Shown piece after piece: positions 1 through 64,000 of a DNA stretch of 64,000 nucleotides (position 1 is its first letter; each line of letters begins with the position of its first letter). This DNA is from Ruditapes philippinarum. Lineage: Eukaryota. Made by a program: the position numbers and the translations under genes. The stretch is from the NCBI RefSeq assembly GCF_026571515.1, contig NW_026855204.1, positions 248,001 to 312,000 on the forward strand, read 5' to 3'. Below the pieces are notes generated by a model that did no database searches, had not been told where the DNA came from, and was given only the letters and a program-made list of their open reading frames with translations.

Positions 1-869
1 GGACTTCAATGAAGTAATTCAGGTACAATACCATAGAACAATTTACCTTTATAACTGTCTAAGATAAGCTTAGATGGTCAAAATAGTACGAACATGTTCT
101 TGTGAACATACCCTTGTAAATAAAATGCTATGCATTTAAGTGTCTCAAAATCATCATTATTTGCAGATCTTATACTTGTTAAATCTGTACCAATTGTCTT
201 TCACCTGTAAAAGGTATATAGTGTTTACCCATCGCATAACCCACTCCTAAGTCTTAAATAAGAAAGAATTGTTACAATTATAATACCTAGATTCCATTAT
301 GTAATAATGTTAAACATTGCAATATTCCGCTTAAGATGAAATACATATGATATAACAATAAAGCAAAAAAATGGAGTTTATTTCTAAACATATGAACTTG
401 ATGTTTTACATTTTTTGCACATTTTTATAGTTTAAACAAATCGTTTTCTGTAATGACTACTGGCTTACAATTCAAAACTGAAGAAGGGTTTTGTAGGAAG
501 GTAAGCTTTGACTCAATTTCAGGCTTATATTCTATACTAAAGTAGTGCTTTATTTAACGTAACATTGTCGTCTGCTTGGTTGTCTCTCGTTATATCATTT
601 TATGATTGTGATGATTCATGTGGTATTTAAAGTGTCTAAAGCCACTCATTTTCTCGAACAATAATTCGATAAAATAAAACTGTTTTGTTGCCAATGTTGT
701 TTTTGTTTTTTATATCATAAATTTTTTCCGACCTCTAAAACCAATATGTTGATATACTTCTAATAAATGTTTTCATTCCTTCCATTGAATATATCTTCAA
801 CACCATGACTCAAATGATATAAAGTCCTAATGCCAATGAATATTTGCATATACATGTTATTAAGTTTCT

Positions 870-1448
870 ATTACGTACATTCAAATCATATCCTAACACA
901 TTGCAAATGAAAATATCTCATTAAAATCAATTTCGTAAGCAACTGCAAGCACTTAATGTTATTAAAATTTTATCCCCTCTGAAAGCAATAATACGATCTC
1001 ATTAAAACAGAAGCATTTAAATTATGTCCTAACTGTTTGCAAGAACACAAAATCATTAAAACCATTTCCTCAGTAACTGCAAAAGTACAATCTTGCTAAA
1101 ACCATTTTCTAACTAAAAACCATAAACTTACAGACTACAATAATACAATTTTATTACGATCATGTACTAACTGTCTGCAAGAATACAATATCATTAAAAC
1201 CATTTCCTTTTTGACTGCAGTTATACTAAAAGAAAATCATTGAAATAATTTGTTGACTGCAAGAACACTAACCCATTGAAATCATATGTTATTGTATTCA
1301 TACTAGTATCATAACTAACGGCAAAAATACTTTATCTTTGAAATCTTATTTGACTGCAAGAAGACTATCTGATTGAATTCATATCATAATTGACTAATCC
1401 CGTTCAAATCATATCCTTACTAACTACAAGAATACAATCTCATTAAAA
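870..1448 (+). repeat. Degenerate ~39-bp minisatellite
   Basis: Recurrent ACTGCAAGAATACAATCTCATTAAAA. Confidence 0.7.
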
Positions 1449-2385
1449 TAGAGAAAAGCAAAAACTCTAAAGAAAGCCCGACATGGCAAAATTGAAATGT
1501 TGCAAGGCTCTGTTTGATAAAGACTGTTCATGGACGGTAGTGGAAAATGCAAGCTACCGTCAACGCCCCCATAGTACCAGTTTAAGAAGAATTCAACATT
1601 TTACACGAATCGGAAACAATTTGAATTTTGAAACATCCGCAGATGCGTTCATGTGGCGGTCATATTGGAACCTTCAATGATACACGTCCTGGCCATTCCA
1701 TGAAAAGCGGCATATGGTCCCCAAGTGAAACAATGCATGTGCCCTAAACGGGAAAACAATGGACGTAACTAAATAAAATGGAAATTTGAAAAGGGATCAT
1801 AGAAATCATACCTTTAATAGTATCATTAAAATCATATCTCATAAAAAGTATAACTTAACTTACGTAGCTGATAGAGAATAATGTTAATGAGATTTAAAAA
1901 AAAGTACTATTACATGTAATTAATAGTATAACAATATATACCATAAACAATTGTGCAAAACAATATCAATTACTTAAAAAATGCACAAAGATACTTTCCA
2001 GAAACATTTCACCCAAAAACAAATAACATTAAATTTTGATGCACATATAAATAGAGAAAAACAGAATCCGTAAAGAAAGCCCGACACTGAAAAATTGAAA
2101 ATGTTGCAGGTGCAAGTTTCCATCCACGCCCCCTAGCACCGGCTTAAGCAGAATTCATAATTTGAACACAAAATGGTGAAATTTTGAATTTGGAAACAAA
2201 TGTGTTCATACGGAAGTGGTTACCATGGAACCTTCAATGTGACACAAAAGTGCCATTCCATGAAAAGCGGCGTATGGTCCCATAGTAAAAGAATGCGAGT
2301 GCATGCCCTAAACGGGAAAACAATAGGCGGAACTAAATAAAATTGAATTTTGAAAGGGGATCTGGGTTATGAAGCCTGCATATCA
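1449..2385 (+). repeat. Two copies (1449-1800, 2052-2385) of an unclassified ~350-bp interspersed repeat; further copies at ~19965-20130, 37495-37627(-), 42208-42270(-) and 52490-52857(-)
   Basis: Shared blocks TAGAGAAAA..AAAGAAAGCCCGACA, TTGAAAATGTTGCAGG, GCACCGGCTTAAGCAGAATT, TGCCCTAAACGGGAAAACAAT. Confidence 0.8.
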
Positions 2386-2866
2386 CAGAGACAAATTTTA
2401 AAAGCAGGCAACATATCCTAAGAGTGATTATACAGAATTCAAGTAGGAATACAGGAACCACCCAAGTTGAAAAAAGGCCAAATAGAAGAAACTAAAAATA
2501 CCACATAACATGTAAAAACGCAACAATAATGTCGTGCTGAACGATCTTCAAAAACTCATTTACTATTAAGCTGGGTATCGAAGCACGTCATTTCATTCAA
2601 CTGTGTTAGTTGGAATGAATTAACTTATATTCAGAAAAAAGGTTAGTCGAGAGCTCTAGGAAACTAGACAGTCTCTGTCAGAGGATCATATTTTCCATAA
2701 CAAGCAACCACAAAACAATGAAACCACTATAGCGGTATAATATTCCAACAGACTACGACATTGTAAAAAAAAACATTACATACCACAGTTTAAACGGATA
2801 TTTATTTAAATTTAATGCCAGTCACTTGATGTTATCTTTCTGCTTAAGTGATGATAAGAATTATTC

Positions 2867-3208
2867 TTTTTTTTTTTTTTTTTTTTTTTAATGCGTTTAT
2901 TTAAGGTCGCCGCCGGAAAGCCCATATGGGCGACCGTTCACTCAAGTCGGGTCATCCTAGAGCGTCCCGCCGAGATTTTTCGTCGATTTTTTTTCCCCAG
3001 CTTTATTGGTGGAGGAAGACCCCAGGTGCCCCTCCGGGCATTATTTCAGGCACGAGCGGGCACCTGGGTAGAACCACCGACCTTCCGTAAGCCAGCTGGA
3101 TGGCTTCCTCACATGAAAGATTTCGACCCGAGTGAGGATCGAACCCACAGTGGTGAGGGACCTGTGATCTCAAGTCAGCGACTTTAACCACTCGGCCACG
3201 GAGGCCCC
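2867..3208 (-). mobile_element. Full-length tRNA-derived SINE (tRNA-Ser-like head) with poly(A) tail and TSD
   Basis: Minus strand starts GGGGCCTCCGTGGCCGAGTGG (A box) ... GGTTCGATCC (B box), followed by the central block TGTGAGGAAGCCATCCAGCTGGCTTACGGAAGGTCGGTGG. Poly-T at 2867-2889; TAAGAATTAT flanks both ends (2855-2864, 3209-3218). Confidence 0.88.
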
Positions 3209-4899
3209 TAAGAATTATCCAATCATTTGTTTGAATTATAAAAGGATCCATTTAAAGAATAACACTCCATTTTTATCGTATCGATTTTTACAAAGAAAAG
3301 CAACAAATCTTCATTATATGCAATGTTTATACGAACTTTATCAGTATTTACTTACTCAATGACACAGACGATTATGCAACGTGCAGTTTAAATCACTTTT
3401 ATTTGATTTTTTTTCTAGTTTGAAAAAAAAATCGAAGATAAAAATGCATTTCCTTTTCAGACTGAGGTATATCTTTTTTGTCACTACAATAAATAATTAA
3501 ACTGCTGAAATAAGTCAATATATAAAAGTCGGTAAAAAGGGGACCCACAACGATGCGCAGCTTCCTTTAAAGCATATATAGCTAGCATATGGCATCTTGT
3601 AGGGTTTGAAATTTCTTAGAGTATGACATTTTTTTCTAGAGTGCGACATTGTCTAGATTACGACATTCCCGAGAGTATGTCCAGGTCAGAACGACTTTGC
3701 CAAAGAATGACATTGCCTATAGTATAACAATTTCTAGTTTATGTAAGGTATGGAAAACAACAATGTTTTAGAAAACGATATGACATTCTGTACGTTGTTG
3801 ACAAGAAAGCAGATAACATAGGGTATATAGTAAAGAACAAACAGGCTATCAAAAGACAAGAGCACATCAGCCTTAGGACATTGTGATGCCCACTTAATAA
3901 AACCTTAAATTCTTGCAATCGACTTTGCTGCTCTGTCACTATCTCTAATAATTTGATTTGGTATATCTATTATATCATCATCGAAAACTTTTCCATTATA
4001 TTAATCAAAACATGACAAAATTACCAAAAATTCAAACACAAACAAATTTACATACAACAATAAGAAAACATTTTTCCTCATCTAAAATTTCAGTTACTGT
4101 AGATAATCATTAATGTTTTCCTTATACTGTAACAAACCATTAATGTCGTTTACTTTATCAAGTTATAGGCAATAAATAAGTAATATTACGTGACAAGAAG
4201 CAGATCGGCAACCCATTTTATATAAACTTAAATACTGACTTGAAACTCAAACGCAATAGGGTATGAATTAAAACGAGAATGATATACTTTAAAAACGGTC
4301 CAGTCAAATTTATTACATTTTCACTTCATTAGCTTGTAATCATAGAGTGTAAAGATTGTCATGGTCCTCTGGTTGAAAACAAACTTTCCATTCATTTCAA
4401 CATTTTATCGCGATGTTTAAATTGCACATTTCTACCCATTAAATAGTTGTAAATAATTTAGGTCATTTAAATCTCTTAAACGTATTAATGACCGCTTGAT
4501 GTTTACCCGAGAAATCACCTATTGTTAATTGTTATGAAATTTCGACACTGTGCGATGGCGAATAAAAGTTGGTGAAGTATCGTTTACTTACGTTTTTATA
4601 TCGTTTTACTTAAATAAGACAAAGATATAGCTCAGCAGTTCAGGACAGATAAGTGGTATCTCGTAAATTTGAAATAAATATGTACACAAAGATTTGATTT
4701 TGTTACAATATCCACCGATATAAGTGTTGGCAATTGATTGAAATCGCGATGAACGGTAGCTAAGAAATCTAATTTAAACATTTTATACAACATACAGTAG
4801 GCACTGAAATCAATGGTGTGAATTGAAAAAAAAGGAAAATGGAAATAAAGTGTTAGAAATATGATCGAAAGACGAGTTCTGTAACTACAGGATCATGTT

Positions 4900-5049
4900 T
4901 GAGATAATTATTTAAAATGGCGACTGAGATATTTATTCAAAATGGCGTCTGAGATAATTATTCAAAATGGCGTCTGAGATAATTATTTTAAATGGCGTCT
5001 GAGATTATTATTTAAAATGGCGTCTGAGATTAGTTTTTAAAATGGCGTC
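4900..5049 (+). repeat. 6 x 25-bp tandem repeat containing AAAATGGCG; the last unit provides the gene start codon
   Basis: ATG at 4917, 4942, 4967, 4992, 5017 and 5042 (exact 25-bp period). Confidence 0.92.
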
Positions 5050-8000
5050 AGGTGTGACAGGAAATGATGGAAAACTTTTAGAGGCGGCAAGAAGGTGTGA
5101 TGGCAGGATGCTGGAGTCTATCATTAGAGAAGGAAAAGCGAATCTAAATGCTGTGGACAAGGTAGTAAAAGATTTGTAATTCATTCATATATTTTTTGAA
5201 TATTTATTTTAGATAATTGTCTTTTTTTAAGATATACTATGCTCAACCTTGAGTAAAAAAATTTTATCACAGAAATTTATTGGAATCTATGAAATTCGTA
5301 TTGAATATGTCTAGTTTGAATAAAAGAATGTCTTGAATAAACTAGGTATGGGAAGCTGTTTTCCTTAATACAGGTCAAGTAAAGTTAGTCGTTTCTTTAA
5401 AAAGACTGCCAGTTTTTTTAATGACACTGTATATTCATTTTGGTTTAAACATATTTATTTTTATCAAGTTACAATACTACACATCAAACACAAAATTTAG
5501 ACAAAATCATGAAAAGTGGATTGAACTGGAAGCTCAAAGCTTATTGTAATTCGCTCCACAAGTAAGGTAAATTTGTATTTTAAAAATATGATAAATTTGC
5601 TTATTTCATAATTCATTATTTTCATATTTTTTATATTTTATTTTAGATAATTGGCTTTTTTTTTAAAGATTGCATTCCATATTGAAAAATTGCACTGAGT
5701 GTTTCATACGTTAAAAAGTTAACGAAAATGTATGGAAGTATTTGCTGTGAGTTTGAAACAAGCAAGATAAATTTGTATTTTAGACAGGTTGCACGGCGTT
5801 ACACCTTTGCTGTAAATCCGCCGATCTAGCTTCGCTTGCACTCCTTCTAGAACACGGGGCCCGGACGAATATCTTTGATAACGTGAGTGACTAGAATATA
5901 TATTATATATAGTTTAAGTGTTTTTCATGTACATGTAAATGGTGAAACTCAAATAAACTAATAACAATCATCAAAATAAAATATTGCAATACAATTTGTT
6001 ATATTTATATTAGTTTAATAATTACTAGTATTCATGTTAGCTTGTAGTTTATTTGAACAACTATCATGTTTATTTTCCTGGAAATGACATTACTGGTGTC
6101 ATATGTGGGTGTCATATAAGTTTGTCATATGCGGGTGTAATATGTGGGTGTAATAAAAAGGTGTCATATATGGGTGTCATATTAGGTTTTCATATATGGG
6201 TGACATATAAGGTTTTCATATATGGATGACATATAAGGATGTCATATGTGAGTGTCATTTATGGAAGCATTTTCATCATCTCCACAATAACAAGAATGAG
6301 AGGCAGACACCGCTACCACTATGTCACCGCACCGCTTAGCATTTCTTATATTCGTTGAAAAATAGATATGCATTCAGAGATATGTCGTTTTTTATTGATC
6401 TGATTTTCATTAAGTATAGTTTAAGTAGATTTAAATCATAGACATGTATCTTTTTCTTATCTTAAAACACAATTCAATTTTATCATGTTATATATCTTTA
6501 ACTGACAGGCGTAAGATTTAAGTTAACATACCCTGTACTATTGATAAGATGCCAAATGGATGTAAATAGAAAACAACACTGCAAAATATTTAATGTATCC
6601 ATGAAATTGTCATTTGTTTTACCTTATCGTTTGGTATACTCGTGATATTTTTCCAATTTTTAACCCTAACCCTTTTGGCCCGGAAGCGATTAGACCTCGT
6701 CGCCTTTATAGAGCCAGGCTAACCAGCACATGCGTGCAGGATGAAAAGTTGACAAGGTTCTTTAGGCTACTGTCGGTGGCTCAATTTTTGTATTTTATTG
6801 ATGAATCTCTTTAAAATTCAAATGGACTGTTACAATATCAAACCAAGACAAATCCATTTCACGAATTCAGCAGGGTAAGGGTCAATGAATGCTGTAAATC
6901 CGAAATAAAACGTAAAATGTTAATATATAAAACTTATAACATATATAATAAGATATTAAACTTTGAACAAATTGGCATACCATATTGCAATATAATATAT
7001 ACTACAATAATTTCAGTTTGGAATGGCCCCTATCCACTATGCTGCCGTTAAGGACTATATAGAAACAATGGCTGTGCTTGTCGCATATGGTGCTGATGTA
7101 AATATACAAAATGCAGTAAGTTTATTTTTTATATAGAAATATGCATAATTAAAATGTAAATGTTATAAATGAGATGCATGTAGGAATGACGCTATCTACG
7201 TTAAGGCAATGTTTGAAGAAAAAAGTTGATTTTTTTTATTCCAATTTATACATGACAGAAGTAATATTTTGTCGTTTAAAGAATTAAACATTAAAATAAT
7301 AAAAAATCTCAAATACACAAATCTCATGTAATTAGGAAAATAATTTTTATGTTTTATTTTCAACTTTCAAAACACCCATGTTCAAACCATTCTTTAAGTA
7401 TTTTTATGTACCGTCCATGAACAGACTCAATCAAATTTTCAATTTTGCCGTTTTAGGCATTTTTAGGGATTCTTTTTTTTTTCTCTATTTCTATATTGAA
7501 AATTCATTTTCGATGTTGACAAACTTTTCTTTATTCTTTCGTTTCCAAATTCTTTTTAATATATTTGATAAAATAAGTTAGAATGCATGTTTCCCTTGTA
7601 AATTATAAAGCTTGCATTAGCATACATTTATATATAATTTTGTGCAGGATACGAGGCTAACGCCACTGCAAATTGCATCTCGGAGTAAAAATAAGAGATC
7701 GATCAAATTCCTATTGTACTGTGGCGTTGACACAACCAAAAACGACCAGGTAACAATAAAATACAATCATTTAATGTAGCTAGGATGGTATTCGATAACG
7801 ACTTTAAACGTTAATGCACTTAAATTGATTTATAATATGCTCTATATTCTTCAAGTACAATCTCATTATGTTTCCCGCGATGAGGAATATTTCTTTATCG
7901 TACAGGCACTTGAAAAAGATGTCGATTTTAAATAAAGCATAAGGTGTTTCTAAAAATTAAAATCTTGTTGATAGTCAATGCTTTGATGTGCTCATTGTAT

Positions 8001-11000
8001 TCACCTTCTGTTGCAAAGAAATGAGTCAATGTAGACTGACATGATTTCTCTGTGAAAACATAAATCCTTTGTCACAAAGACTCCAGTTTTAAAATAAAGC
8101 TCACCAAATTATTACTGAATGTTTTCTATATCATTCTTGCGCATATTTTGTTTTTATTTATAAAAAGTAAACAACACTGACATTGTACTGACCGTAGACC
8201 TTATGTTTATGTCTTTGGTGAAATAATACCAGAGGAAGCAAAATGATAATTTAATCATTAGAGAGTAAAATCGTCATGTTATAACTTAAATGGTGTCAGT
8301 AACAGCTTTTACAGCATATATAATTGGAATCAAACGTTACTTGAATTGTAAAATGACCTCTTTTATATTTTTATACAGAAGTCTGATAATGTAGCAGAAA
8401 CGGTTCTAACAAAAGAAGAAAGCCAGCTCTGTGACGTTGTGAGGGCTGCCTTGAAAGAAGGGCAAGATTGTTTCAAATATAAAAAATAATAGCATAATAA
8501 AGTAAACGAATCAATATAGATTAAAATATAATCAAAGAATTTTTTTCAGCATTTGCCAACAAATCATATACATGTATTGTAATGTAAGTTAAATGTATTT
8601 AAAGTATCTACAGCAATATAATTTGTGTCACACTGTTTGAGGTAGGTCTGAGATTCAGCCGTCTCTATTTCATTTAAAGAACCTTCATAGCCACTAAACC
8701 ACACTCGTGGCCAAAAACTTTTGTAGATACAAATGTATTATATTACTTGCAATATCGCTTATATAACATTTGCATTAATTTCTTAAATACAAATATATTA
8801 AGATATTGTATGATCATTGATGCCATTAAGAAAACCACTTTGTTATAGCATTTGTATATTTTCGTTTTCCCTTATATATTTAATTATTTCAGAAATATAA
8901 AGATATTCGGGAAAATGATCAACAGCTATCAAAGACAAAGTTTCAAATCTGTATGTGTAACGATAGCAAACACAAGCACCAAGTCTAAGCAGTTCTCTCT
9001 GTTCTGTCGGAAAATAATTGTCAACAAAAGTACCCAGGCTATTGTTGCGAAATGTGGGGTTATGACTTACCTTAAAGAAGACATGGAATTGATCAGTGAT
9101 ATATATGAGTACCTTGTAAATCAAAATGTTGAAGAAGTTGGGATTACAGTGCCAGTGTATACAACATGCTCTCGATTTGATACTGTTTATATAATTGATA
9201 GCACAGGGTCAATGTTCAAATGTTCGGATATTTCAGAGGTTGATAAGGTGAGATTAATAAATTAAATAAATTTATCTCACAATGAAAGTTAAATTTATAT
9301 TAAAATAAAAACAATGCATATACAAAATTCAGAAAGCCTTTTAGGAAATTCAGTTTAGAATTTAAAATTGTTATGCTCCCAAAAGTACGCGCAAAGTCGT
9401 GTGCTGGTTTTAACCTCATTTCAAAGTAGTTATATTTTCTGGTCCCTCGGGATAATTGAGTCAAATGAGAGATGTTGCATTTTACCTGGAACAGAAGATA
9501 ACTGATATATTCTGTGTTAGATTTTACATTATCTCTTAATACCAATTTCTTATGTTAACAATTATAGTCTTATGCCCAGTAATGTGTCAATATGCCGTTA
9601 AACCCAAACAAACAAACATTACTTAAACAAAACAATTCTACGATTTTCAATTTTTTTATTTTGTCTTCATTCTTCTCGAGTGGTCTCCCCTTTTTAGATT
9701 GGTTTTACTCACACTTTCTCCGAATGATTTGATGATAATGAATTCTTATTTTTACAGGTTATTTACTATTCTTCATGCATGAACTTGAGGGCATATGAAA
9801 ATAATATCTACTCATTTGCGGTGGTCATGGAAACAAAATATGACACATTTACGGTAACTGGAATGGCTGAAACATTGACGTCATCAGTAGAAAACGAATT
9901 CAAAGTACAATTGCCGAACACATGTTTACCGAAAAATACTCGGTTGTCTTTGAAAGTGAGTTTATAATCAACATATATTAAATTTTAAACGATATAACAT
10001 TATTATTATGCAATTACTGACTAGCGAGCCATTGAATATGATGTGATATGACAGATGACATATTAACCAAGTCGATACCCGGTGATTATGATTTTGACCA
10101 ATGGGATTGCATCTTTATTTAGATTTAATATAATAATGTAATTTATCCGGCTTTATTCCTCTGATATTTAAGAACCCAAAGGAGGCAGAAAGACAATCTA
10201 CAGAGATAATATAATGTACATACATGTACTTAAATGTAAATGAAAGTGAACCATATATTTCTTATTTTTTTTCTTTCCTGTTAAATAATATTTAGTTTAA
10301 GTAGTACGACGTATTGCCATGGTAAAAAATGTACCAAATAAATGATACAAATTAAATTACCAGAATCTGTTTAAAGGTTATTCCAACAGAAGAATACCAA
10401 TCGACATTGAATTCAGAGCTTATCAAATCTACATCAAACTTCTGTGAGGTAAAAATAAATCAGAAGAATAGAAGGGCACTTGCTATTTCATTACCTGTAC
10501 CACGTGGTGTTGAGGAAAGCACGGCAGAAGATACAGATGTTACAGTTTTTCATTATGATGAAGAGACGCAGACGCCATCTGAGTGGAGAGAAGTAGAGTC
10601 TGTGTGGAGACCAGGGTCTAGTCATGTTACAGTTACAGATACGTCCATTAGCTCCGGAACGTATGTTTATTCATTGATACAAATCATCAATATAGCAATT
10701 ATCACACGTAAAGAAACTCATTAACTTATATTATACTGATAAAACCATCGTATCTACAAGCTTTTTAAACCATTTTTATGTTTTAATGTTCAATTTTGCT
10801 TAAGCTTGCTTTATCCGCTGTTGTTCTCAAACCGTACATGTAATATTTTAGATTTTGGTAGACCTTCCGGGTTTGCATTTTTATCATTTATGTTTCTCAA
10901 AATTCATGGATTTTGTTTCGTTACAGGTGTATTGTCACTGAAGTTCGGAAGAATAGGGAGATTAATGTTCTGTCTAGAATCAAAGAATTCGTTATGTGGC

Positions 11001-14000
11001 TATATAACACCGCTCTTAAGAGAAAAGCCTATGTGTGCTTTTTTGCAATGACAAAACACTGTTCAGGAGAAACGTTTAGACTTTTAGTTGGACTCAGCGA
11101 TACAAAAATTGCTAATGACCATATGAAAACACTGGAGAAAGAGAAATATGTTACCGAATTTTCGCAGAAAACTTCAAATTATTTGGTTAAACCTGGAACG
11201 AGATTCTGTGCATGTTGGAAATTCAACTCTGAAAGTGCCGTATCTTCTGAAGAACTATCTCTAACTTATCATAGAGACACGCCTTCTTATCAAGATTTCA
11301 TTATATCCGGAAAGGAACATGATTTTCTGCAAGTGACGATTAGTGTGTGCAATAACAAAATAAGTGTAGGAAACGACATAGAGACTCGCATTCTTACCAA
11401 AATAAACGTAGAGCTTCTTCTGCAACGGAATGATAATAAAAAGCACGGTTCAAGTCTTGAATTTACAGGTAAAGCCTATATGAAACCCAGCATCGTAGAT
11501 CATTTAGATAAGTTAATTTTGATAAGTATTGTTGATCGTTTTTGTTGTCGTCATAATCATTTCGTTTAGACTATCATAATGTTTATTATTTAAAGGAAAA
11601 GGGTTATCTATCATTTTCCCTACTTCATATGAACGCGTAACATAAAATCATCTTGACAAGCAAAGGAAACTAAATTACAAGGTTAATAGTTGTTTTGTAG
11701 CAATCATGATTTCTAGACAGACAATCACATTAATGAAATATGTATTGATACCTTTCGAAAATGAAAACAATTCGTTTTTAAACGAGACAGTAAAGTTAGG
11801 TAATGAGTAAGCATTTATTTTACAGAATATCCAGATAATAGGTTTTTATCTTGGCTGGCACAAGAAATAGGACACGAGTGGATGATGATAGGGATTGGTC
11901 TCGGTCTGAAGTCCAGCTATCTAGAGAGCATTGAACGAGACAATTCTCCGACAAGAGCAAATCTCACGGTAAAAAAATACAGCACAAATAGAAAAGCACA
12001 TACACCTGCTTATTAATCCGTAATATATTCTATTCAAAATTATTGAAGTGTACTTCAGCCGGTGCTACAAGGTGGGGTAGACGGTAGCTTACATGGTATA
12101 TAGCATTGTATTTAGCAATAGATAGTGCTCTTTTATTTTAATATCTGCTTTGAAAACAATGGACAAATGAACATCTTTATTTAGAACATATTTTGAAAAT
12201 CATATTTTTGTATATTCAACAATTTAACATGTGGAAAGTCTTAAAATACTTTATCATGACAAATTTTGAACCCACTATTTTTAAACGAATGTTGAACCAT
12301 ACAAAAAAAACATGTATAATTAATTTTGTTTAATTTGAAACAACTTAAGCGTTATATCTGTTGTTCATTATCAGTTTCTACATTTATTGTTTCTTTTACA
12401 AATATATATTATTTAGTCCACTCATAAATAAGCTTTATAAAACAATTGATATTACACTTTATGATGCCCCTGTGCATTGTTTATAGCTGATACTAAATGA
12501 AAACCTTAAACTTAAGCAGTGAGTATCGTCATAACAAACAGATCCTTTAAAAGTACAGAATATTTGCATGCCACATCAAAAATAATACACGGAAATTGAT
12601 TAGCGTCTTTAATATTTCGGAATGTCGCAGGTGACACATTTTAGAAAATTTGCAAAATTATAGTGAAAAATTAAATAGTTTTCCTGTAAACTTATATTAC
12701 CCTTTACTTGATTTATTTTTACAGGATACATTTTATTGCCCAAAAACGTTAATGAAATGGTAAATATTAATAAACCAAACAATAAGACATAATGTCTCTA
12801 ATGATGTTTTAATTGGTAAATAACATTTAGCATATATTAACTGTCACTTTTGCATTTTAAACTATGTGTCAATCGTAATGTGTTCTATTTTATCTCAATT
12901 ATTTATTAATTATTCAATTATGAAACAGTAATTTCTTTATACTTCTATCGCGACTTTATATTATTACATCATTATTATAATTCAAATGAATAATTCACCT
13001 GCATTTTTGTTTGAAATTTACAGATGCTTTACACATGGCGAATAGATCAGAATGAGAAAGATGATATTGGGTTGACAGTTTTGTTACAAAGTTTAACACT
13101 CGTACAAAGAAAAGATCTGGTGGCGAAGATCAACTCAGATGTCCAAGATTTGTAAATAATTACTTACATTTATTTTATATTCAAAACACAATTCAAGATA
13201 TAACCAATGATTGAAATAGCAGAAGGCTGTTTGTGTCTTATGTATAAAACGCAATGTATAGTAACTAGTATTTAATTCCCTTACCGGCCCTTTTAGTTCT
13301 TATCATTTCACTTCTTACATGTCCCTCCCCTTCGTTCACTACTCTTGTGCCCTCTCCCGTTTTTGGTTCGGTGCCTTCTGGGTGCTCTGATGTTGTGGCT
13401 AGGGTTGCGTTCTGTGAACGTCGCCTTGCCTTGTTGATCTTTTTTCTCGTTCTTTTAAAGCGGGACAAAGAAAACAAAATATTATTATACTGGAAGTATA
13501 AATTTCACAAGTCATTTTTGAAATTTCTTTTAAGATAAAATGTTTAGGTTTCTATAACACTGCAGTTTTAACTGATAAATAGCTGATTTATTTTAGAGTT
13601 CTTTATAATTACTGGAAGACTTTAAAACCAGATCTTAACATAAAATAGGTTTTAACTTTTATGTTATGACTGCGAAGGAAGGTACTATCATTTTTATGTG
13701 CACGTGTAGGTTGACCAGAAAACCCAATGAACGGGTATGTAGATGGGTTAGAAAGCTGTCGACTCCAGCAGATGTGATGAAAGCAGAAGCAGCGGATGTG
13801 ACGTCAGCAGATGCAGATGAAGAATTAGATGACGTAGATGGCGTTACTCCTATAACTGATACGGCGTCTGTCTGCAAGGACTCTCATAGTGATCGTTTGT
13901 GTATCAGTTGCCTTACTGAACCGGAACAAGGTTTTGTATTCCTATAATTTATTAGACAACTTTATGTCTTTAACATCTAACTTATTCGGACTCTGATTGC

Positions 14001-15604
14001 CCACAAAACCTAATGTACTCTAAATAATGACTATAATTAAACGTAATCGGAACATAAGGGAACGCTGGACATCATTCTAGTACAACAGAACGAAGTTTTT
14101 TGGCTTCGTATACAGCAAAAAGTAGCATATGAAATTAAATGAAATACATGTAATCGTCAGTCCCACTCAAGTTTCATCTCTTTAAAAATTATATAGATGT
14201 TTTTTTGGTTTGTTTTATTTTTTTTACTTTTTTTTACTTTTTTTTGATAGATCTAAATGTCTGTTAGATCTACCTATCTATAAATGTTTTTCATTAAGTG
14301 GGATATGATCTACAAAATGATGCTAAACAAGGTCACAAATGACAAGAAATATGTTACATATATTACAGCGTAATAACTGATCCGATAATAGTGCAGAGTA
14401 CCAAAGACACCAAATTAGTTCAAGGGAGATAACCCAAAAGTTTTTTATAAGTAGCTTGTAAAACTGTAAGAATTATCTTTTCTTATAAGATCAAATTTTG
14501 TTTTGGTTTTCAGCATCTCCTTTATCAGAGCTATTCTTGGTTCATATAGCTTCTGTTGTGGGTTCAGACTCACAACTGATCTTACAACTTGGGCTTCCTC
14601 AATCGGTCACGGATGAGATTAGGCACACTATACGTGAACCAGTATCTGCAATGTTTAAGGTATTTTCTGGTGCTATCAGTACGTTCACATCACTAAGTTT
14701 AATAACTAATTATTGTTGATGGACGTTTATGTCAAAAGATTTTCACGAAATATTATATTTGTAAAAGCCTTGAAGTATCTTACTTAAATTTAAGAACTGT
14801 TCTAGAAGTAATATCTAAAAACAATAAACAATGCTAACATTCTTATGTTGGGTGTCACCTTTAATAAAAGAAGTGTGTCGTGACTAATTGTTTTTCAACA
14901 CTTCTATTAATGTTTTTTTTTCAGTGTCTACTTCTTGCACAAAGGCGGTATAGTGATTCTGTTGATTTTTTCAAAGATCTTTTGGAAGGACTGACAGTGC
15001 AGGGTAAAATACATCCAAAAACGGAAATAAAAGAATTATGTAGAAAATGGTGAGGAGTTAATTAATTCCAGTAAAAAAATATTTATCATATGTTTTTGGT
15101 TATTTTGAACGATCTTTTCTCCAAACCTAACAAAATTGTTAACAAAACCATCCGCAGTGGTAAAAAATGAATCTCATTCTACCGATATAATTAATAATTA
15201 TGAATACAAAACGCTTCTTCTTCAACCATTTTAAATAGTTAAACAAATAGAGTATTAGATTTTGTAGTATATAATTAACCCAAATCAGTATGACGATTAT
15301 TTTCACATTTACGCTTTGATTCAGCGATTTAATCGCTTTTTTTAAATGCAGTCTTCCAATAGCAAGTGTCGTCTGCAGTTAGACATGTACTTGTAATCAA
15401 ATAGTTTGCTTTATCTTCTTAAAATATTTTATGATATACACGTAGTGCGATTAGAAGTTAATTATACCAATGTCCAATTTTAAAACAATTTGTGATTTCG
15501 AATCATATTGAATTTTTTTTTTATTTTTCAGGTTTAAAATAAATAGTTCATACAAGAACAATAGACAGTTACAGAAACTCGAACACGTTCTGGACACATA
15601 TTGA
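5042..15604 (+). CDS. Ankyrin-repeat, ZU5/UPA-like, twin death-domain protein (~905 aa, 15 exons; PIDD1/DTHD1/ankyrin-like architecture)
   Basis: Exons with consistent phases: 5042-5161, 5784-5882, 7017-7115, 7648-7749, 8379-8461 (GC donor), 8893-9247, 9758-9955, 10377-10660, 10927-11468, 11826-11968, 13024-13151, 13710-13930, 14514-14659, 14925-15049, 15532-15604 (TGA). Exons 2-4 are 33/33/34-codon phase-0 ankyrin units (TGCTALHLCC...LLLEHGA; FGMAPIHYAA...LVAYGADVN; RLTPLQIAS). The middle has ZU5-like motifs (KVQLPNTCLP..LSLKV; LAISLPVP). Death domain 1: FLSWLAQEIGHEWMMIGIGLGL...MLYTWR...RKDLV. Death domain 2: LSELFLVHIASVVG...LQLGL...SAMFKCL. Confidence 0.8.
6095..6260 (+). repeat. ~13-14-bp minisatellite (GTGTCATATGTGG)
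   Basis: About 11 degenerate units, in intron 2 of gene 1. Confidence 0.75.
6660..6886. mobile_element. piggyBac-like MITE (TTAA|CCC...GGG); relatives at ~23825-24028, ~35493-35670, 44794-45002 and ~56990-57180
   Basis: TTAACCCT..CAGCAGGGTAAGGGTCAA ends; internal AAATGGACTG/TCCATT motifs shared with the other copies. Boundaries approximate. Confidence 0.55.
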
Positions 15605-15792
15605 ACACGAACGAAAATAGATTTGAAAATTATATATCACATAAAAACATGGCAGTACAGAAACAGAGCAGTCAGTCAGAAATATTGGAGATGTGGAATA
15701 CGTGTTGAATGGACCGGAAGTTTTAAAATTTACGTCTGTGCGATTATATCTTTGTTAATAATTTTGATTTTTTACTTCGCATCAGCTAAAAT

Positions 15793-18700
15793 TTAAATAG
15801 TTCTTGAATTTGAATGCTCTTTCCACGGCCATCCAAGACCATTGTCACAGACAACTTTCACAAATATTTTTGATTCGTCTAGTGCTGGAACGCCAAATTC
15901 ATTTTGTATCCAGTGTGATTTTGAGACAGCTTTAGCATTATTTCCAAGTATCTGTGGTGCTCTGTTGTCCACACGCAGCGCACCTTGGCATGGCCTATAT
16001 GAGCCCGAAGAACTACTTTGACAGAACATTTTGCATATCCTCCCGCAAGAATCGTATGCAGAAAGTAGTACCTCAGATGGTTTCACATCGGGTGTCTTTA
16101 TAGCAATGTACATCATTGATGACGTTACTGAAACGTCATTTTTGATATGGACGATATCTTTAAATAGACCTTGGTAGTTCAGTCCATTTGACTCGACATA
16201 TACACTCAAAGGAAGGTCGTTATTATCGCACTTTGGATAAACCGCAGCCTTCGCTTTCTTCTGTTTTCTTTGCTGTCTTGTCTCTTTACTAACAAAAATG
16301 CTTAACGGAAGATAAGACCATAGATTTCTATTTGTTACCCCATTTATATTAAAGTTATTTACATATTGATCGTTGATATTTTCCCTTTGACATTTGACGT
16401 CAACCGCGTTTTCTATTTGCTGCATATATGTATTGACATGTTTATCATTGTGAATAAATAAATTATCTGTGTTCGGAGCATTCCTTCTTTTCCTTAATGG
16501 AGTCAGTTCATTTACATCAAATACCTCATCTGGTGGGGTATCAAATAATGACGCCGCTACACACTTTGGTCTGTCTTCAGATGTGTCACATCTGATATAA
16601 CGAGACCCACATGTCGGAGTTTCGTTTGAACAGGTAGGCGGTAGCTGATATGTGTACATCTCAGTTGTGAAAATATCACTTAGGGCATGTCTGTTTAGAA
16701 GATTACCAAAACCAGATGGATCGTCATATTCGTGTCCAGGCGGACCGGTGTCACTAAATGGATAATCTGTCGTTGGATCAATACCACGTCTCCTCTGAAT
16801 ACGACGGAAAAGTTCCCAGATAAGATCTATAAATGAATGGAGAAGAAGAAATATCGGGTCATAACCGGCGAGCGCTTGAGGTGCCATGTGGCCCCCAACC
16901 CATAGATGCGGTTCTCCGTGGTGATCTTCAATATTAGCTATAGGCTCTGCTTGTGGATGAGTTATCTCAGCTATATGACTTTTACTAAATGTATCACGGA
17001 TACTGGTCCAATTCATCATGGTACCGCCGTCACCAAAATTTCGCATTAAAGGTCCATACGGCGTTGCCCATCCAGCAAATGGTCCTGTTTTCACACGTCC
17101 GTTTCCATTTCCCATGAATTCTGGTGTCCATATCAGAGAGGCTCTTTGATCAACTAAATGTAAGTCTAGTGTTGAGTCCCAATACGGAATGGTCACAGAC
17201 GGAACTTTCTCTCTTAGCGCATTTTCTGCCCTGTTGCAAAGTAAATAACAATTCTGGTAACAGAAATCATTATATAATAGTTCTATGGAAATAGAAAGCA
17301 AATGAAGAATTGAACATATGAATATATGAATATATCAACAAATTAACTTTTGAATCTTTACATATTACAGCTGATCTATTTACATAGAAATATCTACATT
17401 AAATAAAACATTAAAAGTATAAAACAAGTAAAAAATTGCGCGGTATGTTTTTATTTCATTCATGTTTTAAAAATAAACTTACAATATAATGAATAATCTG
17501 TGCCAACCAAGAAAATTAGGACCGTCGTGAGCTCTTTCTCCTAACAGTTCGTGTAGTCGACCTAGTGCATCAAATCTGTTTGGTGGTATAGTCTGTAATA
17601 CAAAACATTGCTTTATGCAGCCCTTATATCGAAGTATTAACCTCTATGTAAAACAATGGATCACGTATTTATGAGAGTATGTCACAACTTTCATTTTTTC
17701 TCCAGTTTGCAATCATGATTTTGATTTATATACAAATTTTCACAAGGAATATATTGAGAATATACCTCGCACAATCATTTGATTAAAAGAAACAGTAGAA
17801 TACGAAAAAGAAATTCCTATAGAGTCTATGATTATTATAAACATTTTGCTAAATCATTAGAATAGTGCATACCCTGTCAGCTTTCAACATATTTATTGCT
17901 CTATGAAAAAGTCGTCTCTCTAAATCACTTAGTAAACGATATTCTCGGCGGATTCTCAGCTGTCTTACTGGAGGGCGGCGACGTACTGCCTGCCGTCGAG
18001 TACGACGTCTCTTTTCTGCTTCCCTGAAATATGTAAGGGAGTTGAAGAATGTTATAACAAGACAATTATAAATAAAAAACATTGGAACCCTTTAAGTCGG
18101 ACGTTTACAGGATGGTTCAGATGGGAACGAAGCATTGATATATCAAAACAGAGATAGAAATACTTAATGTGATGCACATTTTGTTGTAAAATTGACATTG
18201 GAAACTTTCACTTATCGTCTTCATTTTAACCTATGAAGATAATCATTGGTAGAAAACTAGATGGATAATCTTTCTCTCCTCCGTCGAAAGGTTTCTGCCA
18301 TTTTATACGGCATTACCAAACTCGATGTGTTTTTGGGCAAGAAGTAAGAAATATGATAAACAAGATCAACAAGGAAAGGCGGTGTTCAATAAGAAGACTA
18401 CATTGTATCTTTACCTGTAGCTTGTGTGTATCAGATCCGCAAACCATTTCATGGCAACTTTCGGCATCTGTTTCTCGCTTGCTCCTACCCTTGTCCAAAG
18501 CGATCCATGCACGCAATGCCAAAGTAACTTCTCTCCAATATGCACTGTCAAATTACCTACAGAGTAAATAAAAGAAGTGATTTTAGTCGATTGTTATTTT
18601 TGTTGAGTCAGAATATTTAAATATCGAAGAGTCGTATATGCAGATAATTGGGTTTTATCTTACAAATATTTGTCAGTAATAATATTAATTACTGCATTCT

Positions 18701-19417
18701 TCAAAAACATCTGTATGAGTTCAGGTAAATATTGCGTTCCGAAGTGAATAATTCAATAGCTGTGTTAGAATCTTTTCTACGGTCACTGTCGAGTTCTATA
18801 GGATATCCTATCATGAATTATTCCGAAAAATTAAGTCATGAGTAAGAACTTGTGTGGAACCACCGTTCTTCCTTGTGTAAAACGGACACATGATTCTCAT
18901 AAAGCATCTAATACCATTGAAAGATAAATGAGAAGTGGTTAGCGAACACTCATTCGTAGTAGTTATATAAACAATATAAAGATAAATCATCGTGGTGTTG
19001 GTAGTTTTAACTCCGGATCACAGCAGTAAGCCAAATTGAATTTACCGCCGCATCGTTCCTGGGATGGAAGGCTGTTCAGCAGTTTAACAGTACTAGCGAC
19101 CTTCACTCTCGCAAGCAACATATGTACATGCCAGAACAATGGCACAGTGCAAATTACCGTAGAAAGGATTTCATGATAATTCACAACGAAAGTGACCTGC
19201 ACCTCCGGGAATCAAACTCGGGTCGCCCGATTCACCGTTCAACGCTTTACCTATGGAGCTAACCTGGCGGATTTTTTATAAAGATACATAAGTACGTATA
19301 CCTACCCTTTTTATACTGCCTGTCAAAACAACTTTGAATATCTGGTGGGAGTGGAACTTCCTCTATACTTGCACAAACTACACGTGCAGCGGCAACAGCA
19401 AGAAGTAACCTCAACAT
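15793..19417 (-). CDS. Tyrosinase-family (type-3 copper) protein A, secreted, ~650 aa, 5 coding exons
   Basis: Exons (minus): 19417-19306 (signal peptide MLRLLLAVAAARVVCA), 18556-18415, 18023-17873 (RIRREYR), 17592-17483 (CuA: H..AHDGPNFLGWH), 17230-15793 (PYWDS, CuB EDHHGEPHLWVGGHM..DPIFLLLHSFID, C-terminal DSCGRxC domain). Phases 1/2/0/2 are consistent. Confidence 0.92.
18986..19270 (-). mobile_element. Second tRNA-derived SINE family, in intron 1 of tyrosinase A
   Basis: Minus strand CCGCCAGGTTAGCTCCATAGGTAAAGCG (A box) ... GAGTTTGATTCCCGG (B box), followed by a non-tRNA body. The 3' boundary is approximate. Confidence 0.6.
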
Positions 19418-21704
19418 TTTGCACCTAATGAGTAGTAATAGTTTAAATTCAATGTTATTTCTATATGCTGTGGTAAGATTTTAACGCCTTACTACAGTGC
19501 AAGGGAGAATAAAATATATACTTTTAAAAAATATATTGTATTTTTGTACGGTTCAAATGAGTTTCAACGTTCATCTTTTACAGATGCGAATAAAGTCTTC
19601 AATGTGACTTTCTTTTAAAATAGTGTTACCTCAATCTTGTTTGTATGTTTGTTGTCTTTATTGTGTTGTTAAACATATGTACTGTACATGGAATGTATTG
19701 TAGTATTCACAATGTCATAATTATTTTTACATTTTGTTCTGTGTCTATTTATAGAAAATTGTACAAATAGTTTATCCTTTCTTTTACTCTATATATCTAA
19801 GTTATGATTTTATGCGTTCTACTTTAAGTTATAGATAAATAACCAGACTGTTTATATTACATATTACGTTATCATAAATATGATGTAATACAAAATTTAA
19901 AAAAAAAAGGTTTGCAATGACTTTTTATGACTTGGATATTATTAAATTTCACAACTTTTGTGTCCTTGAGTCTGTTCATTGGCGGTAATGGAAAGTTCAA
20001 GATACCGTTCATGCCCCCTTGCACCGGCTTAAGCAGAATTTAACATTTAATCATGGTAATAGTGAAATTTTGAATTTAGAAACATCCACAGATGTTTTTA
20101 TACGGCGGTCATCATGGAACGTTAAATGTAAAATAACGCAGAAATTCTGCAAAAGTGACACCGAATTTTAAACGAGCAACACGGTAAGTAAACTGGATCT
20201 TATATATCAAATTGGAAGAAATTAATCATAAAATAATGCTTTAACGACATTTTTTTAAACCTCATTAAAAATCCAAGGAAAAAGTTGGCCTCTCAAGATC
20301 AATCGTAACAATGACCACCTGACTACCATTTGGAAGACGACTTTTGTGTGGCCACCTTGTCTATCATACCTCTTTGCATATTTTCTTTCAATTTGATATA
20401 CTACTGGTTGATACGGCCATATATTGCACAGGTCAGGTTGGTGTTACTTTTGCACAATTCCTGTGTTATTTCCACATTATACTAAACTCTGCTGTACTAA
20501 AGCTTTAAGCAACTCAGCCAACCGTCGAGTATGCATCCTAAAATTACCACGGCAGTTTTAATAACATGAAACAGGATTAGTTTGTCCAGATAGAACGACT
20601 GGAACCCAATAGTCAAAGTGTTGAAAAACATTGTAAAAGATCGGTAAAGATATCATACACCGAAAGAATTGGTTATAAAAAACGGTTTTAAAAAATATTT
20701 TGGTTAGAAAAATTATGGAATTTGATACCACATAGTCCTGGTCTTAGATTTAAACAACTATTTTGTATAGTATAATAATATAAGTACCAATAACATCGAT
20801 GCATGAAATCAAAATTATTATATCCTGACAAAATCAAAATATATAAACAACTGGTATAATTATTGTCTTTACAAAATAGATTATTAATTTGACTATAAAA
20901 AATATGCCAAATTCAAAAAATGCCAATTGATACCGTCGCTTCTATTCCACCAGTGAAATACACATTTTGAAATTGATCACTATTTGATATGAAACATTTT
21001 AATGAGCACGGACATTCAATGATTAATTGATGTTAACCATAGCGATATCCCCCAAACATGTAAATCAACCAATTAGGCATTTTGCTGAGTGCTTATTCTA
21101 GTGAAACAAATGAATTTATAAAGATAACGAGTATCAATGCGAGATACAAATATGTATTTGTTGATTTTAAATATCTTCAAATGTTTTTTGTTAATCATTT
21201 TTTTTGCACGTGACAGAAGAAATGGTTTTGTCTTTAAGTTTACAGCAGTACTAGTTTATTCGTTAAGATTTTTGACATTTATCCTCATATTACATGTTGT
21301 ATGCATGTTTGAGTGAATAAAAAATATGTTTCTGTTGTTGTTTTTGTTGTTGTTGTTGTTGTTGTAAGACGTCTTTCATTGTGTTTCCCACATTTCACTG
21401 TTTTAATTGTAGTGATTATACAGCAAAATGAGTGCAATTAGTTATAAGGTGTTGCCTTGTCAGTCAAACGAAGTCAGTAAAACAGAACTTATCGGATTTA
21501 TTTTTTAATGATTGGTATTGTAGTATTGAGAATTCCAGTAAATGCACGAATTATAGATTATTTAAATATAATTTTTGTTTTGAAACATTTCTTGTAAAAA
21601 ATACATCAACAATTTTTACAATATATGATATTTTTTTTTAACAAGAAAAAACAAATGTAAATTGGGAGTTGGAATAGCGTCGAACTTAACAGGCGTATCT
21701 GTAC

Positions 21705-21780
21705 TCTGTGTCATAGATCCATTGGTGATGAATTTCATTATATCTGTGTCATAGATCCATTGGTGATGAATTTCATTATA
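21705..21780 (+). repeat. Perfect 38-bp tandem duplication
   Basis: TCTGTGTCATAGATCCATTGGTGATGAATTTCATTATA x2. Confidence 0.9.
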
Positions 21781-24074
21781 TTTTTAGTTTTTAAAAAACC
21801 TAACTATTTAAAGAAACATAATATACATTCTGTTGATCTACCTTTGAACACTAATGTTAACAGTCCATATTACAAACAACTTTATTTCTTTATTAAAGAA
21901 ATTATATTAACCTTCAAATGAGCCAAAAATTGCATAAATTATTGTTGTGGAGAACTCAATTGAGGTATTTGATGTAATATCGACTCTCCTGCAATATTTA
22001 AGTTAGAAATTTATATAATCATGTTATATTGGCACTGTCTGATTCTGAAGCCTCATTTATTATGTTATTGTATTATTTCCCCATGTTGTCATGCTTGCAT
22101 GATCTTCGTTGAATAAATAAATAGAAATTGAAATTGTGATATTTCAAACATTATTTCAATATAATTGGAATTACTTTTATATGACAATTATCTTTAACAA
22201 AATTTGCTATGCGTTTGCAATTAAATTTGCTTCATTCATTTTTTGCCGGAGTGCTGCCAAACTATAATTAACAAAAAGTGAACATAAAATAATTCCCTTG
22301 TCGGGAAGTGTACCTGAGTAATTGAACATTCATTTATGACAATTGTAAAAGTTATTACTCAATAAATATAGTGGTTAACAAGTCGTTATTGCTAGCGTTA
22401 TTTTGTAAGTATTATAATATCTTGTGATGATGGTAATAAAGTTAAAATATCAAAGAAATTGTAAAGGAGTGGAGACGTGTACATTATTACTTTACTTTTT
22501 TTATTTAAGCATTACATTTACTTGGTTAACAGTGTTTTTTTCAGGTTTGATAAAAGATGGCATGCATTTATAAATGAGTAAATTTTAAATATCGTCATTT
22601 GGGAAAGACTGTAATATGGTTGTAAGTACTTTCCCATAAATGTGAATGATTGAATTAGAGACAATATATGTCTTGGACAGTTTGTTATCTTCTATTCTTA
22701 TTGAAATGATAGAGGACCCCTATCTAAAATAACGATTGACTGATACGTTTAAAGCTCTAATTATGACATGAAAATATTTTCATGTATCAACTTAGGAAGC
22801 TGAATAAAGCGAAACATGTTTTGATACTTAATTTTGTGTTGCTTTTTGATCCAATTGTCCTAAGAAAATATTTTGAAATACAAGTTTTGCAGCGGAGTTC
22901 ACACGAACACATTGAAAGCAATTTTCAAAATTATTAGCAAATATCATAGGGCTGTTACCTAACCAAGTAAAATAATAATATATTTAAAATGTATGTATAT
23001 TTTAATTAAGAATCGCAATAATATTATCTTTATATTTAAAAATAAAATCTAACTCATAATATATATCAACCTTTTAAGTGACCATACCTTATGATAAATG
23101 AACTGAAAGGTTGTACAGTTAAAATAATACAGGACTTATAGCTGAACCTTGTAAAAGTCCGAAATACATATGTAATGGCGAGAGGAGTCTCAATTTTCCT
23201 TTCATGATCGGTCGTGTTTAACCTTATAGTAAAGAAAAATGTATTTTAACGTGAACATTTTTATCGTTATAGAATTATGGCTTATCATGATGAAATTAAA
23301 ATGAGCTGTTTGATTAAAAGAAGATTGATAGTAAATAAGAAAATATACGTACATGTCTCTATTGTGTCCAGTAAATTTAATAAAGAAATAAATCAATATG
23401 AATTATTGAACGCATGTAAGATAAAATCATTTAAAATGCGTTGAAACAGAGTTAAAAGTATTGAAAATTTCACTCTTTTACAGAAATAATTCGATTTAAT
23501 CCGATTTTACCACTTATATCAAATATTCCAGTGCATTTTACCCCAAAATATCGTTTAAACGTATCCGAGAGGAGCTACTAAAAGCATTGTGTACTGTAGT
23601 CGAACTTGTCTACTAATACTTGCTAGGTCAAAGGTCGGTTATAAAATAATTAACAAGATAAATAAAACATATTTATTGCTAATAGCGCATAAAACCAGAC
23701 TACAATGACATTTGCAATTGACAATTGATTACAACATATGTTTGAGGCATGTCTTGGCTAAAATCAAACATCCATAAATTCAAATGTTTCCTTTTTCTGT
23801 CACGTTTTGAATAAACTTAGATTAAATTATAGCCTGCTGGCAGTGACTAAATCTTCCAGTGCGACAAGTGCAGACAACGATCTGTCGGCACCGTGCCGTC
23901 GGATTTTTGTCAGCAGTGTTCGTTCGCTATTCAGTCAAAACAGTTTTTGAAAATTTCCCTTAAATTTATTAATGGTTAAGTCCATATTGAAAAAAAATCG
24001 TTTCATATTTGTGGCTTGTTAAGGTTTAAAGAAACAACTTTAAATGTGTTTTATTTTGTTTGTTTGTTTTCAAG

Positions 24075-24307
24075 ATTGGGTTTTACGTGACACCGACACA
24101 GTATAGGTCATATTGCGACGTTCCAGCTTTTCTGGTGGAGGAAGACCTCAGGTGCCTTTCCGTGCATTTTTTTAGCACGAACGGGCACCTGAGTAGAGCC
24201 ACCGATGTTCCGTAAGCTAGCTGGATAGCTTCCTCACATGAAAGAGGTGGGGGGGGGGGCAAGTGGTTTGAAGTCAACTACCTTCACCACTAGGCCACGG
24301 ACGCCCC
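24075..24307 (-). mobile_element. Second copy of the same SINE, with a deletion in the head
   Basis: Same central block and GGGGCGTCCGTGGCCTAGTGG head as 2867-3208; the B-box region is missing. Confidence 0.82.
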
Positions 24308-25820
24308 TACATGTGTTTTATTGCTTTAATTAAAAGCATATTATGCCTCAGAAAGGAAAACATTACTTCCTTGCATAGGGCAAATAGGAGTTTTTTTACA
24401 TTTAAATATTTATTTGAGAGTATGTTAGATGCTTGTAACATGAAGAAAGTAGCGATAAATGTGAAATAATTTGTCATAACTGTAGCAAAATGGTAAGCAA
24501 AGTAGTATTTTGACTCCCGAAACAAAATACTGAACCACTTTTACTGTACTAATTACAAAGAAAAAGAAATAGATGAAAAAGATGGTTAAGGTGATTGGCC
24601 AATGAGTATTTTTTTAAAAAATTATAAAAGTACACCAAAAATAAGAAGATTTTTAGAAATAAAATTAACGCATTTCTGAGGCATAATAGGTCTTTAAGGA
24701 AAACTAAGATATGTTAAAGATAAAATTGCTTATACAATTGAATGTGTGTGCGTTTCGTAAATATCTAAGGTTATAGTGACTTATTGTTGTCCATTTGTAC
24801 TGTAGATGAACCATTCACAAAACATAAAAACTACATTAATGAAGCCTATTTTTTTCACTTATACCTGTTACATTTTATGTCAGTTTAACTAATTTCAGTT
24901 GTCAGACACAGTCTATTTCATGCACAGGAATATACAAGTGTTAGAATTATTCATTCAAAGGATGACAAAAAATATAAGTACGCTTTTCAGTCTTTTGAAA
25001 AATATTAATTTAAGAAAAACACAAACCTATAATTAACAATATTTCACGAATCACATAACAAACAGGTGTTCTTTACGTGGAATGTCTTAAAAGGGTGATT
25101 TAAGATTCATAACCAAGTAAATGATTCTTCTTGCGCAATAATCAGTCATTTTAGCACCTATTGTTTTTATATTTATACTCTCATGTATAAAATATATATA
25201 TATATAAATATAGCATGTATAAAAGCAATGATAACTCTGTTTAAATATTTACTTGGTCAGTTTTGTATTTAAAGAAAATACCTTCAATGAAAAGGTACTG
25301 TCTACCTTGTTTGCTACCAATATTTAGCTAGACTGATTTACTACGTCAAACTTCATATAAAATGTTCAATGCATTCGTAAAGAAACATGGGGAAACCCAA
25401 TGGAGGAACAGTTATTCCCCTTACTTTACGCAATGATGAATTATTCACTTCGAATGTCAGATTAAGGATTTAGATGTTCATATCCCTTTATTTATTGGCA
25501 ATGCCCATCGTATCACCAAATGATGTCATCAAGGGGCGACAATTTGAATCAGGTCATAAATGAAAGTATCTGTATAGTACTTAGATTACGAAAAAACTTG
25601 ACATATATTATAAAAAAAAAGATCTGTCAAGTGTTAATTTAATTAAAAAATACGACATACAAGTAAAATTCATTTTAATGGTTAGTTCAGTGTATATCAT
25701 TTTCATCATTTGTATACTATCATCATCAAAAATGTGATTTAGTAGATTTTTATATCAATTTATTTTCAATACGCATTGAAATTATAAACAACTCAGTTTT
25801 AAATGTCCGATGGTTGTCCT

Positions 25821-28800
25821 TTATTTCCACACATTCACATTTGAAGCATGCCACCAAACCTTTGAATTATTAGGACACATGCCTGGCACACACACATAAT
25901 CATCTGGGTCGAATATAGTATTATCGGGACAGCTCTGGATGTGGTGGGCACCATTTTGACAGGAAGTATACAATGCGCATGTGCCGATACATTTATATCT
26001 TTTGCCATTTACACATTGGTTACATCCTTTTGAAAGCATACATCCGTTTCCAATATGGCATGCTAAAAATGAAATATGAATAATTAATAATATCCTATTT
26101 TCCTGATAAGTAGTAATAATTATCTACTTAAATTAATTTAGTTAGAATCAAGTTAAAGAAAAAACTCTCTGATCCGTTCCTGGAACCAACCAGTACAAAG
26201 CAGCGAGTGATTTTTGCCAAACGGAAAATTGACTTGTCCAGTAATGTTATGTCTAAAATAATTTCTGAGAACAAAACAAAAGACTTGAGCATTGCAATTT
26301 ATATTCTTCTTTTAAATTTACCATTTAATAACAGTACAAATTGCAATACGAGACACGAGCATTGATATTCTTGTATATACTTTTAGGCTAAAAAGCGTCA
26401 GAGAATCTTTTTATAGCATCGCATTTAGACAGTAAATTGTTCTATCAATATATTAATGTTACCTGTTGGATTTACATTGACAGGTCCATTCGATACAATT
26501 GGTTGTTTCGATACCTCTGGCTCTTCGATTTCATCAAAAGCAGCAGCACCTGGCCCTCGAGCAGCTTGTTGGGGTTGCATACCAAATGGCCACGATTCTT
26601 TAAAGTTACAATGGAACTGAATATATATACTGTCATCTTGCATTGTTGGACATATATCATTTTTGCCAAATTGCCAAAGGTGTGTCACAGCATCACCATA
26701 ATTGGTGCCGTAAAGCTTTGGAAATGATGAGGTCACCCTAAATGCGCCCGAACACCTCTGGAATCCTTGTGCACCAGCAAGTTTACAGAAAGGTTGACAT
26801 ATTCTTCCGCAAGAATCATAGGCATTCAAGAATACCTGCGATGCTCCAAACTGGGGAGATTTGACAGCTACGTATGCAGTTGCAACAGATATTGCAAGTC
26901 TATGATCGACGACAGCGTATTCCTTGTATGTACCCATGTAGTTCATGCCCTGTGAGCTGATATAAACTTTCCCTGCTCCGCTTTCTTGAGCTTGGCAATG
27001 GGAATATGAAGCAGGCTTTCCTTTTGGCATAACATTTTGCATGGTCCTGAAAGCGGTTGGTGAGTATATATCTTCAGCCTCCACTTCTCCATTGACAATT
27101 GGATATGAATCGTAACTGTTAAAGGTCGGTGGTCTTTGATAAATGACTTTGACCGGTATGTAAACCCATTGCTTGATATCACTTCTACCGTTCATATTAA
27201 AAGTATTTTGATAGCCTTGTGCCATTGGTATTACAGGGCACATGTCTGCAGGCATTACAGGTGGTGATATATATGGAGCATCAGTCGAGTTCTGAACATT
27301 GCTTGGCATATTCTGGTTTGTTTGAGGTAACATTTGAAACTGAATGTTTGAATTGATGTTCAGATTCCCTTTCATGAATTGGCTACCTCTAGGATCTGGT
27401 AAATACTTGAATGTATTTAACTTCAGTTGGCGTTTAAAACGACGCTGTATGGAACGACGTTGTACTTGTGTAGGTTCACTTGGATCGTCTAATCCAGCGT
27501 TTTCATTTTCTTTAGTTAAAGCTTGTTGTCTTCGCATTTCCGCCAATAATCTTTGTTGCTGACTCACTCTCATCTGGTTTTGAATGGTAACCTGTGCTTG
27601 CTGTGCACGTGCAGCGTTCATCATGCTAAGTCTTGCCACGGCTTGCATTCGCTGTTCTTGTACAACTTGGTTCATTAGCTGTTGCCTGATTGCTGAAACA
27701 CGTGGGGCGGCAGTCCTGGATTAAATACCGTGTACTTTATCAACAACATGCCGTAAAAAATAAAACGATGGACATAAATAAAACTTAAAGAAACAGCTCC
27801 ATGTCAATTAAGAATTAACAAAGCCCATTAAAAGGTGTATTTTATTTAATGTCGGTGCACATTTCCCGTACTTAAAAGGTCATAACACGATTTAAATATG
27901 TCTTACAACGGTTTAAATGAAAGTTATGTCTACAAGGTCCATCAATAGATTATTATATGTATAGTTAAACCTGTAAAATGTCCATGTCATGGATAGCAAA
28001 ATCTTAATAAATATAATGTTTGGATGGCTTAAATTTGGTTTTAAACCTTTAAAACTTACACCGGAGTATTGTTATCTAAAATGGAAAAAAAACAAATATA
28101 AAGTAATAGTATACCAATCTAATGATACACATCTTGACTGAAAACCGGCCACGACACATCTCAGGTATGGCGACCCACAATCCGGAAAATTCAATGAACA
28201 TCCAGGTGACGGTTCATACTGGTATATCATACTTGTGAACCGGTCATTAAACCCATCAATATTTCGTAATCCTGCCAGTCCCATGGGATACATTGCTGTA
28301 TGCATTGAGTTGTTTACAAAAACTGGATAGTCTGAGGTGGGATCTATACCAAATCTTCGTTGATTCTGTCTAAATAGTTCAAATATGTAATCCACGTATG
28401 AATGATGAAGCCAAAATATAGGATCATGCGCTGCAGTTTCTAGCGAACCCATTTGACCGTCAACCCATAAATGCACTTGATTATGCAAGAATTCTAAACT
28501 TGAATTTACGGCAGCGTTCGGCTCGGTTATTTGTACGAGTCTTATGCTAGACACAATCCGTGCCATATCATTAGCATGAAAGAGCGAGCCAGCTTGACCT
28601 ATATTTCTTATGAGAGGCCCTGATAGTGTTCTCCAGCCGGCAAATGGTCCAGTGTTTACCATTCCGAATCCATTACCAAAGAAAGAGTCTGTAAACAATA
28701 TTGACTGTGTCGGGTTGATCAAAGCTGAATCTAAAGTAGAATCCCAGTAAGGTATAGTGACTGAAGGGATTTTTGTCCGTAGGGCATTCTCAAACCTAAA

Positions 28801-31800
28801 AACAATATATATTTGAATGTCAAGTATTGAAAGGTAATTTAAAATGGGTCATGGCCTAGATGCGAACTTTCCAAGTTACTTATAATTATTTCGAACTATA
28901 ATGTAAAGTTACGTATTATTAAAACTTTTTACAATACATGTTGTATATGTAAGTGTGTTAACAGAATAAATTGCAATAACTATCTGTTCATTAAGTCATA
29001 CAAACTTAAGTCAGTGAAGCAATACCACGTGACCTTAACGTCATTTTCGACATTATTTCCAAGACAAATATTGCTCGATTCGAAAAAGAAAATAGCCGTT
29101 AGTATCTTATTTCTGACATGCATCAGTCTACCGAGAAAAATATAAGCTTGCCACAGAATATTGGATCTCCTTCAGTATATGAGCCGTTTTATCAAACACT
29201 TTGTATTACCATGAAAGTTGTTTGTGTAAGACCGGACTTCAGTTTATACGAAGTGTTTGATAAAAGGGCTCATATACTGAAGGAAATCCAATGTTCTGTG
29301 GCAAGCTTATAATTTTCCGCGTAGACTGGTGCATATCCCAAAGAAATTGGAACAGAAATAAAATACTAACGGACATTTTCTTTTTCGAATCGAGCAATAT
29401 TTGTCATGGTCACATGGTATTGCTACACTGTTAGTATTCCTTCTGGTTTCAACATATTATAAACAAGAGCTGTGACAGGAGACAGCGAAGCTCGACTTAT
29501 TAAATACTGGACGCAGTAAGGAAGACAAAACTATGAAAGAAAAATCAATAATGATATAAATATATTTCTTCTTATGACAATAAGTTATAGTTGTTAACAT
29601 AAATTCAAATAAAGTTCAAAGGGGAATTATTCTGGAAAAAGTCACACTAGAGTTACGGACATTGTCACACAACTTGATAAGAAATATATATTTGAAGAAG
29701 ATGCCTTAAAAAGTTAAGAAGTCATAATATTTTTTAAAGAACATTCTAAGTTCATAGGTAGATATAAATCTAAAAAATTTGCTTCAATAGTTATTAACCT
29801 TGTCACCTAAGATCTGGTTGATGATAAGAAATGTGTAGGTAGATACCTTTAAAACTAAAGAAGTTATAGTGAAAAATAACATTTTTATAGTAAAAAATCT
29901 AAGTTAATGGGGGAGATAATTCTTGGATTATTGGTGCAAGAGTTATGAACCTTGTCACATAAGATGTGGTTGATGATAAGAAACAAACATTTGAAGTTTA
30001 AAGTTGATACCTTAAAAAATGAAAAAGTAATAGTAAAAAAAAATATAGTTTAAGGAAAATTTTAGTTCAAGGGGAGATAAATCTAAAAATATTGGTGCAA
30101 GAGTTATAAACCTTATCACATTAGATGAATTTGATGATAAAAAACAGATATTTGAAGTTGAAGTTGATACCTTAAGAAATGAAAAAGTTATAGTGAAAAA
30201 TATTTTACTGCACCAAAACTTTAATCTGAAATCTGGACTCGAACGCGGACGCCGACGGCTGGGCGAGTACGACAGCTCTCCATATACTTCGTATAGTCGA
30301 GCTAAAAATTAATTTATTAAAACCTTTTTTGAAACCATTTTAGCTCGTCTGTTCCGAAGAAAAAGTCGGGCTATTATGATCGAATGGGCATTATTCTGAA
30401 AGCAATATTTTTGGAGTAATGCCCCTTTTTACTTTAGAATTTTAAACAGACGAGCGTTTAACCTACATGCGGTGCTCTGTTATGAAATTAGCAGCCCCAT
30501 TAATTTTTGTTATATTTTCAAAGATAGAAAAGAAAACTAGGAAAAATCAATAATGACAAGACGTAAACAATATTTTAAATCTTAGACACTTACATTAGAA
30601 GATATACTCTATGGAAACCAAGGAAATTAGGACCACCGTGTGCTGAATGAGTCATCATTCCCTGGTGAATAGCAGAGAGGGCGTCGTACATAGAGGGAGC
30701 CACCGACTGAAAGACAAACAGAAGTCATCTTAGATCATTATTTCGTAGTTTAAAATAAAAAAACAAGTATTTGTTGTTACTGTTAAGAAATATTACACAA
30801 TATGGAATATCTCAGCAAATTTCTGTTGTGACAATTGAGATATAGTTGCTATCCCTCGGTTAATAAGTATGATCATACTGGCAAAAAATGCACACTTTTA
30901 CTAAAACACTGACTAGCAGCTTCACTCATTATCCACAAAATGAAATAACTCTTTGTATACGCATAAAATAAAGGTTAAAATATTGATATGAAAATTTGTT
31001 GCTTCTTTCATCGTACCGTATCAGCCTTGAGTAACTGTATAGCTGTATGAAAGTTTGCGCGTTCCATATCGGTAAGACGCCGGTATTCTTTTCTGATTCT
31101 GAGATTTGGGGAAACCGCTTGGCGTACATGTCTGCGAGATGGTGGCTTTGGGAGAAGACTTTGTACCCAATTATATGCCTGTAAATAACATGAGATTAAA
31201 ATATCATATCAGTTAAGTTTGAACAAATGTTGCTAGCATGTACAGGTCATCTATTAGTTTAATATGGTTATAAAGTTTCTTATATTGATAGCTTGGTGTG
31301 ACAATGAAATGGTAGTACATAATTTTTAGTTTAAACTTTATGTATTCAATAAATTGTACATAAAATGACATTTTACAAACATTGCACAACAATGTAATTC
31401 AGACTGGATTGGAAAATAAGTAAAACAATACTTATATCAATTCCTCTCCAGTAAAAGTACTTTTCAATAAGATACAAAAGATACAAAAGATACAATAAAG
31501 ATACAAAAATGTTGCGGTTAGAGGTAAGCTCTGAATATACAGACTAATTGATTGTTGAATTACTATGAGTGTGGATAAACTTGGTCTTTCCGTACGATCA
31601 TATTTCTTTACATGTTGATCTTTAGTATTAAACTTCGATAAATTCAATCATATCTTTCCTTTCTTCCTTTTTTCTAGCATTTCACCATAATTTAATGTTT
31701 TTAAGAACATTAAGTTCGAAACGGTAGGCAAATATCAACTGAAGTTAAACGTTTTATTTTCTATACCAAGTTTATTTACTCTTTTGCATTTTTAAAGCTA

Positions 31801-33821
31801 GTTAAAAGATATCAACCGTCTTTAAAATACGTTCAATTAAGAAATAATTTGGGTTCTGGGTGCCATTTGTACATAGTTAAGAGACCCCGGACACTTCTAC
31901 AAGTTGGAAGAAGTTATACTTAATAAATGGTATTATATCGACACACACTTTTGAAATTGAAAATAAAATATATTAAGGCATTAACTATGAATTCTATAAA
32001 TATCACATGTTTATTCCTTTCACCTGAGTAACTATTAGAAGCAGCACAAATGAACACGTGAACTAGATGTGTGTAACATGTTTTTTTTCATGTTACAGAC
32101 TATGTCCGAATGTTTCGTCAAAGAAAGTGTGAAATATTTTTATCATGACACATTAAGTTAACAAGCATAACCTGACATGATTTCGTTGTTAAAATTTTAA
32201 AGAACAGTTACTTTTGGAAAGGTTCTGAAAATGTTTTGTTTTAAAAACGTGTAAAATACAGTGTCGTGAAATAAAAGAACAACCTTAGTCATATTAAAGG
32301 AACTCCACTGAGGTCCAAAATTCTAAAACCATAAAATTTGAATTTCCTATTTAGATCAGTTTGGACACTTTAAACAAAAATATATTGAAATGATCGTTAA
32401 GAAAAATACTCAGAAATAAATTGAAAATCGTATTTTGTGCTTTTTTGCCCGATTTGAATAAAAAACATTGCAACATTTTTCAATTTTGGGCCATTTTTCA
32501 CAATTAGAATTATTATTAATATTTTGGGGCTACGAAGTGAGCATCTGATCTGATATATTGCACACAAGTTATTGGTCTTGAACTACATCAAATGGAACAT
32601 TAATCTCAAAATTATTTCCAGTTCTTTCATGTAAAAAAAACAAAAACTCAGTGGAGTCCCTATAAAGCACTGCCCGTCTTCTTTAATAGTAGTGGCATTC
32701 TTTATTAACATTTCTATGCATTTAATACTTTGCAAATATTTGTGTTTCATTGAATTTAGAAAAATTTGTAACAAGCTATATAAAACATTTCTACATGTTA
32801 GTAATCATAGAGTAGCTTCGGCTAGCTCTGAACTGTAGAGGTATACCTATCCTTGTAGCATCTTGGTGTGCAAATGCCTTATATGGACACCCCTTCTAAA
32901 CGCTGGCTTTTTCACATTTTGTGATCTGATTAAATGAGAGCCCTCGACACTTCCGCCAAAGGGGAGGTAAGCACAATGATACAAGCAAGATTATGCGGGT
33001 CAACATGAACTTGATGGTTGAGAAATTTCTCAAGATATGTCTCCTCGTGTAAGAAAACACACAAGTTAATATTTTGAAAAAGTTATAGCAACGTCATTTT
33101 GGGGTATTTCATGATGAGAAAAACATTCTACGTGGCAAAGCATTCTTCGATTTTTGAAAAAAAAAAAGAAAAAGACAGGCATATTCTTAAAAAAAAGGAT
33201 ATTTTTAAAAACTGCGTTTACATTTTTCAGCGCTATTTTGGTCGAGGGCTCTATAACGAACGTGTCGAGGGCTGTCATTAAATGCGAGTCACCGTTTAGC
33301 AGGGGTGATGGAAGAAAATTGAACAATAAATCACTTTCAACTGTTTCACAATTTTTACTTCTAATGCACATTCAATTTGTCTTGTCAAAAGTAACTGCAG
33401 TTCAATAAGGTAGAAACAAGTACCCACATAATTATTTCATTTTTTACGAATAATTTTTCTGAGTTGTTTAAAATACAATATTATTCAACTCGGAGTATGT
33501 TCATTATTATTTTTATTATTTATTTATCATTATTAGTATTTTTATTTTTTGGAGGTGTGTGGGGGTCAATCGAGATTAATATAATGACATCAATACCTCT
33601 CTGGTTATATTGAAGCCGGGAAGTCCTTGTTCTCTTGAAGCTTGCCACATGTATTGTCCAAAACAGAACGAGGCAATGGACTCTCCGACGGTGTCAACTA
33701 CGTTTGTCTTCTGTGAATAGCGAGAGAAACAATCGAGCAGACCACCGGGTAGTGGAATATGTTCTATCATACCATTGCAGGTCCAACATAAAGCCAGCAG
33801 TGATAATATGACCAGTTTCAT
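25821..33821 (-). CDS. Tyrosinase-family protein B, secreted, ~891 aa, with Q/M/R-rich linker and C-terminal chitin-binding type-2-like module; 6 coding exons
   Basis: Exons (minus): 33821-33597 (signal MKLVILSLLALCWTCNG), 31178-31017 (RIRKEYR), 30706-30594 (CuA IH..SAHGGPNFLGFH), 28795-28115 (PYWDS, CuB EFLHNQVHLWV..DPIFWLHHSYVD), 27715-26463, 26062-25821 (CQNG..CPDNTIFDPDDYVC). All phases are consistent. Confidence 0.92.
29012..29430. mobile_element. MITE with CAGTG ends and ~80-bp imperfect inverted arms (hAT-like ends, TSD not clear)
   Basis: CAGTGAAGCAATACCACGTGACC..GACAAATATTGCTCGATTCGAAAAAGAAAAT versus its reverse complement at 29375-29430. Confidence 0.6.
29461..30310 (-). mobile_element. 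HINE-like element with 140-160-bp internal tandem repeats, in a tyrosinase B intron
   Basis: AAACAAGAGCTGT..GCTCGAC at one end, GACGCCGACG..GTCGAGCTAAAAA at the other; repeated AGAGTTATGAACCTTGTCAC cores. Confidence 0.7.
30339..30482 (+). mobile_element. Short, internally deleted HINE-like element
   Basis: TTTTAGCTCGTCTG..AAGTCGGGCTATT start; internal CAGACGAGC inverted repeat; GCGGTGCTCTGTT end. Confidence 0.5.
32294..32665. mobile_element. Kolobok-like MITE (TTAA-type target)
   Basis: TTAA|AGGAACTCCACTGAG ... CTCAGTGGAGTCCCT|ATAA terminal inverted repeats. Confidence 0.65.
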
Positions 33822-33849
33822 CTGTAAGAATCGTATGGTTTTGATAAAT

Positions 33850-34075
33850 ATATATATTCCCCATTTTTGTAAAAGGTTCTTATTCTCTCTTTTGTAAATG
33901 GTTCTTAAAAATTCATAAAGTCGTCATTTTTGTGAAAGGTTGCTATAAATTCACATATTCCTCATTATTTGTAATCCATATACTCTTCATTGTTGTAAAA
34001 AGTTTTATAAATTCATATATTCCTCAATATTGAAAAAAGGTTCTTATAAATTCATAAATTCCTCATTTTTGTAGA
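33850..34075 (+). repeat. ~36-bp minisatellite next to the tyrosinase B start exon
   Basis: Recurrent AAAGGTTCTTATAAATTCATATATTCCTCATTTTTG. Confidence 0.7.
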
Positions 34076-35902
34076 ATTTATCCTACTTATCATTGTGTCA
34101 TTATTTACGTGCTCCTTGGGATTTAAAAATTTCATATAACCATTTACCTACGCACAAGAAACAAGAGTAACTTTCAATCAGTTTCATTTTCAAAACACCT
34201 TTAAAATTTACTGCAAAGTTTTATTAACAACTGTAGTAACCAATATTTATATATAACTTGCTTTTAAATCAAATTACAATTTAACACAAATAACGTTTTA
34301 CTAATGAAAACTATTCAACAACATTCATGGATGTATCTAAAATATTTACCGTGACTTATAGAAGAGTGGCTATCCAACACCGACGTAGTTCCAAAGGACC
34401 TTACTATGCCACTGTGTCCGCCATTTTGTTTTCATAGAACACACAAATCGTCACGTCACTCGCTAAATCCAGATGGCGCCCATCAGTTGTTGCTGAAGAT
34501 GTTATTGTGGTGTCATATTTCTCACATTTAAAAGTATGAGTAGGTTCACAAGATTAAGGTTACCAAATTTCTTTATAGGAATATATAGATAATACATTTG
34601 TTTATTCAATAAAAGCAAGATTTTTATTTTTTATCGCGACAAAATAAGTTTTTTGTTACCATTTAGAAAGCATGTCCCATAAGGACAATGTGTGCCAATG
34701 AGACAATCATAAAGCAAGATTTATAAGGTAAAGTTTAAAATGTTGGCTAAACCAATTAAATTGTATCTTTTACTATGTAGAAATTAAAGTAAAATAATTC
34801 AAAAATATATTCATTGTATAAGAAAATAAATATTTTCAAATGCAGAACAAGAAATGAATCGGAATGATTCTCTTACAGTATCCATGAATTATCTTATTTA
34901 GGAATCAAATCTAAATGAATCTTTCCATAAAAGTGATTTTTTAAACGTAGTTGAAAATGAGGCACACACTAAACCATACTATATGAACGTAACTTTAACT
35001 TTTTTGGTCATTTTCAGTTTGTCGTACCTTCATTTTTGCTGTAAGAATCAAAAGCCATAGTCATTAAAAGTATGTTAACATGGTGTGAACAGGTCTTAGA
35101 CACGGTGAAGAGTACCATAAAAACCCCTTTAGATTCATTGAAAATAAGACTTGATGATGACAAAAATAATAAACTTTACACCTGAATAAAAGAAGATTAT
35201 GTATTATTATATATTTTCATGTTGGTTCAAAGCCGCACATTATTTTAACATTTAATTTTAACATTAGGAAGTGTTGGTTGTATAAAATACACGAAATAAT
35301 TTAGAAACTATGTCGGCTAAATTAAGTTCAGCATTTCTAGCTCGGCTTTGTTTCTATATAATATACTCTCGCCATTTCGCATTTGGTTTGTTCTATGTTC
35401 TTTTGTGTTTTTTGAATTCTTTCAATAATATTTCATTGGCATATGGTGTGCAGCTGTCGCCATATAGTTTTCAATAACGATGACTAATAGATTAAACTTG
35501 TAACCTGTGGCAATGCAACAATATAAGCCGGCACACCCGTGCCGTTTTATTAGTGTCTACACTATTTGCTATTCAGTCAGTATATACATGTATTTTCAAA
35601 TTTTCCTGAAAATTATAATGTTTTTTTTCTGTACTGAATGATGAACAATTCCATTTAAGATATGTTTAAGTTAAATATTTTATATTGCTTAAAACGGAAA
35701 AAGAAGAGAAAAAAAAAAGAAAAGAAAAACGTTCCAAGGTCTGTATTCGACAACATTTAAAATTTGGTTTTGAAGTTAAAAATTTTCAATAAATAAAATT
35801 CGCTTAAAATATAATTGACTAAACTTTGTACTATTTGCACATATAGCTAAGAATAGGGAAACTATACTAAAAAAAGGAACATATTGCGAAAAAATAAAAC
35901 CG

Positions 35903-36268
35903 TTAAAGCAGCATGCCTCCAGATTCATGCTAATTTTCACAAGCAATTTGAATTATAAAAAAAAATTGTCAAGTGAACAAAAAGGTACTTAACACATTAC
36001 AAACGGCATTTTCAATGCATGTAAATAACAAATAAAAAATATATATAAAAATTGTCAAAATATGCAAAACAGCCCTTACAACGTTAATCACGAAGTATAG
36101 AAAACGCTGAAAATAACTGCAAACTCATTCATTAATCGCACGTTACATGTAAATTATTACTTGAATCCCCTTACTTTTCTTAAGAATTGTTATCTTTTTC
36201 TCAAATTTGATTTTCTTGAAAATATTTCTTTAAATATTTTGGGCTCATCAGGGGGCATTCAGCTTTAA
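35903..36268. mobile_element. Kolobok-like MITE, family copy 1
   Basis: TTAA|AGCAGCATGCCTCCAGAT ... ATCAGGGGGCATTCAGCT|TTAA; body homologous to 38552-38890 and 40434-40760. Confidence 0.7.
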
Positions 36269-37259
36269 TATGCACTATTTATTTACTATTATTTGGGGCT
36301 AAATGTTACTTTAATAAGATATGCCAGTCTTTAAATTAGTAACTTAAGCATAGTGGTGAATTACATTCAATTCAGCTTGTCGGATCAATTGTAGTAGATA
36401 GCGTCTGAAAAAGAGAAATAAATTACATATTTGTGTTGGGTTTCCTTCTGGTAAGATGACGGACAAAAATTTAACTATGGCTCCTTCGTTCATTTACCAA
36501 CTTAAAACATTTATCCTATGTACATGATTTAAAACAAATTAATAACAAACATAATTTAGAAGTAAGATACATGTATCATTTTGTACCACAAAATGAGTTT
36601 GATTTACGCTTGTCAAAATAAATATGTAGGTCGGATATTGCTCATAACTTAAAACTGTAGAAAACTTGGAGTGAGCTTCATCAATCTAAGTCACGGGCGA
36701 CCGATGTAAATAACCCTGTCCTACCCCTAGCTGTCATCGATGATCGATCCCCTTATGAGACGCACCCGAGGGTCTTATGAACTTTACTGTTTTCTGCATA
36801 TATTATATGCTATAATAACATCTTAATTGAATTGCTTCTGACAGGTATCTGGTAGGGCCTTATTGATTTGTTTTTTCATTTTTAACATTCCTAGATGCGT
36901 AATCCTGTATTAGGGTCGGGTCTAATCGCCTGTTGCATATTTGAAATTTTACTACCGTCCGAGCAACTTCATTCACATTCGTTGAGAAAAAGTGTTTTCG
37001 AGAAAAGGACTTTTATTTTCTTCTAGTTTCGGAAATTTATCTTAAAATAAATGTAAGTTTAACTTTAATATAATATTTAACATTTGATACAATTACTTAC
37101 TTTGAAATTTCAATTGTTTCGAATTCGTATATATCTCACAAAAAGTAATATCATTTTCTAGTTGAAGACTGACAAAATATATATATGTACATGAATTCAT
37201 ACAAATAAAGATTTTACATATAATTTTAAATCTATTTACAGAATTAAAGAAGATATCAG

Positions 37260-40200
37260 ATGGGGATGCGAGACTTTGGGGCTGCGGGCCGATTTGGCCA
37301 ATGTTTTCTTATAGTTGTAAACATTTGGTTTGCTGTAAGTACAAATCCTTTTAAATTAGTTGAAAGTGGATTGGTCTACAATTGTCACAATTTTTATATA
37401 GTTTTTTTTTCTTTTAATATTGGCAAGAAAAACAGTATCTTTAAATGTATCATTTTGATATTCTTATAAATTGTATCTTGTAAAAATGTTGATAAATTCG
37501 GTGCGAGGTGGCGTGGACGGTAACTTGCACTTTCCAGTACCGTTCATGACCAGGCCCAATCAAACCGAGTCTGCAACATTTTCAATGTTGTCGTTTTGGG
37601 CGTTCTTTAGTGATTCCGTTTTCTCTATTTTAAGTGATTTAGAAGAAGAAAAGTATATGATTTTCTAGAACATAATCTTCTAAATAAATATATGTAGTAA
37701 TGGATTATATATCTCAAACATGCTAACAGCATTCATTAGTGTTATCAATATAATATCTTTTTTGTATTACATACCTTCCATTTATAGACCAATTCACTTT
37801 AATTAAAACTCTGTCGATCTGTGTTATATTGGCCAGATTTGTAATTAAAGAATTATTTGTAATATACTAGTACATTGCAGTTCTTATCTTATAGTGTGAT
37901 ATTGAACAGAACAGAACAGATATTTGTTAACACACTAATACATACATGTATGAACATTGTCTTGTTAACATTGTCACATGACAGGTGAAAAACATATCAG
38001 TTAACATCATTAATTTTTATAAAAATGTAAAAAAAAGAGGACAACTTTTTGTATAGGTTTACAAATACATGTGAATACTGGAAAGAGCTAATGATTGTGT
38101 CTTTTATGTTAAACATTCTAGTATATATTTTGATAACTTGATAAAACAATTTCACCATACGATGAAAGGAGATCAGAGATAGTTTTACATAGTAATACTT
38201 TTACAGTAATATGATGATCCGGAAGATATCTAGAGGCGCCGTTATGACGCTGAAACCTTTATTTTAGAAGCTTTTGAAAACTTTTACTTACATTTACAAA
38301 TCAAATATTTTGGTTCAGATGTATGTCCCATTGTGCAATTTTTATAGAAAATGATTTCATTATTTAATAAGTTTTGAATAATGTGGGATATAAATTGAAG
38401 TCGAAAGCATGAATAAGATACGCTCAATAAGAAAAATGTTCATGTGCGTAATTCACACGTTGTACTTTAAATTGACTCATTATAATAGTTGTTATTGTAT
38501 TTTGGTGATGTTGGTTTTCCTTATATTGTTTAGAAGGCTACATTTGAAATGAAAGCAGCATACCTGCAGATTCAGACTTATCTTAATCAAAATTTTGATT
38601 TTTTTTTAAAAAGTAAACTATTAAGAAGTGTACAAAGAGAGTAATTTACACATTGCAAACGGCACTTGCAAACCACGTACATTACCAAAAAGTGGTCTAA
38701 AATATACAAAAATAGCCCTTACAGCGTTAGTCATGCAGTAGAAATATGGCAACAGATGCTGCAAATTCAGTCATTCATAATAATCGCACATAACATGTAA
38801 ATCATTACTCGAGTCTTTTTTCTTAAATTCTTAGTACATTTCTCTAATGTTTGATTTTCTCGAATCATTTTGGCTCATCTGGAGCCTTTTGACATGACAC
38901 ATGTTTTGTATGATGCTATATTTTCATGTGTTACCTTCTTTAAATAATAATATCATTTCAAATTAAAATATTTATGGCTAATCCTTCTTATTCTGTAATA
39001 CAAAACTTATATCATGACAAATGAATTGTCCACATGCATCTCTATAGTTAAGAAGACACTAATTGAAGTATTTTGTTTATACCATTTGGAGTTTTAAATG
39101 TATCATTTTCCCTTTTGCTCAGAATCTTAAATATATATTCATACTTTAGTTTGAGTTTTCATTCGTTTAATCCCCTGATTCATTTTGTGTGTACAAACTG
39201 TCCTTTCCCTAGATATGTTTTGAATATGCATGTACCAATTTCTTTTTCACTCTGATTGATTATATATATACCAATTTCCCTTTTCCCTAGATTCATTTTG
39301 AATATACAAATCGCTGTTCTTCCTAAGATATATTTTATTTATACAAAAAGGCCTTTCCCTAGATTCATTTGTAAACACAAATCGCTGTTTTTCCTAAGAT
39401 TTTTTTTATTTATTCAATATTGCCTTTTTCCTAGATTCATTTTTGAATATAGCAATTGCTGTTTTTCTAATATGCATTTATTTTATACAAACTGTCCTTT
39501 TTTCCTAGATTCATTTTGAATGCAGAAATTGTTTTGTTTTTTTTCCTTCAGATTTTAGGTATAGGGATGATCGTGCTAGGTGTGGTCGTGCGTTCAAACC
39601 GCGGAGTTGCCGACAACAGAATTATACAGATGCTCCGACAGGGAACCTTAGGTGGTCTTAACCTCGGTGATATTATCGTGGCATTGTCGGCAATCATAAT
39701 CGTCGTCGGTGTATTTACCCTATTGGTGTCGGCCGACGGTGGTTTTGGTGCCTGCTTTAGAAAGAAAGGACTTCTAGTTGTGGTATTTAACTTTGTTTAG
39801 AAGATCTTTAAGCAAATGTTAAATCAATCGATCTGTAAGGCAATAATGTTAAATTCATCCATGACCGATTTAGGCATTCTTAAAATGTGGTCAGAAAAAA
39901 AAAATAAAAAGAAAAGTATTTTATTTTAAGAAACAAGTCGATGTTTTCATTTGTAAACAAAAATGAAATTAAAGTTGCACAGTGGAATCCTGTAGATGCG
40001 CAGCAATTATACATTAGTACAGTAACGAGTTAGGTCCTATTTAAAAGTAATAGCTACTGCACTTAGATGACGATATATAAATGATATTTTATAAAAAAAA
40101 AATATATACATTCACCATGAATAAGCAGTTTACGAATATGGTCTTCCAACGGTCTATATAGCATAAGGACCATTTTATTACAGCAATATATTAGTATTTC

Positions 40201-43200
40201 TCATCATTTTGAATTTTAATCCTCATAAATGTGGACATCTTTATAATGCAGAAAAGGATGATATCCACCTTATATCTGTTATCCATCTGACTTGTTTATT
40301 GAAGGCCGATTTTTCCTTCAACTTGACTGCTCCTGACTAACTATTTTCTAACTAGGGATCGTCCTTGGTAGTGCATTCAGCATTGGACTGAAAATGAGTC
40401 ACGTGGTCCAACTTTTATTATCTTTTGAAGTACTGAAAGCAGCACGCCTCCAGATTCATGCTCATTTTGATGAAAATTTGGAAAATGAATTTTAAAAGTA
40501 AATTCTTTTGAAGTGCACAACAAAATACATATTCTAATCGGCACTTAAATTCTACCACCCAAATTACCTAAAAGAGGTGAAAGTAAGTAAAAGTTAGTCA
40601 CGCAGAGAAATATGATGATAAATACTGCAAAACCAGTCTTAGATCCAAAGTAACATGCGAATTATTAACATATTTACTTTCCTTAAAATCTTATTACTTT
40701 TTTTTCTCAAGATTGAATTTCTTAAAATATTTGGGCTTATCTGGAGGCGTACAGCTTTAAAATCTAATAAAAGAACATAATATATTTTCAGTATGTCATT
40801 GTCCTGGTACTGATTCTGATCATCGAGTTGGCCGCTTTCATTCTCTGGTGTAAATTTTACTTTGGGGTAAGTGTTGTTTAAAATGAAATATACTAAACAC
40901 CATTTATCAAATTGTCAAATTAAAAACATGTTTAAAAGAGAACATTCAATATATATTTAGAATAGCATATAAAACCATATAACAGATATAAAATATGCTA
41001 TACGAAAAACGATACTACGATACAACTGTATGTGATGTTGTGTGATGCAATACACTGTGATGTGGTACAATAAGATATGTCGTGGTGCTAAACATGTGAT
41101 GTGGTGCTATGTAATGCGGAGAAGTAAAATGGGATGCGGTGTAATGAAATGTGATGTGGTGTAATGCATTGCAATGGGATGAGGTGTAATAAAATGTGAA
41201 GTGAAACAATAAATGTGATTTACGGTCATGAATATGAGAAAAATTCAGCCATGTGCGGACTCATGTGACACGAGTTTTTATAACTTACATTGTAAAACTC
41301 GCAAGACTTTAGATGTCTGATATAAGTCTGTGTCACACATACCATTAAGGCGTGTACAGATTCTACGCATTGACTTTTCTTACTTCTTAAAACAAATTTC
41401 ATCATTTTTACATTTCGAATACTTCGATTAATGAATATATCATTTAGATTATGTACATGGCAGGTTTTCTATATTTTATTGCCCTTTGGCTATATGTAAT
41501 TAATTATCATTTAAGTTAATTACTAGACAAACTGTAATCGATGGTTAAAGTGTACGTGCCAGATATACTGAAGTCACCTAGTGACATGATATAAAATATG
41601 TCCGTTTAATATGTTAAATTCACGTAATACACATTAAAAAAAGCATCGAACAAATCATATCAGATGGGAGTACGTGTACATTGAAAAATTCATTGATTAG
41701 TCATTGCAAAAATATGACATTTTCATAAGTTGTGATTAATATTTTAGATAATATTTCAAACCATGCATAAGCCCCATTTACATTTTTGGTAGAAAAAATA
41801 TATTTCGTCTGTTAATTAAATTATAAAAATTATGTTTTATTTGAATACAATCCTATTTGAACAGCAACATTGTTTTCCTGTTTTTATTCAGTGATATAAA
41901 TTTGTAAGAATTTCGCCGATCTTATATCTTTAGGAATGTATAACTCTTTTAAGAAGCCTTTTCTTTGATACTTGCAACAATTTTGGAAAAATGTGTATAC
42001 CATGGGCATGAAATTTCGTGGTTGTTTCGTGGTTGTGTCAGACAGACTTTTGTGGTTTCAAGAAAGTAAATTGCAAATAACATGATGAAATAACTGTGCA
42101 GCAGACAAAATAAAATTTCATTGGATCTTACATGCATAGATTGACCTATCAACAAACCCTACGGAAATTAGCGTCTCACGAATAATGATTTATCAGTAAT
42201 ATAACAAGCCTGCAACATTTTCAATTTCGTCGTTTTGTGCGTTCTTCAGGGAATCTTTATTTCTCTCTATTTAAACAATTATCAACCGTTTCAATAATTT
42301 CAGACGAATAATTGGTTAAAGGAACAGTTTAACAACTTACTTCGGTTCTATAATGGTGTCCAGGGAGCTACCGATGTCTACTCGAATGGCTGGAATACCA
42401 TGTTTATACTGGTAAATATAACATTATATATTATATACCTGTTCCTCACAAGGTTATTTTGATAAGCGAGTGTTTCTCACCCTCCATTTTATGTTAACTT
42501 CTTAAACTGACATAATGTTCTTTTTTCATTGAGCTGAGCTGAATTGGCTATAATAATATATTTCAAAAGATTGAGTGTTTAAAATTGATTGACTGTTATA
42601 ATGTTGATTGACCAACAGTTGATATTGGAAAATATTTAGGATAAAATATAAATTTGCCTACATTATAAAGACTGCTCCACTCCTTTTTTTATAAATTGAA
42701 CATCGACGGATATTGTCAGAAATTTCTCTGGGTCATTTGAATATGGTTTATCGTTAATGCGAAGTAAATTATAAAATTGAAAGAAATTATGGTAAAATGT
42801 AAACTTATTTTGACTTTCGTCTGTACCCCTGGGTGAGCATAATGTCACTTTGATTAATACCAAATATGATGCCTAGATACTACTAAGGTGTGTTCTTTTT
42901 TAAGCGTTATAAGAATTTAAATGTGTAGTTGAATTATTTGGACATGACCATGTTTCGTCTGTTACAGTTGGACTGCTGTGGTTCATCGCCTATCTCGACG
43001 TTCCGAAATGACTTTGTGGCGCTACAGACATATTGGTGGTCGAACCCGACCCGTCTGCAAGATCAGATCCCGTACTCGTGCTGCAAGGAAGCGACCATTC
43101 AAAACTACAGGTTCGGTAGAAACCCTTTGTGCACACAGGCCGGGCAACAACAGCTATATAGACCAAGGGTAAAGTTTACATACGTGAAATGCACAGTCAC

Positions 43201-44140
43201 TAAATAATCAACTTGAAAGAATCTAAATAATTATGTATGCCGTTGACCCGTATTTTCGGGGATTTAACGTTTTTATTTTAATTAAGCTATATTTCAAGAG
43301 CATTATTATGAATATTTATCACCATTCTATGTGGTTTACCTCTTTTAAACGCATTCTAGCGGTAGTATTAAATAGAAACAAGTGTCGGTAAAAATTTGAC
43401 TGCTTTTCGGATAGGCAAATCAATTGCATAAGCTGTCATTCGCGACCGGAAATGACGCCACGAAAATATGAGAACCCCCGGAAATATAAGAACTAGTAGA
43501 AATTATGTTCAGGACCTCATAGAAAAAAACTTGGCCATATTCCGTTGACAACAGACATTCTTATTTAATGAACATAATCATACCAAATGAGTTAATGATT
43601 CTTATAACAACAAATAAATGTTGAGCTTTGATAAGTTGTATCTTGTGATGCCACATATATTATTGTAGTTGTTATTTTTATATTTAAGGGGTGTTACAAT
43701 GCCTTCCGTGAGCTGTTCAGCAACTTCTCCGCCGGTGCTATTGCCCTCTCTGTGCTACTTATTGTAACTGAGGTGAGCTTTTATAACAATTATTAATCTC
43801 TTTTAAGTCAACAACTTAAATTACCTAAAAGTAATATTTATCTTGTATAGGTTCAAATTATGTTAATTTTCAAGATGTTATATTTATTATATCTATTCGA
43901 CAGACTGAGGAATACGGACAAAAATGTATTCAGAAGGAAGTAAAATAAGGGAACCTGTTAACATAGCTATTTTTATTACTATAACTATTTTTTTCGCTTC
44001 AGATTTTAGCTATAATTGCTGCTATTTTGATGATCCGTGCCATCAACAAAGAGAAACGTGGCTCATTGGATACTACTAACAGTAACGTATACAGGAAAGG
44101 CGTTCATGAAATACCTCTTCCGGATTCCAAGCCGCGCTGA
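37260..44140 (+). CDS. Tetraspanin (~303 aa, 7 coding exons)
   Basis: Exons 37260-37334, 39552-39782, 40792-40866, 42304-42411, 42968-43168, 43689-43772, 44003-44140, all phase 0. Four hydrophobic segments; the large loop has CCG, PYSCC and GC motifs (6 Cys). Confidence 0.9.
38552..38890. mobile_element. Kolobok-like MITE, family copy 2 (tetraspanin intron 1)
   Basis: AAAGCAGCATACCTGCAGATT start; shares AGCCCTTACA and AATCGCAC blocks with copy 1. Confidence 0.6.
39170..39530 (+). repeat. ~35-bp minisatellite abutting the tetraspanin exon-2 acceptor
   Basis: Recurrent TTTTCCTAGATTCATTTTGAATATACAAA. Confidence 0.75.
40434..40760. mobile_element. Kolobok-like MITE, family copy 3 (tetraspanin intron 2)
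   Basis: AAAGCAGCACGCCTCCAGAT ... ATCTGGAGGCGTACAGCTTTAA. Confidence 0.68.
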
Positions 44141-45400
44141 TATTGATGTCATAATGCCATGCTGACTATAATAAACACGATAATACCATTCATTTATTCC
44201 ATGATGCTATTAAGATAGCAATATAATGCCAATAACCATACATATTATGAAAAGATAATCACATTTTAGTAAAGTTACATGATAAAATAAGACGATGACC
44301 GTATCATCTATATACAAATCATTTTGACCGCTTTAAAGTTTAATTTACGTATATAAACTACGATAGTCTGGTATAATTATTCGTGAAGTAAAAGACAGAT
44401 TGTGATACAAAAGTATATTAATTACAGTGAAATTCTAATATCCTAAATAAAAAACAAAAAAAATTATATAATGGGAAAAAATGTTTGAAAAAAAATTAGC
44501 TAGGTGCAAAAAAAATGCAAAATATCTTTAGTTGTTTTTTTTTCCTCCACAAAACGTGCTCAATATGAGGTTTGATATAACTGTATATAACTCCACATGA
44601 CTTTCAATGTCAATTAAATGCATAATGTCATTGTAGATATATCATACATTGTATTTGTTTCTTTTTAGTTAGATTATTTTTTCTATACGAGACTGATGAC
44701 GTAGATTGCATAGAAATATGCTATTTTAAGAGACAATAGGTGACAAACTGAAATTCTAAACAAGTTGTTTAAAATTCAAAGTTTCAGTTTCGCATTAACC
44801 CTAAACCAGCTGAATTTGTGAAATGGACTCTTCCGGCTTCCCTATTCTAGAACTGTCCATTATCAATTTTAGCGAAATCAAGATGAAAATCTGAAGTTGG
44901 ACAACAGTCAGCGTAGTCAGACTGTACGGACGTGCAAGCTGGACTTGTTCTATTACTGTGGCAAAGGCCTATCATTTCCGGTTCCAACAGGTTAAGGCTT
45001 AAATGATAGATGATCATGCATGGAAATATAGAAGTCGTCTTCTAGAATTTGTTTAATATTACGGGTTTTTATTAACACTAATAATAATTCACCAAGACAC
45101 ATTTACTTATACATGTTTTTATTAACACATTCACTATGTAACGAAACAATAAAAATCAATGTATATTTGCACATTTGCATTTGATAGAATAAAGATTAAA
45201 TGTAGTTTATGTTGTTGTTTCCAATGATATACGAGTCATATATACAAGTGTGAAACTTTTACGTCACTTGGATTACTTATTTTATAATAGTCAGAAATTG
45301 AGATATCATAACAGAAAATTTGAGAATCCTTCAATATTTTCTTCTCTTCTTCCAACTCGATAAACTTATTCCACGTTATCAAAAAATATGCAAATGTGCT

Positions 45401-46666
45401 TTACTCCCACCAAAAACTAACTGAAAAACTGATGGAAATCGATTTCACAAAATGCCAGAACTTTGGTGGTATGTACAACATTTCTCCACTTTTCAAAACA
45501 CATTCCACATAACTTGCATCTCTGAACTTCGGAAATTTCTCAAAGTTTGGATTCTCGACATCTATTTGACTTGTATTTTTCAGTAAAGTTGTATCATGTG
45601 GGTATAAGTTATCTGTTTCAGACTGCGGATAAATTCGTATATATTTTTCTCCCATCACTTGAGCTAGAAAATTGTGCTTCGGGTCATAATGTACAGGTGA
45701 AACTGTCCCTTTAGGTCCAAACCAAGCGTTTATATCAACGTCCTCGCTGTTACCGAGGTAACAGTAATCCGGTGTAATAATATCATTCTGTAATTCAGGT
45801 ATCTGATTAAACAGCTGATGTTGTGCTAAATATCCTATATCAGTTTCTCTTGTCTTCATTTCGATGTATGTTTCAATAAATTCTCGAACAGTCATTAATT
45901 TCTGTGACCATGAATCGTCCGTGTATTTGGACCCTAATTCTATAGGAACTGTCCGACATCCTGCAATTTTCTTAATGTAATCTAAAGTCCATTTTCTGTT
46001 ATCAAGAGCTGGCCAACCTTCCATAACATCAGTAATGATCACTGGAGTTTCCGTCAAGTAAAAGTCTCGTCTAAATGTCTCTATTGACGGACACGAAATT
46101 CTCTTCATACACTTTTCATCAGACATTGATTCAACAAGATCATCCTTAACAAGTTTTTGACGTTTAACAGTCTCATTAATTTCATGTTCAGAGTCTGAAA
46201 CATGTTTCTTTTCCTCAGTCTTCTTATGATCACTGACACATTCTAAACTTTTCTGAAAGTCCCTATTAAGATGTGTGCATAACCTAGCAAGTATGTTATC
46301 TAAAAAGGGAGCTCCCATTAATAATCCCATGTCACAAGACTTCATGATATTGTCAAAATTAAATCTATCGTCATCATTTCTTAGGAGAACATATTCACTC
46401 AAAGCTTTTACAACTGAAACAAGTGTGTATGAATATCTCCAACTTATATTGACATCTTTCCAATGTCCTTGATTGAGTTGCTCCCATATAAAATCTAACA
46501 ATATTTTACATATGCTGATAGTTTCCTGGAACTTTTCCGATGAAAAATCACTGAGGGCAGATAATATTTTTGCATCTACTGCTGCACTTAACACTGTATT
46601 ATCAACCAATTCTTTGTACAGGGATGTGAAATCTAAAGCGTAGAAAGCTGCCAGGTCAGCGCACAT
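45401..46666 (-). CDS. KDM8: JmjC domain protein JMJD5/KDM8 (arginyl hydroxylase/peptidase)
   Basis: Uninterrupted ORF with WEQLNQGHWKDV, DMGLLMG, RTVPIELGSKY, GYLAQHQLF, INAWFGP, HxD (HYD)...H and the terminal SVSFWW typical of JMJD5. The start is placed at MCADL (46666) because a pyrimidine tract plus CAG acceptor lies at 46680-46705; the ORF track starts at 46684. Confidence 0.92.
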   Translation of the reverse strand: MCADLAAFYALDFTSLYKELVDNTVLSAAVDAKILSALSDFSSEKFQETISICKILLDFIWEQLNQGHWKDVNISWRYSYTLVSVVKALSEYVLLRNDDDRFNFDNIMKSCDMGLLMGAPFLDNILARLCTHLNRDFQKSLECVSDHKKTEEKKHVSDSEHEINETVKRQKLVKDDLVESMSDEKCMKRISCPSIETFRRDFYLTETPVIITDVMEGWPALDNRKWTLDYIKKIAGCRTVPIELGSKYTDDSWSQKLMTVREFIETYIEMKTRETDIGYLAQHQLFNQIPELQNDIITPDYCYLGNSEDVDINAWFGPKGTVSPVHYDPKHNFLAQVMGEKYIRIYPQSETDNLYPHDTTLLKNTSQIDVENPNFEKFPKFRDASYVECVLKSGEMLYIPPKFWHFVKSISISFSVSFWWE

Positions 46667-47225
46667 TTTGCGTTCTCTCTGCATGCTTTGAAATGGAAAA
46701 AAAGATTATCAGTGAGCACTTGTATTACTGAATAATGACGCTCGCAACAGTTTTCAGATAGACATTTAGACAGAATAAAATTTCTTTCATATATGTTATT
46801 TAAACCAAAGGTCGTTTTAGAATATGGCAACAGATTCATTTTAAGGGGAAAAAATGAAGTTGCCGATCTGGTTTTTTGAATAGTCTCAATATTTCGACTG
46901 CAAGACCGACCGATTTCATAATCTGATTTTTCATAGATGTCTGTCTTTACGAAGGGCGACCATCATCTATATAATTAAAAGCCCTAAAGCGCACAATTTG
47001 TTGGGCTAGTTTTTGAATAATCTGCCATTGGAACTGATGCCATTGAAATTAATTCGTAATTTACTTGTTCCAAGGGCAGATAATTCATTTTCATCCGGCC
47101 TAATTAATAATTATCACTGAGTGTACGTTTACAAAATTTAATGCTCCTAATTAAAATCACTCAGAATATCATCATCGGATATGATGTCAGAATATCAGTG
47201 GTTCGTTCATCACTTTAATCACAGG

Positions 47226-47351
47226 AACTTGAAATTCTATCAATATCAATGATAATATCCAAAATATACCCCCTATACAGTATGTGTTTATTTATACTGC
47301 ATAGGGGGTATATTTTGGATATTATCATTAATATTGATAGAATTTCAAGTT
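47226..47351. repeat. ~126-bp near-perfect palindrome between ~170-bp direct repeats (46881-47050, 47453-47620)
   Basis: AACTTGAAATTCTATCAATAT..ATATCCAAAATATACCCCCTAT and its reverse complement; flanking TAGTCTCAATATTTC.ACTGCAAGACCGACCGA occurs twice. Confidence 0.8.
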
Positions 47352-49924
47352 TTTGTGCTTTAACCATCAAAGCAATTATGATAAGCAAAGTTCATTCTTT
47401 AATCACAGCAAGTAGTAAAATCGCACAGAACAACAACCTTTCATATTAAGTTAGTCTCAATATTTCCACTGCAAGACCGACCGACTTTACAAACTGATAT
47501 TACACAGGCGAAGGGCAACCATCATCTATATAATAAAAAGCCCATTAAGCGCACAATTTGCTGGGCTACCTTTCAAATAAAAAAAATTGCAACATAACAT
47601 AATCGAACTGATTGTTATATGTACTAGTATGCAAAATTGTCGTACCTCATATTGTCGTCGACAGAAACAGTTTGACCGAGTACTTTTCTATATAGAACAG
47701 CTTGTCAGTTATTATACTAATTTAGCCAATGCTGAAGCATATTCATCCACAGTCCCTTACTCTTTTTAATTCCGATTAGAACTCAAAGCGGCTTTGATTT
47801 ATGTCATTTTGTTTAATATTAAAATCATTTCTGGAAACCGGTTTACATTGCTACAAATGGCGCACATGAATAAAAGGGAAGTAACTATTGTATAATAATG
47901 CATATCAAAGTTCATATTTTCTCACGCTGGTAGTTATCAATCTAACAAAAAGTAGCTCACCAAGATAATTATGTAGAATCATACAGTAAACACGTTTTAA
48001 CAATTTATAGTCTTAAAAGTCCCCAACAGCTGTTAGAATTATTTTCACATTTTTGACAATTAAAATTGCATTCTTGGTCCGAATTTTCTCTTCTTCAACA
48101 AAAAATATCAACAGAAAAAAAGTATAATATATAGAGTACAGATCTAGCTTAATTACTTTTTTTGCTTTTGTAAAATGTTTCTATGGCAAAACCACTGCAG
48201 AAATTACAAGCCGGTCAATTAGACCTGCAGTATGTCATTTTCAGACATAGGGGCCTATTATAATTGTCCGTTGTCTAAATGAGGGCAACAGAATAACGGA
48301 AAATTAATATATAAATTATATATTTCACCGTTTGCAATCGCAAAAATATCGGCTCTTGGATAAGAGGCCTCGTAAGTAGACCCAATCGCAACTACTCGGC
48401 CCTTTCCGCCAGTCTTCGGATAAGGACCTCGAACACAATAGTATGAATACACAGAACGGATGCGGTATTTCGGTCTAACCTACGCTAAGAAATTAAACAT
48501 GTAAACAAATGGTAATTTAATGCTGGGAGGTGTTGACAAGTTTATTTCCAATATATGTAGTTAAAGTCCACCTAAAATAAGTGAATTCATAGGTTAAAAA
48601 GAAAACAATACATTATTTATATATTTATTATTATGACGGTAGAAACCGAAAGTACAAAAAACCAACCTGTTGACATATAGTCGGATTTGTTTAAAATTGA
48701 ACATCAGTGGGCATATTTAAATTACAAATTGTTGTCAGACATATTTTCAAGCATAAGAGTACCGGAACAGACATTAGATGTCAAATATATACATTCGTTT
48801 TACAGTATCTCTGTTTCTGTTTACATCTGAAACCACGTGGTAGAACTACTTTCAATCCATATTGTTTCCGAGGTTATTATAGATAATAGCCAAGGCAGTT
48901 CCGAATGCCAAGGCAGTTCCGGATGAAGTAGACCATGTATACAACAACGCAATCCGCCCGGGTAATAAGGCAGAGTTCGCTCGCTCTCCCAACAACTTCT
49001 GCAAACTTTATCTTGATTTAGAAGGAAAATTGCTTTTATCAATTTTAAAATATCACTGTTAATCTTTCTTCCACTGTATAAAAGTGTATCATATTCTGTC
49101 ACTTTTGCCACAAATGAATGTGGCACATGGAGGTCGCTATTTTACCATGTGACTGAAATAAGTTTCAATATGTCGCATTGTTATGTCAAATGTCTATTGC
49201 GAATCGTAATAGCCGAGGAGATCAGATTGTGGGATATTGCCGACAGGTCTAAATCAAATAACACAATGATCTATATCAACTCGTAGTAAGATTATTAGGA
49301 CTAGAGTCCGATGAAATAGTTTATCGTTACTTCACTTGTCAGCATACATTCATATAAAAAGTTATTGTAATTATATTCTTACAATGCAAGCTACAATTTA
49401 TCTAGTACAAATTATCACAGATAGATCTATTTGTATAGAGTCAATAATGCATGATTTAGTTTAATCATATTTTATTGTTAGGTTTTTTCTTTACGAAAAG
49501 CAGATACAAAGTCACAAGCAAACATAAGACAAAACATTAACGAATAAATTTACAGATTTTACATGGATTCTGTAGTTGTACATAAAAAAACATAAGTTTT
49601 GGACAACAATTAAACAACATAAGAGCGTTGGCCATTCCCACTTATTCCATGTGTGCGTCTTTTTACCACTTTTAGTATAGCTTTATCTTTGGCAACATTA
49701 TAATACAATGTATATAATTATACAGATCTAGCCAATCGTTCTACGACAAGATCACTACAGAAATTATATGTTACTTTTATGTTATATACATTGTACATTT
49801 CTAAATGACGGAAAACAGAACACGTGTGTCACAATTTATCATTCATGTAAAAAAATATATTTAAAGCAAAATTTTGATGTCATCTGAAGAATTTAATGTC
49901 TGTTGAATGTACATGTACCACCCA

Positions 49925-52900
49925 CTACCACTCATCTGGGTCACGCTCTGATGCCCAGCCTCTCCGAACATTGCTTCTAGTTGGCATCACTTGTCGGGAT
50001 CGCTTAGTAAACGGGCTTCCTTGTCTTGCCATTTCTTCATTAGAGACACTCCATACTTTCTGATTGGTCGTGTTGGTAACGGGGTTCTCCGTTGGTAGAT
50101 CATGGGCATTTTTACTCTTCTGGTTCGGGTGTATGGCTGTTACCACCGTCGAATCACTTGGCTGCGCTCTTTTTTGTTGTTTTTTCATGGATCTCGTGAG
50201 TTCTTCAAATTTCATGCGCTGGTAAATACAGCCAAAGATTGCAATAATTGCCAGTATAAGAGCCAGGGAGGCGCCGGCTATAAGACCGTATCTATACCAA
50301 TCTTCATTGTCGTCGTCAGCTGATAAAATAATTAAAAAAGTATTACAATGCAAGTTACAAAAACAAGGTCTAGCATGCAATATATCGTTTTGCATATGTA
50401 TTATTCTTGAGAAATAAACCCAACAAAATAACACAAAAATAATTTATATGTGACATTTGACCAAGAATCGCGGCACGAGTATCACAAATAAAAAGGGGAA
50501 AATGCTATCCTTTTAAGTACATTTATAAATAACAATATCTGAGCTTCAAGAATATCTAACTTTTAACTTTAAAAACGTCTTGTTAAAGAAAGATCACTCG
50601 CATATAACAATGTATGGGGTTAAAGGTTAGTCAAGGAACAGTTAACTGTTTCTAACTGACTAAGATTATATTATTGTTAATGATGGATAGTTAAAGATGT
50701 ACTTATGCAGCAGGTTACCTAGAAATAAATGGTACTTTAAAGGCTCATTAATCCTTCGGAATGGTATTTTTCTTATTTTTCAATTATTTGTTGTTTTTTT
50801 ATATTTTCGGTATCTGTTACAGTTTTCAAAAAGTACCACCTATTTTTTGCTTCATTTGCTGTTTGGCATTTGGTATAATCATAGTGATTAAAGTATATGG
50901 AAGTCAAAATACTAAAATATTTACATTTTTCTACCTTCACCGTAGGGAACGTGTTACAGTATCGCGTTTTTCGGTTACAGTATAGAATTTTCAAGATGGA
51001 GGATTATTTGTTGGGAGGACAGGTAGGTGATTTTTATTCCGGTCCATACTACAAGAAGTTTAGTTTCTAAAAGATGTTTTTGTGCTTTGCTTGTAAGGAA
51101 CAGAATCCGGTATCTAGTCATATATTTCTTCAGACCCTGCGCCGCAGATTTATCGCTATATTGTCTCATAAATATGCAGATTTGACAGTTTGAATAATTT
51201 GAATCGAGAGACCAACGCATTTTTCTGCAATTTCGACATTATTTATGCATGCCTAGAAAAAGTAAATCTTCAAAACGTTAGTCCTTTATGTTAGGAAACG
51301 TTTATAAAAGTAAATGACCAGTTGAACCTATTTTCCTGTTCGTTAAATGCGTTTGAAAAAATAAACAATGTTACAGTATAGAGCGAGGTAATTTGTGCAG
51401 GGTTACAGCAATAGACCTAGCGATTTGTATCCGATTTTGTTACAGTTTATACCCAGATTTCGGTTACAGTTTAGACTTCAATATTTTCTATATATACTAG
51501 GTAAAATGTATGAATGTTACATAGACTTTTTAAATATATGTGAGCTTATTGGCCCGATGGCTATATTTTGGCCCGATGGCTATTTATTGGCCCGATGGCT
51601 ATTCGTTCCGTCTGACGTACACAAGTGTGTGCAATCTCAACCGCTCAGTAACTACTTGACTAAATTTGATGAAAATTTACATGACTTTCTACCCAATTAA
51701 GTTGGTTGCAATCGGGGATACGAAAACCCAAAACATAGATTTTGAAAAAAGGCCAATGTTTAAAGGATCTTCTCCATCTCGAACCAAAAAGCATTCAAAT
51801 CAAATCATGATGATCGCGTCATTTCGAATGCTTCTTTGTTGAAGTTACGACTTATTTTGTCATTATTAAATCAAAAGTCGTTTTTTTTATTTCAGACATC
51901 CTGTTATAGCAATTTGTATGTTTCTGAAAAGAAAATAATATTGAAATTTTATAGAGTATAAAATTAAGGTCAGACAATTTCAATATCTTCTCTAGTGAGT
52001 CTGATGGAAGTACATAATAGTGACAGAGTCGGGATAAGGCCGTCGACTTCAAAATCATCTTTCATTTACCTGCTGTAGTTGAAATCCAATCATGACTTTG
52101 GATTCTTTGTATGTGAGGAATCTATCAAGCTAATTTTACGGAAGGTCGGTGGTTCTAGTCAGGTGCCCGCTCGTGTGTGAAATGTTTCACAAAGGGTATC
52201 TGGGGTCTTTCTTTACACTAAAGCAGGAATGTTTTCACATGACCTAAGTGTCGTCGAAACTTAAAATCCATGAAAGCAAAACGTAACAAAATAGAGTTAA
52301 ACAGAATCCCTAAAGAATTCCAACGCAACAAATTTGAAAATGTTTATAAACCCTTTTAAATACTTACAAAATACATTATGGTAGATGGAAATTCCAACTT
52401 GAAAAAATTAAGGTTGCAGTATTGCGCACTTAAATACTGTTTAATCATTCTTAGGGTATTGCCTCTTGTTAATTGTGTCTTTTGACAGTTTATCTATGGT
52501 ATGCAGGCTTCATAACCTCCGATCCCCTCTCAAAATTTCATTTTGTTTAGTTTCACTCATTGTATTCTCGTTTAGGGCACACGCAATGTTTTACCTGGGG
52601 GTAATATGCCACTTTTCATAGAATGCCAATAACGTGTCACATTAAAGGTTCCGTCATATGAACACATCCACAGGTGTTAAAAATCTTAAGTGTACCAGTT
52701 CATGTTTAATGTGAATTCTGCTGAAGCCGGTGCTAGGAGGCGTGGACGGTAGCTTGCAGTTACCACTACCGTCGATGAACACGTTTAATCAAACTGAGCC
52801 TGCAACATTTTCATGTTTTCCGTGTTGGATTTCTGTTAAGGATTCTTTTTTCTCTATTTTATTACTAATAGGCATTATTATAATGTGTAATGAAATCAAG

Positions 52901-55900
52901 CAATAATCTTTCTTCTCTCAATACATGTCGATAAAAGTTACCGTTGTTTACGTGAAAACAGTCCTTACTTAGGACATTACTTATTCTGCAAAAAGTCTCA
53001 ATCTGAAACTTAAATAAGAAAAATAGGAAACTATAACTTTTCTGCTGAAGAAAAAAAAGTAATTCAACCTTTCAAGAATGTATTAACATTGTTTATTTTT
53101 TCAAACGCATTTTACCAACAGGAATACAGGTTCAACTGGTCATTTACTTTTATAAACGTTTCCTAACATAATGGACTAACGTTTTGTAGATTTACTTTAT
53201 CTAGGCATGCTTAAATAATGTCGGAATGGGAGAAAAATGCGTTGGTCTCTCGATTCAAATTTTTAAACCGTCAAATCTGCACATTTATGAGACAATATAG
53301 AGATAAATCTGCGGTGCAGGGTCTGAAGAAATATACGACTAGATACCGGATTCTGTTCCTTAAAAGCAAAGCACAAAAACATCTTTTAGAAACTAAACTA
53401 CTAGTAGTATGGACCGGAATAAAAATCACCTACCTCCCTTCCCAACACATAATCCTCCATCTTGAAAATTCTATACTGTAACCGAAAAACGCGATACTGT
53501 AACACGTTCCCTACGGTGACCTTTATAACACATTAACTCTGCTCTGCTTAACATCCAATATATTCTACATCCAATATTAAAGCATTATTAAATATATGTT
53601 TGACATTTCTAAAAGATCCATGACAGCTCCAGTTTCATATATTACTAATAGAACAGAAATATAAGTGGTTGATATATACAGATAAAGATTGATATGATGG
53701 AGACGAAATTGATATTTTACTTATTGGCGGAAAAAATCCAAACAAAAACGTTTCTAGACTTCCTACAAAGTTAAAAGAGTATCTAAGCACTTTACATGTA
53801 TATATACTTACAAGTTGTTGTCTGAAATCATATGATTATATTACATATCAATCTGATATGTCTAAACTTAATTATAATAACAAAGGGAGAGAATCATCAA
53901 GTTTGTAGGTGCATTGAAAGTATATAACAATAATAAGTAATAACCGTTTTATTCTAAACCTAACAAGATATCAACTTTTCTTTGCTCTTAATTACTGGCG
54001 TTACTACATGTAAGGGTAACTGTATATACATTTGTGTTGTGTATTATTACACACTGTATTACTAATATAAAATATGTTTTACTTTATGATGATTTAAAAT
54101 ATGCGGCACTGCCATACCAATGTATTCTATGATTCCGATATGTGATGCAACTTTGTAATTTTGCATACACGTACATAATCTTGATTTATTGATTTATTTA
54201 TTATTAATTAATTAATTAATTAATTAATTAATTAATTAATTAATTTATTTATTTATTTATTTATTTATTCCTGTTACATTATGTAATCATAAAAGAATAT
54301 ATATACCGATGTGCATGTTAATGACAGCAAAGCCCTCGAGAGATCAAATCCTGCAAGATTTGCTGGAGAACTGCAATTATCCGTGGTTAAACCTGGAAAT
54401 GAATTTTGTGAATTATTTGTATACTCTGACCCTTAAATTAGCTGCTAAAGTATATTTTTTATATAGAAATACGCCTTTGTATAAGTTTTGTCCATTTATC
54501 GCTCGGACATAAGAAAATTATATACAGAGATAAAATGTTTCTATTTCAAAGCATCGTAATTTTCGAGTTGTTGGTCCTTTACACTTTGAGAGTGCCACAT
54601 ACTGTCAAAACGATAACTGACTAATTTGTGTATGTCTTGTTTGAAATACAGGGGTTCATGACATCACCAGTGTAAACATGTACTTTCAAATATGGGAATC
54701 ACTCGACAATCAAAATGTAAACATTTACCATATGTTGTATATGTATTTGCAATAACTATTTCTCAATATTATGGTGTATAATGAAATAGTAATAAATTAG
54801 AATGTTCGGGGAATTTAAAAAACAACAACACAAAATTACACGGCATTTCTATACCAAAAGCAAATTCTGTTCAGGCTTTAAAAATTTAAACTTGATTAAT
54901 AAAATGTATGAAATGGATGCTGATATTGAAAAAGAAATGTCACCTGAACTTGTGAGATATGCACCAAGCCATTGCAGGTCGCAGTCGCATACCCAATTAT
55001 TTTCACCAATATCCAGGCTTGTCAGACTTAGCAAAGGATAGAACAGGTTGCCTGGCAACGTTGTCAGGCTACTATCGAGCAGTTGTAGACTTGTGAGCTT
55101 GGTCAAACCGTCAAATAACCCCGACGGTATGCTTGTAATAATAAAACTACATTTATTACTTCATCGGGTATAGAAATGAAAGTTTATGCACACAAATACT
55201 AAATGAAAAAAAAACTTACGTTTACCTCCCCTGTATGAATTAGTATCACTATGCTTTACAGTTCAAACGTTAGCAGTAAAATCTTTAATTCTGCTTTGCC
55301 CAAGATAATAACAAACCTATAGCAAATATTAGTATAATTTGTACTCGAAAATAACTTTTATAAAAACAGTATTATATTGTACGAATGAACATATTTTGCA
55401 TAAACAAAAATACAAATACCTATTTAAAACTGTTCGAGACATATCAATAGACGTGAGTTCTGTCAATCCGTCAAGCAGTCCTGACGGTATACCAGATGAC
55501 GGGAAACCTGCATAGAAATAGAGCGTCGTCAGACTCGTCATACCGGATAACGCCGAACCGGAAATTGTCGAAATATTTCCCGCCATAACTGTGAGTAGAG
55601 TAAGACCTGTCAATGTGGAAAAGGCTCCGGATTGAATCTCCATGTTGTTGCAATCTGTATTAACAAGAAATTTTATTACAATCATAAACATGATAAATAC
55701 ACAGTATTACCGGTGCCGTTGATCATAGACTGCTGCAGAGGTGACAGAAATACATGTATAAAATTTACTTATTACTACTGTAAAGTTACAAACTTGATTG
55801 GTATGCTATCATAAAGCAAAGTAAGGACAATAATTGCAATAGACTTACTGTCCATTGAATGGAGATATTATACGGCATTTTGGACTCGTTTCTCCATTTC

Positions 55901-58900
55901 ATAAAATATTTTGAGCAGGTTAAAATGACCGACTCGGAAAATCTATATTCTCGTTGTTATAATCTGAAGCTCATAGAATTATTTTACAAATTTTAAATTA
56001 TAATTTTACTCCTCAAAAATAGGATGTTCTTATTAAAAGTTACAAAAGTCTAATTTAGCTTTCCTGACTTATTTCTTAAAAAGTGACAACGTTCTCAATC
56101 GGCTTTTGTAACCCCGATATAAAAAGCAACATACTCGTTATTAGGCTTTAAAACTACACGTCCTGATGCCAATTTAACATGTTCTAAAAAGAATATAACT
56201 CCTACGTAGGAATTAAAAACTACTAATTAGGCTTTTGTATCTCTTACGTATATCCTAATATGTATGAGTTACGAAGTCCTATGTGGGACTTGTAAACTCC
56301 AAATTAGGCTTTTCATCTCCTACGTAGGAGTTTTAATTTTTGTTTAAAGAACATGTTAAAATGGCACCAAGATGCTTCCGTAGTCAACAGGGCGTTTCCG
56401 TAAAAAAAATCATTAAACATTATTTTACCCTGAGATTTTCGACCGTGCGACCACATACACGCATCGAGGACTTATTGGAGGAAAAGTGACCGAGAGACCA
56501 CATACACGCATCACAGGATTCCCCTTCTCATACGAGAAAGGGACAAAGAGTTGTCCGCCCATTTATTGAAGGGCAGACTTTAATAATATGCCATTTCCTT
56601 ATTGCTATTGATAAGGTGGTTAATTTCACAGATGATTTTTGAATTGGTATATATATACGGCTATAATAATGCAAACCAATCGGGTTTATGTTTTCGTCAT
56701 TTTAAGTCGGCTATGATTTTTTAAGCTCTTATACAATTTTTAGGGAAAATCTTGAGTTTACAATCATTTCTACTTTTTATTTTATGTATATTAAAGAATT
56801 ATTTCATTTCTGCAAAACATGAACGTTTCAAAAATGTTTTATATGCATTAAACCATGGGAAGTATATTTCACACTTCGTTTGCAAATATTAACCTGGTGG
56901 CATTTTTGCCAAATTCAAATGACTTGGTATACATAAAAGCAGCCGACAATAATAAGGCTGTACAGGTTTAAAATTTTGCCAGCGTAATCCTTAACCTGAG
57001 GATTTGTGACATGGACTTTTCAAGCTTTTATTTTTGAAATTATCAATCTGGAAAATTCAAGATTAAAAAATTAAAAAGTTAGCTGGCCAACATTACAGAG
57101 CCTGACCAGACTGCACCGATGTTCAGATTGGCTTTGCTCTATACTGGGTAATTCATTTCGGTTCCAGCAAGATAAAGGTGCAGCGTTGTTGGCAGTTGTC
57201 ATATTTACCCATTCAGTCAATCACTTTTGATTAAACGCGTCATTGCTTCATGGTTACATGTTAGGGGCAAGTCGTAGTTTCCTTGAGCAAGAAATTTTAT
57301 TCTCATTGCTAAGTACCCCCAAAGTAGTACATATTCGTAGTACGCAAAGAAAAGAGAAGTTAATATCAGAGTGATCTTGATTTTGTGTCAGAATGTTAGC
57401 CACTTTTAAAGCGTTTTTGTCATCATTTGCAGCCACTAAAATACATTTCTACCCAAAGCATTTTCACTTCAACCGGTCTAGTTTGGACATCTTTAGTCAA
57501 GAAAATACACACTGGGATGATATTTTGCATGCGGGACCCTTAGTGGTGATTTTTGTGTGGGGGGGGGGCATTCAGATTTACCCTTGTCCGTCCGTCCTTC
57601 CGTCCGTCCGTTCCCATTTTGTGTCGCGCGTAGCTCAAAAAGTAATTGACCTAGAGTGAAACCTTACAGGAATGTTGATTAGCATGTGAAGTTGTGAACC
57701 TGGGTATTTTCATGTGATATATTTAGTATTTTTAGAGTTATTGCCCTTGACTTAGTAAACATTTCCAATTTTCAACTTGTGTCGCACGTAACTAAATAAA
57801 TATTTGACCAGAGTCATGAAACCTTACAAGAATGTTGCTCCGCATGTGTAGTTGTGCACCTGGGTATTTTCGTGTGGATATTTTTTTTGTATTTTTAGAG
57901 TTATTGCCCTTGACTTAGTAACAATTTCCAATTTTCAACTTGTGTCGCACTTATCTAAAAAGTATTTGACCTAGAGTCATGAAACCTTACAGGAATGTTG
58001 CTCAGTATGTGTAGTTGTGCACCTGGGTATTTTCGTGTGGATATTTTAGTATTTTAGAGTTATTGCCCTTGACTTAGTAAAAATTTACAATATTTAACTT
58101 GTGTTGTACGTACGTAACTCAAAAAGTTTATGACCTGTAGGCCTGAAAGTTTACAAGAATGTTGGTCTGCATGTTTAAGCACCTTGGGGTTTTCTTGTTG
58201 ATTTATTCAGTATTTGTAGTATTTGCCCTATACTTAATAAAAGATTTTTAGTTTTCAACTTGGGCACATGTAGCCAAAAAAAAAATTGACCTAGAGACAT
58301 AAGATTGACAAATAGGTGGAGTGTGGGGGCACCCGTGTCATATGGACACATTTCTAGTTATGTGTATAACACGAAATCCAGTCATTTATTTAATACTTGA
58401 GATATTCTAAACAAACCACAATCATTTTCACGGATTTTTCCGAGGCTGTCATTTATTATGAAATAGGGAAACGGGTCTAAACTTACCTAATAGTTTCTCC
58501 AGTCAAGGACAGTAAGTTTATAGCAATGAAATAGACCTTATTTGCATAATGTAGCAACCAAGTATATAACCTACCTGTAGTAATCAGTAGATTTTAGATT
58601 GCAGTCATCACTGTCTCCGGTAATACGGTTTGAAGACATTTTAAACAGCATATTACACTACTGAAAACGGTTATTTCTACATTTATTTAATAAAGTATGC
58701 ATGTCGTTTCTTTTGTATAATTATTTGGCATTCTGTTTGCTAAAAAGACTTCAGCGAACAGGTCTAATAGTACTGCTAGACCTGTTCGGTCAACGTCAAA
58801 AAAGTGACATATAAAGTGAAGGAAGCCAGAACTAGCATTCTTTATGTTTCGAAATTAATCGGATATTTGGACACACAATAGTCATTTTAAAAATACCGCC

Positions 58901-60102
58901 GTTTTTGTAATATTTTACTGTTTACTCTTTGACTTCTTATTGCGTTTAGGTAAATGTAATAGCTAATTAAAAGATGTAATAGCTATATACAATGTTTTTG
59001 TGATAAATGAGTGTTTCATAATAAATCAAGGCATTTGATTGTTGAATAGACCAAAAGTAAAAACAAAAAAGATTATTTCACTATATAGAAAAACATACAT
59101 ATATAAAGGTAAAGATCTCACCAGTTATAAGCATACTGTCCACCCATGAAAGATTTCCTGACAAACTATCACTCAATAACGTCATCTGATTATTACTGCC
59201 GAACCCGCAGTCGAGGCTGAGCTGCGAAGTTCCGGTGTAACCACCACTGTTTGTTAGGCCGTTTAGTGCCTGAATTGAACAGTATTAATGTAAATGAGCC
59301 GCGTCATGACAAAACCAACATAATGCGTTTGCGACCAGCATGGATCCAGACCAGCCTGCGCATCCGCGCAGTCTGATCAGGATCCATGCTGTTCGCTATT
59401 AGTTTCTCTACTTGTAATAGGCATGGATCCTGATCAGACTGCGCGGATGCGCAGGCTGGTCTGGATCCATGCTGGTCGCAAACCAATTATGCTGGTTTTG
59501 TCGTGACGCGGCTCAAATGATGATAGGATTCCTGTTTGTGTTTTAAAATTATTTTTACGGACATGGCTAAAAATTAATGAAATANNNNNNNNNNNNNNNN
59601 NNNNNNNNNNNNNNNNNNNNNNNNNNNNNNNNNNNNNNNNNNNNNNNNNNNNNNNNNNNNNNNNNNNNNNNNNNNNNNNNNNNNNNNNNNNNNNNNNNNN
59701 NNNNNNNNNNNNNNNNNNNNNNNNNNNNNNNNNNNNNNNNNNNNNNNNNNNNNNNNNNNNNNNNNNNNNNNNNNNNNNNNNNNNNNNNNNNNNNTTCATT
59801 GCATTGTCATTTGTCAATCTCAACTTAAGTAAAAAATATAGTTCAGTTTTATTCAACATTTAATTATGATTAATTATGATTAATAAATATAAATACAAAC
59901 GCAAACGCAAATCATTTAATGAAACAGTAAGGAGTAAAAAAGGTCGTCACTTACATTGCTCGGGATTGTTCCATCAACCGAGCTGACAATAAGATTTCCT
60001 GGAGATGTTGAGAACTGGCTGTCCAATAACGGTGGACTCCACGTGCTAAAGCTGCACGTGGCGTCATAGCTTGTCAAACTACAGCCAGCCGGTGCTGACA
60101 TC
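49925..60102 (-). CDS. Leucine-rich-repeat single-pass transmembrane protein (N-terminus/signal peptide exon not resolved)
   Basis: Exons (minus): 60102-59955 (APAGC..C cap), 59269-59122, 55654-55420, 55146-54944 (LRRs; NNWVCDCDL LRRCT), 54392-54307 (CSSPANL..LTC), 53821-53812 (10-nt microexon), 50319-49925 (TM GLIAGASLALILAIIAIFGCIY plus a tail of about 100 aa with no recognisable TIR). Phases are consistent throughout. Confidence 0.75.
50938..53518. mobile_element. Non-autonomous DNA transposon/foldback with ~435-bp TIRs, CAC...GTG ends and 5-bp TSD ACCTT (Transib/RAG-like signature)
   Basis: 50938-51373 is a close reverse complement of 53083-53518; ACCTT at 50933-50937 and 53519-53523; repeated GTTACAG subterminal motifs; no transposase ORF inside. 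Confidence 0.85.
52030..52270 (+). mobile_element. Degenerate third copy of the SINE, nested in the foldback element
   Basis: TGTGAGGAATCTATCAAGCT..TACGGAAGGTCGGTGGTTCTAGTCAGGTGCCCGCTCGTG matches the central block. Confidence 0.75.
54183..54269 (+). repeat. Compound (ATTA)n/(TTTA)n microsatellite
   Basis: Directly visible. Confidence 0.9.
56154..56383. mobile_element. MITE with inverted ends and internal CTCCTACGTAGG repeats
   Basis: TGCCAATTTAACATGTTC versus GAACATGTTAAAATGGCA; ends in CCGTA like the 60761 element. Confidence 0.5.
57550..58359 (+). mobile_element. Helentron-associated (HINE/pearl/DINE-1-like) element with internal ~160-bp tandem core repeats
   Basis: (GTCC)n microsatellite at ~57587-57610, about 4 core repeats (TTATTGCCCTTGACTTAGTA at 57739, 57901, 58060), 3' hairpin GTGTC..GACAC and terminal CTAGTT. 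Confidence 0.8.
59296..59514. mobile_element. Palindromic MITE with GAG...CTC ends and 4-bp TSD AAAT (Sola-like)
   Basis: GAGCCGCGTCATGACAAAACC... and ...GGTTTTGTCGTGACGCGGCTC form ~90-bp arms; AAAT at 59292-59295 and 59515-59518. Confidence 0.8.
59585..59794. other. Assembly gap (210 N)
   Basis: Run of N inside an intron of the LRR gene. Confidence 0.99.
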
Positions 60103-60760
60103 CTGTATCACAGTATCCAAAACCAACAATATCCTTACCTTGGTAGTTTTCTCTTGAAATGTTATCAAAAATAAAAAAAATACGCAGTTTTATAAGAACG
60201 CGAAGCAGTATTTTTAAATACTGTAAATCATATGGAGAAGAATTTTATAGGGTAATTAACTGATATTCCAAAAGTTGATACACATCAATTAAACTGTATC
60301 GGTACGAAACTGTGAAATGTTTTTAAAATAATTGCTATTTTTCCGTTTAATGATTGACAGTAGTTAAAAGTTCATGTTTTCAGATATATTTGAGAATAAA
60401 TATCCTTTTAATATATGATATTTTGATAATCAAAATACTGCGGTCACGTATTACGAATTTATTTAATTGGCAGCTTAAATTGTGTACAGTTTTACTTTAG
60501 AATTTATTGAAAGCGTAAAAGGGCCACCTGTGGCATGATATCTTACAGGAAAACAGTTTAAAAATAAGATAATATCAGTTATCAAAAGTAATTATGTCTT
60601 ACAATGTAAAACGGTCAATTATACTTTCATTCCGTGAAGTATCGTTTTCAATGCACATTTCGACATAAAACACGGTGTACTTAGGTATAATTTAAATAAA
60701 AATAAAGGTAAATAGTTTGGAAAATTGCGTGCTTTTGAAAAATTCACTAAGAAAAATTCT

Positions 60761-61039
60761 GGATCCTACGGGTGCACAGAGGTGACATATGTGTGTTTTT
60801 ATTCATCTCATGCACACGAGATAATTAAGTCGTGCGCACGAGTAACAACGTCGTGCTCACGTGTTATTATGTGCACGAAATAATTTTGTAGTGTACACTT
60901 GATAATTAAGTCGTGCTCATGACATAGTAACTCGTGCTCACAACTTAGTAACTCGTGTGCACGACATAGTAACTCGTGCGCACGACACAGTATCTATTGC
61001 GCACGAGATAAAAAAACCATCTGTGCCACCGTAGGATCC
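60761..61039. mobile_element. MITE with GGATCCTACGG-GCACAGA inverted ends and internal ~21-22-bp CGTGCGCACGA tandem repeats
   Basis: GGATCCTACGGGTGCACAGA versus TCTGTGCCACCGTAGGATCC; repeated TAGTAACTCGTGCGCACGACA. Confidence 0.65.
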
Positions 61040-64000
61040 TTATTAAATGATCCTAATTTCATCCTCATTGCATTACGAAACTTATATATTGACTTTATTC
61101 TGCCAAAATTAAATGGCAAATAAGAAAAAATGTAAAATATTTGCTTATATTTGCAAAGAAACAACTTTATTTTGGGGTAAAATATGGAGATCATTTTTTG
61201 AATCAAGAAAATATCTGGATCAGCTGTAAAATGCACATTTCTTGTAAAGTTACAGTAAATTTATTTAGAAAATTTCATAAAAATGCTATTTCATCAAGTC
61301 AGCAGTGCATTTTAAATATAATAAGGATGAACAATGGAGGAATGGTGTGTTTAATTTTGATCCTGATCTTGAACCCGATCCTTAAATCTGATAAACACCG
61401 GACCTGGGTTGCCTCTAGATGGAATGACCTTTGTATCATACACCTACACGTACTATAATTCATCATCATGCGCGTAGCAATATGGGCAACCGAAACGCGA
61501 CAGTTAATAACCTAAAAGGAACAGCGATCAGAAAATACAAAAACGAGACCACAAAAGCACTCCCGATGTTTGTCCAAGAGTGACGATGTTGACTGGTCTA
61601 TTGTACAGTGTAATCCTAGAAGATCTCTTATAAAAACATAACTGATATATGGTGACGAAAAGAGTGTAAATAACATTAAAAGCTATATTGTATTGCTTTT
61701 CATATTCGTATTAAACAGAATGTTTCAATGTTTAATGAAAAGTAGAGAATATACGTGTATTCATGAGTATTATAGATGAAAATAATTCAAATCTATGTAT
61801 AAAATTAATGAAGTAGGTATAAGTAGGTGTATATTGAAAAATTCCTGAATCTAACTTCTGTATAAGAAACAATACAACTTTGTGAAGATAGATAAGACAG
61901 CACACTATTCATTAAAATGTCTAATGTCTTCCGATTAAACCATGTAGATATTTTGATTCAGGGATGTATTAAAAAAAAAAAACAGGAAATTGTTATGTTA
62001 GTCTTTGAAAAGCCATATGGAGCTTTTCTGTAAGTTGACATGTGTAAAACATGTACTAGAATGTAATACAAATAAACTTGAGAGAGAGAGAGAGAGGTTC
62101 GTGAAAGTCGCATTACAAGTTTGTGATAGTTAATATCATAGGTTAACAATAAGACAATGTTTTAGCTTTGGCGGTCCATAAAATGAACCAACCAAATTTT
62201 TAAAACAACATTTGGATAGATTTGTCCTAGGGTGCACAATATCATTATCATTATTATCATCTTTTCATTGAAAAGATAAATTGAAAAAAAATCTTAGTTG
62301 ATCTTTTTGATTAATTAGTTCCCTTTTCTCCCTATTTCTTTAATTTTTAAGTATTTTCTTTCTTTATTTATTTAATTAATTGTTTTGCTTTAGAATGTGT
62401 TATATTAAAGAACCACACGGATATTTTATTTCATCTGTGCAGGGTCTTTCTATTTGAAAGACCCTGATCAAATGTCCCAGATTTTATGGAATTATCAAAA
62501 TGGTATGCAGTGTAATAATTAAAGCAGTAAACTAATTATAACTTAAAGTACTCCGTTCTGTAGTTTTACAAAACAAATTGAAGAGACAAACTATTATAAA
62601 AATACTGATAAGAGTACAACATTTTTAGTTTTTTTAACTGAAAATATGTTCATACTAAATACCCCGGATTACGAAACCGGGATTTATACAAACCGGGAAT
62701 ACGTTCCGTAAACGGGCATTTATCACTTTAAAACAAAGGTAGATAAATCATGTAAAAAATGTGTAAGTTCATGATTTTGTTGAAATTTTTGTTTCGAGCT
62801 TATATGAACAAATTTATGGAATGAAAATATGAAAAAAATAGGAGCATAAAATTTAGTTTTTATTTGATTTTACTGGCTTTCTTGTCATATTATATTTTTT
62901 AGATTTTGTCATTAGATTTCGCGACTTATTTTTGTATTTTTATTATTATTATTGATGCTTCATACTTACGTGTTACCAAGGTATATGGCATCAACAGTCT
63001 CCAGCGCCTCCTAGACTTCAATCAAGTGCCAGGACTGAGGAGTTTTACTGTCACTTTTGTAGAGTTTTCTAATGTATTGTCCCATTTACGGCTGAGAAAA
63101 CTTATTATTTTATAAAGATGAAGAGTAAACAAAAAAGATTTTAAACATAAAACATAATTTAAAAGGTTTTGAAAAATTCATATGTCAATGCACGGAGTTG
63201 AATAGACGTATATCTGTGGTCAATGTCATATATAAACAGAGATAGAAAAATTCGCTTGAAAAAATACACCCTCAAAATAACATGATATCATTACTTCTAA
63301 TGTTCTATAGATTCCATTTCCATTATTTTCACATAATCTTTTTGTCCATTGATTTAGTACACATTATTTTTCATGATGATGATCAATTTTAAGCTCATCT
63401 TTCATATAAACAACACAAAATGTGAAATTAACATAAAAACTTTCATTTTTGCTCCATTTACAAAAACTTCTAACAGTTTCAAATGTGGCTCTCGGGGTTT
63501 GTCGTTGCTCTCGGGTTTGTCATATTCAAATGCAGTGGGCTTTGAATGTGAAAACCAGTGTATTTCTGAATGTTTCAGACTATAGCAATGCTGTTTCTCA
63601 AGTTCAATGGGTGACATATAGGAAAGTTATGAATTAAAACAAGGTTAAACAAATGTGCTTCTGATCCAAAACTTTAAATGTGTAATAGATAAAAGAACAT
63701 TAATAAAAACAGCATATAAAGAAATTTTGGAAGCTAGAACCAGGTCTTCTGTGCCGTTTTAAGATATCTAGTTATATGTAGACTAAATCAAAAAGTAAAT
63801 AAATGATTTAATTTGATTTTTTTTCCTGCAGATTGAACACATGTATGGTGTTTCTAAAAGGATGAAAGACAGGACATGTAGAGTTTGAATGTTGTTATAA
63901 TACACACAAATACTAGTCATGCTGAGACTACAATGGAGAAGGGTCAGATCTAGGTAAGAATTCACATTTACAGCCAAACTTCATCTTGACATGCCTGAAC

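Follow-up and report, generated by a model that had tools for sequence, protein, structure and literature searches.

A gene-less clam transposon with RAG-like ends is probably a deletion derivative of a two-gene element encoding a predicted P-fold transposase

Introduction

CAC ends together with a 5-bp target-site duplication serve as the badge of Transib and RAG elements, and an element that wears this badge and holds no gene raises the question of which enzyme has moved it. One such element lies in the window analysed here, a stretch of 64,000 nucleotides of the Ruditapes philippinarum genome (contig NW_026855204.1), where an earlier note, made from the letters of the window, had named it as a candidate Transib/RAG-like transposon. 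The analysis summarized below leads to a different answer. The element very probably arose from a 10-kb two-gene transposon by an internal deletion that left it gene-less, and it is likely mobilised in trans by a predicted P-fold transposase within which a lambda-type exonuclease is nested, so that kinship with the antibody-gene recombinase is probably not what the RAG-like ends and the five-base scar signify.

Structure and Location of the Window Element

The element spans 50938-53518 (2581 bp) with CAC ends, and its parts, read with the full-length relative described below, are as follows.

49928..60101, minus strand: host LRR/transmembrane gene, whose homologue is auto-named SLIT and NTRK-like protein 2
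50933..50937, no strand: left target-site duplication ACCTT
50938..51476, plus strand: left terminal inverted repeat, about 539 bp, starting CACCGTAGGG
50996..51022, plus strand: predicted candidate first exon inside the left arm, from ATG to a GTAGGT donor
51477..51895, plus strand: remnant of the first intron of the parent transposase gene, ending at the acceptor TTTCAG
51896..51925, plus strand: 28-nt stub of the transposase main exon with the deletion junction
51924..53083, minus strand: acceptor and first-intron remnant of the parent's convergent C2H2 zinc-finger gene
52094..52290, no strand: interspersed SINE-like repeat, mostly within the stretch common with the parent's zinc-finger intron
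52277..52867, no strand: interspersed repeat of about 590 bp with degenerate inverted ends
53084..53518, minus strand: right terminal inverted repeat, which a 171-bp deletion has shortened in the window copy
53519..53523, no strand: right target-site duplication ACCTT

The foldback form, the CAC ends and the ACCTT duplication described in the earlier note are all confirmed, the arms pairing across 436 bp at 94.3% identity. Arms are about 535-540 bp long in other family copies, and the window copy has lost 171 bp after 53083, including the inner part of its right arm. The repeated GTTACAG motifs are likewise real, as six GT(T/A)ACAG sites (two outer and four inner) are present in the left arm. 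Stop-free frames that overlap the element reach 102 codons at most, in keeping with the claim that no transposase lies inside, and a search against Rfam gave no match for it. The repeat at 52094..52290 is presumably a SINE, as the earlier note had labelled it.

Homology confirms the intron placement in an LRR receptor gene, also proposed earlier. An LRR/transmembrane homologue of 402 aa (P0191) maps as minus-strand exons on both sides of the element (60101-59952, 59269-59123, 55676-55422, 55139-54942, 54393-54307 and about 50323-49928), so that the element lies in the last intron of the gene, between 54307 and about 50323. When an empty site was sought in four runs, the unique flank was covered in X10 and had no cover from X3, X5 or X13. 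One X10 contig runs along 659 bp of flank and leaves it at 50937 with 10 unlike letters, which are too short for bridging, so that this contig does no more than hint at an empty allele. A single insertion in the intron of an LRR gene is otherwise ordinary.

A Young Family with Five-Base Duplications

Family copies were examined in 38 stretches, 36 of which have a pair of ends, and an exact 5-bp duplication borders CAC/GTG-type ends in 34 of these 36 pairs. In a smaller set, chosen by pattern and not by flank, the duplication is present in 8 of 11 pairs and absent from the other 3, and the base just outside CAC in this set is T at 18, A at 9 and C at 3 of 30 ends. The alternative reading of the ends as TCAC with a 3-bp CCT duplication is therefore refuted, since the exact length is 5 bp and the base outside CAC varies. 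The terminal pattern occurs 730 times genome-wide (358+372) versus 0 times for a backwards control; a second search with the terminal pattern returned the identical list of copies and added nothing. The duplications at the 34 sites are AT-rich, with 22% GC against 37% in their flanks.

The window copy is 98.9% identical to another copy (L031) at a different site with a different duplication, and arms compared within the family agree at about 93%. In 20 long or unpaired family stretches the surplus length consists of nested LINE elements, tyrosine-recombinase elements or other insertions, and inspection of their long frames by eye revealed no transposase frame. The copies, dispersed in their hundreds, make up a young family of non-autonomous DNA transposons that combine CAC ends with a 5-bp duplication.

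The Full-Length Relative and the Origin of the Window Element

The cognate element elsewhere in the genome, the existence of which the earlier note had anticipated for a young non-autonomous family, is represented by G000:C10957:78877-89162 (hereafter C10957), a full-length relative of 10,286 bp. It was found through a search for YqaJ, in which the arm was present at 1 of 20 extended loci; at 30 loci examined from a search with the P-type RNase H family (45 matches) no family arm was seen. C10957 has 544-bp arms that are 98.9% identical to each other, is flanked by the 5-bp duplication TAAAA, begins with the same 29 nt as the window element and shares its six candidate binding sites. Its gene content is a transposase frame of 1458 codons and a convergent C2H2 zinc-finger gene. 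The left arm of the window element is about 85% identical to the arms of C10957, and the family arms are 86.5% alike to them.

Element positions 1-859, 880-988, 983-1331, 1920-2149 and 2147-2581 map in order onto C10957 at 70-86%, and the same colinear layout is found in all 4 of the other family copies tested. The window copy thus has the C10957 layout minus both genes, with two splice acceptors left 28 bases apart; the deletion, whose junction has TCT common to both sides, took out about 7.6 kb with both genes. Older copies with the same deletion junction are about 78% alike to both the family and C10957, indicating that the deletion is old. The repeats that the earlier note had seen in the interior are real; they are passengers in the parent's introns and not DNA of a host gene. 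The exception is the repeat of about 590 bp, which is absent from C10957 and was inserted in the family founder; apart from this one insertion, the interior comes from the parent's introns, and the capture of host DNA that the earlier note had held possible is not supported.

The main frame of C10957 is stop-free, and its transposase joints are spliced in contigs from four public runs, which are only guessed to be RNA, no run listed being on record as such. In these contigs the last introns of the transposase gene are joined at GT..AG in 3 of 4 and 2 of 4 runs, and the predicted joint of the arm exon was seen in 0 of the 4. The candidate arm exon measures 27 nt in the window copy and 26 nt in C10957, where it is in frame with both genes. 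In one probable RNA contig (depth 4) the predicted acceptor is joined to a donor that lies 575 nt from the end and just within the inner edge of the arm, and a homologue of this donor stands at 51501 in the first-intron remnant of the window copy.

A second relative with the arm type of the window element, C6095, is broken, with pieces of the transposase and of the zinc-finger gene present. Among the best candidates, which were scored, no autonomous copy is more than about 86% identical in the arms. The direct parent is thus not among the elements recovered, and the family would be mobilised by the enzyme of a relative.

The Predicted Transposase

The sequence alone does not place the transposase of C10957. 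In a Pfam scan of the protein (P0001), YqaJ was the sole match, with no match to RAG1 or hAT families. Of 6 homologues scanned, 2 scored above the cut-off of the P-type RNase H family PF21787, and only across the second half of that family; P0001 did not. A profile comparison by hhalign with the P-type proteins of this genome gave a non-significant E of 0.24 with the motifs in register, and that with a RAG1-like frame a non-significant E of 0.023 at a probability of 2%. The sole match of an alignment-profile search was an exonuclease (E 0.0038), a PDB sequence search with P0001 gave nothing useful, and the ESM Atlas gave one unnamed YqaJ cluster with no taxa. No THAP match was found in the partner frame or in the homologues scanned; the uninterrupted P-type frames scanned also lack one, and upstream exons may be missing from these frames.

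The structure was predicted with a pLDDT of 84.1. The top Foldseek match is the P transposase 6p5a (E 1.4e-5), and the first RAG match follows at E 0.3. In pairwise comparison (VIA), the model matches the Drosophila P transposase with Z 30.5 (rmsd 2.9, 325 aligned) over P residues 193-569, insertion domain included, whereas the values are Z 11.7 for RAG1 (rmsd 4.6, 327 aligned) and Z 9.3 for Hermes (rmsd 6.4, 299 aligned). The protein is thus predicted to have a split RNase H fold with a P-type insertion domain. A lambda-type exonuclease (Z 14-15 against such enzymes, rmsd about 3, 172-187 aligned) is inserted in the model after the first catalytic aspartate.

Motif and model together suggest the predicted catalytic triad D336/D872/E1417. 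Among 44 aligned proteins D872, D623, E639 and K641 are invariant, D336 is conserved in 86%, D1247/H1250 in 95% and E1417 in 91%, and a DDE triad with the C/DxxH signature, a trait of the P superfamily, is present. Three residues before the last glutamate stands L, which would be in register with the GTP-contacting D528 of P.

Large Relatives and Control Elements

Twelve of 16 loci examined are elements of 8.6-14.3 kb with CA ends (10 CAC, 1 CAG and 1 CAA). A 5-bp duplication flanks 11 of the 12, 9 being called by script and 2 read from printed flanks, and convergent C2H2 frames are present in 10 of the 12. A donor-like site lies in the first 400 nt of both arms in 7 of these large elements, of one arm in 2 and of neither in 3, and the phases of the predicted arm-exon donors do not always fit. 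As a control, 10 loci in which the P-type RNase H domain is uninterrupted were examined; ends flanked by a duplication could be paired at 2 of them, and the duplication measures 8 bp at both.

Which Enzyme Has Moved the Element?

A non-autonomous Transib/RAG-like element moved by a RAG1-type enzyme would explain the CAC ends and the 5-bp duplication; RAG1-like frames do exist in this genome (12 matches on 7 contigs), and the partner protein distantly resembles RAG1 in structure. However, no family end occurs in 19 stretches around all 7 RAG1-like contigs, and the AT-rich duplications differ from the GC-rich targets preferred by Transib (PMC1131882). In the ends themselves, CACCGTAGGG has GGG at positions 8-10 and not the AAA of the protostome RAGL consensus CACTWMCAAAC (PMC7204232), and the AA at nonamer positions 5-6 of the RSS-like Transib end (PMC1131882) is absent, A,T standing there with a 12-spacer and C,G with a 23-spacer. 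The window element also follows the layout of a P-like element, even to its splice acceptors, and this autonomous partner with the same ends encodes a transposase of a different superfamily, with a predicted P-like fold. The assignment to Transib/RAG is thus largely refuted and very improbable. The same structural evidence bears on a non-autonomous hAT5 element, for which one could cite the 5-bp duplications made by hAT5 (PMC12730594) and the AT-rich targets favoured by hAT elements (PMC1131882); the partner has no hAT Pfam match and Hermes falls far behind P in the comparison, which makes this origin scarcely credible. Membership in CMC (EnSpm/Chapaev/Mirage), a group with CAC ends, was rejected on the duplication, which is 2-4 bp long in that group (PMC4482050).

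Two further alternatives keep the lineage and alter its details. The recent spread might be due to a closer sister transposase, extinct or missing from the assembly, as the family arms are more alike internally than to C10957 and the deletion is old. Against this, C10957 shares the terminal 29 nt and the six binding-site candidates, its main frame has no stop, its two arms are nearly identical and contigs from public runs show it spliced; we regard a sister enzyme as possible and on balance doubtful. It would alter just which copy supplies the enzyme. The lineage might instead be a separate superfamily in the P/hAT/MuDR/Kolobok group and not a branch of P, given the 5-bp duplication, the lack of a THAP domain, the nested exonuclease, the second gene and the non-significant profile comparison with P. 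The model nevertheless fits P, insertion domain included, far better than it fits RAG1 or Hermes, and homologues exceed the cut-off of the P-type RNase H family, so that separate rank seems unlikely. The distinction is partly a matter of rank. Derivation from the two-gene element with a predicted P-fold transposase is therefore the reading followed below.

Proposed Mechanism and Implications

Transposition would be of the cut-and-paste type, with breaks staggered by 5 bp in an AT-rich and weakly palindromic target, and the GTTACAG sites may be bound by the element's C2H2 protein or by the N-terminal finger of the transposase, which would replace the THAP domain. The arms may be long because each holds the promoter and first exon of one of two inward-facing genes, a proposal about evenly balanced between right and wrong. 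P transposase depends on GTP and cleaves its ends with a 17-nt stagger that gives long 3' overhangs (PMC7776569). The exonuclease might chew 5' ends to P-like long 3' overhangs, or might ready the donor break for repair, a role that we suggest tentatively, leaning somewhat against it.

Joining these points, we would consider, at slightly short of an even chance, an undescribed and still transcribed mollusc/annelid lineage or superfamily. Its P-type transposase would bring along a 5'-3' exonuclease that shapes the ends of the transposon or of the donor and would insert with a 5-bp stagger, a separate C2H2 protein would recognise the ends, and both genes would start from the same arm-borne first exon; the RAG-like CAC/5-bp signature and the convergent two-gene layout would have been reached independently. 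If this is true, gene-less "Transib-like" calls in molluscs and annelids would often be misfiled. Since shared ends and colinear introns tie the badge to a P-like enzyme here, it is insufficient alone for calling RAG relatives in molluscs.

Comparison with Known Systems

No description of this lineage was found in the literature; Repbase was outside the scope, and the supplements of PMC9587614 and PMC10294476 may list such families. KolobokE and ISL2EU resemble it in that a YqaJ (lambda-type) exonuclease accompanies a DDE transposase (PMC9587614, PMC4482050), but here the nuclease lies inside the catalytic domain, between the first and second aspartates, and the 5-bp duplications are variable. 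KolobokE has a TTAA duplication, RR ends and the exonuclease downstream of the DDE domain (PMC9587614), and membership was rejected because the ends, the duplications and the position of the nuclease all differ. ISL2EU has an AT duplication and YqaJ as a separate gene (PMC4482050), and was rejected on its duplication and because YqaJ here is within the transposase frame.

Transib and RAGL share the CAC ends and 5-bp duplication, and RAGL also has two convergent genes (PMC1131882, PMC7204232). Unlike in these systems, the transposase here is of another type, the targets are AT-rich, and neither the nonamer AA nor the AAA at 8-10 is present; the second gene encodes a C2H2 protein, whereas that of RAGL is the kelch-PHD RAG2L, convergent with RAG1L (PMC7204232). 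Galileo, a foldback-like member of the P superfamily, is closer in having long inverted arms, a P-type transposase, a palindromic target preference and many copies that consist of two arms and a spacer (PMC4168063). Its duplications are 7 bp (rarely 8 bp) with the consensus GTANTAC, and the portions of that paper drawn on here mention one transposase gene and no exonuclease or zinc-finger gene (PMC4168063).

The nearest comparison is with Drosophila P and THAP9 (6p5a, 6pe2), which share the predicted split RNase H fold, the helical insertion domain and DDE with DxxH, as well as CA..TG ends, candidate binding sites repeated in the interior and non-autonomous copies with internal deletions (PMC7776569, PMC10983969). 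The differences are the duplication (5 bp versus 8 bp in P and 7-8 bp in the superfamily), a C2H2-like N-terminal finger with no THAP match, a coiled coil and YqaJ exonuclease after the first aspartate in a protein of about 1500 aa, the second, convergent C2H2 gene, and arms of about 540 bp versus 13-31 bp. As C10957 is a spliced candidate that seems intact and the window family is a natural mini-element substrate, the lineage allows direct tests of the P mechanism, namely of what sets the length of the duplication (5 versus 8 bp in the same genome) and of whether an exonuclease can replace the unusual 17-nt staggered cut.

Window Element and Its Family

The element occupies window positions 50938-53518, with ACCTT on either flank and arms that pair over 436 bp at 94.3%. 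It lies within the last intron of a minus-strand LRR/transmembrane gene, in line with the LRR receptor intron proposed in the earlier note. The host site (window 50894-50937 and from 53524) is another very high-copy repeat, and dozens of contigs in each of four public sequencing runs match 50894-50937 and continue past a single ACCTT into right-flank-like sequence, serving as a paralogous empty site.

Other features of the window (long frames with putative assignments)
15793-17334, minus strand: long frame, presumably with tyrosinase-like copper-site motifs
26425-28848, minus strand: second long frame, presumably with the same type of motifs
29059-29409: short palindromic repeat
45401-46705, minus strand: 434-codon uninterrupted frame, which we take to be JmjC-domain-protein-like
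47214-47363: short palindromic repeat
57619-58300: tandem array, unit of ~160 bp
59295-59515: short palindromic repeat

A left-end search of the 1.4-Gb genome scored 40 out of 1136 candidates, and the terminal pattern had 730 matches genome-wide versus 0 for the control. Both ends were present in 36 of 38 stretches examined, with an exact 5-bp duplication in 34, bearing out the proposed CAC ends and 5-bp duplication. The alternative of TCAC ends with a 3-bp duplication (CCT), raised as a caveat, is discarded because the base outside CAC varies and 8 of 11 pairs in a flank-independent set show a 5-bp duplication. Target sites have 22% GC versus 37% in the flanks and a weak palindromic A-n-n-n-T preference, in a set partly selected by the flank of the query; an adjacent T is found at 18 of 30 unselected ends.

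A typical family copy is ~2.7 kb long with arms of ~535-540 bp; the window copy lacks 171 bp, among them the inner portion of its right arm. The extra length of longer copies is due to nested insertions, and copies in some fetched regions (L063, L132-L133 and L131) are broken by what we take to be tyrosine-recombinase-like retrotransposons and a LINE-like element. Mean identity among 26 full-length copies is 94.9%, a value biased upward by their choice by similarity, and one copy, located at another site, shares 98.9% identity with that of the window. Overall, the window element is a genuine non-autonomous copy of ordinary appearance, and it brings to light an unusual lineage of P-like transposons.

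Full-Length Partner

A genome search for YqaJ, a lambda-type exonuclease family, gave 113 matches, and 20 loci were extended, favouring long frames. The window-family arm was found at 85.8% identity in one of these, G000:C10957, whose 10,286-bp element has 544-bp arms (mutual identity 98.9%), a 5-bp duplication and a first 29 bases identical to those of the window element. Its stop-free 1458-codon frame is accompanied by two more C-terminal exons, and a C2H2 frame with five fingers lies in convergent orientation. The window element is colinear with it, comprising the left arm, the first intron and the splice acceptor of the transposase gene with 28 nt beyond it, followed directly by the acceptor and intron of the zinc-finger gene and then the right arm, with TCT common to both sides of the deletion junction. 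A probable cognate for the transposase that had been predicted to exist elsewhere in the genome is present; no autonomous copy closer to the window family emerged from repeated genome searches, in which the top-ranking candidates were scored.

The SINE-like piece of the window element lies mostly inside a stretch common to the C10957 intron, and a ~590-bp repeat was gained in the family founder. In one fetched stretch (L081 6713-8439), this interior repeat forms three head-to-tail units of 630 bp. Independently, transposase and zinc-finger fragments occur together with the window-family arm type in a disrupted relative on C6095. C9950, 3070 bp long, derives from C10957 and has a 5-bp duplication of its own.

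In C10957, a 26-nt ATG-to-donor exon is predicted in each arm; its phase fits both acceptors, and it would place a start codon before the N-terminal finger, which is conserved. A donor-like site is present in both arms of 7 of the 12 large elements described below, with phases that do not always fit. The arm-exon joint was not seen in probable RNA contigs, and one contig joins the predicted acceptor to a donor 575 nt from the element end. An arm-borne first exon for both genes is put forward as a hypothesis.

Lineage Within the Genome

Related transposases occur at 16 loci: 12 large elements, the short derivative C9950 and three loci for which the fetched DNA yielded no pair of ends. The large elements (8.6-14.3 kb) have inverted repeats with CA ends, duplications of 5 bp in 11 and a 4-bp match in one, and convergent C2H2 frames in 10. 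A further deletion-derivative family (G000:C6713, C5003 and C13271; L274-L276) fuses the first ~280 codons to the last exon. Among 10 control loci whose P-type RNase H domain is uninterrupted, end pairs with a duplication were found in two, both of 8 bp:

L259 1002-9704: P-type control element, 8.7 kb, CAC ends, 8-bp duplication, arms of 650-690 bp
L267 283-9890: P-type control element, 9.6 kb, CAC ends, 8-bp duplication, arms of 650-690 bp

P elements with long arms and with either duplication length therefore coexist in this genome.

Transposase and Its Relationships

The transposase has 51 homologues at E <=1e-20, including proteins from Mercenaria, Solemya, Mytilus, Pinctada, Batillaria and Owenia, and 428 clusters (50% identity, fragments counted in) at 1e-30 or better. 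Across 44 aligned rows, made up of the query plus 43 of those 51 proteins, a DxxH motif and the candidate triad (D336, D872 and E1417) show 86-100% conservation, and the exonuclease residues D623, E639 and K641, located between the first and second aspartate, are invariant. The last two introns are spliced out at GT..AG in probable RNA contigs of three and two of the four runs, respectively.

The predicted structure (residues 270-1458, pLDDT 84.1) best matches P transposase (Foldseek E 1.4e-5; VIA Z 30.5, rmsd 2.9, 325 aligned), versus Z 11.7 for RAG1 and Z 9.3 for Hermes (VIA), and its insert resembles lambda-type exonucleases (VIA Z 14-15). Sequence-profile comparison by itself does not place the protein, giving E 0.24 against P-type proteins and E 0.023, with a probability of 2%, against a RAG1-like frame, neither of them significant.

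The earlier note had read the element as Transib/RAG-like from its CAC ends and 5-bp duplication, a signature that is not specific to that group. RAG1-like frames do exist on seven contigs of this genome, the best being G000:C11460:28679-30058 (L068; E 2.6e-70, 544-codon open stretch), with such frames on six other contigs. No family end was found around these contigs in 19 stretches fetched. Furthermore, AAA at positions 8-10, given for protostome RAGL ends (PMC7204232), is absent from the family ends, as is the nonamer AA given for Transib, whose GC-rich targets the family does not share either (PMC1131882). Transib/RAG membership is accordingly rejected in favour of the P-like lineage.

Proposed Mechanism

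The polarity of lambda exonuclease is 5'-3'. Most likely, the window element was moved in trans by cut-and-paste by a C10957-type or sister transposase, which would recognise the terminal bases and six GTTACAG candidate sites and insert with a 5-bp stagger. P transposase requires GTP, and its cleavage yields ends with a 17-nt stagger (PMC7776569). The nested 5'-3' exonuclease could plausibly make overhangs of this kind or resect the break at the donor site; through gap repair, breaks of this sort may give rise to internal deletions like that of the window element.

Comparison With Known Systems

The partner is P-element-like in its presumed working, but two defining features, the THAP domain and the 7-8-bp duplication, are missing, and it is therefore filed as P-like rather than as a canonical P member. 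No description of the lineage was found in the portions of the literature covered (including PMC7204232, PMC10294476, PMC12730594, PMC1131882, PMC9587614, PMC7776569, PMC4168063, PMC10983969 and PMC4482050), and neither YqaJ nor exonuclease is mentioned in the main text of the bivalve survey; a prior database entry may exist. This analysis adds a direct connection between a long-armed family without genes and a P-like exonuclease-bearing transposase, together with the contrast of 5-bp versus 8-bp duplications inside one genome and the spliced contigs. KolobokE (PMC9587614) and ISL2EU (PMC4482050) share the nuclease type of the partner but carry it in other arrangements.
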